From contig CP064995.1 of NCBI GenBank assembly GCA_016700015.1, positions 330,001 through 362,000 of the forward strand: a DNA stretch of 32,000 nucleotides. Reading direction: 5' to 3'. Under the pieces are notes generated by a model that saw only the letters and a program-made list of their open reading frames with translations, was not told the origin of the DNA and searched no databases. The translations under genes were made by a program, and so were the position numbers. This document shows, piece after piece, positions 1-32,000 of this stretch (positions within the stretch are counted from its first letter, which is position 1; every line of letters starts with the position of its first letter). This DNA is from Candidatus Saccharimonadota bacterium (GTDB taxonomy: Bacteria; Patescibacteriota; Saccharimonadia; Saccharimonadales; Saccharimonadaceae).

Positions 1-1
1 G

Positions 2-1048
2 GCGCTGCCGGCCCGGTGGTATAACATCGGTCGGTTCTTACGTTACGAACGACCACAAAGGGGCAGGGAGCGCGAGTTTTGGCAGCTTAACTGCGATATA
101 TTCGGCTGCGATGGCGTGGCGGCAGAAGCCGAAATCATCACAATGGGCAGCGAAATCATGAAAGCGTTTGGCGCCAAAGACGACATGTTCACTATTCGTA
201 TTAATAACCGAAGTATCATCGACTATATGATGGCGCATTACCTGGGGCTGGACACCGTGCAGGCGCAGCTGATGATGAAACTGTTTGATCGGAAAAACAA
301 GATTGCACCCGAATCGTTTCGCGATCAAGCGATTGATATTTTTGGTCCCGAACAAGCTGCAGGTGGGCTGCAAAAAATAGCTCAGTTACTTGCCGCTCGA
401 ACGATGGCAGATCTACCCGAAAGTATCCGTGATAGCGAGCCGGTGCGCGATATTCAGGTGCTCTTTACCTACCTTGAGCGTGCCGGCATAAAAAACGCTG
501 TCTTTGATATCACACTGATGCGCGGCCTGGACTACTACACTGGAACAGTGTTTGAGTTTTATGACACCCATCCCGAGAACAGTCGCTCATTGTTTGGCGG
601 TGGTCGCTACGACGGTCTTGTGGGGCTATTTGGTGCCGAGCCGCTTAGTGCTGTAGGATTTGCTCCAGGGCTCACGATGATGCAGCTATTCCTTGATGCG
701 CATGATTTGCTGCCAACATTTCACTCGACGACCGATATTTATATGGTTGTGATCGGCGAAACAATGCGTGGCGCTATGCGACTTGCCGATGAGCTACGTG
801 CCGAAGGTGTCAATGTAGAACTCGACATCACTGATCGAAAACTTGATAAACAGCTAAAAACCGCAGCCAAGAAGGCTATTCCCTACATGCTATTTGTTGG
901 TGAAAAGGAACTAGACAGCGAAGTATACCCGCTGAAAAATACCATCAGTGGCGAAGAAAAGCAGCTCAGCGTTGCTAGGATTGTCAGTACAATTCGAGAC
1001 CATCGCCAGCGTGGTGAAGAAGAGTTCGACATCGCGTCGGAAGAGTAA
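2..1048 (+). CDS. hisS: histidine--tRNA ligase, 5' end cut by window edge
   Basis: The frame of the 116..1048 ORF stays open back to nt 2. Translation from the edge reads ALPARWYNIGRFLRYERPQRGREREFWQLNCDIFG, which is class II HisRS motif 2. GGGRYDGL occurs downstream. The C-terminal part is anticodon-binding-like (DIYMVVIG...IPYMLFVGEKELD). Stop TAA at 1046-1048. Confidence 0.93.
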   Translation, partial: ALPARWYNIGRFLRYERPQRGREREFWQLNCDIFGCDGVAAEAEIITMGSEIMKAFGAKDDMFTIRINNRSIIDYMMAHYLGLDTVQAQLMMKLFDRKNKIAPESFRDQAIDIFGPEQAAGGLQKIAQLLAARTMADLPESIRDSEPVRDIQVLFTYLERAGIKNAVFDITLMRGLDYYTGTVFEFYDTHPENSRSLFGGGRYDGLVGLFGAEPLSAVGFAPGLTMMQLFLDAHDLLPTFHSTTDIYMVVIGETMRGAMRLADELRAEGVNVELDITDRKLDKQLKTAAKKAIPYMLFVGEKELDSEVYPLKNTISGEEKQLSVARIVSTIRDHRQRGEEEFDIASEE

Positions 1049-1062
1049 GCTGCTTACGGCTA

Positions 1063-1091
1063 TTGACCCTAGCAAGGGGATTTGCCATAGT
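1063..1091 (+). promoter_or_regulatory. sigma70-type promoter TTGACC-17 nt-CATAGT, ending 8 nt before the pilin ATG
   Basis: -35 TTGACC at 1063-1068, a 17-nt spacer, and -10 CATAGT at 1086-1091. No SD lies between the -10 and ATG 1100. Confidence 0.4.
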
Positions 1092-1099
1092 AGAGCTAT

Positions 1100-1705
1100 A
1101 TGCGCATAGCTCAAAAAGGTTTCACACTTATCGAACTACTGGTGGTAATTGTAGTGATTGCGGTACTCGTGGCGGTGACCGCAACAATGTATCAGAATGC
1201 ACAGGTGCAAGCACGCGACACGCAGATCAAAGATGCTGCCGATAAGTTTGCTGATGCGATAATGCTATGGAGCGCAAATCATAACGGAGCAATACCTAGC
1301 GGCGGCTCGGCAACCGCAGGCACTAATGGTCTAAATGCGCAGAGTGATAACTGTATTACTGGTACGATAGGGTGGCAAGGTTACCGCGTCATTGATATCG
1401 CTGCCACGTATCAGTGTACGATCGGAGATGTGATGGTCGCCTCAGGGTACCTACCAGCAGAAATGTTTGATAAGTTACCGATCAATACAATCGCACTATC
1501 ACTATCAAACCGTCGCGTCTTTATGATTTATGGATGCCCGAGTAATACGTCATACAGAATCCTGATGTATACGCTCGAAGATCCAACAGCTGGGGACACC
1601 AGCAACTACAATCAGATACACACAAATTGCTCAACAAGCGCAGGTGACCTGACTAACTATCAAAACTATGGTATGCGTGCTGCAATTCTACTCAAGTTCG
1701 CCTAG
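1100..1705 (+). CDS. type IV pilin / pseudopilin-like protein (prepilin N-terminal cleavage-methylation motif)
   Basis: The N-terminus MRIAQKG|FTLIELLVVIVVIAVLVAVTA is the class III signal peptide (G-F-T-L-I-E) plus hydrophobic helix. The variable C-terminal globular part has two Cys pairs. Confidence 0.85.
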   Translation: MRIAQKGFTLIELLVVIVVIAVLVAVTATMYQNAQVQARDTQIKDAADKFADAIMLWSANHNGAIPSGGSATAGTNGLNAQSDNCITGTIGWQGYRVIDIAATYQCTIGDVMVASGYLPAEMFDKLPINTIALSLSNRRVFMIYGCPSNTSYRILMYTLEDPTAGDTSNYNQIHTNCSTSAGDLTNYQNYGMRAAILLKFA

Positions 1706-1716
1706 TGGCGTATTAG

Positions 1717-1725
1717 TGGTACAAT
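1717..1725 (+). promoter_or_regulatory. extended -10 promoter element TGgTACAAT upstream of tig
   Basis: TGG+TACAAT at 1717-1725, 8 nt before ATG 1734. No SD. The -35 is weak (TTCGCC). Confidence 0.4.
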
Positions 1726-1733
1726 AAGTCTTT

Positions 1734-3020
1734 ATGAAGACATCTGTAAAACACTTATCTGATACACGCGTTGTGGTGACTATCACTATTGGACAAGAAG
1801 AGTTAACTGCAGCCGAGCAGGTCGCGCTCAAAAAACTTGCTAAATCAACCAAAGTAGCTGGCTTTCGTAAAGGCCATGTGCCACTCGAGGTTGTGGCGAA
1901 GCATGTCGATCCCAATACTCTTGCACAGGAAACACTCGACAATGCGCTTAGTCGGTCGGTCGCCGAAGCGTTTCTTGGCCAAAACATTCAGGTACTCGAA
2001 CGCCCAGCGGTAGAAGTGAAAAAATTTGTACCGGGTAGCGAGCTTGAATTTACAGCTGAAGCTGACGTATTGCCCCATGTGGTACTGGGAGACTACAAGA
2101 AACTAAAGCCTCTCAAGACTTCAATTGAAGTCGCGGATACACACATTGAAGAGGTAGTAGAGCGTATCCGTAAGGGACTCGCGACGAAAAAAACTACCAA
2201 ACAAGCTGCTGTGCTTGGCGATGAAACCGTGATTGATTTTGTGGGCAAAAAAGACGACGTGGCATTCGATGGTGGTGCCGGCAATGATTATCCGCTGGTT
2301 CTTGGGAGCGGATCATTCATCCCGGGATTTGAAGATGCGCTTGTGGGGGCAAAGGCTGGAGAAAAGTTGGATATTCCACTAACATTCCCTAAAGACTACC
2401 AGGCAGAAGATTTGGCCGGTAAAAAGGTAGTCTTTAGTGTTACGGTAAAAAAAGTGAATAACATCGTGCTTCCCGAAGAAAATGACGAGTTTGCCGCTAA
2501 GGCCGGACCATTTACCAGTATGAAGGAGCTACGTACCGACATTCAATCGGAAATCACAGCCCAAAAAGAGCGTGAAGCTGCCGATGCAATGAAGGACGAT
2601 TTGGTGAAGCAGTTGATTGCTAAAAGTAAGGTTGCAGTGCCTGTGGTGCTCAAAGACGATCAAATTCGATCGATTGAACAGGATCTGACACAGAATTTGA
2701 TGTATCGCGGCATGACAATCGAGCAATACTTTGCACAGCAGGGCTATGCTGACCGCGATGCATGGGTCAAGGCCGAGGCGGATGAGCTGGCCGAAAACCG
2801 TATCAAAGCCGGACTTGTTCTTGCTGAGCTGAGTAAAGAACTCAAGATTGAAGCGACTGCAGATGAACTAGTCGCCCACCTTAATACCTACCGCCAGCAG
2901 TATGCCAACAACCCTGATATGGCTAAGCGGTTTGATGAGCCAGAAATACAGCGTGAAGTTGCAAACAGGCTCATTACCGAGAAAACTGTCGAGCAGCTAG
3001 TAGCGCTCAACAGTAAATAA
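1734..3020 (+). CDS. tig: trigger factor (ribosome-associated chaperone, PPIase)
   Basis: N-terminal ribosome-binding signature GFRKGHVP. Central FKBP-like segment (IDFVGKKDDVAFDGGAGNDYPLVLGSGSFIPGFEDALVG). Length of 428 aa is typical. Confidence 0.93.
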   Translation: MKTSVKHLSDTRVVVTITIGQEELTAAEQVALKKLAKSTKVAGFRKGHVPLEVVAKHVDPNTLAQETLDNALSRSVAEAFLGQNIQVLERPAVEVKKFVPGSELEFTAEADVLPHVVLGDYKKLKPLKTSIEVADTHIEEVVERIRKGLATKKTTKQAAVLGDETVIDFVGKKDDVAFDGGAGNDYPLVLGSGSFIPGFEDALVGAKAGEKLDIPLTFPKDYQAEDLAGKKVVFSVTVKKVNNIVLPEENDEFAAKAGPFTSMKELRTDIQSEITAQKEREAADAMKDDLVKQLIAKSKVAVPVVLKDDQIRSIEQDLTQNLMYRGMTIEQYFAQQGYADRDAWVKAEADELAENRIKAGLVLAELSKELKIEATADELVAHLNTYRQQYANNPDMAKRFDEPEIQREVANRLITEKTVEQLVALNSK

Positions 3021-3043
3021 TCTCCCAGGACTTGTGTTAACTG

Positions 3044-3076
3044 AAACACTTCGCCAGTTTGCCTGGCGAAGTGTTT
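3044..3076 (+). terminator. hairpin terminator after tig
   Basis: Perfect 14-bp stem aaacacttcgccag / ctggcgaagtgttt with a 5-nt loop tttgc. The right arm ends in TTT. Confidence 0.65.
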
Positions 3077-3086
3077 GCTATACACA

Positions 3087-3115
3087 TTGCGAGATATTAA
3101 AAAACATGATAGAGT
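3087..3115 (+). promoter_or_regulatory. candidate promoter TTGCGA-17 nt-TAGAGT
   Basis: Hexamers at 3087-3092 and 3110-3115, between the tig terminator and the next ORF. Confidence 0.35.
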
Positions 3116-3167
3116 ATCTTCCTAGAACTTGTACGCCAAGTGTACCTTCACGAGACAGGAGTTAAAA

Positions 3168-4157
3168 GTGCCAGAACAACTTCCCGTTGATGGGCAGTTA
3201 CTGCGTCTACAAGGCATGGTTCAATACCTGGCGCAGCATGCCGTCAAGCCGAAAGCTGAGATGGGCGCGCGTACATGGGAGCTTGTACCCGTCGTTCCCT
3301 ACAGGAGGGTCGATGGTGTAGTGGTCAGGCTAGGCCTCCGCTACACAGAGGCCGGGAACGATGTCGCAGCTGAACTACTAGTGGACAATCTGCTGGTTGA
3401 GTCTGCGATCATGATCAAGAATGGCCAGCTTGCAAACAGCTTCGGTAAGCCGCTCGGCTTTGGGTCCAGTGAAACCTACGACTTGATAAGCGCAGTTGAG
3501 CCAATGCTTGTCGCGATCCGTAAGTACCAGGTGAGCGAGAAGCAGCGGCGTGAAGATGCGCGACAACAGCGACTTGAGCGACTGATGATGCGCCTACGTA
3601 CACCACGAAGGTGGTTGAACCGACATCGCCGGGACGTCGTACCTACCATGATGCTTGGTGCGCTTGTCATTGCGGCAGTAATCGGCTTTGTTGCGTTGGC
3701 AAACCATAATCCAACAGCTTCATTTGATGCGGCACACTACACCATCGACGGAGGTACGGTTAGTACTGACGGCGAAACAGTGCACCCAGTGTACTCTCAG
3801 CAACTTGCCGAAAGCAAGGTGCTTGAGAATGTTCCAAGGGGATCTGTGAGGGTGGTTGGCGGGCTACGTGAGGTGTCGCTGGCGTTTCGTCGCGATTCAA
3901 GTCGGTGCAGCACGGTCGGAATTGAAGGTGATGTACCGGCTGATACCAAGCTAGTGAGTTGGATGGACGTGCAAGCAGTCGGAGTGGCAGATCCGTCACG
4001 GGATTTCACCATTCGACTGCAACGATCGACGCGCGAAGTGGTTGCGTGCTTCACTGGCGACATCGCCACGTATGACAAGCTCATTACCACGAAGCGCTAT
4101 GACCCACGAATCGTTTTCGATCTCGTGAGCGCGAGCGCTACAAGCAAGACTCCTTGA
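3168..4157 (+). CDS. hypothetical single-pass membrane protein (no recognisable family)
   Basis: I prefer the GTG at 3168, which has SD AGGAG (3157-3161) 6 nt upstream, over the ORF-track TTG at 3129, which has no SD. Arg-rich juxtamembrane stretch RTPRRWLNRHRRD followed by TM helix MMLGALVIAAVIGFVALA. Flanked by hairpin terminators on both sides. Confidence 0.7.
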   Translation: MPEQLPVDGQLLRLQGMVQYLAQHAVKPKAEMGARTWELVPVVPYRRVDGVVVRLGLRYTEAGNDVAAELLVDNLLVESAIMIKNGQLANSFGKPLGFGSSETYDLISAVEPMLVAIRKYQVSEKQRREDARQQRLERLMMRLRTPRRWLNRHRRDVVPTMMLGALVIAAVIGFVALANHNPTASFDAAHYTIDGGTVSTDGETVHPVYSQQLAESKVLENVPRGSVRVVGGLREVSLAFRRDSSRCSTVGIEGDVPADTKLVSWMDVQAVGVADPSRDFTIRLQRSTREVVACFTGDIATYDKLITTKRYDPRIVFDLVSASATSKTP

Positions 4158-4164
4158 TACCACA

Positions 4165-4195
4165 CCCCGGCAATCAGCCGGGGCACTCTTTTATT
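4165..4195 (+). terminator. intrinsic terminator
   Basis: Stem ccccggc / gccgggg with loop aatca, followed by cactcTTTTaTT. Confidence 0.7.
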
Positions 4196-4206
4196 AGCAC
4201 TCTGCA

Positions 4207-4235
4207 TTGACGAGTGCCAATAAGCGGCGTACAAT
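4207..4235 (+). promoter_or_regulatory. near-consensus promoter TTGACG-17 nt-TACAAT, 6 nt before the clpP ATG
   Basis: -35 at 4207-4212 and -10 at 4230-4235. ATG at 4242 with no SD, so a leaderless transcript is predicted. Confidence 0.55.
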
Positions 4236-4241
4236 AGTGCT

Positions 4242-4832
4242 ATGACGAAAAACTACCTTGTACCCAATGTGATTGTAAAAACTCGCGATGGTGAGCGCGG
4301 CTACGATATCTATTCACGGCTGCTCGAAGATCGCATCATTTTCCTCGGTGAAGACGTGAACGAGCATACCGCAAATGTTGTGGTCGCACAGCTACTGCAC
4401 CTTGCGAATGAAGATCCCACAAAAGATATCCACTTATACATCAATAGCCCAGGGGGTAGTGTGTATGATGGGCTGGCCATTTACGACACAATGAACCATA
4501 TCGCGCCAGACGTTGCCACTTACGGCATTGGCCTGCAAGCAAGTATGGGGGCGCTTCTTCTGAGTAGTGGCGCTAAAGGCAAGCGTCATTTGCTGCCTAA
4601 CGCGCGCGTCATGATTCACCAGCCGAGTAGCGGAACGCAAGGTAAGGTGACTGACCAAGAAATCAGTTTACGTGAAGCAATCGAACTGAAGGAGCGACTT
4701 GCGTCGATTATGGCAAAAAACACTGGTCAGAAGCTTGTTAAAGTCAAGGCTGATATGGAGCGCGATTTCTGGATGGGTGCTGAAGAAGCAAAAAAATACG
4801 GTGTTGTCGACACGGTACTTGCCGGTAAGTAA
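4242..4832 (+). CDS. clpP: ATP-dependent Clp protease proteolytic subunit
   Basis: [16 protein letters not shown] is present. Catalytic Ser lies in [11 protein letters not shown], His in MIHQPSSG, and Asp in MERDFWM. Confidence 0.96.
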
Positions 4833-4846
4833 GTACCAATTTTCTT
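4814..4846 (+). terminator. weak hairpin plus T-rich tract overlapping the clpP stop
   Basis: 7-bp stem ggtactt / aagtacc (4814-4820 / 4831-4837) with a 10-nt loop, followed by aaTTTTcTT. Confidence 0.3.
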
Positions 4847-4858
4847 CACAATAAGAGC

Positions 4859-4887
4859 TTGACACAATGACCTTCGCCAACTACAAT
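4859..4887 (+). promoter_or_regulatory. consensus promoter TTGACA-17 nt-TACAAT for rpoBC
   Basis: -35 at 4859-4864 and -10 at 4882-4887, leaving a leader of about 190 nt before rpoB. Confidence 0.6.
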
Positions 4888-5077
4888 GAGACCTAATGAA
4901 GATTGTGTAACGTGGGTCATTAAACATACCGCGCCTCTGGCGTGGCGTTTTGGTATGTGTGAGACCCTGCGTTCAGTAAAGCTTCGGCGCCAAAGCACCT
5001 GCAAGGACAGTGGTTGACCCACCCCTGTCACTTGATAACACACTATACTAATCTAACTCCATGCGAGAGGGAGTATT

Positions 5078-8000
5078 ATGCCAAAAGCGAAAGTTGCTAA
5101 TAGCACCGCACCGCTGCAGCGCGTCTTTTTTACAAATGACGACACTGCGCTCGAAGTTCCAAATCTCATCGCTCACCAGAAAGAGTCGTGGAAAGACTTT
5201 GTTGAAACTGGTCTGAGCGAGATTTTTGCCGAACTCAACCCCATAGAAGACTATACAGGCCAAAAGCTTGAGCTGCGCTTTAAGGATTACGCATTTCAAG
5301 AGCCAAAGAACCCAGAGCAGTTTGCGAAAGAAAACAACCTCACTTTCGATGCGCCACTGCTTGTCAATGTGGAACTAACAAACAAAGTCACTGGTGAAGT
5401 AAAAGAGCAGGAAATCTACCTCGGTGATTACCCATGGATGACCGATCGCGCCACCTTTGTTATTAACGGTACAGAGCGTGTGGTTGTAAGTCAGCTGATT
5501 CGCAGCGCCGGTGTCTTTTTCACTGCCGAGCGCGGTCTTGGCAAGAATCTTTACAGTGCAAAACTTATTCCTGGTCGTGGTGCGTGGCTGGAATTTGAAA
5601 CCGCCAGCAACGGCGCAATCTATGTCAAAATAGATCGCCGCCGCAAAATCGCCGTCACTACGCTGTTACGCGCTCTCGGCTACAGCAAAGTGAGCGAGAT
5701 TAAGGAACTCTTTAAAGATATCGACACCGGTGAAACCAAATATATTGATGCAACGCTTGAAAAAGATCCTAGTCATGGCGTCAACGAGGCTTTGATTGAA
5801 GTCTACCGCCGCCTGCGCCCAGGTGATCTGGCGACAGTCGATAACGCGCGCCAAATGATCGAGCGCATGTTCTATGACTTTAAGCGCTTTGACTATAGTC
5901 GGGTTGGTCGTTACAAAATGAACCAGCGCCTTGGGCTGAATTTGCCAAATACAACTGAGAACAGGGTATTCCAGTTGTCCGACCTTGTGGCAATCATCCG
6001 CGAGATCATTCGTCTTAATAACACTCAAGAGCCAGGCGACGATATCGACGCCCTCAGCAACCGCCGCGTCAAACTAGTCGGCGAACTGGTGGCTCGTCAG
6101 TTCCGTGTCGGCATGCTTCGTATGCAGCGCAACGCTATGGACCGTATGAGCATGAGCGACATTACCACAGTAACGCCAAGCCAACTTATCAATGCGCGCC
6201 CCGTGGTTGCCGCTGTTCGTGAATTCTTTGCCAGCAGCCAGCTCTCGCAGCTGCTCGACGAAGTGAACCCACTTTCAGAACTCAGCCACAAACGACGCCT
6301 TAGCAGTATGGGCCCCGGTGGACTAAGCCGTGAACGAGCCGGCTTTGATGTGCGCGATGCTCACCCAACACACTATGGACGAATCTGTAGCGTGGAAACG
6401 CCTGAAGGTGCCAACATTGGGCTTGTACTCAACCTCGCTAGCTATGCGCGTGTCAACGAATACGGTTTCGTAGAAACTCCTTATTTGAAAGTGAGTAACG
6501 GCAAGGTGACAGACGAAGTTGTGTACCTCGACGCCAGCCACGAAGTCACTGAAGTGATTGCTGATGCCGGTGCCGAGCTCGACAAAAACGGCAAATTTGT
6601 TGCCGAACGCGTGAGCGCTCGTAAGTTCCTAAAGCCAGGGCAAGTCGATGTGACTGAAGTCACATACATGGACGCCGCACACAAACAAATTTTGGGAAGC
6701 ACGGCTGCACTCGTGCCATTTATCGAGAAAAACCGTATTGACCGCTCGCTGACCGGTTCGAACATGCAGCGCCAGGCCGTACCGCTACTCACGCCAGAAG
6801 CGCCGATAGTTGGTACTGGTATTGAAGCCCAGGTCGCTCGCGACAGCAGTCAGTTGGTGGTTGCCGAAGCTGCCGGTGAAGTACTGCGTGCTGATGGCGA
6901 CGCTGTTGAAGTGGAATACAAAGCAGGTAAAAAAGTTTATAGTCTGATCCACTTTGCGAAAAGCAACGACGATCGCTCGATCAACCAGAAAGTCCGCGTA
7001 TCGCGCGGCGACAAAGTAAAGAAGGGCGACATACTCATCGAAGGCGCCAGCATTGCTCGCGGTGAAATCGCGCTCGGTAAAGATCTACTAGTTGCCTTCA
7101 TGCCATGGGCCGGGTACAACATGGACGACGCGGTTGTTATTAGCCGCCGGCTTGTTGAAGACGATAGCCTGACGAGCATTAATATTAAGGACTACAATGT
7201 TGAAGTCCGCGAAACCAAGCTAGGTCCAGAAATCGTCACCCGTGACATTCCAAATGTCAGCGAGGAGAGCCTGCGTCATCTCGATGAAGACGGTATCGTG
7301 CAAGTAGGAAGTGAAGTATCGGCTGGCGATGTGCTTGTTGGTAAGATTACCCCTAAGGGTGAGCAAGAACTCAGTTCCGAAGAGCGCCTTTTGCGAGCCA
7401 TCTTTGGAGAAAAGGCCAAAGACGTACGCGACACCAGCCAGCGTATGAACAACGCTGGTGGCGGTAAGGTTGTCGGTGTCAAGATCTTCAGCCGCGAGAA
7501 CGGTCACGAGCTAAAGGCTGGCGTGCTAATGCAAATTCAGATATTTGTTGCTCAGCTACGCAAGATTAGTGTTGGTGACAAGCTCGCTGGTCGCCACGGT
7601 AACAAGGGTGTTGTGGCACGTATTTTGCCACAAGAGGACATGCCATACATGGCCGACGGAACGCCAGTCGACATCGTGCTCAATCCGCTTGGTGTGCCAA
7701 GCCGTATGAACCTTGGCCAGCTATTTGAAACTCACCTTGGCATGGCAGCACGAGCTCTCGGCTATCATGTGGCAACACCACCTTTTAACGGTGTGCCAAA
7801 CACTGTTATCGAAAGTGAGCTAGTCAAAGCCGGCTTTACATCTGATGGTAAAAGTCAACTGTTCGATGGTCGCAGCGGTGAAGCGTTTGAAGAGCGAACC
7901 ACAGTTGGTGTGATGCACATGATTAAACTCCACCACATGGTGAGCGACAAGATCCACGCCCGCAGCACTGGCCCTTACACCATGGTTACGCAACAGCCAC

Positions 8001-8440
8001 TTGGCGGTAAAGCCCAAAATGGTGGTCAGCGCTTTGGTGAAATGGAAGTGTGGGCCCTCGAAGCATACGGTGCGGCCGCAACGCTGCAGGAAATGCTGAC
8101 GATCAAGTCTGACGATGTTTATGGTCGCGCTAAAGCCTACGAGAGCATCATTAAAGACGATGTGATCACCGGGCCGAAACTTCCAGAAAGCTTCAACGTG
8201 CTTGTGAAAGAACTTCAAGGTCTTGGCCTACGGGTTGACCTGATGGATGATAGCGAAACAATCGATGCAGAAAGTGTTATCGAGCAAAGCGGGCCAGAAG
8301 ATAAATCTGTGCCAGTACTTGATGACGAGCCAACTGAGTTTGTGCTCGATGAGGCCGATGACTTTGGTGATATCGATGAAGATGATGGCATGAGCATCCA
8401 GGACATTGACGAAATTGAAGAAATAAAGGAGGAGGCGTAA
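5078..8440 (+). CDS. rpoB: DNA-directed RNA polymerase subunit beta
   Basis: SD GAGGGAG upstream. Rif-cluster region FFASSQLSQLLDEVNPLSELSHKRRLSSMGPGGL. Also NMQRQAVP, GRHGNKGVV and GGQRFGEMEVWALEAYGAA. Confidence 0.98.
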   Translation: MPKAKVANSTAPLQRVFFTNDDTALEVPNLIAHQKESWKDFVETGLSEIFAELNPIEDYTGQKLELRFKDYAFQEPKNPEQFAKENNLTFDAPLLVNVELTNKVTGEVKEQEIYLGDYPWMTDRATFVINGTERVVVSQLIRSAGVFFTAERGLGKNLYSAKLIPGRGAWLEFETASNGAIYVKIDRRRKIAVTTLLRALGYSKVSEIKELFKDIDTGETKYIDATLEKDPSHGVNEALIEVYRRLRPGDLATVDNARQMIERMFYDFKRFDYSRVGRYKMNQRLGLNLPNTTENRVFQLSDLVAIIREIIRLNNTQEPGDDIDALSNRRVKLVGELVARQFRVGMLRMQRNAMDRMSMSDITTVTPSQLINARPVVAAVREFFASSQLSQLLDEVNPLSELSHKRRLSSMGPGGLSRERAGFDVRDAHPTHYGRICSVETPEGANIGLVLNLASYARVNEYGFVETPYLKVSNGKVTDEVVYLDASHEVTEVIADAGAELDKNGKFVAERVSARKFLKPGQVDVTEVTYMDAAHKQILGSTAALVPFIEKNRIDRSLTGSNMQRQAVPLLTPEAPIVGTGIEAQVARDSSQLVVAEAAGEVLRADGDAVEVEYKAGKKVYSLIHFAKSNDDRSINQKVRVSRGDKVKKGDILIEGASIARGEIALGKDLLVAFMPWAGYNMDDAVVISRRLVEDDSLTSINIKDYNVEVRETKLGPEIVTRDIPNVSEESLRHLDEDGIVQVGSEVSAGDVLVGKITPKGEQELSSEERLLRAIFGEKAKDVRDTSQRMNNAGGGKVVGVKIFSRENGHELKAGVLMQIQIFVAQLRKISVGDKLAGRHGNKGVVARILPQEDMPYMADGTPVDIVLNPLGVPSRMNLGQLFETHLGMAARALGYHVATPPFNGVPNTVIESELVKAGFTSDGKSQLFDGRSGEAFEERTTVGVMHMIKLHHMVSDKIHARSTGPYTMVTQQPLGGKAQNGGQRFGEMEVWALEAYGAAATLQEMLTIKSDDVYGRAKAYESIIKDDVITGPKLPESFNVLVKELQGLGLRVDLMDDSETIDAESVIEQSGPEDKSVPVLDDEPTEFVLDEADDFGDIDEDDGMSIQDIDEIEEIKEEA

Positions 8441-8441
8441 T

Positions 8442-11400
8442 ATGACACGTGTTGTAGCCACTACGGGCATCGCTGACTTCGATGCAGTGCGACTGGCGGT
8501 CGCAAGCCCAGAAGACATCTTGAAATGGAGTTATGGGGAAGTCACGAAGCCTGAGACAATTAACTATCGTACGCAAAAACCAGAGCGCGATGGCTTGTTC
8601 TGTGAACGAATTTTCGGTCCAGTCAAAGACATCAACCCGCATGACAACAAACTAAAGGGCGTGCGGTCGCGTGAAGCCGCTATCGACAAAAACGGTGAAC
8701 TGGTCACCAAGGCGATTGTCCGCCGTGAGCGCATGGCTCATATTAACCTGGCTGCTCCTGTAGCGCACATTTGGTTTATGCGTGGTACACCGAGCGCTAT
8801 GAGCCTGCTGCTTGGCATTACTGTTCGCAATCTCGAGCGTATCGCATACTTTGCAACCTACGTGATCTTGGCGGCCGACAATGAGAAGCGTGAACAAATG
8901 CTTGCTGATCTCGAGGCCGAAACTGAAGCAGCCCGCGTGGCGATAAAGATTCGGTACGAAAGGGAAGCTGGTGTCGAGGATGCCGATGTCAAGAAGCTTG
9001 CTGAAGCCCAAAGTCGTGAACTAGAGGAGTTGGAAGCTACTGCGGGTGTCAAGAAGGTACAGCTGGAAAGCCTTGTAAAGGGAGCCATGCTGAACGAAAC
9101 CGACTATCGTAATCTTCCTGAAGAATATGAGGAGCTTGTAACTGTTGGGATGGGCGGAACAGCCCTTAAAGCTATGCTCGACGAAGTTGATCTCCCGATT
9201 CTTATTGCCGAGCTTCAGGCAGAAGTTGAAGGTGCTAAAGGTCAACGAGAGAAGAAGCTACTCAAGCGCTTGAAGGTTCTTGAAGGCATGCAAGCTGCTG
9301 GTATCAAACCAAGTAGTCTTTGCTTGACTGTTCTGCCAGTTATTCCTCCGGACTTGCGCCCGATGGTTCAGCTAACAGGTGGTCGTTTCGCGACTAGTGA
9401 CCTTAATGACCTCTATCGTCGTGTCATCAACCGTAACAACCGCCTGAAGAAACTCATTGATCTCAACGCGCCAGAAGTGATCCGCCGTAACGAAATGCGC
9501 ATGCTTCAAGAAGCTGTTGATAGCCTGATTGATAACTCTGCGGCTCGTGGTGGTCGTGCCGTCAATGCGACTGGTGGTCGCAGGAGGCTCAAGAGCATTA
9601 GCGATATGCTTAAAGGGAAGCAGGGGCGTTTCCGCCAGAACCTGCTTGGTAAGCGAGTTGACTATTCGGGTCGTAGTGTGATTGTGGTTGGTCCAAAGCT
9701 CAAAATCCATCAGTGTGGTCTGCCAAAGCAAATGGCACTTGAGTTGTTTAAGCCGTTTGTTATTAGCTGGTTGATTCGTGGTGAGTATGCGCACAACATT
9801 CGCAGCGCAACACGGCTTATCGAAGCTGGAGAAGCAGTTGTATGGGACGCGCTTGATGCGTGTATCGAAGGAAAGTATGTCCTACTCAACCGCGCACCGT
9901 CACTACACCGCCTGAGTATTCAGGCCTTCCAGCCAGTGCTTGTCGAGGGTAAGGCAATCCAGTTACATCCGCTTGTCGCTAGTGGTTTTAATGCCGACTA
10001 CGACGGTGACCAGATGGCTGTTCACTTGCCTCTGAGTAAAGAAGCACAGGCCGAAGCGAAGGAGCTCATGAGCGCGGTTAATAACCTGCTCAAACCTGCC
10101 GACGGGAGCCCAGTGCTCAACATCAACCAGGATATCGTGCTTGGTAACTATTACCTAACATACAACAAGCCAAGTGCGCAAACGGCAACCGTGGCAGTCT
10201 TTGCCAACAGCCGCGACGCAGAGCTTGCCTATGATATGGGCAAACTGCAACTGCAAAGTCCAATTCGCGTCCGTGCGAAAGATGAAATTCGTACCACGAC
10301 GCTTGGTCGCGTGTTCTTCAACGAGATTCTGCCTGCTGATTTTCCGTACAACGACAATGTACAGAACAAGAAAGAGCTCAAAAAAGTTCTGGCGCAAATC
10401 TTTGACAAGTATGGTGCTGAAGAAACTGCGCATACTGCCGACCGCATGAAAGGTCTTGCCTTCCGTTTTGCAACGACAAGTGCCGTATCGACCGGTATGC
10501 AAGACTACCTGAGCTTTGATGAGATTAGCGAGTTTATCGCCGAAGGTGACGCTAAGACTGCGCTTGTATCTGATCAGTACGATCAAGGACTGATCACCGA
10601 TGATGAGCGCTATAGTCTAACGGTCGCGAATTGGCGCGGTGTTGACCGTAGGATTGAAGATTTCCTGCGCGTCGAGCTTGGTAAAATGGACACTAGTATC
10701 TCGACAATGGTTAACTCGGGCGCGCGCGGTAACATTACTAACGTCAAACTGGCAAGCGCCATGATTGGTATTCAGGTGGACGCTACCAACCGTGAGATTG
10801 AGCTACCAGTACGTAGCAACTTCAAACGTGGCCTTTCGAGCCTGGAGGCATTTGTGGCAACACGTGGTGCACGCAAGGGTCTGATTGACACTGCACTTAA
10901 GACGGCTGACTCGGGGTACCTCACTCGTCGTCTTGTTGATGTTAGCCAAGATGTCTTTACGGTTGAGGATCAAACCGGTGACGACGAAGGCTTTACGATT
11001 TATCGATCTGAATCAGAAATGACTATGATTGATTTTGGTAACCGCCTCTATGGTCGCTATACCGCTAAGGAAGTTCCTGGTCATGTAGGGAAAGACGAGC
11101 TGATTACTCGTGCCATTGCCAATGCGATCGAAGCTGACAGTGATGTGACTGAGGTAACTATCCAAAACGTGCTTTCAACCAACAACTTAAACGGCATTCC
11201 CCGCAAGAGCTATGGTCTTGACATGGCAACAAACGAGCTTGTAGACAACGCTCAGCCAGTCGGTGTTATCGCTGCACAATCAGTCGGTGAACCTGGCACA
11301 CAGCTAACGCTCAATACCTTCCACAGTTCTGGCGTCGGTGGTTCGGACATCACTCAGGGTCTACCGCGTGTCGAAGAATTGTTTGAAGCGCGCACTCCAA

Positions 11401-12305
11401 AGGGTCAGGCCTATATGAGTGAAGTTACCGGACTTGTCGATGTATGGGAAGATGGCAAAAGGTATGTTGTTCAGGTGACCCCAGAAGCGGGACATGTCGA
11501 ACGCATGCCGCTTGAGGGCCGTACGGTAGCAGTAAAGGCTGGGAGCAATGTCAAAGTTGGTGATGTGCTGGCCACAACTGAAGGTGAAGCGCATCCGCTC
11601 GTCGCGCCATTTGACGGTGTTGTTGAATTAGCTGAAGATACTCTAGTGATTGCCGCTAACGCTAGTGCTCCAGTACGCTACGAAATTCCCGGTAGCGCGC
11701 AGCTTGTTATTAAGGCTGGCGACCATGTGGAAGCTGGAGATCGCCTAACTGGTGGCTCACTGAACCTGCATGATCTTATGCGCCTTAAGGGTACTGAAGC
11801 TACCCAGCGCTATATCATCAATGAAGTACTACGTATATACGCCGCCCAGGGACAAGATGTGGCTGACAAGCACCTCGAGATCATCGTTCGCCAGATGTTC
11901 AGTCGTGTGCAAGTTGAGGATCCGGGCGATAGCACCTTTGTGATGGGTGATATCGTCAGCAAAGCAAGCGTAGTTGATGCCAACAAATCACTTGCAGCAG
12001 CCGGCAAGACGCTGGCGCAGTACACACAGCTTCTGCTCGGTATTACCAAGGTGTCGATTTGGAGTGATAGCTGGCTCTCCGCTGCTAGCTTCCAGGATAC
12101 GACTCGTGTTCTGATCAATGCTGCTACTAGTGGACGCGCCGACAGGCTAAACGGCCTCAAAGAAAATGTGATCATCGGACGTAAGATTCCTGTTGGAACT
12201 GGTGCTCGAGGCTACGTGCCAGAAGCAGTCGATCTCGGTGATTTCGCGACCGATGAGACAGATGTTGTCGAAGAGATTTCGGCAGCAGTCGATCTGGAGT
12301 CGTAG
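8442..12305 (+). CDS. rpoC: DNA-directed RNA polymerase subunit beta-prime
   Basis: ATG lies 1 nt after the rpoB stop, with SD GGAGGAGG inside the rpoB 3' end. Catalytic NADYDGDQMAVH. Also RAPSLHRLSIQAF and GVIAAQSVGEPGTQLTLNTFH. Confidence 0.98.
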   Translation: MTRVVATTGIADFDAVRLAVASPEDILKWSYGEVTKPETINYRTQKPERDGLFCERIFGPVKDINPHDNKLKGVRSREAAIDKNGELVTKAIVRRERMAHINLAAPVAHIWFMRGTPSAMSLLLGITVRNLERIAYFATYVILAADNEKREQMLADLEAETEAARVAIKIRYEREAGVEDADVKKLAEAQSRELEELEATAGVKKVQLESLVKGAMLNETDYRNLPEEYEELVTVGMGGTALKAMLDEVDLPILIAELQAEVEGAKGQREKKLLKRLKVLEGMQAAGIKPSSLCLTVLPVIPPDLRPMVQLTGGRFATSDLNDLYRRVINRNNRLKKLIDLNAPEVIRRNEMRMLQEAVDSLIDNSAARGGRAVNATGGRRRLKSISDMLKGKQGRFRQNLLGKRVDYSGRSVIVVGPKLKIHQCGLPKQMALELFKPFVISWLIRGEYAHNIRSATRLIEAGEAVVWDALDACIEGKYVLLNRAPSLHRLSIQAFQPVLVEGKAIQLHPLVASGFNADYDGDQMAVHLPLSKEAQAEAKELMSAVNNLLKPADGSPVLNINQDIVLGNYYLTYNKPSAQTATVAVFANSRDAELAYDMGKLQLQSPIRVRAKDEIRTTTLGRVFFNEILPADFPYNDNVQNKKELKKVLAQIFDKYGAEETAHTADRMKGLAFRFATTSAVSTGMQDYLSFDEISEFIAEGDAKTALVSDQYDQGLITDDERYSLTVANWRGVDRRIEDFLRVELGKMDTSISTMVNSGARGNITNVKLASAMIGIQVDATNREIELPVRSNFKRGLSSLEAFVATRGARKGLIDTALKTADSGYLTRRLVDVSQDVFTVEDQTGDDEGFTIYRSESEMTMIDFGNRLYGRYTAKEVPGHVGKDELITRAIANAIEADSDVTEVTIQNVLSTNNLNGIPRKSYGLDMATNELVDNAQPVGVIAAQSVGEPGTQLTLNTFHSSGVGGSDITQGLPRVEELFEARTPKGQAYMSEVTGLVDVWEDGKRYVVQVTPEAGHVERMPLEGRTVAVKAGSNVKVGDVLATTEGEAHPLVAPFDGVVELAEDTLVIAANASAPVRYEIPGSAQLVIKAGDHVEAGDRLTGGSLNLHDLMRLKGTEATQRYIINEVLRIYAAQGQDVADKHLEIIVRQMFSRVQVEDPGDSTFVMGDIVSKASVVDANKSLAAAGKTLAQYTQLLLGITKVSIWSDSWLSAASFQDTTRVLINAATSGRADRLNGLKENVIIGRKIPVGTGARGYVPEAVDLGDFATDETDVVEEISAAVDLES

Positions 12306-12322
12306 CGTCAATCACACCAAAC

Positions 12323-12350
12323 AATTACCCCGCCTGGTAGCGGGGTAATT
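12323..12350. terminator. shared hairpin between convergent rpoC and the minus-strand gene
   Basis: 11-bp perfect stem aattaccccgc / gcggggtaatt with loop ctggta. The flanks extend the pairing imperfectly. Confidence 0.6.
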
Positions 12351-12374
12351 TGTTGCAAGAAGAGTACGTAGCTG

Positions 12375-13373
12375 CTAAAGGCTTACTTTCTGAGTGGTTT
12401 TTCCATCAGCGCTGCTGCAATCGGTGCCGAAGTACGCCTTCTTAATGTCGCTCCCTGCGTAATCACTACATGGTATAAGGCCTTGTGTGCCTGTAAAATA
12501 GTGCCATACTTTGTCGGGCGTCTGGTAGAATAGACCTGCAAATCCGCCCATACCGATTTGACCGTCCATGACGCCGCTGACACCAATCTGAGCCGTCTGG
12601 TAGCCTTGAGTGCTACTCGCTTTGACAACGGGTATGCCATTAAACAATACCGTTGCATCGACGTCAGATTTGTTTGGGTAGATACCATAAAATGGTGACT
12701 GAGCTTTGGCCGTACTCACGTAGTCGCTCATATTTCCACAGCCAATTACGAATTGATGAGGACCAGCCGGGTTGTTATATGTTTTTGTATCTAAGAGTGA
12801 GCAAACGACGTCAGCCTCGGCATAGCGAATTGTAGAAGTTTCCATATCATCAACGGAGTTCAAAGTAGAGTCACTAAACCCCTTTTCTTTTAGTAGCTTG
12901 GTTATTTTTGCACGCATGACAGGGGCATCGTTTGCCGGTACTGATTGTGCGATTGATACAATCTTATTGCGATCAATGCCTGTGTAGAAATCATAGCCAG
13001 CAACTTTCAGGGGCTGGAGCATTGCGGTCGACTCATTTTCTACGGTACCCCGAAGTATTTCATTTACGGCATTTATTGTGTCAGCTGCAGTTAGTTTTTT
13101 TGAAGAAACAGGAGAGGTAGAGCTCGAGGTTGTTTGCGTCGGTATTGGCTGTTTCTCAAAATATTGCTTGTATAGTAGGAGCGTGGCGACACCACCTAGC
13201 GCTACTAGCAATAGCGCTAATACGACGACAAGTAGGGGTTTTGACCGTCGCTTCTTTTTCTCTATCACAAGCTCATTCTGGGTTTGAGCGATCAAATTCT
13301 CATTGTTCAAGTCTTGTATCGCATGATCATTATCGACCAACTGGGCTGATTGTGATGCCGGACGGTTGTTCAT
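12375..13373 (-). CDS. hypothetical single-pass membrane protein with Ser/Thr-rich linker and Cys-containing extracytoplasmic domain
   Basis: Start taken at MNNRPASQ (ATG 13373-13371), which has SD AAGGAGAGG 5 nt upstream. The predicted promoter lies inside the longer ORF-track version. TM helix PLLVVVLALLLVALGGVATLLLY, then TQTTSSSTSPVSS. Confidence 0.75.
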   Translation of the reverse strand: MNNRPASQSAQLVDNDHAIQDLNNENLIAQTQNELVIEKKKRRSKPLLVVVLALLLVALGGVATLLLYKQYFEKQPIPTQTTSSSTSPVSSKKLTAADTINAVNEILRGTVENESTAMLQPLKVAGYDFYTGIDRNKIVSIAQSVPANDAPVMRAKITKLLKEKGFSDSTLNSVDDMETSTIRYAEADVVCSLLDTKTYNNPAGPHQFVIGCGNMSDYVSTAKAQSPFYGIYPNKSDVDATVLFNGIPVVKASSTQGYQTAQIGVSGVMDGQIGMGGFAGLFYQTPDKVWHYFTGTQGLIPCSDYAGSDIKKAYFGTDCSSADGKTTQKVSL

Positions 13374-13413
13374 ATTCCTCTCCTTATATTTGACAACTAT
13401 ACTTCTCATGTTT

Positions 13414-13442
13414 ATTGTAGGTCTCTCTGAACTGTGAAGCAA
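13414..13442 (-). promoter_or_regulatory. promoter TTGCTT-17 nt-TACAAT (read on the minus strand)
   Basis: Reverse complement of 13437-13442 is TTGCTT and of 13414-13419 is TACAAT. Confidence 0.5.
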
Positions 13443-13449
13443 GTGGCTC

Positions 13450-13478
13450 TAGACAGATTCTGCAAAATTTGTTACAAT
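13450..13478 (+). promoter_or_regulatory. promoter TAGACA-17 nt-TACAAT for rpsL-rpsG
   Basis: Hexamers at 13450-13455 and 13473-13478. It lies back-to-back with the minus-strand promoter and leaves a leader of about 165 nt. Confidence 0.5.
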
Positions 13479-13643
13479 AACAAGCGAGTTTCCTCTTATT
13501 GTTTCCGGCTCAGTGTGTGAGGCGGTGGCAATTAAGACGCGCAACCCTGTGTTTGCTGCACGGGTGTCGTAAATGGCCTTATCAGCCACAATCTATAAAC
13601 GAGAAAGCGTTAGACATAACGCGCTATAGCATAAGGAATACAA

Positions 13644-14057
13644 ATGCCTACAATTAATCAGCTCGTGCGAAAACCTCGCCAGATTGCCGGGAAGAAGAGC
13701 AAATCACCGGCACTCGGGCGAATCCATAACGCACTGAAGGTTCGCTACTACGACCAAGACGCGCCGCTAAAACGCGGTGTTTGTGTCAAAGTCACGACCA
13801 AAACCCCGAAAAAACCAAACTCGGCGCTTCGTAAAGTTGCCCGCGTGCGCCTTACTAATGGTCACGAAGTTTGGGCTTACATTGGTGGCGAGGGGCATAA
13901 CCTACAAGAGCATGCTGTTGTGCTTGTTCGCGGTGGTCGTGTGCCCGATCTACCAGGTGTCCGTTACCACATAGTTCGCGGTGCGCTCGACCTGCAGGGT
14001 GTCGCAAAGCGCAAACAAGGCCGTAGTAAGTACGGTGCCAAGAAGGCGGAGAAATAG
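13644..14057 (+). CDS. rpsL: 30S ribosomal protein S12
   Basis: [12 protein letters not shown]..., [20 protein letters not shown] and [27 protein letters not shown] upstream. Confidence 0.98.
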
Positions 14058-14060
14058 TTT

Positions 14061-14540
14061 ATGCCAAGAAAAGTCACTAAGAAACTACAACGCACCATTA
14101 AACCTGATCGCAAATACCAGAGCGTACTGGTGCAACGTCTCATTAACAAGAGTATGCTTGATGGCAAGAAGTTGGCCGCTGAGCGAATGGTGTATGCCGC
14201 GCTTGAGCAGGCTGCTAAGACGCTAAAGAGCGAAGAACCACTTGAAGTGTTTGAAAAAGCTCTGAGAAACATTAGCCCGAATTTTGAAGTTAAAAGCCGT
14301 CGTGTTGGTGGTGCTAACTATCAAATTCCTTTCCCCGTGCAAGGGCACCGTCAGCTCCACTATGCATTTAGCTGGTTAGTGCAGAGTGCTCGTGGCCGCA
14401 GCGGCATTCCCTATGAGAAGCGTCTCGCGCTCGAAATTGTCGATGCCTACAATGAAACCGGCGCTGCCTTCAAGAAAAAAGAAGATACTCACAAAATGGC
14501 CGAAGCCAACCGAGCATTTGCTCATTTTGCGCGCAGCTAG
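14061..14540 (+). CDS. rpsG: 30S ribosomal protein S7
   Basis: MPRK...PDRKYQSVLVQRLINKSMLDGKK, NFEVKSRRVGGANYQIP and KKKEDTHKMAEANRAFAHF. Starts 3 nt after the rpsL stop. Confidence 0.97.
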   Translation: MPRKVTKKLQRTIKPDRKYQSVLVQRLINKSMLDGKKLAAERMVYAALEQAAKTLKSEEPLEVFEKALRNISPNFEVKSRRVGGANYQIPFPVQGHRQLHYAFSWLVQSARGRSGIPYEKRLALEIVDAYNETGAAFKKKEDTHKMAEANRAFAHFARS

Positions 14541-14558
14541 TTGCTCGCAGCAATCACT

Positions 14559-14585
14559 AAACCGCTCCACGCCTGGGGCGGTTTT
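14559..14585 (+). terminator. intrinsic terminator directly after rpsG
   Basis: 11-bp stem aaaccgctcca / tggggcggttt (one G-U pair) with loop cgcc. T run at 14582-14585. Confidence 0.55.
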
Positions 14586-14588
14586 AGG

Positions 14589-14617
14589 TTGCACTAAAGT
14601 GCACGGTCTGGCATAGT
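14589..14617 (+). promoter_or_regulatory. promoter TTGCAC-17 nt-CATAGT, 7 nt before the ATG of island gene A
   Basis: Hexamers at 14589-14594 and 14612-14617. No SD before ATG 14625. Confidence 0.45.
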
Positions 14618-14624
14618 TGAATCA

Positions 14625-15347
14625 ATGGGGGAAAAAGCACCGAAAAGTACAGATGGGTATGTATGCTCGGCGAAGAGCGCACGCCTACTTAGTCGTCTGG
14701 CGGACCATAGTGATTATGTTTATGTTGTAGGCAACCGTGTTGTCGTCGAGAAAATGATCGATACTCCCTACAACGAGCATGGAATTGTTGATACGCGCGA
14801 GCTGTTCCGCAGAGTGCTTGGGACGGTATCTACAGAATATTACTGGCAGGGGTCGTATGAGGGCCCACACCATATTATGTGGCCACGAGGGTGGTATAGA
14901 CAAAAAACCGATGGTAAACAAATTGCAATGCAGTTTCGCAATAGCCCAACACTTCGTTTGTATTTACCCAGAGATCTGCATGACTTTACACATAAAATTA
15001 CCGACCCACCTGTGCCACCGAGCAGAGATGTTATGGAACAATACATCCTCGAACAGTGCCAAGTGCAGAACCTTTACGATATTGTTCGTTTTCACGGGCT
15101 CCACGATCTTCATGGTATGGCGCATGACGACAAAGAAGCATATCGCCTAGAACGATTTCGTGAACGGCTGAGTGAAATGGAGGATGGTTACGTAGGAGTC
15201 ATGCCAAGTCGCGAGTTTCTGGCGGCTCTTCCGCTACACACGGCACGACAAGTGGTTCGATCCCTCGCGCGAGTACAGGGGCTGTCAAACGATAAAGCAT
15301 CGAGAAAAGCCTTTTTCAGCCCATCCCGCAGCCAACTTGTCGCGTAA
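14625..15347 (+). CDS. hypothetical protein with xHH / HNH (His-Me finger)-like motif (island gene A)
   Basis: PHHIMWPRGWY-x13-N-SPTLRLYLPRDLHDFTHK has the order HH...P...N...LP..H...H, as in colicin-DNase/AHH-GHH type HNH nucleases. There are no zinc Cys ligands. This is a motif-level call only. Confidence 0.55.
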   Translation: MGEKAPKSTDGYVCSAKSARLLSRLADHSDYVYVVGNRVVVEKMIDTPYNEHGIVDTRELFRRVLGTVSTEYYWQGSYEGPHHIMWPRGWYRQKTDGKQIAMQFRNSPTLRLYLPRDLHDFTHKITDPPVPPSRDVMEQYILEQCQVQNLYDIVRFHGLHDLHGMAHDDKEAYRLERFRERLSEMEDGYVGVMPSREFLAALPLHTARQVVRSLARVQGLSNDKASRKAFFSPSRSQLVA

Positions 15348-15355
15348 ATAAGGGG

Positions 15356-15385
15356 TTGCATATTTGTCAAATATGTATTTATATA
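15356..15385 (+). promoter_or_regulatory. possible promoter TTGCAT-17/18 nt-TTATAT/TATATA in the AT-rich A-B spacer
   Basis: TTGCAT at 15356-15361. The AT-rich -10 candidates at 15379-15385 lie 9-10 nt before ATG 15395. Confidence 0.3.
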
Positions 15386-15394
15386 AATAACAAT

Positions 15395-16393
15395 ATGATT
15401 GATAGACAGCCGTCTGATAAATTTAATACCACTCCTGATGAAGCTGAGTTGTTTGCTTCGCTCAATGAGCAGCTGAGCGACCCACTTGTCGAGAATATAT
15501 ACACACAGGCACGCAAGTTTTTGCAGGACGCGAACACAACCGCAACTACTAATGAAGAACTGGTCGCTATGATACGAAAACTTGACGGACAATGGCCATA
15601 TATGAATACGCCCATGTGGGTATCTGGCACGCTACATACGGCAGATGTTATATCTGGCCAGTTCCGCGCTCGACAGGTAGTTGACTTGCCGGTAATCTCA
15701 AATGGTTTTATGTTTGCACCGGCTACGACTGTTGTTGACGGTGAAGTTGTGCAAGCGGGTCATCGAATTGGTCATTCTGTGCACGTAAGAGATGATACCG
15801 GCGCAATGTCATTTCCGGGCTTCGTGAGTCTGGATGAACTTGATCATTTAGAACTTCCATTCCCATCGGTCGAGCGTAGGCTGCAGCGATTCGCCTATGA
15901 TTTTCCAGAGTATGCGGCCGACATTGATACAATTGCATTCCAGGCGCGTCGCGATGACCAAATTGTCAAAGATATCGAAGCTTTTTATTTTGATGCTGAC
16001 GTCGACGATCCGCTCGATCTTGAGGCTGTTCGTGATGCGATGGTGTACTTAACCTACAAGGCCGAACTTGAGCCCAATTTGCCGTACTATGTGTCATTTG
16101 TCGGTCCCTTCATTGGGGTTGGAAGTAACGGCGAGCCATATCCGAACTCTCTGCAATATCCCCAGCAAGGTGTGATCTCAATCCACCAAATATTGCTTCG
16201 TCCTGGCGATGTAACGATAAAACAGACCAACGGTCGTCAGCGGCTCGTACCGTTTATCGAAGCGACGCTCCATAGCGCAACGCGAGATGGGACAGACAAA
16301 CACCTTCTCATTCCCTGCGGGGGTATTCAATGGATTGAGTCTGCGCGCTATACTTCGCCGCATGTTGCGCTATTCCGAGGCAAGGAGCCGTAG
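15395..16393 (+). CDS. hypothetical acidic protein, paralog family member 1 (island gene B)
   Basis: I prefer ATG 15395 (MIDRQPSD) over the ORF-track TTG 15356, which overlaps promoter-like AT-rich sequence. Shares four ordered motif blocks with genes C and D (see findings). Confidence 0.75.
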   Translation: MIDRQPSDKFNTTPDEAELFASLNEQLSDPLVENIYTQARKFLQDANTTATTNEELVAMIRKLDGQWPYMNTPMWVSGTLHTADVISGQFRARQVVDLPVISNGFMFAPATTVVDGEVVQAGHRIGHSVHVRDDTGAMSFPGFVSLDELDHLELPFPSVERRLQRFAYDFPEYAADIDTIAFQARRDDQIVKDIEAFYFDADVDDPLDLEAVRDAMVYLTYKAELEPNLPYYVSFVGPFIGVGSNGEPYPNSLQYPQQGVISIHQILLRPGDVTIKQTNGRQRLVPFIEATLHSATRDGTDKHLLIPCGGIQWIESARYTSPHVALFRGKEP

Positions 16394-16395
16394 CG

Positions 16396-18474
16396 ATGGC
16401 TGAGACACACGACGGTTCAGCTGATTTTGAGCCAGTACATTATAGCGCGGTTGCCGAACATGACGAAGTACTCGAAACGCTGAGGCAGCGTATCCGCGAT
16501 GTTGAGCGTATGCTCCGCGAGGATGAGTTACATGTCAGCGATGACCAGTTTACTCAGCTTACATTGGCTATCGAAAATGATTGGCCCTATAGCGCTTCGC
16601 CGGTGAAGTTGTTTGCAAAACTCCGGGCCCTCAGTGAGGGTGCTCCACTGCCGAATGCTATGCGCGACGCCTATGGCGAGTACTATATTCCTGACGGTTC
16701 AGCGCTCATGACAGCATGGGGCATGGAGTTTGTGCCACTCGACGATGCATCGGCCATGAGGGCGGTGTACATGTTTAGTCAGGTAGGTTCAAGTGCCGAT
16801 AGTCCCCGTTACTATTGCTTTGACGAGGATATCTTTTCGCTACAATTTGCAGAAATTGCTCCCGCGTCTCTTACCTGGCAACTCGAACGGCTAATGCCCG
16901 AAGCTATCACTGCTATTAACGCAGCGATCGAGGAGGGGGCGAGCCTGACCGACAAGATACGTGGTATGGAACACCTTTCGTTGAAATTACAGCCTTCAGA
17001 GTTCGGTGACTATAATATTCTTGATAAACTCGCGATGTACATGAACGATCGTTTGGGGATCGACCACCGTATTATGCATAATCTTGAGCTTGAGGGGTCG
17101 TTTATAATCACTGGTCATGATGATGAGGGCGATGAAATACAGTTTCCCGCAACCCTGAAAGAACCGTTCCATACCCCTGGGTATATTGGCTCCGTGCAGT
17201 TGGCTCTCGCAAAACAGCTAGATGGCAATGAAGCATATGTACCCCTGTTAACATTGTATACCCACACCGAGACAGATGGTGATGATGACGATGATGTGCT
17301 GCTTGTGCCGGTGGCGACCCTGCGCTCGGCAGTTTGTGTTCGGCCTCGCCTGTCGCTTGCCCGCAGTCTAGCGGCTCGGGTTGGTCCTGAATCGCTCGCT
17401 ATTGAAGTGGCTGAGTACGATGACGCTCAAATTACCGACATAGCACCAGCAAGGGGCACGACTCACTACGAAACGATCCGCTACCATCAGACTTTGCTCT
17501 ACGGTGCCCGAGAATTTGCTAAACAAGCGGCAAGTGTATGCTACGAAACAGCCGAAGATGCCATAGAAGCTGCCGAGACAGTTCAGCAGGCAATCGTCGA
17601 TATGTTCGGTGACGACTGGGAGGCTATGGAACAACATACCTATGTGGCGGATGGTATAGGTATATCGATACCAAACTATCTTCACGATGGCTACGAGAAC
17701 ACTGAACCGGGGATGCCGGGTGGTGCAATAATTTTCCGTCCCAACCCCGAACAAAATATTCGCGAAAACAGCCTTATGGAGCGGTACCATGTATCTTTGG
17801 AAGAGGTTGTTGCCTATGTGGACCAAGTCGAAGAGGGGGAAGGCGATGTATCGTATAGGGTGGGGATTGAAATGGCAGTAAAAGTGCTTGACCGTCCGAT
17901 TATGTATCGGCAGGCTATCCCGGGTTCTCGCCGCATTGCTCGTGATGTCAGTGTGACGGAGTATATATATGTACCGCTTGACGATACGGCGAGTTTACTC
18001 AATATTGACCTACACGATATGGAGCAGTTTAGTGTTGCTATGAAACGGTTTAAGCGTAGGCTTGAGGATATGCCTGATCTTAAAAAATCATACAGGGCTC
18101 TTTTAAAGCTTCAGCAAGCACTATTCTATGAGCGAGACGATGGTGAGCTGACATCGCTTCACCGCGTGGAATTATTGCAGGTACTAGGAGAGCAGGGTGG
18201 CGGTGATGAGCATGCCGCAGGACTAATCGTTGATTCACTCAGCGATTTACTGGGCGCAAAACGCCGGGTTAGCGTTGTGGGCGAAGTCCGGTACGAGGGC
18301 AAAGAGACTCATGCTGGAGCATTTGATGCAATAACAGGCGTAATCACTGATATCGTTTCTTCTTATGCGGGTTCGCCAGTTGAAGAGCCAATGCTTGTGT
18401 TTACGCGGCTCGACCCCACTGGCCCGACTCGGCTCTATGTGCCAATCGCTAGTCTAAAAGAATTCCATTTCTAA
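16396..18474 (+). CDS. hypothetical acidic protein, paralog family member 2, with C-terminal extension (island gene C)
   Basis: SD AAGGAG at 16381-16386. The ATG lies 2 nt after the gene B stop, indicating translational coupling. The first ~325 aa are homologous to B and D. Confidence 0.8.
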   Translation: MAETHDGSADFEPVHYSAVAEHDEVLETLRQRIRDVERMLREDELHVSDDQFTQLTLAIENDWPYSASPVKLFAKLRALSEGAPLPNAMRDAYGEYYIPDGSALMTAWGMEFVPLDDASAMRAVYMFSQVGSSADSPRYYCFDEDIFSLQFAEIAPASLTWQLERLMPEAITAINAAIEEGASLTDKIRGMEHLSLKLQPSEFGDYNILDKLAMYMNDRLGIDHRIMHNLELEGSFIITGHDDEGDEIQFPATLKEPFHTPGYIGSVQLALAKQLDGNEAYVPLLTLYTHTETDGDDDDDVLLVPVATLRSAVCVRPRLSLARSLAARVGPESLAIEVAEYDDAQITDIAPARGTTHYETIRYHQTLLYGAREFAKQAASVCYETAEDAIEAAETVQQAIVDMFGDDWEAMEQHTYVADGIGISIPNYLHDGYENTEPGMPGGAIIFRPNPEQNIRENSLMERYHVSLEEVVAYVDQVEEGEGDVSYRVGIEMAVKVLDRPIMYRQAIPGSRRIARDVSVTEYIYVPLDDTASLLNIDLHDMEQFSVAMKRFKRRLEDMPDLKKSYRALLKLQQALFYERDDGELTSLHRVELLQVLGEQGGGDEHAAGLIVDSLSDLLGAKRRVSVVGEVRYEGKETHAGAFDAITGVITDIVSSYAGSPVEEPMLVFTRLDPTGPTRLYVPIASLKEFHF

Positions 18475-18485
18475 CCTGTCTATGC

Positions 18486-18515
18486 TTGCAAATAGCGCGA
18501 TATATTTGACACAAT
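18486..18515 (+). promoter_or_regulatory. possible promoter TTGCAA-18 nt-CACAAT, 7 nt before the ATG of island gene D
   Basis: Hexamers at 18486-18491 and 18510-18515. No SD before ATG 18523. Confidence 0.3.
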
Positions 18516-18522
18516 ATAAAGT

Positions 18523-20238
18523 ATGAGTGAGTATACATCTGCCAATCCCGACGACGCAAATCACGCGGCCGAAGAGCTGCTTGGTAAACTCGAATTATTT
18601 CGATTTGACCCTCTACTTCAGAAATTATTTGACGAAATTGAGATTGCTCAGGAGTCGCTCCCTGGCTACGACAAGCGCGAAGCCAAAGACCAGGTAAAAC
18701 GACTTAATGAGATGCTACGCAGTACGGGCTGGATTGGTACACCGGTGGAGGTGACCGGTAAGCTGCGCATTGCGCCGTGGTGCGATATCGACGAAGCCTA
18801 TAGCGATCATGTAGGGTCGCAGGCACGGAAAGGGCGAGACGAGCTAGGTGAATATTTTGAAGTAGTCGGCCTCAACATGGTGTGTGCGCTTATCGAAATT
18901 GATACCGAAACCTATGACGACGCCGCAACCGGGCGTTTTGTCATGACACTGACCACGCCCGACGCCATGGTCGATGCCGAAGATGAAGTCGACGATGTTG
19001 ACCTGGAAGAGCTGCTAAACTCTGCCGGCGAGTATTATTTCTACCGATCAGACATTGTCGAGCTATCGTTTCGCGAGCCGTCGACCGAGCAGACTGGTGT
19101 TATGCTGGCCAACCATTACCCAAAGATTTTGCAGCGCATCCACCACGACATACCAGAGGGTCAGCCAGCAGGCCACCACATGCTCGGCGCACTAAAGCGA
19201 TTTGAACTGGAATACGATGTGCGCTACACCAATGAGTTTTTGCAGCATATTGTCGATTATATTTATGCCCGTATTTGCCCCGACAGTGGACAGTATCGTT
19301 TCACGCTCGATGGTCTCATTGGCACCGCTGCTGTCGAGACTGGTTTAGAGTGGGAGCATATGCCGGAGCGAACAAAGCTTTCGGGAGTGATCGTAGGCTT
19401 TGATATGGTATGGGCTAACGACGCCTACCGCATGGCATTTGTTGTCGCCGAAGAGGCGGTTGCCTATGACGGCGGTTTCGAGCTTCGGCTCATCCCCGTA
19501 GATAGTGTGATGAAGCTTGAATGCTTAAGGCCTAGTCGCAAACGGTTTGGTGAGCTTGCGGTGCACGCCTTTACATCGCCAGAAGAGGTGATGGACTATT
19601 GGCGTGAAGCAGAGAGTAACCCCAGGCCCCTACCTGAAATCGTCGCACAACCAGAAGTACCTGGGTCTAATGATGAAATATTTGCGGCCCTCACCGACGG
19701 TTTAGTCAGTGAAATGCATGCAATTGCATATCACGATAGTGTTCTTGGCGCAGACCTTGTGTCTATCCAGCCCGACATTGATATGATTGTGACTGATTTT
19801 GCCGACCATGTGCGCATGTCTGAGGAATGGGACATCGATACGCCACTAAGTGCTAGTGATTTAGCTGCTATTAGTAAACTTATGGATAAAACACTTTCGC
19901 GCTTAGAGGCTTTGCGTGTAGGCGATAGGGTCGTAGCGGGTGGGCGGGTGCTTATTCTCGACGAGAGCGAGCCTGGTGTTAGTGATGTAGTGGTGGTTGA
20001 CGAAGGCACTTGCATTGTCGGTACGAGCGTCAATACGGTCATTTGCGACGTGCCAGAACTAGCATTTTATGATGAAGAATCCGGCACAACTCCGCGGAGT
20101 ACGATTGGTGTCGGGATACTGCTTGAAAATTGCCAAATTATAGATGGCGACGAAATACATGACGCGCCGTTTCATTCAAAGCAGGTGATTGTAGTGCTTT
20201 CACCGTCGCAAGGCACCGATTTCTACCAGGTTGTATAA
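18523..20238 (+). CDS. hypothetical acidic protein, paralog family member 3, with C-terminal extension (island gene D)
   Basis: The first ~345 aa carry the same ordered motif blocks as B and C. Acidic runs such as DAEDEVDDVDLEELL. Confidence 0.8.
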   Translation: MSEYTSANPDDANHAAEELLGKLELFRFDPLLQKLFDEIEIAQESLPGYDKREAKDQVKRLNEMLRSTGWIGTPVEVTGKLRIAPWCDIDEAYSDHVGSQARKGRDELGEYFEVVGLNMVCALIEIDTETYDDAATGRFVMTLTTPDAMVDAEDEVDDVDLEELLNSAGEYYFYRSDIVELSFREPSTEQTGVMLANHYPKILQRIHHDIPEGQPAGHHMLGALKRFELEYDVRYTNEFLQHIVDYIYARICPDSGQYRFTLDGLIGTAAVETGLEWEHMPERTKLSGVIVGFDMVWANDAYRMAFVVAEEAVAYDGGFELRLIPVDSVMKLECLRPSRKRFGELAVHAFTSPEEVMDYWREAESNPRPLPEIVAQPEVPGSNDEIFAALTDGLVSEMHAIAYHDSVLGADLVSIQPDIDMIVTDFADHVRMSEEWDIDTPLSASDLAAISKLMDKTLSRLEALRVGDRVVAGGRVLILDESEPGVSDVVVVDEGTCIVGTSVNTVICDVPELAFYDEESGTTPRSTIGVGILLENCQIIDGDEIHDAPFHSKQVIVVLSPSQGTDFYQVV

Positions 20239-20280
20239 CGGAATTAGCCGGTTTCGCTACTAGTCACCCCAGGGAGAATG

Positions 20281-20289
20281 TGCTATACT
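20281..20289 (+). promoter_or_regulatory. extended -10 element TGcTATACT upstream of fusA
   Basis: TG at 20281-20282 and TATACT at 20284-20289, leaving a leader of about 64 nt with SD AAGGA before ATG 20354. Confidence 0.4.
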
Positions 20290-20353
20290 ACACCCCAAGT
20301 GCTATTTTCTAATGGCAAAAATTGGTAGCTAACTAAATAATAAGGAACAACGA

Positions 20354-22441
20354 ATGGCAACTCCAACCAATGTCCCACTCAAGGACTTTAGAAACGTCGG
20401 TATTATCGCGCATATTGATGCTGGCAAAACAACCACAACCGAAGGTATTTTGTACCGTACTGGCCTGAGCCACAAAATCGGTGCCGTGCACGAAGGTGAA
20501 ACGACGACCGACTGGATGGAGCAAGAGCGTGAGCGCGGTATCACTATCACCAGTGCGGCCGTGACGTGTTTTTGGAAAGACCACAAAATCAACATCATTG
20601 ACACTCCTGGTCACATTGACTTTACAGCTGAAGTAGAGCGTAGTTTGCGCGTGCTTGACGGTGCCGTGACAGTATTTGACGGCAAAATGGGCGTGGAAGC
20701 ACAGAGTGAAACGGTGTGGCGCCAGGCCAACAAGTACGGTGTGCCGCGTATCTGTTTCATCAACAAAATCAACCAGACTGGTGGCGACTTTTACAAATCG
20801 CTCCAGAGTATTCACAATCGTCTCAGCAAAAATGCGCTACCTATCCATTTGCCAATTGGGTTTGAAAAAGACATCAATGGTGTTGTTGACCTTGTTGACA
20901 TGAAAGCCTATACGTATGGTGACTTTACTGATCATGAGCTTGTGCAAGGTGAAGTTCCTGCCGATATGCTCGAAAAAGCTAAGAACGCGCGTAGTCTACT
21001 GGTTGAGGCCGCTGTCGAGGCCGACGACGCGCTGATGGAGAAGTTCTTCGAGCACGGTGAAGAAGCGATTAGCGTAGAGGAGTTAAAGGTTGCTTTGCGT
21101 AAGCGTGTGCTGGCAGGCGACTTTTATCTTGTTACGGGTGGCGATGGCCGCGGTGTCATTGTCGAAAAGGTGCTCGACCTCATGGTTGACTATTTGCCAA
21201 GTCCGCTTGATGTAGCTGAAATATGGGGCAAAAACCCTAAAACTGGCGACGAAGTGAGCCGCAAACCTGACGACAAAGAACCAATGGCTGCGCTGGCCTT
21301 TAAGCTCGCAACCGACCCATTTGTCGGTAAGCTGATTTTTGTGCGCGTGTATAGTGGTGTGTTGACGGCCGGTAGCTACGTGCTCAATACCACTACTGGC
21401 GAAAAAGAACGCATCGGGCGTATTGTCCGTATGCACGCCGACAAGCGTGAAGATGTCGACAAGGTTGGTGCTGGCGACATTGCCGCAGTCGTGGGGCTCA
21501 AAGGCACCTTCACTGGCCATACACTTTGCGACGTCGCTCACCCGATTGCGCTTGAAGCGATTACATTCCCTGAACCCCCAGTCAGTATTGCTGTCGAGCC
21601 AAAAACCAAAGCCGACCAAGAAAAAATGGGCATTGCCTTGCAACGCCTGGCCGAAGAAGACCCAACCTTCCGTGTGCATACCGACGACGAAACTGCTCAA
21701 ACGATTATGAGCGGTATGGGCGAGCTTCACCTCGAAATTCTGATCGACCGCATGAAGCGCGAATTTAATGTTGAGGCCAATGTTGGTGAGCCGCAAGTCG
21801 CCTTCCGTGAAACCATCAAAGGTACCGCCGAAGTGCAGGGCAAGCACGCCAAGCAGTCTGGTGGACGTGGTCAGTATGGTGACGTATGGGTACGCTTTGA
21901 GCCAAATGAACCTGGCAAAGGCTTCGAATTTATCGACGCTATTAAGGGTGGTGTGGTGCCACAAGAATACCGCCCAGCCGTACAAAAGGGTATTCGTGAA
22001 ACACTCGATGGCGGTGTGATTGCCGGCTATCCAGTGGTTGATGTCAAAGCAACGCTCTACGATGGTAGCTATCACGATGTTGACTCAAGCGAACTCGCCT
22101 TTAGCCTAGCTGGTAGCCTTGCTGCCCGCGCTGGTGTGAAGCAGGCCACTCCGATCATCCTTGAACCCGTCATGCATGTCGAAGTGACTACACCCGAAGA
22201 ATTCATGGGTGATATCATCGGCGACCTCAATAGCCGTCGTGGCCGTATAGAAAGCATGGAAGACCTGATGGGCGGCGCCAAGCTGATTAAGGCGATTGTG
22301 CCACTTGCCAACATGTTTGGCTATACTGGAGACATCCGCAGTATGAGCCAAGGCCGCGCTGCCAGCACCATGGAGCTCGCGCACTACGAAGAAGTCCCGC
22401 CAAACGTGGCGCAGGAAATCATCGAAAAGCGCAGCAAGTAA
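20354..22441 (+). CDS. fusA: translation elongation factor G (with atypical G4/G5 motifs)
   Basis: G1 [12 protein letters not shown], switch I RGITI and G3 DTPGHIDF are present. Domain IV/V regions match, e.g. [12 protein letters not shown] and [13 protein letters not shown]4 reads NKIN rather than NKxD. Confidence 0.96.
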
Positions 22442-22464
22442 CGACCACTTGTCGACAGCTATGC

Positions 22465-22494
22465 AAGAACCCCTTTATCCACAAAGGGGTTCTT
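22465..22494 (+). terminator. hairpin terminator after fusA
   Basis: Perfect 12-bp stem aagaaccccttt / aaaggggttctt with loop atccac. Confidence 0.65.
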
Positions 22495-22513
22495 AGTTTG
22501 TGCTTAAATCTAC

Positions 22514-22542
22514 TTGTTTTTCCTACCTGTCGCTCGTATGAT
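22514..22542 (+). promoter_or_regulatory. promoter TTGTTT-17 nt-TATGAT for the rhs gene
   Basis: Hexamers at 22514-22519 and 22537-22542. SD AGGGAGG at 22553-22559. Confidence 0.45.
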
Positions 22543-22563
22543 AAAAGCAACAAGGGAGGTTAT

Positions 22564-25500
22564 ATGCGGGGATATGTTGGTGTATTTGGTCGGGGCAAAA
22601 AGGTTATTCAGCGCAGTGCGCTGTTTTTTCTTACCTTTATGCTTGTGTTTGGGCTTATTGAACCGGGTATTTACCGCGCCTATGCCGAAAGTAACTCCCA
22701 GAAAGTGTTTCGCACCGACTACAAGCTAGACCCACTTTTGTCACAAAACCCAGCCACAAGCACGGTGCTCACCGAAAGCGGAGGTACTGAGCTACAACGC
22801 CCACTTGCCGAAAACGCCAGGCAATACCGCTATGAAGATACCACCAAGCGAACAAGTAACACATCGACGTCCGTCAACAATGATGGTACAAAAACACTCC
22901 TGTATAGCCAAAAGCAGCTTAACTACAAACAGGGCAACAAATGGGAGAAAATAGATAACCAGCTTTCCGCAACCGAGAACATAGCGCCAGCGGCTAATTT
23001 GTGGCAAATCCTCACCAACACCGCACCTAAAGCAGATGCTCCGAGCGAGTACACAGGCAAGGCCGGACAGGCAGCTGTGGCCATGAAACGCTCCAATGAA
23101 GGCATTAGTATAGCCATCGCCAACAAGACCATCACCATGACTCCAGTGGGAGCGGCTGGGGCAAAACCAGAAAAAATTGATGACACATCGGTTTTATACC
23201 GCGACGTTTGGCCCGGGATCGATCTGCAGTATGAGCTTCGCGGCGAAGCCATCAAAGAAGCAATCATCATTAAATCAAAATCCGCAAAGACAAACTTCGA
23301 GTTTATGTTTGGCGGTGGGAGTTTGAAGCAACATCCAAAATATGAGGGCAAGTTAACTGTTGAGGGTCTGCCCGACAGTTATGTTCTTGGTGACCTGTCG
23401 GTTCAGCTTAATGACCGTGGAGTCATCAGCGAGCAGCCTATGACGCAAAAAATAGTGGATGGCAAGCTTGTTGTTTCGCTCGACGCAAAGTGGTATGCGG
23501 CGTTGCCAGAGTCATCATTTCCAATACGTATAGACCCTACGCTCGGACCAGTCAATGACCAGACTGACTGGATGTTTAAGTCAGATGGATACTCGTGCAA
23601 CGGCTGGACATGCTGGATCAATACCGGCTCTATCTACGACAACGGTTGGAAAAGCTGGCGCACACTGTTCCAGTTTCCATACCCAGAGCTTGCAGGCAAG
23701 CGCATTGTTAATGCAAACATGCACGGTACGTTTCAGCCTAACGCCAATGGTGATACCAATGGTAGAAACATCTATATGGGCCATGCGACATGCATTGGAT
23801 TTAACTGTACGGGTATTTACATTGGTAATGCATGGGCGGGGACTGATTTTGACATCAACTTCACCAATGAACTGAATAACACGGTTGCATCGGGCGACAT
23901 GGGCGCGGTATGGAGTGTGTGGGGTGAAGAGGGCGCGTACAAGAGTTTCAAGCCATATCACTACATGACAGCAACCGTGGTGTATGACACGCCGACCCCA
24001 GTTGCTCCGGCTGTTTCACCTGCAAATGCACAAGTTGTTGTTGACACACAGCCAACACTTCGTGTTAACGCGGTTACAGATGCCGATGGCGATACAGTTC
24101 AATATTATTTCAGGGTAAGCACTAACCCCGACGCCGAAAGTGGAGCAGTCATCAATTCGGGATGGATTTCGTCCCCGCAATGGACAATACCCGATGGCGT
24201 ACTACAAGACGGTACCACATACTACTGGCATGTGTACACTCTTGGTGCGACTCAGACAAATCCAAACTGGACGCGCAACTTTAAAGTAGATCTACGTACG
24301 GGCAAAGACAGCACTCAGAGCTATGACACAGTCGGTCCGGTGGGTATCGACCTTGCGACTGGAAATGCCACCATGGGCGTGGGCACTCACGGTATGAAGG
24401 CACTGGGTGGTACAATCGGCCTAAACCTTAGCTACAACACGCCAAACCGGGCAAAAAGGGGCTTAAGTGCCGAGTACTGGAATTTACCTGCAAACTATAG
24501 TTTTGCGAGTGGTGCGCCCAGCTCGGCTGCCACCGTGACAAGGCGTGACCAAAACATCGACAACAACTGGAGTAGTGGATCACCCACGCCGGCGATAACC
24601 AACGATTGGTTCTACGCGCGCTGGACGGGGCAGTTTGTGGCGCCGGTCACGGGTACGTACAATTTTGGCGGGTCCAATGATGACACAATGAGGGTGTGGG
24701 TAAATGGTGCCGAGCAATACAACCAGAATTGCTATAGTGGCATATGCTATGACACGACGAAAAGTATAAGCCTGAGCGCAGGGCAGGCGGTGCCGATCAA
24801 AGTTGAATACCTAGATGCCGTTGGTGCGGCCAATGCTAAATTGTATGTCAAAGGCGCGGTGCCGGAGCAGGTAGTGTCGTCAGACTGGCTCTATAGCGAC
24901 GTGGTCAATTCTCCGCTCGGCTATGGTCTGACCGGTCGGTACTATACGGACAATGCCAATGCTCACGACTTCGATGCCGCAGCAGCTGATCCATTTCGTC
25001 TTATGATGCAGCGAGTTGATAGCAGTATGACTCTCAACTTTGGATTGAATGGGCCAGCACAAGGACTCCAGGCCGACAACTTTATGGCGCGCTGGACTGG
25101 CTACATAACCGTTCCCACTGCTGGTAGCTATACGCTCGGTGCTACTTCGGACGACGGTATCCGTATAAAAGTAAATACTGGCACCTGGCAAACGCCACTC
25201 GATAGTTTGGTTGACCATGCCGGTACCTACTGGGGTAGTGCGGTGTCACTGCCCGCCAACACGCCTATTCCGATCCAGGTCGACTGGTATGACCACGGTG
25301 GCGGTGCTCAGCTAAACCTACAGGTGCAGGGCAATGGCTATGCCGCACAGTCTGTGCCAGCTACCTGGCTCACGCCAGACGCCAATGTGCTCCCCGCACA
25401 GTGGAAGCTTGGTATTGATGCCGACGGCAATGTTGCCTACGAGCGGCTACGAGTAACTACGAACTCAGTGATTCTCGAAGATTCAACCGGCAGTACACAT

Positions 25501-28500
25501 GAGTACGGCTACAAAAACGGCGGCTACACGCCCCCGGTCAACGAAGACGGCACGCTGAGCAAAAACGCCGACAACACCTATACCTTGGCCGACACCGACG
25601 GCCGAACGTATGTATTCAACGCCGACGGTACGCTGCAATCGGTATCGTCACCAACTGACGATCGTCAGCCTGCTGCGCTCAAATACACTTACGGCGGATC
25701 GCCATCACGACTGCTCAAAATCGAAGACGGTACCACCAGCGCCCGCTATGGGACGGTCATATACAAAGGTGTCAACGAAACCAACAATATATGCGACAAA
25801 AACGGCACCAACAATCCTTCGGCGCTGTTTGGTCTCATCAGTAGCTTTGCCGATGCACCAAGTGGTAAACTGTGTGCCTTCACTACCAGCGATGGCGACA
25901 CGACAAACTTCTACTACGACAGTAGCGGTAACTTGGCACGCATTGTACAGCCAGGCGGGCAGGTGACCGACTATGCCTACGACCAGTATGGGCGTATTAC
26001 CGACGTGCGCGATAGTGTCGCGGCCGATGCAATCGCGGCTGGTATCCGTGCTGTCGATAATAGTGTATTGACCACACTAACCTACGACACTCTTGGCCGT
26101 ATTAGTTCGGTCAAAGCACCAGCTGCTACGGCAGCTGCTCAGCGGCTCGAGCATGCACTTGGCTATAAATTATCAAGCCAGCTACCTGTGAGTCGTTTCT
26201 ACAACCTCACTACTGGCGATCACCGCGCCAGTATAGCGTCCAACCTGCCTGGCTACATACTCGAATTTACCCATGGCTACATATTCAAAGATAGCGGTAC
26301 CAACCTCACCCCACTATATAGTTGCGTTGTTGGCACAAGCAATGAAATGGTGTCGCTCGACAGCAACTGTGAAGGAACGGGGATTTTGGGCAGGCTCGGC
26401 TACGCCTACGATCGTACCAAGCCGCAACCAGCAGGGACTGTGCCGCTGTATCGGTGCCGTGTCGGTGGTGAACACTTTACCTCTACTCAGAGCAACTGCG
26501 ATGGCTATATATTCGAGTTCTTGCTAGGCTACCTGAGTATAGGATTTGACTACCAAGGTATTGCCGAACTACACATTGCCGGTGCCAGCGAACCGAGCGG
26601 CTATAGCAAGCGTATTCAGTATGACACCCTGCTACGCACCACTGCCGAAACCGACCTAACCGGCAAGTCTGTCAAAACCGAGTGGGATAGTGTGAAAGAC
26701 CTTCAGCTCAGCAAGACCGACGCTACTGGAATGAAGAGCACAACAATCTACGACGTGCTCGACCGCGCAACTGATAGCTATGGCCCTGCGCCCAGCGCGT
26801 GGTTTGGAGCCGACAGGAAGCCTGTTGCCGCGCAGGTGAACAATGTGCCCCATACCAGCACGGGCTATGACGAGTCGGATGGTATGAAGGGCCCGGCGGT
26901 GTCGTGGTACGACGTAAAAGGCAAAACCCTGACCGGTGCGCCGCGTTACAATACGACGGGCTTCAGTAGCGACCTTTCACGGCTTTGGTACGACAACAAC
27001 AACTTTGCATTACCAATTACTCCAGGAGTAGGGATGGATGGTGTAGGGCTACGGGCCACGGCTAAACTCATGACCCCACCCGCTACCGGTCAATACAAGC
27101 TATTAGTTTGCTACACAGATGCCATACGCGTGTTTGTCGATAACCAACTTCAGTTTAACCAGTGGGACAATCGCAATTCCACGGTTGTCTGTGGCTACTC
27201 GGGCTTATTCACCCTCACTGCCGGGACTGCGCCAAACCTCGTCATCGAAGCGGCCAAATATGGCTCTCGACTGGCATTTTCGATCAATCTGTATCGTGCA
27301 GATAACACCCTTGTCAGCACAGCGAGTGGCGTGAACGATCGCTGGTCGCCCCTCGGCATTACCGCCGGCTACAACCTTACCACTAGCACCACTGCCTACG
27401 ACAGCCAGCTCGGCAATGTCACTAGTACCACCCAATATGCCAACCCTGCCTATGGAACAGTCGGCAGCACTACGCTCGACCCAACTGGGCTAAACTATGT
27501 GTCTCAGGCTACGTACGAAGCCCCAGGGGCGGGCTATCTGCGCCAGACGAGCAAAACACTGCCCGGTGGTGCCACGACCACCTATCAGCACTATGGTGGC
27601 ACCGAAACAGCCGACAACCCCTGCACACCCGAAACCGACCCGGCACCACAAGCGGGTATGCCAAAAGGAAAGGTAGACCCCACCGGCCGCACTACCACCA
27701 CTGTGTACAACCATTCGGGCGACGTAGTAGCTACACGCTACAATAGCGACCCGTGGACGTGTACCAGCTACGACACCCGCGGTCGCGTAACCCAAACAGT
27801 AGTGCCGTACATGAACAGCAAAAACGGCCGTACTATAGCTAACAACTATGCCGTCGGTGGCAATCCGCTTGTCACTAGCACTACCGACGACAGTGGTACT
27901 ATATCGGTCGAAAACGACTTGCTCGGCCGCACCGTCAAATACACCGATGCAAAAAACAACGTCACCACGAACACGTACGACGATTTCGGCAAACTCACAA
28001 GCCGTACTAGCCCCATTGGCACCGAAAGCTACGAATACGACCAGTACGACCGGCTCGTGAAACAAAAACTCGACACCGTGACCATGGCGACCGTCACGTA
28101 CGACGAATTTAGCCGCATTCAGTCCGTGCAGTACCCAGCAGGCATGAGCCTAAGTAGTATAACGCGCGACACGCTCGGTAGAGAAAACAGCAATACTTAT
28201 ACGCTGGCAAACGGCCAAACACTCACCGACCAAATAACTAGGTATACGAGTGGCGACATTCAAAACGGCACCGAACTGGGGGTTGGCAAATCCTACATCT
28301 ACGACAAAGCCGGTCGCTTAACAAGTGCCACTATCGGCAGCAATACCTATAGCTACGGTTTTGGCGCCCAGCACGCTAGCTGTAGCCTGCCAGCTGGGTA
28401 TGATGCAGGTAAAGACGGCAACCGCACCAGCATGACAGTCAACGGCCAAACCACTACGTATTGCTACAACAACGCCGATCAGCTGGTAAGCGGCAGCGAC

Positions 28501-29592
28501 CCATCGCTCACAAATGTCCAGTACGACACCCACGGCAATACTACTAGCCTTGGTGACGCTACTCATAAAACAACCTTTGGCTACGACTCCACTGATCGTA
28601 ACACAAGTATCGGAGGCAATGGCACCACTAGCTTCATCCGTGACGTCCAGAGCCGTATCGTCACACGCGAGCATAAAGACGGAGCGGGCACCACCACTAG
28701 CCTCGTCAACTATGGCTTCACTGGCAGTGGCGACACTCCCGACTTCCTCACCGACAATACTGGTACAGTGGTGCAAAAGTATCTGACACTCCCGGGTGAC
28801 GTGTTAGTGACCATCAAACCCCAATCCACCAGTGCTGGTGCCACTACCTATAGCGTGCCTAATATCCATGGCGATGTGATGGCGACAGTCAACGCCGACG
28901 GAGCCCTTACCAGCACCTTCCTGACTGGCCCTTTCGGCGAAGTACTCCCCACCCAACCACAGACTACTACCACACGTGGCGGTGCGCTCACCACCCCAGA
29001 ACCACTGCAACAACTCGCCCCATCGTCTACTCCAACCAACACTGCATCCGGCACCACCTACAGCTACGTCGGTCAACACGAGAAGATGACGGATATAGAA
29101 ACCAGTGCTATAGTGGGTGGTATCACCCAAATGGGTGCGCGTGTTTACATACCAGTGCTAGGACGGTTTCTGAGTATTGACCCGGTAGATGGTGGTGTAG
29201 ATAACAATTACAACTATCCAAATGATCCGGTGAATAACTTCGATTTGAGCGGAGAGGCGCAGCACGGTAAGCAGCAGGCGAAACCTAAAGTCTTATCGTA
29301 TAGGGAACAGGAACTTTTAAATGGTCCAAAAACTAAAATTAACTCAAAAGAGTATCAAAAAGCTCTCGACAAAGTTAAATACAATGAAAAGATATCGGGC
29401 GTAAGGAAATCACGATGGTCAAACTCGAAACCATCAACTCCGACACTCAAACCAAGTGGAAAAACATCGACGCCTAAAGTCAATATATCTGCCAAGCCAA
29501 CTACACGCCTTCCGATAATTTGGATGATCATAATGCCTAAGACGATCTATAATGGGTTGCTGTACGGGCCGGGTGGCGGAGCTCCCGTATAG
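22564..29592 (+). CDS. WapA/Rhs-family YD-repeat polymorphic toxin precursor (2342 aa) with N-terminal signal/anchor, three PA14 modules and a variable C-terminal tip
   Basis: Start taken at ATG 22564 ([32 protein letters not shown] is a hydrophobic signal/anchor). There are many YD repeats, e.g. [71 protein letters not shown]. The Rhs core end is [41 protein letters not shown]. Confidence 0.93.
24460..24890 (+). other. PA14-like domain 1 within the Rhs protein
   Basis: [10 protein letters not shown]...[36 protein letters not shown]...[20 protein letters not shown]. Confidence 0.8.
24925..25380 (+). other. PA14-like domain 2 within the Rhs protein
   Basis: [10 protein letters not shown]...[34 protein letters not shown]...[20 protein letters not shown]. 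Confidence 0.8.
26194..26538 (+). repeat. three tandem ~35-aa protein repeats of the RFYN..GDH..T type embedded in the YD-repeat region
   Basis: The three units are [64 protein letters not shown] and [31 protein letters not shown]. Confidence 0.6.
26890..27300 (+). other. PA14-like domain 3, inserted inside the YD-repeat region
   Basis: [16 protein letters not shown]...[41 protein letters not shown]...[27 protein letters not shown]. Confidence 0.6.
29257..29589 (+). other. variable C-terminal tip (putative toxin) of the main Rhs protein, family unrecognised
   Basis: About 111 aa after the core-end motif DLSGE. It is Lys-rich ([45 protein letters not shown]...) and ends in a hydrophobic segment, [27 protein letters not shown]. 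Confidence 0.5.
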
Positions 29593-29605
29593 AAAGGAAT
29601 CAAAT

Positions 29606-29917
29606 ATGAAATTAAAGCAATGGTATGGAGTTCGATCGCTGGTATTCGATCCAGATAATGAGTTTTACGAGGAGCGCACGGTTATTGTTTTAGCAAATTC
29701 AAAAGATGGGGCATTAACGAAAGTAGCCAAGCATACGAACGAATACTGTAAATCGGTTGGACTTGAAGACTGTTTATACAGCGAGGTATTCAAATTAGTT
29801 GACAAAGATATTGGAGATTTAACAGAGGTGTATTCATGTATGCGGTATAGCGATTTTACTCCTAAGCAATATGTGAACAAGTTTTTAGCTACCGGGGATG
29901 AGGTTAATTTAGAGTAA
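29606..29917 (+). CDS. small cytosolic protein, candidate cognate immunity protein (from memory resembles the DUF4288-type pattern; unverified)
   Basis: ATG 29606 with SD GAAAGGA, 13 nt after the rhs stop. MKLKQWYGVRSLVFDPDNEFYEERTVIVLANSKDGALTKVAKHTNEY...GDLTEVYS. No TM segment. Confidence 0.6.
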   Translation: MKLKQWYGVRSLVFDPDNEFYEERTVIVLANSKDGALTKVAKHTNEYCKSVGLEDCLYSEVFKLVDKDIGDLTEVYSCMRYSDFTPKQYVNKFLATGDEVNLE

Positions 29918-30028
29918 AATGATGGTGTTAATGCCTCATTCTGAGGACAAGGTATTTACATAAATATTCGAATTTGGAGAGATAAGTTCAGGATATAATA
30001 TTTCCATTACACCTTGACAATTAATTCA

Positions 30029-30469
30029 CCCGATTTCTTCGCTGATCCATGAGGCACAGTGACGCAGAAATACCTCAGCCTTGCCGGTGGTATACGCGTC
30101 ACCATCAAACCACAAAGCACTAGTGCTGGTGCTACCACCTACAGCCTCAGTAACCTGCATGGTGATACCATGGCAACAGTGAATGCCGATGGTACCCCAA
30201 CCATCATCACCCCCACCGGCCCCTTCGGTGAACAACTAGCAAATCATACCGCACCCACCAACGCCACACCTGGCACCAGCAACGACTACCTCGGTACTCA
30301 TGCTAAAGCCACCGAAACAGACTACCTGACTCGTCCTATCCAAATGGGAGCCAGAGTCTATATACCAGAACTAGGCAGGTTTATGCAGATGGACCCGGTG
30401 GAGGGAGGAACGCTGAATGATTATGTGTATGCACAGGATCCGGTGAATCAAACCGATACAACTGGTGAG
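30029..30469 (+). repeat. diverged duplicate of the rhs core 3' end (counterpart 28738-29256)
   Basis: Codon-level alignment: [54 protein letters not shown] versus the main-gene [55 protein letters not shown]. Both end in GARVYIP.LGRF...DP..GG..N.Y.Y..DPVN..D..GE. Confidence 0.9.
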
Positions 30470-30931
30470 TTCTTGGCAAATCTAATTCGGATTGCAGTCG
30501 TCGCACTGTTTAAGCTTGTACCAAAGCAAGCAGTAAAGCAAACAGCGAAGAAAGCAACGAAGGCTGTCGTAAAACAAGAAGTAAAAACGATTGCGAAGCA
30601 GGTTACAAGGCAAGAAATAAAGAATATTGCCAGCACAACACCAAAGCAAATGTCGTACAACGCGCAGAAAACAGTCGACTTCCTAAAGAATAATGACTTT
30701 AAGTTTTCAGCGCAATTCACTAAAGGAGGCGGCCAGTGGTTAAACGATGGTCGAGCAGGCTCGCAGCTACTACCAAAAGAGTATCTTGGTAAGCCAATAA
30801 ATTATACAGAGTGGGATGTCCAGCCAATGTTGCAAAATGGCTTGCGCGGCTCGGAGCGTATAATTAGAGGCAGCGATGGGTCAATATGGCACACCGCCGA
30901 CCACTATAAGACGATAATAAGAATTGAGTGA
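30059..30931 (+). CDS. orphan Rhs C-terminal fragment carrying a barnase/RNase Sa-family ribonuclease toxin domain
   Basis: The ORF begins at a GTG just after an in-frame TGA (30050-30052). The last ~75 aa, GGGQWLNDGRAGSQLLPKEYLGKPINYTEWDVQPMLQNGLRGSERIIRGSDGSIWHTADHYKTIIRIE, align to barnase ...GKSGRTWREADINYTSGFRNSDRILYSSDWLIYKTTDHYQTFTKIR. The catalytic Glu, both Arg and the His are conserved. Confidence 0.85.
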   Translation: MTQKYLSLAGGIRVTIKPQSTSAGATTYSLSNLHGDTMATVNADGTPTIITPTGPFGEQLANHTAPTNATPGTSNDYLGTHAKATETDYLTRPIQMGARVYIPELGRFMQMDPVEGGTLNDYVYAQDPVNQTDTTGEFLANLIRIAVVALFKLVPKQAVKQTAKKATKAVVKQEVKTIAKQVTRQEIKNIASTTPKQMSYNAQKTVDFLKNNDFKFSAQFTKGGGQWLNDGRAGSQLLPKEYLGKPINYTEWDVQPMLQNGLRGSERIIRGSDGSIWHTADHYKTIIRIE

Positions 30932-30941
30932 GAGTATAAAA

Positions 30942-31487
30942 ATGAATATTGAGAATATGAAAATGCTTATTACTAAATCAGGAGCGGAACTTCAAACCGG
31001 CCTCACAGACGATGAAATAAATGAGATAGAGCGCGTTTTCGGTGCTCCCATGCCCGCCGACTTTAAAGAAATGCTTCACCACTTCCTACCGATTGGTAAT
31101 ATGTTCTACGACTGGCAAAAGCCACAGAACGTGCACGATGATTTTTATCGAGATTTAGAAAATGTGATACGTTTCGATATTTCTAATAATAACTTTTGGT
31201 GCCCACTATTTGGCGACAAACCGCAAAGTATAGATGAATCGGTTGCTAAGGCTATGGCAGCGATACACAATGCGCCACCGCTTTTTCCAATATACTCACA
31301 CCGATGCGCTGCACGTAGCGCATCTCGAGATAAGTCAGTTGTAATATCACTATACCAATTCACTGACTCGGCAGTATACGGAGTAGGTATAGAGGATTAT
31401 TTGATGCGCGAATTCGGCAATCAAGACAACGTATCAATGATTGAAAACGTACATGTACCGTTTTGGTCGGAGTGCTTAGAGCTTTAA
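30942..31487 (+). CDS. SUKH / SMI1-KNR4 family immunity protein for the orphan RNase
   Basis: LTDDEINEIERVFGAPMPADFKEMLHHFLPIG is the family-typical N-terminal motif, and the gene lies immediately downstream of the toxin. An alternative TTG start at 30924 overlaps the toxin stop. Confidence 0.75.
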   Translation: MNIENMKMLITKSGAELQTGLTDDEINEIERVFGAPMPADFKEMLHHFLPIGNMFYDWQKPQNVHDDFYRDLENVIRFDISNNNFWCPLFGDKPQSIDESVAKAMAAIHNAPPLFPIYSHRCAARSASRDKSVVISLYQFTDSAVYGVGIEDYLMREFGNQDNVSMIENVHVPFWSECLEL

Positions 31488-31637
31488 GATTGGGGCAGGT
31501 TACAGTAAAGGAGTTGAGGCCTGGTCTTGACATTCTGACACACGAAATTTCTGATTTCTTTCCAGGGTCAGGCCCCGACATAATGGAGGAGCCAGGGTTT
31601 ATCCCCGGAGATTCGGAAATAGTATATAGTATAGTTT

Positions 31638-32000
31638 ATGCCCAATAAAAATACAGTTAAGATTTTTGTCGCAAATACCTATTATCACGTATATAGCCGT
31701 GGTTGGAATCTGAATAAAATATTTCGAGATGAGAGTGATTACAAATACTTCGAATTACTATTGATGCGCGCGTTCGCCCCCGAGGCTGTCGCAGATGAAC
31801 GAGGGCGGCTATATCGCAACTTTTATAACGACGCGCGCCTTAATGCCTACTGTCTCATGGGAAACCATTTCCACCTCCTTGTACATATCTACGACGAGTC
31901 AGGACTGAGCAGGGCAATGAAAAGCATCCTCACTTCGTATTCCATGTATTTCAACAAAAAGTACAAACAACGCGGCAAGCCTGTTCGAGTCTACGTATAA
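31638..32000 (+). CDS. IS200/IS605-type Y1 (HUH) transposase-like / RayT-like protein, apparently truncated or frameshifted
   Basis: YYHVYSRGWNLNKIFRDESDYKYFELLL and the HUH motif in AYCLMGNHFHLLV. Stop TAA at 31998-32000 comes before the expected catalytic-Tyr helix. Confidence 0.75.
   Translation: MPNKNTVKIFVANTYYHVYSRGWNLNKIFRDESDYKYFELLLMRAFAPEAVADERGRLYRNFYNDARLNAYCLMGNHFHLLVHIYDESGLSRAMKSILTSYSMYFNKKYKQRGKPVRVYV

Follow-up and report, generated by a model that had tools for sequence, protein, structure and literature searches.

The rpsG/fusA operon is among the most conserved in bacteria, and the CPR bacteria, including Saccharibacteria, have genomes of about 1 Mb in which retained genes are expected to pay and about half of the genes are uncharacterised. 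What, then, are the four genes found between rpsG and fusA in a Saccharimonadaceae genome, and what keeps them there? The analyzed window comprises 32,000 nt (CP064995.1, positions 330,001-362,000, forward strand), and all coordinates are positions in this window. Four genes on the same strand, herein referred to as A, B, C, and D, or jointly as the cassette, were found between the rpsG stop (14540) and the fusA start (20354). They take up about 0.6% of the ~1-Mb genome. The coordinates and ORFs of this island agree with the original prediction (Table 1). For gene B, the start at ATG 15395 is favoured by gene callers and by ortholog alignments; the mechanical ORF begins at TTG 15356.

Table 1. 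Genes and predicted signals of the rpsG-fusA region, in window coordinates
Feature	Position	Strand	Basis or remark
rpsL	13644-14057	+	ORF coordinates rechecked
rpsG (ribosomal protein S7), upstream anchor of the slot	14061-14540	+	Pfam Ribosomal_S7 on the identical L001 gene
Intrinsic terminator of rpsL-rpsG, AAACCGCTCCA-CGCC-TGGGGCGGTTT	14559-14585	+	11-bp stem, one G-U pair, 4-nt loop, T-rich tail
Promoter-like element TTGCAC (14589-14594)-17-(TGG)CATAGT (14612-14617)	14589-14617	+	7 nt before ATG 14625 of A
Gene A, 240 aa	14625-15347	+	ORF
AT-rich A-B spacer GGGGTTGCATATTTGTCAAATATGTATTTATATAAATAACAAT	15348-15394	+	Possible internal promoter for B-C-D
Gene B, 332 aa, pI 4.7	15395-16393	+	ORF; acidic module alone
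Gene C, 692 aa, pI 4.5	16396-18474	+	Module and C-specific C-terminal domain
Gene D, 571 aa, pI 4.3	18523-20238	+	Module and D-specific C-terminal domain
fusA promoter TAGTCA (20261-20266), 17-nt spacer, extended -10 TGCTATACT (20281-20289)	20261-20289	+	Consensus scan, with TG
fusA leader AAGTGCTATTTTCTAATGGC	20297-20316	+	Conserved, 3' of the fusA promoter
fusA (EF-G), downstream anchor of the slot	20354-22441	+	EF-G Pfam domains on the identical gene

The proteins B, C, and D are true paralogs sharing an acidic module of ~320 aa that is visible at the profile level only. In BLASTP comparisons among the three, the paralogy is undetectable (E 0.02-0.65). By hhalign, B matches C over residues 25-334 (98.4%, E 4e-15) and D matches C (98.6%, E 1e-15), and a single-pass HMM made from C only finds D at 1e-20 and B at 1e-9 to 1e-13. 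The claim of three acidic paralogs therefore holds by hhalign and HMM, but not by BLASTP. In C, the shared module (~1-335) is followed by a C-specific C-terminal domain (~346-692); in D, the module (~1-340) is followed by a D-specific one (350-571), and no relationship was found between these two C-terminal domains. Some relatives keep the C-terminal domain of D alone, as a protein of 193-227 aa, and in one locus (L097) D is degraded. Near-invariant residues in an alignment of 75 module sequences are D29, P30, W67, G78, G104, F105, S158, P307, and R318. The structural model of B has a pLDDT of 48.

None of the four proteins has a profile hit in Pfam, NCBIfam, PADLOC, or PHROGs, nor a match among PDB profiles, deep alignments included. 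Similarly, 52 long members of the module family and 12 members of the A family gave no Pfam, PADLOC, or PHROGs match, and no Rfam match was found for the cassette. The statement that A-D belong to no housekeeping family is thus confirmed. The Walker A motif is absent from all four proteins, as are NTPase, ATPase, helicase, methylase, or other hallmark Pfam domains and TM-grade hydrophobic segments (maximal KD19 1.4). All cassette proteins are soluble, without signal peptides or TM segments. At the DNA level, neither a tRNA nor an integrase was found at the cassette, and flanking repeats did not rise above chance level; for the Walker A motif, TM segments, tRNA, integrase, and repeats, the first reading of the sequence was correct. 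The GC content of the cassette (0.48-0.52) is like that of its neighbours, and so is GC3. A polymorphic-toxin locus (RHS, barnase-like, and SUKH_5) lies just 3' of fusA and is quite unlike the cassette.

A search of 1.84 billion proteins yielded 256 cluster representatives of the module family, falling into three length classes that correspond to B, D, and C. In the ~25 loci examined, it was found solely in the rpsG-fusA interval of one Saccharibacteria clade; the sole context without visible flanks (L094) is a 3.4-kb contig, too short to show them. The architectures of the cassettes include A-B, A-YajQ-B-B', B-D, B-B-C-D-fragment, C alone, and a tandem-module fusion, with one to five family copies per cassette. 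All four genes are found together in many genomes. Gene A is missing from several cassettes (L012, L026, L095, and L096).

The slot itself is variable. Among 80 Saccharibacteria species surveyed, the rpsG-fusA gap measures between 3 nt and 5.8 kb and contains at least eight kinds of content, and in many of these species fusA lies beyond 9 kb of rpsG. The premise that the pair is normally contiguous is thus unsafe in Saccharibacteria. Elsewhere the slot is occupied by YajQ, an amylase, a protease, APH, a methyltransferase, or other orphans. In a single NJ tree of two proteins, computed without support values, the family-bearing genomes form a single clade with cassette-free lineages nested inside. 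On this simple tree, the family arose once and was then inherited vertically, with several losses or replacements; the losses include the whole Nanosynbacter/Minimicrobia group and L028-L032. Since the family is confined to the rpsG-fusA interval of one clade, the locus is old, vertically inherited, and repeatedly lost, and it is neither a mobile element nor a recent insertion. By comparison of the junction across relatives, it is a fixed feature of the clade and not an insertion polymorphism.

Gene A encodes a small soluble protein and is the best-conserved gene of the cassette. It is neutral to basic, whereas B-D are strongly acidic. Only 13 homologs were found among 5.8e9 proteins, and none of its relatives were found in IMG/VR viral contigs. 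The gene is always located upstream of a B-type gene, directly adjacent in most loci and with YajQ between them in L034. Its invariant motif is H82-H83 ... R105 ... R116 ... H119-(D/N)-x-x-H123. The four His residues are invariant over 12 A-family sequences, down to 19% identity; this pattern is compatible with an HNH site, but other metal sites would suit it just as well. No Pfam or NCBIfam family was found for A at E<=1, and the 12 members scanned singly gave only three unrelated lone hits (E ~0.2), with no HNH or nuclease profile among them. A profile search against PDB returned nothing relevant, and Foldseek with the AF2 model (pLDDT 65, below 50 in the motif region) found no structural match. 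The label HNH-like for A is a likeness of motif only, which neither a profile nor a fold match bears out. In the closest relative lineage (L092 and L093, two independent samples), A is a pseudogene with a nonsense codon (CGA->TGA) at the invariant Arg88; B-D are intact there.

The predicted signals were read directly in the window and are conserved in relatives, in agreement with the original prediction of a hairpin, a promoter for A, and a separate promoter for fusA. The hairpin after rpsG has a dG of -16.2. A hairpin with a T-run was found at the matching place in L092, L007, L009, and L011 as well as at most non-canonical junctions, with differing, covarying stem sequences, and it is missing at junctions where fusA comes directly after rpsG. 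Because its T-tract is short, some transcription may continue past it from rpsG. Upstream of A, the -10 region GTCTGGCATAGT and its 7-nt distance to the ATG are kept in L092 and L007; no Shine-Dalgarno sequence was found there, and this promoter is not among the consensus-scan predictions. The 7-nt spacing suggests a leaderless or near-leaderless mRNA. In the A-B spacer, a core of about 37 nt (GGGTTGCAT…TATATAAAT) is identical in the window and L092, whereas the adjoining coding DNA is ~87% identical. Upstream of B, no Shine-Dalgarno sequence was found, and the consensus scan called no promoter in the spacer. The predicted geometry of the B-C junction was confirmed: the stop of B (16393) and the ATG of C (16396) are separated by 2 nt, with AAGGAG upstream, and translational coupling of C to B is probable.

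Both the promoter and the leader of fusA are kept in 10 loci that differ in their cassettes, and they are present in every locus bearing the family; the leader has no Rfam match. The promoters of A, possibly B, and fusA are predictions from conservation. A covarying terminator after rpsG together with a conserved promoter and leader before fusA suggests that the cassette is transcribed on its own, and its transcription is probably independent of both neighbours.

The cassette diverges much faster than its flanks. The identity of A-D falls to 25-60% where the flanks are 89-97% identical (rpsG 89-97%, fusA 90-96% in relatives); nevertheless, ORF lengths and gene order are kept down to 25% identity. 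Where the cassette has diverged to 25%, EF-G is still 94-96% identical. The dN/dS values are 0.11 for B, 0.13 for C, and 0.10 for D, compared with 0.013-0.022 for the flanks; overall, the cassette is at 0.1-0.2 and the flanks at 0.01-0.03. Within one population, they are 0.04-0.22 for the cassette and at most 0.02 for the flanks, with one S7 pair at 0.07. Purifying selection on the cassette is thus 5-10 times more relaxed than on the flanks, and no positive selection, gene-wide or block-wide, was detected. The codon adaptation index is 0.61-0.65 for the cassette versus 0.74-0.80 for rpsL, rpsG, fusA, rpoB, and rpoC. The genes co-occur in many genomes, evolve under purifying selection, and belong to no housekeeping family, so that none of the outcomes named beforehand as refuting the original prediction was found.

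Cassette and flanks are also incongruent: L007 and L009 share 96% identity in fusA but 25% in C, and L009 and L011 share 89% in fusA but 55% in C. Sharply bounded mosaic blocks have a dS of ~1.0 against a background of 0.03-0.18; in a related population, one such hypervariable block covers codons 326-580 of C. The divergent blocks resemble imported segments evolving under purifying selection, and the partners in allele exchange appear to be members of the clade, not outside sources. A silent block of a similar kind was found inside fusA. Recombination thus belongs to the region as a whole, and the label "diversifying" may stand for no more than low constraint.

We hold, with about even confidence, that A-D form an old, clade-restricted accessory cassette in a plasticity slot and act as a lineage-specific interaction module. 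The slot would have opened in one Saccharimonadales lineage, between the rpsG terminator and a new, dedicated fusA promoter. Gene duplication and loss, domain loss, and homologous recombination importing divergent segments diversify the cassette. It may be transcribed from a leaderless-type promoter at A and possibly from a second one before B, with B and C coupled. Across the 75 module sequences, conservation is limited to structural residues, a single Asp, a single Ser, and a single Arg; the module is therefore likely to be a non-enzymatic binding or scaffold protein. The protein A may be a metal-dependent enzyme or a metal-binding partner of the first B-type protein, and a dispensable one. 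The most likely role of the cassette is that of a non-essential interaction module, and whatever it engages, be it a partner, a host, or a genetic parasite, would allow or favour a fast turnover of sequence. Between a conflict module and translation-associated factors, the two options offered originally, a lineage-specific accessory or "conflict-like" locus is the better one by its evolutionary behaviour.

In the scheme of a nuclease with acidic inhibitors that was first proposed, A would be a nuclease toxin, of the His-Me/HNH type or otherwise dependent on a metal, and the acidic B, C, and D would inhibit it or confer immunity against it. We consider this unlikely, although several features speak for it: HH...H-(D/N)-x-x-H is invariant in A across deep divergence and resembles the HH...HxxxH of colicin-type HNH DNases, the neutral to basic A faces strongly acidic B-D, a B-type gene lies downstream of A wherever A occurs, and the loss of A with retention of B-D is the order expected of a toxin and its antidote. 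However, no HNH or nuclease profile matches A or the 12 A-family members even at E<=1, no structure matches A, and no secretion or delivery domain is present. Furthermore, B/C/D are under purifying selection in the cassettes where A was never present or has long been lost, and B-D stay intact beside a nonsense-bearing A; they are thus more than antidotes and have a role of their own. Inhibitors this large (330-740 aa), present as three paralogous copies, are not known to us. Slightly less likely still is that the cassette is a new system of defence against phages or plasmids, placed in a chromosomal hotspot for such systems. Variable content at a fixed site between conserved genes, mosaic alleles exchanged between lineages, an accessory nature seen in losses from the Nanosynbacter/Minimicrobia group and L028-L032, and the possible nuclease-like motif of A are all consistent with it. 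However, PADLOC was negative for the four proteins and 52 family members, no ATPase, helicase, methylase, other hallmark domain, or Walker A motif is present, and the other cassettes at the slot are metabolic genes or orphans with no recognisable defence system. Additionally, dN/dS is far below 1 wherever tested, and the family is inherited vertically within one clade, unlike defence systems, whose usual spread is horizontal and crosses taxa. The suggestion of a defence module is accordingly not sustained.

The location inside the str operon raises the other option, lineage-specific translation or ribosome-associated factors, such as acidic mimics of nucleic acids or proteins, with the ribosome, EF-G, or ribosomal proteins as their targets and co-regulation with the operon. 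In all genomes that carry it, the family sits between rpsG and fusA and shares their strand, it has long been retained in 1-Mb genomes despite its share of the DNA, and its strong acidity is compatible with basic ribosomal components. Against these points, the terminator and separate promoters insulate the cassette from both neighbours, its codon adaptation is that of ordinary genes, copy number varies from one to five with domain losses, repeated losses have removed the cassette from several lineages, among them the whole Nanosynbacter/Minimicrobia group and L028-L032, and its identity falls to 25% where the supposed partners keep 90-97%. No translation-family profile in Pfam or NCBIfam matches A-D, and unrelated genes fill the slot elsewhere, so a permissive site explains the position. 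A component of the translation machinery is thus an improbable identity for the cassette, although a hidden functional tie to translation could underlie its strict linkage with the str operon over deep divergence. It is similarly doubtful that B/C/D represent a new fold or family whose members join in an acidic hetero-oligomer served by A as a metal-dependent enzyme, a complex that would have no described counterpart, would be specific to environmental Saccharibacteria, and would act either on the translation or transcription apparatus (for example, as a nucleic-acid or ribosomal-protein mimic tuning EF-G or the ribosome in the epibiotic life cycle) or as a new conflict system. Finally, a recently acquired mobile island, or decaying non-functional ORFs, would fit the absence of known homologs, the A pseudogene of one lineage, and the degraded D of L097. 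This reading is largely refuted and very improbable: GC and GC3 match the neighbours, integrase, tRNA, and repeats are missing, A has no viral-contig relatives and PHROGs was negative, ORF length and order persist to 25% identity at dN/dS of 0.1-0.2, and the family-bearing genomes form a single clade.

On the preferred reading of an old accessory cassette, four orphan proteins are held at one exact site of the str operon across a clade, in changing combinations. A broken rpsG-fusA contiguity, a terminator, and a new fusA promoter have yielded a slot that gathers very different genes by lineage, and a paralogous family can stay locked in position while diverging to 25% identity. Should a defined partner exist for the module (host, phage, or ribosome), the module would give access to the biology of environmental Saccharibacteria not yet in culture; otherwise, the locus is still a clean natural example of how flexible islands originate in streamlined genomes.

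Among known systems, the HNH/His-Me finger nucleases share with A the HH doublet followed by H-x3-H on a predicted helix; the colicin E7/E9 DNase domains have HH...N...H-x3-H. A, however, has a longer spacing of 35 residues and no identifiable Asn position, and its motif, modelled at pLDDT <50, has neither a Pfam HNH match nor a structural match. Type II toxin-antitoxin and polymorphic toxin-immunity pairs resemble the cassette in that a small neutral-to-basic protein stands beside acidic ones and the putative "toxin" A can be lost while the acidic genes stay. In the cassette, by contrast, the acidic proteins reach 330-740 aa and up to five paralogous copies, are conserved without A, and have no toxin or immunity domain. 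YajQ/DUF520 shares the rpsG-fusA slot in Nanosynbacter-type Saccharibacteria (L016, L020-L023, and L025) and occurs together with family members in L026 and L034, but it is an unrelated, widespread family of 164 aa, and the slot of the window is without it.

The cassette also resembles the replacement-type flexible islands, or hypervariable regions, at fixed chromosomal sites of streamlined genomes, such as HVR2 of SAR11/Pelagibacter within the rRNA gene cluster, and O-antigen and capsule loci between conserved genes. Common to these islands and the cassette are a fixed site between highly conserved housekeeping genes, content that differs between close relatives, mosaic alleles incongruent with the flanks, recombination tracts, and the absence of mobility genes; the conserved flanking translation genes may serve as homology arms for allele exchange. 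Flexible islands mostly carry recognisable cell-surface or glycosylation genes. The cassette differs in drawing on no pool of genes exchanged by horizontal transfer, with its A and module families confined to one site and one clade, and in its content of soluble, acidic cytoplasmic orphans from one site-confined paralogous family, lodged inside the str operon.

In the window, DNA of a Candidatus Saccharibacteria bacterium, the rpsG-fusA pair is interrupted, as originally observed. The gene order is hisS (partial), a pilin-like gene, tig, an ORF of unknown function, clpP, rpoB, rpoC, a membrane ORF on the minus strand, rpsL, rpsG, A-B-C-D, fusA, and an RHS toxin gene. The positions predicted for A, B, C, and D, for the hairpin, for the promoter element, and for TGCTATACT were all correct on checking, and protein A is identical to NCBI IPM09_01860. 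The start codon of C lies 2 nt from the stop codon of B and is preceded by AAGGAG. As predicted, A–D contain neither a Walker A motif nor a hydrophobic stretch of transmembrane grade, no tRNA is present, and flanking direct repeats occur at chance level only. A search for compositional anomaly across the cassette found none. These genes form a genuine accessory cassette, specific to one clade and locked in position, that comprises two orphan families, one of A-type proteins and one built on an acidic module of ~320 aa common to B, C, and D.

Features of the window and of loci from other genomes and metagenomes (L numbers; L092 is the closest relative of the window)
Feature	Locus	Position	Remark
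Pilin-like gene	window	1100-1705	between hisS and tig; N-terminal methylation motif
342-aa ORF	window	3129-4157	between tig and clpP; GC 0.55
Minus-strand ORF	window	12375-13442	between rpoC and rpsL
Hairpin	window	14559-14585	
Promoter-like TTGCAC-17-CATAGT	window	14589-14617	ends 7 nt upstream of the ATG of A
Gene A	window	14625-15347	
Arg88 codon of A	window	14886-14888	equivalent of the L092 nonsense codon
Gene B	window	15395-16393	
Gene C	window	16396-18474	
Gene D	window	18523-20238	
TGCTATACT element	window	20281-20289	
5' leader AAGTGCTATTTTCTAATGGC	window	20297-20316	between fusA promoter and Shine-Dalgarno sequence
Polymorphic-toxin-like region	window	22498-31487	directly 3' of fusA
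Ribonuclease-domain ORF	window	30059-30931	barnase type
SUKH_5/SMI1-KNR4 ORF	window	30924-31487	immunity-like
CGA to TGA in A	L092	8492-8494	
Pilin-like gene	L009	9450-9941	minus strand, between rpsG and A
Orphan set	L012	10458-11917	
Orphan set	L033	10563-15634	five genes, 226-375 aa
Tandem-module gene	L094	940-3264	774 aa
fusA recombination tract	L100	13012-13261	within codons 86-170
tuf, apart from fusA	L095	15573-16757	
tuf, apart from fusA	L097	17128-18312	

The profile searches suggested for all four proteins were carried out and assigned none of them to a family. No significant match to A–D was found in Pfam, NCBIfam, PADLOC, or PHROGs, and none was obtained when 52 long members of the module family and 12 members of the A family were scanned one by one. 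Sequence searches of PDB with shallow (ortholog) and deep family profiles gave no relevant match, the sole matches being noise at E>0.1 and a designed helix bundle over 24 residues. Foldseek gave no match with E<0.6 in PDB or BFVD, and Rfam gave none for the whole window or for the fusA leader. No earlier description of the cassette was found in a literature search.

The description of B, C, and D as three acidic paralogs was borne out by profile methods, which were needed because BLASTP gave no significant match among the three proteins (E 0.02-0.65). With ortholog-only alignments in hhalign, B matched residues 25-334 of C (98.4% probability, E 4e-15) and residues 49-338 of D matched C (98.6%, E 1e-15), and the probability for B against D was 68%. 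A single-pass HMM built solely from C orthologs detected D (1e-20) and B (1e-9 to 1e-13). Thus, B consists of the module alone, and C and D of the module plus a C-terminal domain; these two C-terminal domains are related neither to each other nor to A. All three proteins are strongly acidic, with pI 4.2-4.9 and a net charge of -20 to -91. In an alignment of 75 module sequences with 22% mean identity, only D29, P30, W67, G78, G104, F105, S158, P307, and R318 are near-invariant, a pattern that looks structural rather than catalytic. An AlphaFold model of B from 7 sequences was too poor for use (pLDDT 48). An HK97/encapsulin-like reading of B, suggested by the predicted order of helix, long hairpin, and long helix in this poor model, was dropped: neither profiles nor PHROGs nor fold comparison supported it.

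Within the cassette, A shows the strongest conservation. G53, W74, H82, H83, Y91, R105, R116, H119, H123, P129, P132, and M137 are invariant in the members compared, which range down to 19% identity. The HH...H-(D/N)-x-x-H pattern behind the earlier label "HNH-like" could bind a metal, but neither profile nor fold comparison places A in any nuclease family. The AlphaFold model of A from 12 sequences has a pLDDT of 65, with the key motif disordered. Two other readings of A were rejected: an HD domain (H...HD...D), for lack of a Pfam HD match and because Asp is replaced by Asn in distant members, and a sigma region-4-like HTH at the C-terminus, the segment being too short for a complete motif. 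In L092, A has a CGA-to-TGA change at the invariant Arg88 and B–D are intact. The change was found at the same codon in a second, independent sample (L093), and apart from this codon the frame has stayed well conserved. The TGA may represent either a recent inactivation or a stop codon that is read through.

Relatives of A numbered 13 among 5.8 billion clustered proteins, and none was found in viral contigs of IMG/VR. Word-seeded searches with B and with C yielded only 2 matches each because the family diverges too fast. An exhaustive HMM search of 1.84 billion proteins by the module profile yielded 256 cluster representatives; their lengths fall in three classes, 310-345, 560-590, and 690-740 aa, which correspond to B, D, and C. 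In every retrieved context except L094, whose 3.4-kb contig does not reach the flanks, the family occupies the rpsG-fusA interval, on the strand of these two genes, and no member lies elsewhere within ±10 kb. The contexts come from close relatives and from relatives at 50-60% A identity, from very distant module members, from eight metagenomic loci retrieved by A, and from six of the 80 reference species recovered by S7.

The junction was compared across related genomes by a reference-genome scan anchored on S7, which recovered 80 species. The rpsG-fusA distance varied from 3 nt to 5.8 kb, and in Nanosyncoccus-type genomes fusA was not found within 9 kb of rpsG. Besides the A/B/C/D family, the slot may hold YajQ/DUF520, an alpha-amylase, a trypsin-like protease, an APH-type kinase, a CMAS-type methyltransferase, a GAPDH-RpiB-Rpe-PfkB-LOG block, or orphan sets unrelated to A–D. 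In a neighbor-joining tree of EF-G and S7 (without support values), all family-bearing loci belong to one clade, and the canonical junction, with fusA directly after rpsG, is found in its sister lineage and in deeper relatives. Cassette-free lineages are nested inside the clade: in L028-L032 the gap is back at 35-177 nt, and in the Nanosynbacter/Minimicrobia group the slot keeps YajQ or other genes. The comparison points to an old locus of the clade with losses and replacements, and the simplest reading is that the family arose once and was inherited vertically, with the cassette lost or replaced repeatedly. Other, mostly acidic orphan sets occupy the slot in genomes nested in the same clade (L033, L018, L012). 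HMM and hhalign comparisons of such sets (L033, L018, L014, the 383-aa protein of L012, and others) with A and the module found no relationship; such sets either have replaced the cassette or consist of family members too diverged to be recognized. Across this part of the Saccharibacteria tree, the slot is now a general hotspot for gene turnover.

Cassette composition is also variable. The full A-B-C-D set was found in the window, L092, and L007, and A-B-C with a short D in L009, L011, and L099-L105. Other forms are A-B (L015, L027), A-YajQ-B-B' (L034), B-D (L095), B-B-C-D-fragment (L096), C alone (L012), D alone (L026), the C-terminal domain of C alone (L019), and a methyltransferase with a degraded D (L097). 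The protein of L094 is a fusion of two tandem module copies (residues 1-358 and 521-708), so the module is able to duplicate inside one gene.

Between the window and L007, L009, and L011, flank proteins are 89-97% identical, and identity is 53-59% for A, 29-47% for B, 25-52% for C, and 26-60% for D. Against L092, dN/dS is 0.11 for B, 0.13 for C, and 0.10 for D, and 0.013-0.022 for rpoC, rpsL, rpsG, and fusA. Thus, B, C, and D are functional but far less constrained than their neighbors. Cassette similarity is out of step with flank similarity: L007 and L009 share 96% identity in EF-G and 25% in C, and L009 and L011 share 89% and 55%, respectively. In the population of L099-L102 and L105, flank proteins are 99-100% identical (dS 0.02-0.19), and the alleles of C form two groups. 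A background of 98-99% identity is interrupted by sharply bounded blocks at 72-79% (e.g., C codons 326-580, with others in B and D), whose positions differ between genome pairs, making the locus a mosaic. Inside the blocks dS is ~1.0 and dN/dS ~0.18, indicating imports via homologous recombination that are still under purifying selection. A tract within fusA in the same genomes has a dS of 0.75, against 0.10-0.17 elsewhere in the gene, and leaves the protein sequence unchanged; exchange by homologous recombination between lineages thus extends into the conserved flanks. Positive selection was looked for in all genes and blocks without evidence being found, and it was dropped as the cause of divergence because dN/dS never exceeds 0.22.

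A hairpin with a T-run follows rpsG at nearly all non-canonical junctions, with a stem sequence that varies by lineage, and is absent at canonical ones. The predicted fusA promoter and the leader (TAGTCA-17-TGnTATAnT, then AAGTGCTATTTT...TAATGG) are conserved in every family-bearing locus, whatever the cassette type, and do not occur at Nanosynbacter-type or canonical junctions. The cassette thus lies between a terminator and a promoter. The leader AAGTGCTATTTTCTAATGGC, found at the same position in ~20 loci, could be a regulatory element of EF-G expression. The -10 region upstream of A and its 7-nt distance to the start codon are kept in the window, L092, and L007, and the lack of a Shine-Dalgarno sequence suggests a leaderless mRNA. 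The window and L092 share an identical ~37-nt core in the A-B spacer, although the coding DNA next to it is ~87% identical; this core may hold an internal promoter. CAI values are 0.61-0.65 for A–D, 0.56-0.72 for ordinary genes of the window, and 0.68-0.79 (leave-one-out) for the reference set of rpsL, rpsG, fusA, rpoB, and rpoC; by codon usage, A–D do not look like genes expressed in ribosomal amounts.

Other features were noted nearby. The gene directly 3' of fusA encodes a 2364-aa RHS/YD-repeat protein, the L007 ortholog of which has PA14 domains on record. Downstream, the Ribonuclease-domain ORF is overlapped by the SUKH_5/SMI1-KNR4 ORF, and GC falls to 0.42-0.45 past ~29000. This region resembles a polymorphic-toxin locus that includes an orphan toxin-immunity pair. 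At this place the RHS gene occurs only in the window, L001, and L007, and not in L009, L011, or L092. The minus-strand ORF between rpoC and rpsL contains a single hydrophobic segment and matches no known domain; at this place relatives have one or two minus-strand genes without assignment (315-377 aa), or none (L007, L095), and the interval resembles a second variable slot within this conserved row of genes. The 342-aa ORF, which is higher in GC and without a Pfam match, may be another lineage-specific insertion, since clpP directly follows tig in L007. Pilin-like genes with the N-terminal methylation motif also occur between rpsG and A, on the minus strand, in L009, L010, and L103. In this clade, the classical str operon has also lost its fusA-tuf linkage, several unrelated genes lying between the two.

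From the location, the original prediction had considered novel ribosome- or translation-associated factors. This explanation is disfavored by the insulation of the cassette by a terminator and a promoter, the codon usage of A–D, their copy-number variation and repeated loss, and their extreme divergence. A conflict or defense module, also proposed, draws indirect support from accessory status, mosaic alleles, and variable content, against which stand the lack of any hallmark domain in the cassette proteins and of any sign of positive selection. Its specific form, with A as a nuclease and B–D as inhibitors, conflicts with the data, because cassettes without A exist; together with the nonsense change in A beside intact B–D, they indicate that B/C/D-type genes function without A, which argues against their being simply inhibitors of it.

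We put at about an even chance the reading of the cassette as an accessory interaction module, in which non-enzymatic acidic proteins would act with an optional metal-dependent partner and diversify by recombination. The closest analogue in kind is the replacement-type flexible island anchored by conserved genes, as represented by the SAR11 hypervariable regions and the O-antigen loci. Unlike such islands, this cassette draws its content from a private paralog family and not from a shared gene pool.

What the first reader, a model, noticed from the sequence alone, without database searches (positions are those of the whole stretch)
15395..20238. Three tandem genes encode distant paralogs sharing a ~330-aa module; two carry extra C-terminal extensions
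B, C and D share four motif blocks in the same order.
- Block 1: B LVAMIRKLDGQWPYMNTPMWVSGTL / C LTLAIENDWPYSASPVKLFAKL / D LNEMLRSTGWIGTPVEVTGKL.
- Block 2: B LDHLELPFPSVERRLQRFAYDFPEYAADI / C IFSLQFAEIAPASLTWQLERLMPEAITAI / D IVELSFREPSTEQTGVMLANHYPKILQRI.
- Block 3: B VRDAMVYLTYKAELEPNLPYYVSFVG / C ILDKLAMYMNDRLGIDHRIMHNLELEG / D FLQHIVDYIYARICPDSGQYRFTLDG.
- Block 4: B DGTDKHLLIPCGGIQWIE / C DGDDDDDVLLVPVATLRS / D YDGGFELRLIPVDSVMKLE.

B (332 aa) is essentially one module. C (692 aa) and D (571 aa) continue with extensions that end in a similar strand-like motif: C has EYIYVPLDD and RLYVPIASLKEF, and D has QVIVVLSPSQG. This may be a degenerate second copy. All three are visibly D/E-rich. 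Deep divergence with conserved order suggests ancient tandem duplication and subfunctionalisation, as seen in immunity or inhibitor arrays or in hetero-oligomeric assemblies.
Basis: seen in the sequence. Interest (0 to 1): 0.7.

Follow-up and report, generated by a model that had tools for sequence, protein, structure and literature searches.

The report
Orphan paralog cassette inside str operon
Three neighbouring genes in a Candidatus Saccharibacteria genome are ancient duplicates of an unknown protein family with no detectable relatives, found only in one small clade and always wedged between the ribosomal protein S7 gene and the elongation factor G gene; what it does is still unknown.

Summary
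B (15395-16393), the N-terminal half of C and the N-terminal 345 aa of D share one ~330-aa module, M1. hhalign gives B~C1 98% (E 5e-14) and C1~D1 97% (E 4e-10); B~D1 is weak directly (16%) but both match other M1 modules at >=99%. The four motif blocks are the family's conserved positions.

The extensions are two separate modules. C2 is M2 and D2 is M3, and both occur as standalone genes in relatives. M2 probably shares only its terminal beta-subdomain with M1 (76-82%). M3 matches nothing.

The organism is a Candidatus Saccharibacteria MAG (QQS22268-71, all 'hypothetical'). Only 38 relatives exist among 1.84 billion representative proteins. All 11 sampled lineages carry the family between rpsG and fusA, in at least 8 architectures. 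All fall in one EF-G clade (bootstrap 99) with a single loss.

The genes are under purifying selection (dN/dS ~0.1). AlphaFold2 folds C confidently (pLDDT 83). The proteins are acidic and cytoplasmic and lack catalytic-type conserved residues. Pfam, NCBIfam, PHROGs, PADLOC, PDB and viral structure libraries gave no match.

Best reading: a vertically inherited, clade-specific accessory operon whose paralogous products probably form a non-enzymatic complex. Its function is undetermined.

The parts
14061..14540 (+). rpsG (ribosomal protein S7), left flank of the cassette
   Evidence: Pfam Ribosomal_S7 on the identical gene in L001; ORF
14557..14587 (+). GC-rich hairpin followed by TTTT just after the rpsG stop; marks the left boundary. 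The same hairpin is present at empty sites.
   Evidence: RNA fold of 14541-14590: -20.6 kcal/mol, z -2.9. The equivalent hairpin in cassette-free L010 has z -5.7. Alignment of occupied and empty sites.
14589..14617 (+). Promoter-like site for gene A (TTGCAC, 17 nt spacer, CATAGT, with TG upstream), ending 7 nt before the ATG; this suggests a leaderless mRNA
   Evidence: Read directly from the sequence. It aligns with the extended -10 of the fusA promoter at empty sites. Inferred, not shown.
14625..15347 (+). Gene A: 240-aa basic protein (pI 8.8) with invariant H82, R105, P115, H119, H123 and P132. An accessory first gene of the cassette.
   Evidence: A-family alignment of 5 lineages. HMM hits only in cassette loci. 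In-frame TGA in L005/L006, split into two ORFs in L089, absent in L090, L100, L102 and L105. No Pfam, PHROG or PDB match.
15356..15384 (+). Promoter-like site for B-C-D (TTGCAT, 17 nt spacer, TTATAT), overlapping the palindrome ATATTTG-T-CAAATAT (15360-15374)
   Evidence: Sequence. 100% conserved between the window and L005, while the flanking coding DNA is not. -35-like and TAAATA boxes recur upstream of the first M1 gene in 6 lineages, but the palindrome does not.
15395..16393 (+). Gene B: 332 aa, a single M1 module (B-type, position 1)
   Evidence: M1 HMM E 1e-81 over the full length; hhalign; B-type clade bootstrap 99-100; dN/dS 0.114 against L005
16396..17382 (+). Gene C, residues 1-329: M1 module (C1-type)
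   Evidence: M1 HMM E 2e-100; AF2 pLDDT mostly 83-92 over this module; hhalign to Bfam 98.2%
17383..17454 (+). Gene C, residues 330-353: disordered linker between M1 and M2
   Evidence: AF2 pLDDT <50 for residues 330-353
17455..18474 (+). Gene C, residues 354-692: M2 module, ending in the family's YVPxxxLxxFxF tail
   Evidence: M2 HMM E 4e-107. hhalign to standalone M2 proteins 99.8% and to fused M2 modules 99.9%. Standalone M2 genes lie directly upstream of fusA in L009, L020 and L096. dN/dS of C 0.128.
18523..19557 (+). Gene D, residues 1-345: M1 module (D1-type)
   Evidence: M1 HMM E 2e-84. phmmer to the N-modules of P0034 (5e-14) and P0031 (9e-10). D1 clade bootstrap 99, sister (81) to the M1 of the M1-M2 genes in L093/L089.
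19558..20238 (+). Gene D, residues 346-571: M3 module, unrelated to M1 and M2
   Evidence: M3 is a standalone gene of 194-229 aa in L089 (E 9e-9), L093 (E 2e-5) and L102 (2e-16). hhalign to M1 and M2 is not significant. dN/dS of D 0.102.
20261..20289 (+). fusA promoter-like site (TAGTCA, 17 nt spacer, TATACT, TG-extended), followed by a 5'UTR motif conserved with empty sites; marks the right boundary
   Evidence: Promoter scan; alignment with the L010/L015 empty sites; sequence
20354..22441 (+). fusA (EF-G), right flank of the cassette
   Evidence: Pfam GTP_EFTU, EFG_III, EFG_IV and EFG_C on the identical gene in L001

Best explanation
B, C and D are anciently duplicated paralogs of an orphan protein family confined to one genus-level clade of Candidatus Saccharibacteria.

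The family is built from three modules. M1 (~330 aa) makes up B, C residues 1-329 and D residues 1-345. M2 (~340 aa) is C residues 354-692; its terminal beta-subdomain is probably an old copy of M1's. M3 (~225 aa) is D residues 346-571.

Together with an accessory basic His-motif protein (A), they form a cassette. It was acquired once, inserted between the hairpin that follows rpsG and the promoter of fusA. Since then it has been inherited vertically while being remodelled by duplication, fusion, fission and loss of modules. D itself most likely arose from an M1-M2 gene plus an M3 gene, by loss of M2 and fusion.

Shown: homology, modularity, position, clade restriction, purifying selection and a confidently predicted fold.

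Inferred: the products are soluble, acidic cytoplasmic proteins without an active site. They are made together from cassette-internal promoters with tight or overlapping gene spacing. They assemble through their shared modules into a hetero-oligomeric binding or scaffold complex rather than acting as enzymes. The ligand or partner is unknown. The link to translation genes may be functional or merely historical.
For: - Homology and modules.
- Family size and restriction: B, C and D each have only 2-3 relatives among 5.8 billion clusters. There are 38 hits among 1.84 billion representatives. GTDB species genomes hold no relative of C, and neither do IMG/VR or the phage records.
- Position: all 11 sampled lineages lie between rpsG and fusA, in at least 8 architectures.
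- Single origin: the EF-G tree puts all carriers in one clade (bootstrap 99). Only L010/L011 inside it are empty, and the sister lineage L015 and all outer lineages are empty. The empty sites are clean.
- Long residence: GC and GC3 match the flanks.
- Ancient duplication: the positional M1 clades have bootstrap 85-100.
- Real, constrained genes: dN/dS 0.10-0.13; AF2 pLDDT 82.6 with 26 sequences.
- Non-enzymatic and cytoplasmic: the conserved columns are mostly G, P, L and Y, plus D23, D91, D223 and R316, with no conserved H, C, S or K. There is no TM or signal segment.
- Co-expression: the B stop and C start are 2 nt apart. The M1M2 stop overlaps the M3 start in L089 and L093. Promoter-like boxes are conserved upstream of the first M1 gene.
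- Nestedness: in the fully sampled cassettes, the B-type M1 and M3 occur only together with further M1- or M2-bearing genes, whereas M2 or M1-M2 can stand alone.
Against: - No interaction was tested; no multimer prediction was available.
- Lack of a recognisable active site does not prove absence of catalysis. D23, D91, Y215, D223 and R316 in M1 could form a site.
- A is repeatedly broken or lost, and the cassette architecture is unusually fluid for a housekeeping-type complex.
- L102 lacks M2 and L096/L009/L020 lack M1, so no single module is indispensable.
- Only about 20 kb around each gene was seen, so paralogs elsewhere in these genomes cannot be ruled out.
Confidence: 0.55

Rival explanations
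1. Conflict system. A is a His-metal (HNH-like) nuclease toxin or effector. The acidic M1/M2/M3 proteins are its inhibitors, sensors or immunity partners, making this a large toxin-antitoxin or defence-type module.
For: A is basic (pI 8.8) while B-D are acidic. A has an invariant H...R...P..H...H core resembling an HH-N-HxxxH His-Me motif. A is inactivated or lost in several lineages while the M genes persist, as expected when a toxin is purged. The M genes show fluid duplication and fusion. All components are orphans.
Against: No PADLOC, PHROG, Pfam HNH or Imm match for any member. The cassette sits at a single fixed locus, is restricted to one clade and is inherited vertically with one loss, unlike defence islands or TA modules, which move. 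The M proteins stay under purifying selection where A is a pseudogene. Cassettes without A are common. Divergence is no faster than that of a neighbouring ordinary accessory gene.
Confidence: 0.2
2. Translation-linked accessory factor. The M proteins bind EF-G, the S12/S7 region of the ribosome or another translation component. They are kept next to fusA because they are co-regulated with it.
For: The position is invariant, directly upstream of fusA, in 11 of 11 lineages despite heavy internal remodelling. The cassette is retained in almost the whole clade. The genes are on the same strand as the str operon. The acidic surface could complement basic ribosomal proteins or mimic RNA.
Against: fusA keeps its own promoter and 5'UTR, and the cassette has its own promoters, so co-transcription is not required. 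The same junction accepts unrelated cargo in other Saccharibacteria: an alpha-amylase, a kinase and an IS30 element. Position may therefore simply reflect a permissive site plus low rearrangement in small genomes. The L010/L011 lineage lost the cassette without a visible change at the site. The family has no similarity to known EF-G-binding proteins (no Pfam hit).
Confidence: 0.15
3. Selfish mobile cassette. A is a free-standing homing endonuclease that targets the conserved rpsG-fusA junction and drags the M genes along as cargo, spreading by natural transformation.
For: The insertion lies between two extremely conserved genes with clean empty alleles. A sits at the cassette edge and shows the decay pattern typical of homing endonuclease genes: a nonsense codon, a frameshift and outright loss. 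A promoter-like TG-extended -10 box occurs at both cassette ends.
Against: A matches no HNH, GIY-YIG or LAGLIDADG model. The EF-G tree is compatible with one gain and one loss. The rank order of cassette divergence roughly follows that of the housekeeping genes. Composition shows no anomaly. A 5-kb cargo is atypical. The family is absent from all other taxa.
Confidence: 0.07
4. The ORFs are not functional genes, being either spurious or decaying insertion remnants, and the shared motifs arise by chance or from composition.
For: Pairwise BLASTP E-values are not significant. All four genes are annotated 'hypothetical'.
Against: dN/dS is 0.10-0.13 with dS 0.5-1.2. ORF lengths are conserved across lineages that are 21-87% identical. 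The AF2 model is confident. hhalign probabilities are 97-99.9%.
Confidence: 0.01

Closest known systems
Tandem arrays of polymorphic-toxin immunity genes (Imm families next to RHS/CDI-type toxins)
   Same: Runs of divergent paralogous, cytoplasmic, often acidic proteins without enzymatic motifs. A PA14/RHS-repeat giant lies 2 kb downstream in this window.
   Different: The modules are 225-340 aa and the proteins reach 690 aa, whereas from general knowledge Imm proteins are typically ~100-200 aa. There is no credible Imm Pfam hit: one member of 26 matched Imm42 at E 0.13. fusA separates the cassette from the RHS gene, and that gene is absent from the orthologous loci L005, L096 and L098. The cassette occupies one fixed site and is inherited vertically.
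Free-standing homing-endonuclease genes inserted between conserved genes (for example the phage T4 seg/mob genes; from general knowledge)
   Same: Occupied and empty alleles of a junction between highly conserved genes. The edge gene A carries a His motif and decays repeatedly.
   Different: A cannot be assigned to any nuclease family. The cassette carries 5 kb of conserved, selected cargo. There is no sign of horizontal spread.
EF-G-binding accessory proteins (FusB/FusC-type FBP family; from general knowledge)
   Same: This would be the nearest functional analogue if the cassette acts on EF-G: non-enzymatic proteins that bind a translation GTPase.
   Different: No sequence similarity: Pfam models for that family did not hit. 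The size and predicted secondary structure differ. From general knowledge, FBP genes are not embedded in the str operon.
Hetero-oligomeric complexes built from duplicated subunits encoded in one operon
   Same: Ancient in-operon duplication, conserved gene order of the paralog types, translational coupling, and stepwise addition of subunits across lineages.
   Different: Complex formation has not been shown here, and no member of the family has a known function.

Membership tests
HNH / His-Me finger nucleases (gene A) | Significant match to an HNH-type sequence model | tested here: not met
   No Pfam hit at E<=5 for any of the 5 A-family members. No PHROG hit at E<0.05. The PDB profile search found only Plexin-A1 at E 0.11.
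HNH / His-Me finger nucleases (gene A) | Conserved catalytic His at the end of a beta-strand, plus metal-binding N/H...H on the following helix | tested here: inconclusive
   H82, H119 and H123 are invariant, and an HH...LH(D/N)xxH pattern is present. The 'N' position is not conserved (N, G or E), and the spacings are longer than in colicin-type HNH.
HNH / His-Me finger nucleases (gene A) | beta-beta-alpha-metal fold | not tested
Polymorphic-toxin immunity proteins | Match to a known Imm family | tested here: not met
   Pfam on the window proteins and 26 homologs gave only Imm42, at E 0.13, in one member.
Polymorphic-toxin immunity proteins | Conserved adjacency to the cognate toxin gene | tested here: not met
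   The RHS/PA14 gene lies beyond fusA and is absent from L005, L096 and L098.
Known anti-phage defence systems (PADLOC-DB 2.0) | HMM match of any component | tested here: not met
   No family at E<=1 for A, B, C or D.
Phage or plasmid-borne genes | Homologs in phage genomes or viral contigs | tested here: not met
   tblastn of C and A against 50,697 phage records found no match. The IMG/VR scan found none. PHROGs gave only noise. Plasmids were not searched.
Any curated protein family (Pfam-A, NCBIfam) or solved structure | Sequence or fold match for M1, M2 or M3 | tested here: not met
EF-G-binding proteins (FusB/FBP) | Match to the FBP sequence models | tested here: not met
   No such Pfam hit in any of about 40 proteins scanned.

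The most novel reading that the evidence does not exclude
The M1/M2/M3 proteins are a clade-specific accessory complex of the translation-elongation machinery in ultra-small episymbiotic Saccharibacteria. On this reading they bind EF-G or the S12/S7 decoding region, which explains why every one of at least 8 architectures stays locked between rpsG and fusA. This would be a previously unknown, lineage-restricted layer of translation control built on folds with no known relative.
Probability: 0.15. Interest if true: 0.8.

Novelty: categorically new. Interest (0 to 1): 0.5.

Why it matters
From general knowledge, rpsL-rpsG-fusA is among the most conserved gene orders in bacteria. Here one clade of Candidatus Saccharibacteria has carried a 5.8-kb set of orphan genes inside it since the clade arose. 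The clade has kept these genes under selection and rebuilt them repeatedly by duplication, fusion and fission of three modules. None of those modules has a detectable relative in sequence or in the structure libraries available.

The locus offers three things. First, it is a compact natural series for studying how multi-subunit proteins grow by duplication and fusion. Second, it provides confidently predicted folds with no match in the libraries searched. Third, it is a candidate lineage-specific function in organisms whose reduced genomes (about 1 Mb here) leave little room for dispensable DNA.

The caveat is that many orphan families exist in candidate-phyla-radiation genomes. Without a function, the significance remains potential.

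Tried and rejected
1. Pairwise BLASTP of B, C and D was not significant. It was superseded by shuffle statistics and profile comparisons.
2. AF2 of C with only 3 sequences gave pLDDT 38 and was unusable. It was repeated with 26 sequences.
4. Pfam, NCBIfam, PHROGs and PADLOC on window proteins and homologs found nothing credible.
5. A as a Fic protein: the weak VbhT hit (E 0.008) was rejected because the Fic motif HxFx(D/E)GNGR is not conserved in A.
6. A as an HNH nuclease: the motif-level resemblance has no model support and is kept only as a lead.
7. D2 as a degenerate M1 or M2 copy: rejected.
8. 'M2 is universal': rejected after L102 was found to be M1-M1-M3-M1.
9. 'Exceptionally fast evolution': rejected. 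The neighbouring membrane ORF diverges as fast or faster.
10. 'Patchy distribution implies mobility': rejected. The EF-G tree needs only one gain and one loss.
11. Link to the downstream RHS giant: rejected, because the gene is absent in orthologous loci.
12. The palindrome upstream of B as a conserved operator: it is conserved only between the window and L005.
13. The GTDB genome scan and IMG/VR scan with the C profile found no relatives.
14. Rfam and tRNA scans of the window found nothing.
15. Four literature searches found no description.
Full report
**Setting**

The finding lies in a co-directional run of genes:
- rpoC (8442-12305)
- a minus-strand membrane ORF (12375-13442)
- rpsL (13644-14057)
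- rpsG (14061-14540)
- A (14625-15347, 240 aa)
- B (15395-16393, 332 aa)
- C (16396-18474, 692 aa)
- D (18523-20238, 571 aa)
- fusA (20354-22441)
- a 2364-aa PA14/RHS-repeat protein (22498-29592)

The four genes therefore sit inside the str operon, between the genes for S7 and EF-G. The exact proteins are GenBank QQS22268.1 to QQS22271.1 (IPM09_01860 to 01875). All are 'hypothetical protein' of a Candidatus Saccharibacteria MAG with a 1.01-Mb contig.

**Checking the observation**

Pairwise BLASTP among B, C and D is not significant. The best result is E 0.017, although the weak segments are co-linear. Smith-Waterman scores against 300 shuffles give the following:
- B against C(1-335): z 8.2, p about 1.5e-5
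- C1 against D1: z 4.7, p about 1.4e-3
- B against D1: z 1.6, not significant
- the C-terminal parts resemble nothing

Word-indexed searches of 5.8 billion protein clusters found only 2-3 relatives per protein. An exhaustive HMMER search of 1.84 billion representatives with the C profile found 38 proteins. These include about 25 two-module proteins of ~660-750 aa and about 10 single-module proteins of ~300-360 aa.

With these, hhalign gives the following:
- Bfam~C1fam: 98.2% (E 5e-14, 287 columns)
- C1fam~D1fam: 96.7% (E 4e-10)
- Bfam~D1fam directly: only 16%
- Bfam and D1fam against the other N-terminal modules: 99.4% and 99.5%

The shared ~330-aa module, here called M1, is real.

**The extensions**

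C(336-692) is a second module, M2. It matches the C-terminal halves of the two-module proteins at 99.9% and the standalone ~300-340-aa proteins at 99.8%. Such standalone M2 genes lie directly upstream of fusA in L009, L020 and L096.

D(346-571) is a third module, M3. It occurs as a separate 194-229-aa gene just downstream of the M1-M2 gene in L089 and L093, and within the array in L102. HMM E-values are 9e-9, 2e-5 and 2e-16.

Is M2 a degenerate M1? With small family profiles there is no signal. With the 26-sequence alignment the results are:
- whole modules: 57.9% (E 1e-4)
- helical block plus terminal beta-subdomain: 81.8% (E 1e-5)
- terminal beta-subdomain alone: 75.6%

These alignments are co-linear at the C-terminal end. 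Scores are 13-16 SD above column-shuffled controls.

In the confident AF2 model both halves of C show the same block order: 2-3 helices, a large beta-sheet, 4-5 helices, then a five-stranded beta unit. Each half ends in the (L/Y)(L/Y)VP(V/I)A(T/S)L(R/K) motif. At least the terminal subdomain is probably duplicated. The remainder is undecided.

M3 matches neither M1 nor M2.

Acidity is confirmed, with pI 4.3-4.7. It comes mainly from low K+R. B's D+E content is ordinary.

**Real genes**

Against the ortholog locus L005, dN/dS is 0.114 for B, 0.128 for C and 0.102 for D, with dS 0.5-1.2. For comparison, rpsL, rpsG and fusA give 0.013-0.022.

AF2 with 26 homologs folds C with mean pLDDT 82.6. It predicts two domains joined by a disordered linker at residues 330-353. 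A-D have no transmembrane or signal segment, GC and GC3 match the flanks, and the window holds no further copies.

**Context and distribution**

Every lineage whose context could be read carries the family between rpsG and fusA on the same strand. That is 11 of 11.

| Architecture | Loci |
|---|---|
| A-M1-[M1M2]-[M1M3] | window, L005, L007/8 |
| M1-[M1M2]-[M1M3] | L090 |
| M1-M1-[M1M2]-[M1M3]-M1 | L100 |
| A-M1-[M1M2]-M3 | L093, L089 |
| A-[M1M2] | L098, L104 |
| [M1M2] | L105 |
| A-x-M2 | L096 |
| M2 | L009 (next to an IS30 transposase), L020 |
| M1-M1-M3-M1 | L102 |

An EF-G tree places all carriers in one clade with bootstrap 99. Inside that clade only the L010/L011 pair is empty. The sister lineage L015 and all more distant Saccharibacteria are empty. 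One gain and one loss suffice.

Empty sites read: rpsG stop, hairpin, TG-extended -10 promoter, conserved 5'UTR, fusA. In the window the hairpin (14557-14587) stays with rpsG, and the promoter plus UTR (20261-20353) stays with fusA.

The same junction holds unrelated cargo in other Saccharibacteria: an alpha-amylase in L013, and an APH-family kinase and DUF520 in L020. It is therefore a permissive site.

No relative of C was found in 185,579 GTDB species genomes. L009 and L020, which surfaced through the EF-G scan, carry M2 copies too distant for that C-based scan to detect. None was found in IMG/VR or in phage records.

**History of the paralogs**

The M1 tree covers 38 modules with 100 bootstrap replicates. 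It shows three clades:
- a B-type clade: position 1 in six genomes, plus P0036; bootstrap 99-100
- a C1-type clade: bootstrap 85-92
- a D1-type clade: bootstrap 99

The D1-type clade is sister (81) to the M1 of the M1-M2 genes in the L093/L089-type cassettes, where M3 is a separate gene. The duplications therefore predate the lineage splits. D is best explained as an M1-M2 gene that lost M2 and fused to the downstream M3.

Cassette divergence is 77-87% identity to L005 and 21-45% to L093. This is not exceptional. The neighbouring membrane ORF is 42% and 26% identical in the same comparisons.

**Gene A**

A is basic (pI 8.8). It has invariant H82, R105, P115, H119, H123 and P132 in an HH...LH(D/N)xxH pattern reminiscent of His-Me nucleases. 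No Pfam, PHROG or PDB model supports that reading.

A carries an in-frame CGA>TGA change in L005/L006, seen in two samples. It is split in L089 and absent from L090, L100, L102 and L105. A is therefore accessory to the M genes.

**What it is not**

The RHS giant is not a conserved neighbour. The literature searches found no description.

**Mechanism**

Conserved columns in M2 are almost all Gly, Pro, Leu and Tyr. In M1 they also include D23, D91, Y215, D223 and R316. Neither module has a conserved His, Cys, Ser or Lys set.

Three more observations bear on mechanism:
- Gene spacing is tight or overlapping.
- Promoter-like boxes lie upstream of the first M1 gene in six lineages.
- Module co-occurrence is nested.

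The best-supported reading is a co-expressed, non-enzymatic hetero-oligomer built from paralogous subunits. Its target is unknown.

The rivals, with probabilities:
- a conflict module with A as nuclease: 0.2
- a translation-linked accessory factor: 0.15
- a homing cassette: 0.07

All remain open because no interaction, activity or whole-genome data could be obtained here.

**Verdict**

The family is an orphan with no known relative. Its confinement to a single locus in the str operon, together with its modular plasticity, is unusual. Because its function is unknown, interest is moderate (0.5).

Noticed in passing
window 14625-15347; L005 9233-9955; L006 156-878; L089 396-1075: Gene A is intact in the window but carries an in-frame CGA>TGA stop in the L005/L006 lineage, seen in two independent samples. 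It is split into 125-aa and 100-aa ORFs in L089 and absent from L090, L100, L102 and L105. B-D remain intact and under selection throughout.
   Followed up: yes
L013 5904-8001; L020 2364-8001; L009 1-2584; L064 915-8001; L024 5260-8001; L088 5947-8001: The rpsG-fusA junction is a recurrent insertion site in other Saccharibacteria and Patescibacteria, carrying unrelated cargo. L013 has an alpha-amylase. L020 has an APH-family kinase, DUF520 and membrane proteins. L009 has an IS30 transposase. L064, L024 and L088 hold 2-7 kb of unclassified ORFs.
   Followed up: partly
window 22498-29592 (and small ORFs at 29552-31487): A 2364-aa PA14/GLEYA/RHS-repeat protein sits immediately after fusA, where tuf normally follows. 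The orthologous loci L005, L096 and L098 have different genes there. The small downstream ORFs could be immunity genes; they were not examined.
   Followed up: partly
window 12375-13442 (-): The membrane ORF between rpoC and rpsL evolves very fast. It is 42% identical to its L005 counterpart while RpoC is 94% and S12 is 98%, and 26% identical to L093. It has no Pfam family.
   Followed up: partly
window 14589-14627 and 15356-15397: The start codons of A and B lie only about 7-10 nt downstream of -10-like boxes, which suggests leaderless mRNAs. A perfect palindrome, ATATTTG-T-CAAATAT (15360-15374), overlaps the B promoter spacer. It is conserved with L005 but not in more distant lineages.
   Followed up: partly
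window 20298-20330; L010 and L015 upstream of fusA: A fusA 5'UTR motif (AAGnGCTATTTTnTnATGGCAAAAAnT) is conserved between occupied and empty sites. Its predicted fold is no more stable than shuffled sequence (z -0.6). No Rfam family matches.
   Followed up: partly
model of C (window 16396-18474): Foldseek reported one local, high-probability (0.91) hit of a 77-column small beta domain to chlororibosome protein 9tvu_P. The region of C involved was not given, and the hit was not explored.
   Followed up: no
L100 1-6014 and 14891-16842: In L100 the rpoB, rpoC and fusA genes are broken into many short ORFs, probably by frameshift errors in a long-read assembly. The five-gene cassette in that locus reads through intact.
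   Followed up: no

What the first reader, a model, noticed from the sequence alone, without database searches (positions are those of the whole stretch)
29257..29917. Unrecognised Lys-rich C-terminal toxin tip with hydrophobic tail, plus a small cytosolic immunity candidate, behind a sharp GC drop
After the core-end motif ([11 protein letters not shown], ending 29256), the last ~111 aa match no toxin fold I recognise. A Lys-rich, probably helical stretch and a Ser/Thr/Pro/Lys linker are followed by [27 protein letters not shown]. Spot GC counts fall from 36/60 within the core (28981-29040) to 18/60 in the tip (29281-29340), as expected for a horizontally exchanged CT/immunity cassette. The next gene (29606-29917, 103 aa, SD-preceded, no TM) is positioned as the immunity gene. 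Its WY...YEER.V.V.A.S...A...A......Y...G..EVYS pattern reminds me of DUF4288, but that is unverified recollection. A short toxin with a membrane-like tail paired with a soluble immunity protein is an unusual combination. It may represent a new toxin/immunity family, or a degenerate tip.
Basis: partly seen in the sequence, partly recalled or inferred. Interest (0 to 1): 0.65.

Follow-up and report, generated by a model that had tools for sequence, protein, structure and literature searches.

The report
New Saccharibacterial Rhs toxin tip and partner
The last 111 residues of a giant Rhs surface toxin from a Saccharibacterium (TM7), plus the small gene behind it, belong to a rare, undescribed toxin-tip/partner family that has no enzyme domain, so this is a real but fairly ordinary new cassette in a well-known kind of bacterial weapon.

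Summary

The tip is not degenerate. A search of 1.84 billion proteins found five relatives. All sit directly after an Rhs core end, on full-length Rhs proteins or orphan modules, in Saccharibacteria-like contigs.

The family has three parts:
- a conserved 58-aa polybasic head (AQ[RH]G…KYNEK..G.R.SR.S)
- a low-complexity linker
- a hydrophobic C-terminal tail

Two versions exist. Type A has a transmembrane-grade tail (GIWWSAK…CGP…VCAVVL). It is always followed (5/5 loci) by an acidic soluble 140-160-aa protein. Type B (this window and one other lineage) has RWSNSK plus a short Pro-flanked Ile-rich tail. It is followed (2/2) by the acidic 103-114-aa protein. That protein hits Pfam DUF4288 just below threshold in 3/3 homologues.

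So the downstream gene co-varies with the tip, as a cognate immunity gene should. No other delivery scaffold carries this tip.

Mechanism is inferred, not shown: a non-enzymatic basic peptide effector, most likely membrane-directed, sequestered by its acidic partner. In this member the tail is too weak to span a membrane.

I file it as a new member of a known kind, of moderate interest.

The parts
22564..29256 (+). Rhs/YD delivery scaffold. It has an N-terminal Sec-type signal peptide, three PA14 domains, RHS repeats and the Rhs-associated core, which ends ...[11 protein letters not shown].
   Evidence: The ORF is listed from TTG 22498. The probable start is ATG 22564 ([13 protein letters not shown]...), by alignment with P0029. 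PA14 1.9e-40 and RHS_repeat 1.5e-13. TIGR03696 39.9 bits, above the cutoff of 32.5. It is 63 % identical to P0029 and 44 % to P0007, two full-length Rhs proteins that carry type-A tips.
29257..29430 (+). Conserved polybasic 'head' of the C-terminal tip (58 aa): [58 protein letters not shown].
   Evidence: 50-57 % identical to the same position in P0003-P0007 (phmmer E 8e-9 to 3e-4 against 1.84 billion proteins; tblastn). Columns that are invariant across the six tips include K39, K41, Y42, N43, K45, G48, R50, S52, R53 and S55. Two helices are predicted. The helices are hydrophilic, with a low hydrophobic moment of 0.32.
29431..29508 (+). Ser/Thr/Pro/Lys low-complexity linker (residues 59-84).
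   Evidence: Not conserved in length or sequence among family members. The model gives pLDDT ~50-55 here.
29509..29592 (+). Type-B C-terminal tail [27 protein letters not shown], plus the stop codon.
   Evidence: It is the only hydrophobic cluster in the tip. The 19-residue Kyte-Doolittle mean is 1.18, against 1.82-1.95 for type-A tails. The relative P0005/P0030 has an analogous cluster, KIIPFIILIPKEI, but the similarity in residue order is not significant (1604 of 5000 shuffles reach the score). The other two forward reading frames are closed by several stops, so the tail is not a frameshifted type-A tail.
29593..29598 (+). Shine-Dalgarno-like AAAGGA, 7 nt before the partner gene's ATG.
   Evidence: Read directly from the sequence.
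29606..29917 (+). Cognate partner gene (immunity candidate). The product is 103 aa, acidic, soluble and a distant relative of DUF4288.
   Evidence: PF14119 scores 22.9 bits against a gathering score of 27. The homologues P0002 (59 % identical) and L014:3304-3648 (44-46 %) score 24.2 and 23.6 bits. The L014 homologue lies directly behind the other type-B tip. pI 4.9. The model has a beta-beta-alpha-beta-beta-alpha layout at pLDDT 65.5.
30059..30931 (+). Orphan Rhs module: the last ~137 aa of a core, followed by a different tip (hydrophobic helix, Lys-rich helix, barnase-type RNase).
   Evidence: TIGR03696 50.1 bits. PF00545 26.1 bits, above its gathering score of 24. 73 % nucleotide identity between 30098-30232 and 28807-28941. 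This shows the locus behaves as a polymorphic-toxin array.
30924..31487 (+). Immunity candidate for the orphan RNase tip (SUKH-5-like, below threshold).
   Evidence: PF14567 23.6 bits against a gathering score of 27. Acidic, pI 4.8.

Best explanation
The region 29257-29917 is a working effector/partner cassette of a Sec-exported Rhs polymorphic toxin in a Saccharimonas-like Saccharibacterium.

**The effector.** It is a small (111 aa), very basic (+16, pI 10.3), mostly disordered peptide with no room for an enzyme fold. It belongs to a rare, undescribed tip family with three parts: a conserved 58-aa polybasic head, a variable low-complexity linker and a C-terminal hydrophobic element.

**How it probably works (inferred).**
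1. The tip is cut off after the core-end motif, like other Rhs tips, and stored inside the Rhs shell.
2. On contact it is released onto another cell.
3. It acts by binding rather than by catalysis.
4. Most likely the hydrophobic tail engages the cytoplasmic membrane while the head makes a specific contact, which disturbs membrane integrity or a membrane-associated target.
5. The acidic 103-aa protein encoded 13 nt downstream binds and sequesters the basic tip in the cytoplasm. This protects the producer and its kin.

**Shown:** family membership, position on Rhs scaffolds, retention in orphan modules, and co-variation of partner with tip type.

**Inferred:** cleavage, delivery, toxicity, membrane action and direct binding.

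My confidence that this is a cognate effector/partner pair is about 0.65. My confidence that the action is membrane-directed is about 0.35.
For: 1. **Real family at a fixed position.** Five relatives in 1.84 billion representatives, plus P0008. Each starts right after D[LP].G of an Rhs core.
2. **Cassette behaviour.** The tip occurs on full-length Rhs proteins (window; P0007/L012; P0029). It also occurs on orphan modules (L009, L011/L014, L013, L007), including a frameshifted copy in L010.
3. **Co-variation.**
   - Type-A tips are followed in 5/5 loci by one acidic ~140-160-aa family (alignment A3).
   - Type-B tips are followed in 2/2 independent loci by the DUF4288-like protein.
   - The two partner families are unrelated (hhalign probability 0.2 %).
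4. **Charge complementarity.** Tips have pI 10.2-10.8. Partners have pI 4.4-5.5 and are hydrophilic.
5. **Compositional break**.
6. **Stable allele.** The sequence is identical in two other metagenome samples.
7. **Evidence for a membrane role.**
   - Type-A tails have a 19-residue uncharged stretch with a Kyte-Doolittle mean of 1.82-1.95, plus a second hydrophobic segment at the extreme C-terminus. They are 73-79 % identical among P0003, P0004 and P0006.
   - Other tips on this Rhs lineage also carry hydrophobic or Gly-zipper segments.
8. **Orphan partner.** A partner homologue without any toxin (P0002, L001) fits an orphan immunity gene.
Against: - No toxicity or binding data exist.
- In this member the tail falls below the membrane-span threshold (1.18). 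It is also not significantly similar in order to the other type-B tail.
- The head helices are hydrophilic with a low hydrophobic moment (0.32-0.49), unlike lytic amphipathic peptides.
- The invariant residues in the head are polar (Y, N, G, R, S). That points to specific recognition rather than general membrane binding.
- Membrane-acting polymorphic toxins usually have membrane-embedded immunity proteins. Here both partner families are soluble.
- The co-variation for type B rests on only two lineages.
- The tip was not found on any non-Rhs scaffold.
Confidence: 0.55

Rival explanations
1. The tip is a cytoplasm-acting, stoichiometric toxin. The conserved polybasic head is the payload and binds a specific intracellular target, such as nucleic acid, the ribosome or an essential protein. 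The hydrophobic tail is only the membrane-crossing aid that every tip of this Rhs lineage carries. The acidic partner neutralises the head directly.
For: - Both partner families are soluble and acidic. This is the pattern seen for cytoplasm-acting toxins such as the neighbouring RNase/SUKH pair.
- The invariant residues of the head are polar, and the head is hydrophilic with a low hydrophobic moment.
- Sibling tips on the same scaffold family combine a hydrophobic segment with a soluble domain.
- The type-B tails are poorly conserved.
Against: - Type-A and type-B heads are homologous (50-57 %), yet their partners are unrelated. The partner tracks the linker/tail version instead.
- Type-A tails are at least as conserved as the heads (73-79 % against 67-72 %). 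That is more than a generic translocation aid would need.
- 58 residues with two short helices and no predicted tertiary fold is very little for a specific inhibitor.
Confidence: 0.25
2. This type-B tip is a decaying or inactive derivative of the type-A toxin. The head survives, but the functional transmembrane tail has been replaced by non-functional sequence. The downstream gene is linked by history rather than by function.
For: - The tail is below transmembrane grade.
- The two type-B tails are not significantly alike.
- Only two type-B lineages are known.
- Rhs arrays do accumulate debris, for example the frameshifted copy in L010 and the chimeric P0004 N-terminus.
Against: - The ORF is intact on a full-length 2364-aa Rhs, and the other frames are closed.
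- The allele is identical in three samples.
- The same tip-plus-partner combination persists in a second lineage at only ~44-52 % identity, with spacing preserved at 13 and 10 nt. Keeping both genes intact over that much divergence argues for selection on the pair.
Confidence: 0.1
3. The C-terminal region is not a toxin. It is a membrane anchor or sorting signal that holds the Rhs protein on the producer's surface, and the downstream protein is an export chaperone for the hydrophobic tail.
For: - Type-A tails resemble a C-terminal anchor: a transmembrane-grade segment at the extreme C-terminus.
- A CGP motif in those tails recalls CGP-CTERM sorting domains. This is recalled from my own knowledge, not tested here.
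- Sortase genes lie near related loci.
- A soluble partner for a hydrophobic tail would fit a holdase role.
Against: - No sorting-signal model matches any member of the family (NCBIfam; Pfam).
- There is no LPXTG motif.
- The positive charge lies before the hydrophobic segment, not after it, which is the wrong way round for a stop-transfer anchor.
- The region lies beyond the Rhs autoproteolysis motif.
- It is kept in orphan modules that have no delivery scaffold, each with its own partner. This is typical of toxin/immunity cassettes and pointless for an anchor.
- This member's tail cannot span a membrane.
Confidence: 0.07

Closest known systems
Rhs/YD-repeat polymorphic toxin systems, especially the Sec-exported, wall-associated WapA/WapI of Bacillus subtilis (own knowledge; general framework in Zhang et al. 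2012, PMC3482391)
   Same: - N-terminal signal peptide, surface-binding domains, an RHS shell and a core-end motif.
- A variable C-terminal tip and a tightly linked small partner gene.
- Downstream orphan tip/immunity modules.
- A compositional break at the tip.
   Different: The tip has no recognisable enzymatic domain. It is a 111-aa polybasic, largely disordered peptide with a hydrophobic end. WapA tips are tRNases.
The giant PA14 + RHS/YD secreted protein with a neighbouring immunity gene, noted in the Saccharibacterium 'T. rhizospherense' (Starr et al. 2018, PMC6031116)
   Same: The same phylum and the same kind of scaffold: more than 2300 aa, PA14 plus RHS/YD repeats, with an adjacent immunity gene.
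   Different: That paper only mentions the gene. The tip family described here was not characterised there, and I could not compare the sequences.
CdiA-CT ionophore toxins of contact-dependent inhibition systems (Halvorsen et al. 2024, PMC11630599)
   Same: - A two-part tip: an N-terminal module that can be shared or swapped, and a C-terminal membrane-active module.
- Polymorphic cognate immunity proteins that follow the C-terminal module.
- Non-enzymatic action on the membrane.
   Different: - Those ionophore domains are predicted five-helix membrane-spanning bundles. Their CdiI immunity proteins are, to my knowledge, integral membrane proteins.
- Here the hydrophobic part is 27-40 residues, the partners are soluble and acidic, the scaffold is Rhs, and there is no sequence similarity.
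Class IIa (pediocin-like) bacteriocins and their immunity proteins such as PedB (PMC5077127; own knowledge)
   Same: A small cationic peptide with a hydrophobic C-terminal half, paired with a small soluble intracellular immunity protein of about 100 aa. This shows that pairing a membrane-active peptide with a soluble immunity protein is not unprecedented.
   Different: - No homology and no YGNGV motif.
- Bacteriocins are exported as free peptides, not carried in an Rhs shell.
- PedB acts through the man-PTS receptor complex.
Pfam DUF4288 (PF14119), an uncharacterised ~84-position bacterial domain
   Same: The N-terminal beta-hairpin-plus-helix region (WY.VR....D....YEERTV.V.A) of all three partner homologues matches the profile at E 4e-5 to 1e-4.
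   Different: - All scores (22.9-24.2 bits) fall below the gathering score of 27 and cover only about half the profile.
- No paper in the searched library mentions DUF4288, so the family adds no functional information.

Membership tests
Rhs/YD polymorphic toxin system | RHS/YD repeats and the Rhs-associated core domain ending in a DPxG-type motif | tested here: met
   RHS_repeat 1.5e-13. TIGR03696 39.9 bits, above the cutoff of 32.5. The core ends [12 protein letters not shown] at 29256.
Rhs/YD polymorphic toxin system | The C-terminal tip varies between otherwise related scaffolds | tested here: met
   Against P0029, identity is 70-88 % in the C-terminal shell, 57 % in the head and nil in the tail. 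L005, L010 and the window's own orphan module carry entirely different tips.
Rhs/YD polymorphic toxin system | A small, tightly linked downstream gene that co-varies with the tip (cognate immunity) | tested here: met
   Type B is followed by the DUF4288-like protein in 2/2 loci. Type A is followed by the A3 family in 5/5 loci. The two partner families are unrelated.
Rhs/YD polymorphic toxin system | Orphan tip/immunity modules downstream that share core-end homology | tested here: met
   The window carries one at 30059-31487. The same tip family also sits in orphan modules in L009, L010, L011/L014 and L013.
Rhs/YD polymorphic toxin system | The tip is toxic and is neutralised by the cognate protein; the tip is autoproteolytically released | not testable with these tools
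   This needs expression, competition and mass-spectrometry experiments.
Polymorphic toxin domain in the strict sense (the same tip on several delivery scaffolds) | The tip is fused to other delivery domains (LXG, CdiA, PAAR and so on) | tested here: not met
   Every hit is on this one Rhs lineage or on its orphan modules. Nothing was found in plasmids, phages, viral contigs, the metagenome scan or the species-representative genomes.
Pfam DUF4288 (PF14119) | Whole-protein score at or above the curated gathering score (27 bits) | tested here: not met
   22.9 bits (window), 24.2 (P0002) and 23.6 (L014), with E 4e-5 to 1e-4 and partial profile coverage. This is a consistent distant resemblance, not membership.
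Membrane-spanning / pore-forming toxin tips (e.g. CDI ionophores, colicin-type pore formers) | At least one hydrophobic segment long enough to span a bilayer (~19 residues, Kyte-Doolittle mean >= ~1.6) | tested here: not met
   The window tail scores 1.18, and its longest stretch free of charged or strongly polar residues is 12 residues. The feature is met in type-A relatives (1.82-1.95, 19 uncharged residues). No Pfam pore-former family matches any member.
Amphipathic cationic lytic peptides | A helix with a high hydrophobic moment and a substantial apolar face | tested here: not met
   The best 18-residue stretch of the head has muH 0.32 and mean hydrophobicity -0.36. Magainin, melittin and LL-37 give 0.51-0.78 on the same scale.
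C-terminal sorting/anchor signals (LPXTG, CGP-CTERM and the like) | A match to a curated sorting-domain model, with motif, transmembrane segment and basic tail in that order | tested here: not met
   No NCBIfam or Pfam hit for any of the six tips. There is no LPXTG motif, and the basic region precedes the hydrophobic segment.

The most novel reading that the evidence does not exclude
This is the founding example of a Saccharibacteria-specific class of Rhs-encapsulated, non-enzymatic peptide toxins. One conserved polybasic head is combined with interchangeable hydrophobic tails. Each version is neutralised by an unrelated acidic cytosolic protein. The swap junction lies inside the tip, after the head, rather than at the core/tip boundary. 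If true, the DUF4288 fold would get its first functional assignment, as an immunity protein. These epibiotic bacteria would also be shown to use peptide-type membrane effectors against competitors or their actinobacterial hosts.
Probability: 0.3. Interest if true: 0.6.

Novelty: new member of a known kind. Interest (0 to 1): 0.42.

Why it matters
Saccharibacteria (TM7) are tiny bacteria that live attached to other bacteria. How they fight competitors or handle their hosts is largely unknown. This locus shows that they run a classical Rhs polymorphic-toxin array with orphan cassettes. It also defines a previously unannotated tip family and two partner families.

The tip has no enzyme domain. 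If it is toxic, it works by binding or membrane insertion, which is rarer among Rhs tips than nucleases or NADases.

The finding also gives the first context-based functional lead for relatives of DUF4288.

The practical weight is modest. Uncharacterised polymorphic-toxin tips are common, the family is rare (a handful of lineages among billions of proteins), and nothing here overturns current understanding.

Tried and rejected
1. **Frameshift or degenerate tail.** The other two forward frames of 29200-29650 are closed by several stops, and none resembles the type-A tail. Rejected as a simple frameshift.
2. **Word-indexed homologue search with the tip alone.** It found nothing. Only the exhaustive HMMER search found the family. 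A profile search returned just three proteins.
3. **Metagenome scans** with the tip alignment and with the partner alignment: no confirmed locus. JGI contigs that do carry the family (L010-L012) were not recovered, so that collection is evidently incomplete for this lineage.
4. **Other collections:** viral contigs, plasmids and phages. Nothing found.
5. **Species-representative genomes.** Only core-end homologues with different tips were found (L005 Patescibacteria, L006 Acidobacteriaceae).
6. **PDB sequence searches** with the tip, the partner and profiles A2 and A3: nothing below E 0.3.
7. **Structure.** The partner model is of low confidence (pLDDT 65.5), and Foldseek against the PDB gave no hit better than E 0.6. 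I did not run Foldseek on the tip model, because it is two helices plus disorder and any match would be meaningless.
8. **Relationship between the two partner families.** Rejected (hhalign probability 0.2 %).
9. **Homology of the two type-B tails.** Not supported by a shuffle test. I therefore define type B by the RWSNSK junction, a Pro-flanked Ile-rich cluster and the shared partner, not by tail homology.
10. **Head as an amphipathic lytic helix.** Rejected.
11. **Sorting-signal reading.** No model matches.
12. **Literature.** No paper mentions DUF4288 or PF14119. No paper describes this tip.
Full report
**1. The observation**

The window carries a 2364-aa ORF (22498-29592, +; probable start ATG 22564). 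It has an N-terminal Sec-type signal peptide, three PA14 domains, RHS repeats and the Rhs-associated core domain TIGR03696 (39.9 bits, cutoff 32.5).

The remaining 111 residues (29257-29589) are the quoted Lys-rich sequence, S/T/P/K linker and [27 protein letters not shown] tail.

Over 29257-29917 the GC is 0.401. The 572 same-size windows upstream give 0.506 +/- 0.027, and none is as low (z = -3.9). GC3 drops from 0.57 to 0.43 and 0.375, so the break is not just a lysine-codon effect.

The next ORF starts at ATG 29606, 13 nt after the stop, with AAAGGA 7 nt upstream. It encodes a hydrophilic, acidic 103-aa protein. The locus is 100 % identical in contigs from two other metagenome samples (L003, L004). 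It is therefore a stable allele and not an assembly artefact.

**2. Host and setting**

The window's EF-G falls in a >=90 % cluster whose named members include 'Candidatus Saccharimonas aalborgensis', 'Candidatus Saccharimonas sp.', 'Candidatus Saccharibacteria bacterium' and 'Patescibacteria group bacterium'. A Patescibacteria MAG carries a homologous 2238-aa Rhs with the same architecture and a different tip (L005). Housekeeping genes lie upstream, including hisS, tig, clpP and fusA, plus two large ORFs (1120 and 1287 aa) that I did not scan.

Downstream lie three further elements:
- an orphan Rhs module (30059-30931): core end, hydrophobic helix, Lys-rich helix and a barnase-type RNase (PF00545 above threshold)
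- a SUKH-5-like immunity candidate (30924-31487)
- an IS200-type transposase that is cut by the window end

The locus is therefore a classical Rhs polymorphic-toxin array in a Saccharibacterium. A giant PA14 + RHS/YD protein with a neighbouring immunity gene has been mentioned before in this phylum (PMC6031116).

**3. The tip is a family, not debris**

Pfam, NCBIfam and PDB sequence searches find nothing for the tip. The word-indexed search of 5.8 billion proteins also found nothing. An exhaustive phmmer search of 1.84 billion cluster representatives found five proteins (E 8e-9 to 3e-4, about 50 % identity over tip residues 1-60/86).

Four of the five carry an Rhs core immediately before the match, which begins right after the core-end D[LP].G. 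P0007 is a full-length 2365-aa Rhs, and P0003, P0005 and P0006 are orphan modules. The fifth, P0004, keeps only a remnant of a core end. A cluster mate, P0029, is a full-length 2336-aa Rhs. P0008 is a frameshifted orphan remnant.

Alignment A2 shows a 58-aa head with many invariant, mostly polar or basic columns (A1, Q2, G4, K11, L13, E17, K31, A36, K39, K41, Y42, N43, K45, G48, R50, S52, R53, S55, K58). A low-complexity linker and a hydrophobic C-terminal tail follow.

A single-sequence AlphaFold model gives two short helices in the head (15-22 and 31-47; pLDDT 82-90) and disorder elsewhere.

**4. Two versions**

*Type A* (P0003/P0029, P0004, P0006, P0007, P0008). After ...SR[EQ]SKDKNN and a Gly-rich linker, the tail reads KAAAVVGG..VVG.GIWWSAK.ASP.CGP...VCAVVL. 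It contains a 19-residue uncharged stretch with a Kyte-Doolittle mean of 1.82-1.95, of transmembrane grade, and a second hydrophobic segment at the very C-terminus. The tail is 73-79 % identical among P0003, P0004 and P0006, at least as conserved as the head.

*Type B* (this window, and P0005/P0030). The head ends ...SRWSNSK. The tail has only a short Pro-flanked Ile-rich cluster ([11 protein letters not shown] here, KIIPFIILIPK there). Its best 19-residue mean is 1.18-1.24, below the usual ~1.6 for a membrane span.

Beyond composition and position, the two type-B tails are not significantly similar: 1604 of 5000 shuffles reach the alignment score.

The window Rhs and P0029 compare as follows:
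- 63 % identical overall
- 70-88 % in the C-terminal shell
- 57 % in the head
- unalignable in the tail

The A/B swap junction therefore lies inside the tip, after the head, rather than at the core/tip boundary.

**5. The downstream gene co-varies with the tip**

All five type-A loci are followed within about 15-40 nt by one family of acidic, soluble 140-160-aa proteins that end ...D[VI]I[ML]HD..D.D....P..R.YY. These are L007, L009, L010, L012 and L013 (alignment A3). This family has no Pfam or PDB match.

The only other type-B lineage at first seemed uninformative, because its contig L011 stops at the stop codon. A cluster mate on longer contigs (P0030; L014 from NCBI GCA_964427315.1, and L015) resolved this. 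There the type-B orphan module is followed 10 nt later by a 114-aa protein that is 44-46 % identical to the window's 103-aa protein.

The tips of these two lineages are themselves about 44-52 % identical. Tip and partner have therefore diverged together with their spacing preserved.

The two partner families are unrelated (hhalign probability 0.2 %). A third homologue of the 103-aa protein (P0002, 59 %) sits without any toxin among small accessory genes (L001). That would be expected of an orphan immunity gene.

The tips are very basic (pI 10.2-10.8, net +14 to +16). All partners are acidic (pI 4.4-5.5) and hydrophilic.

**6. DUF4288**

The window protein, P0002 and the L014 protein each hit PF14119 at 22.9, 24.2 and 23.6 bits (E 1e-4 to 4e-5). 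All three fall below the gathering score of 27 and cover only the N-terminal hairpin-plus-helix part of the profile. This is a consistent distant resemblance, not membership.

The structure model (beta-beta-alpha-beta-beta-alpha, pLDDT 65.5) found no PDB neighbour better than E 0.6. No paper in the library mentions DUF4288.

**7. How it most likely works**

*Shown:*
- The tip is a conserved family placed exactly where Rhs toxins sit.
- It is kept in orphan modules.
- It is paired with a version-specific, tightly linked, charge-complementary partner.

On that basis I put the probability of a functional effector/immunity-type pair at about 0.65.

*Inferred:* With 58 conserved residues and no predicted tertiary fold, the tip cannot plausibly be an enzyme. 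It should act by binding or insertion.

My preferred reading (about 0.35) is membrane-directed action. The hydrophobic C-terminal element engages the bilayer while the head makes a specific contact, and the acidic partner sequesters the peptide in the cytoplasm. Three points support this:
- The sister type has a transmembrane-grade, sequence-constrained tail.
- Other tips on this Rhs lineage also carry hydrophobic or Gly-zipper segments.
- The partner version follows the tail version.

Four points count against it:
- This member's tail is sub-threshold.
- The head is not an amphipathic lytic helix (muH 0.32, against 0.51-0.78 for reference peptides).
- The invariant head residues are polar.
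- Both partners are soluble.

The main rival (about 0.25) is a cytoplasm-acting stoichiometric inhibitor, with the head as payload and the tail as a crossing aid. The lesser rivals are an inactive derivative (about 0.10) and an anchor plus chaperone (about 0.07).

**8. Comparison with known systems**

The system is a member of the Rhs/YD polymorphic toxin kind. Every defining feature I could test is met. Toxicity and processing cannot be tested with these tools.

The tip fails the stricter test of appearing on other delivery scaffolds.

In function it most resembles two known systems, with no homology to either:
- The two-part CdiA-CT ionophores, which combine an N-terminal entry module with a membrane-active C-terminal module and have polymorphic cognate immunity proteins (PMC11630599).
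- The class IIa bacteriocin/PedB system, which pairs a cationic peptide with a soluble intracellular immunity protein (PMC5077127).

**9. Verdict**

It is a new, rare tip/partner family within a well-known kind of system, so I file it as a new member of a known kind. Interest is moderate (0.42).

It is notable for three things: the lack of any enzyme domain, the head/tail modularity with unrelated partners, and its restriction to Saccharibacteria. But uncharacterised polymorphic-toxin tips are common, and the mechanism remains inferred.

Noticed in passing
window 30059-31487: An orphan Rhs module. It has the last ~137 aa of a core (73 % nucleotide identity to 28807-28941), then a tip made of a hydrophobic helix, a Lys-rich helix and a barnase-type RNase (PF00545, 26.1 bits, above its gathering score of 24). 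An overlapping SUKH-5-like gene follows (23.6 bits, below its gathering score of 27). It is a ready substrate for tip switching by recombination with the main gene.
   Followed up: partly
window 31638-32000: An IS200-like Y1 transposase (PF01797, E 5e-7) begins just after the toxin array and is cut by the window end. It may mark the edge of the variable region.
   Followed up: no
L001:470-725, 1235-1310, 1800-1865: In the contig that carries the toxin-less partner homologue P0002, several of the small genes are followed by a repeated ~70-nt unit. The unit ends in a hairpin (AGAYCTCTYCGRAGGKCTA) plus a T-run, which looks like a reused terminator or cassette boundary.
   Followed up: no
L005:6300-6780; L010:54-1229; L014:348-938 and 3776-4516; window 30464-30620: Every other tip seen on this Saccharibacterial Rhs lineage begins with a hydrophobic or Gly-zipper segment right after the core end, followed by a soluble domain. 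The family studied here has the reverse order (polybasic part first, hydrophobic part last) and no further domain. Some of those other tips (L010, L014:3776) are followed by membrane-protein immunity candidates.
   Followed up: partly
window 29410-29430 vs P0029 (alignment): The junction between type-A and type-B tips lies inside the tip, after the conserved head (around ...SR|W/E...), not at the core/tip boundary. The exchanged unit seems to be linker plus tail plus partner gene.
   Followed up: partly
window 14625-20238: Four consecutive ORFs (240, 345, 692 and 571 aa) just upstream of fusA have no Pfam match at E <= 1e-5. This is an unannotated block close to the toxin locus.
   Followed up: no
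L007:563-1132 (P0004): A chimeric ORF. An acidic 55-aa N-terminus, unrelated to Rhs, is fused at ...NNYDLDG to a complete type-A tip. It is probably a deletion product that joins the end of a preceding gene to an orphan module.
   Followed up: no
L012:1078-1674; L014:7904-8902: Sortase genes lie near the related Rhs loci. This fits surface display of these proteins on a Gram-positive-type envelope. No sortase gene was seen in the parts of the window I scanned.
   Followed up: no
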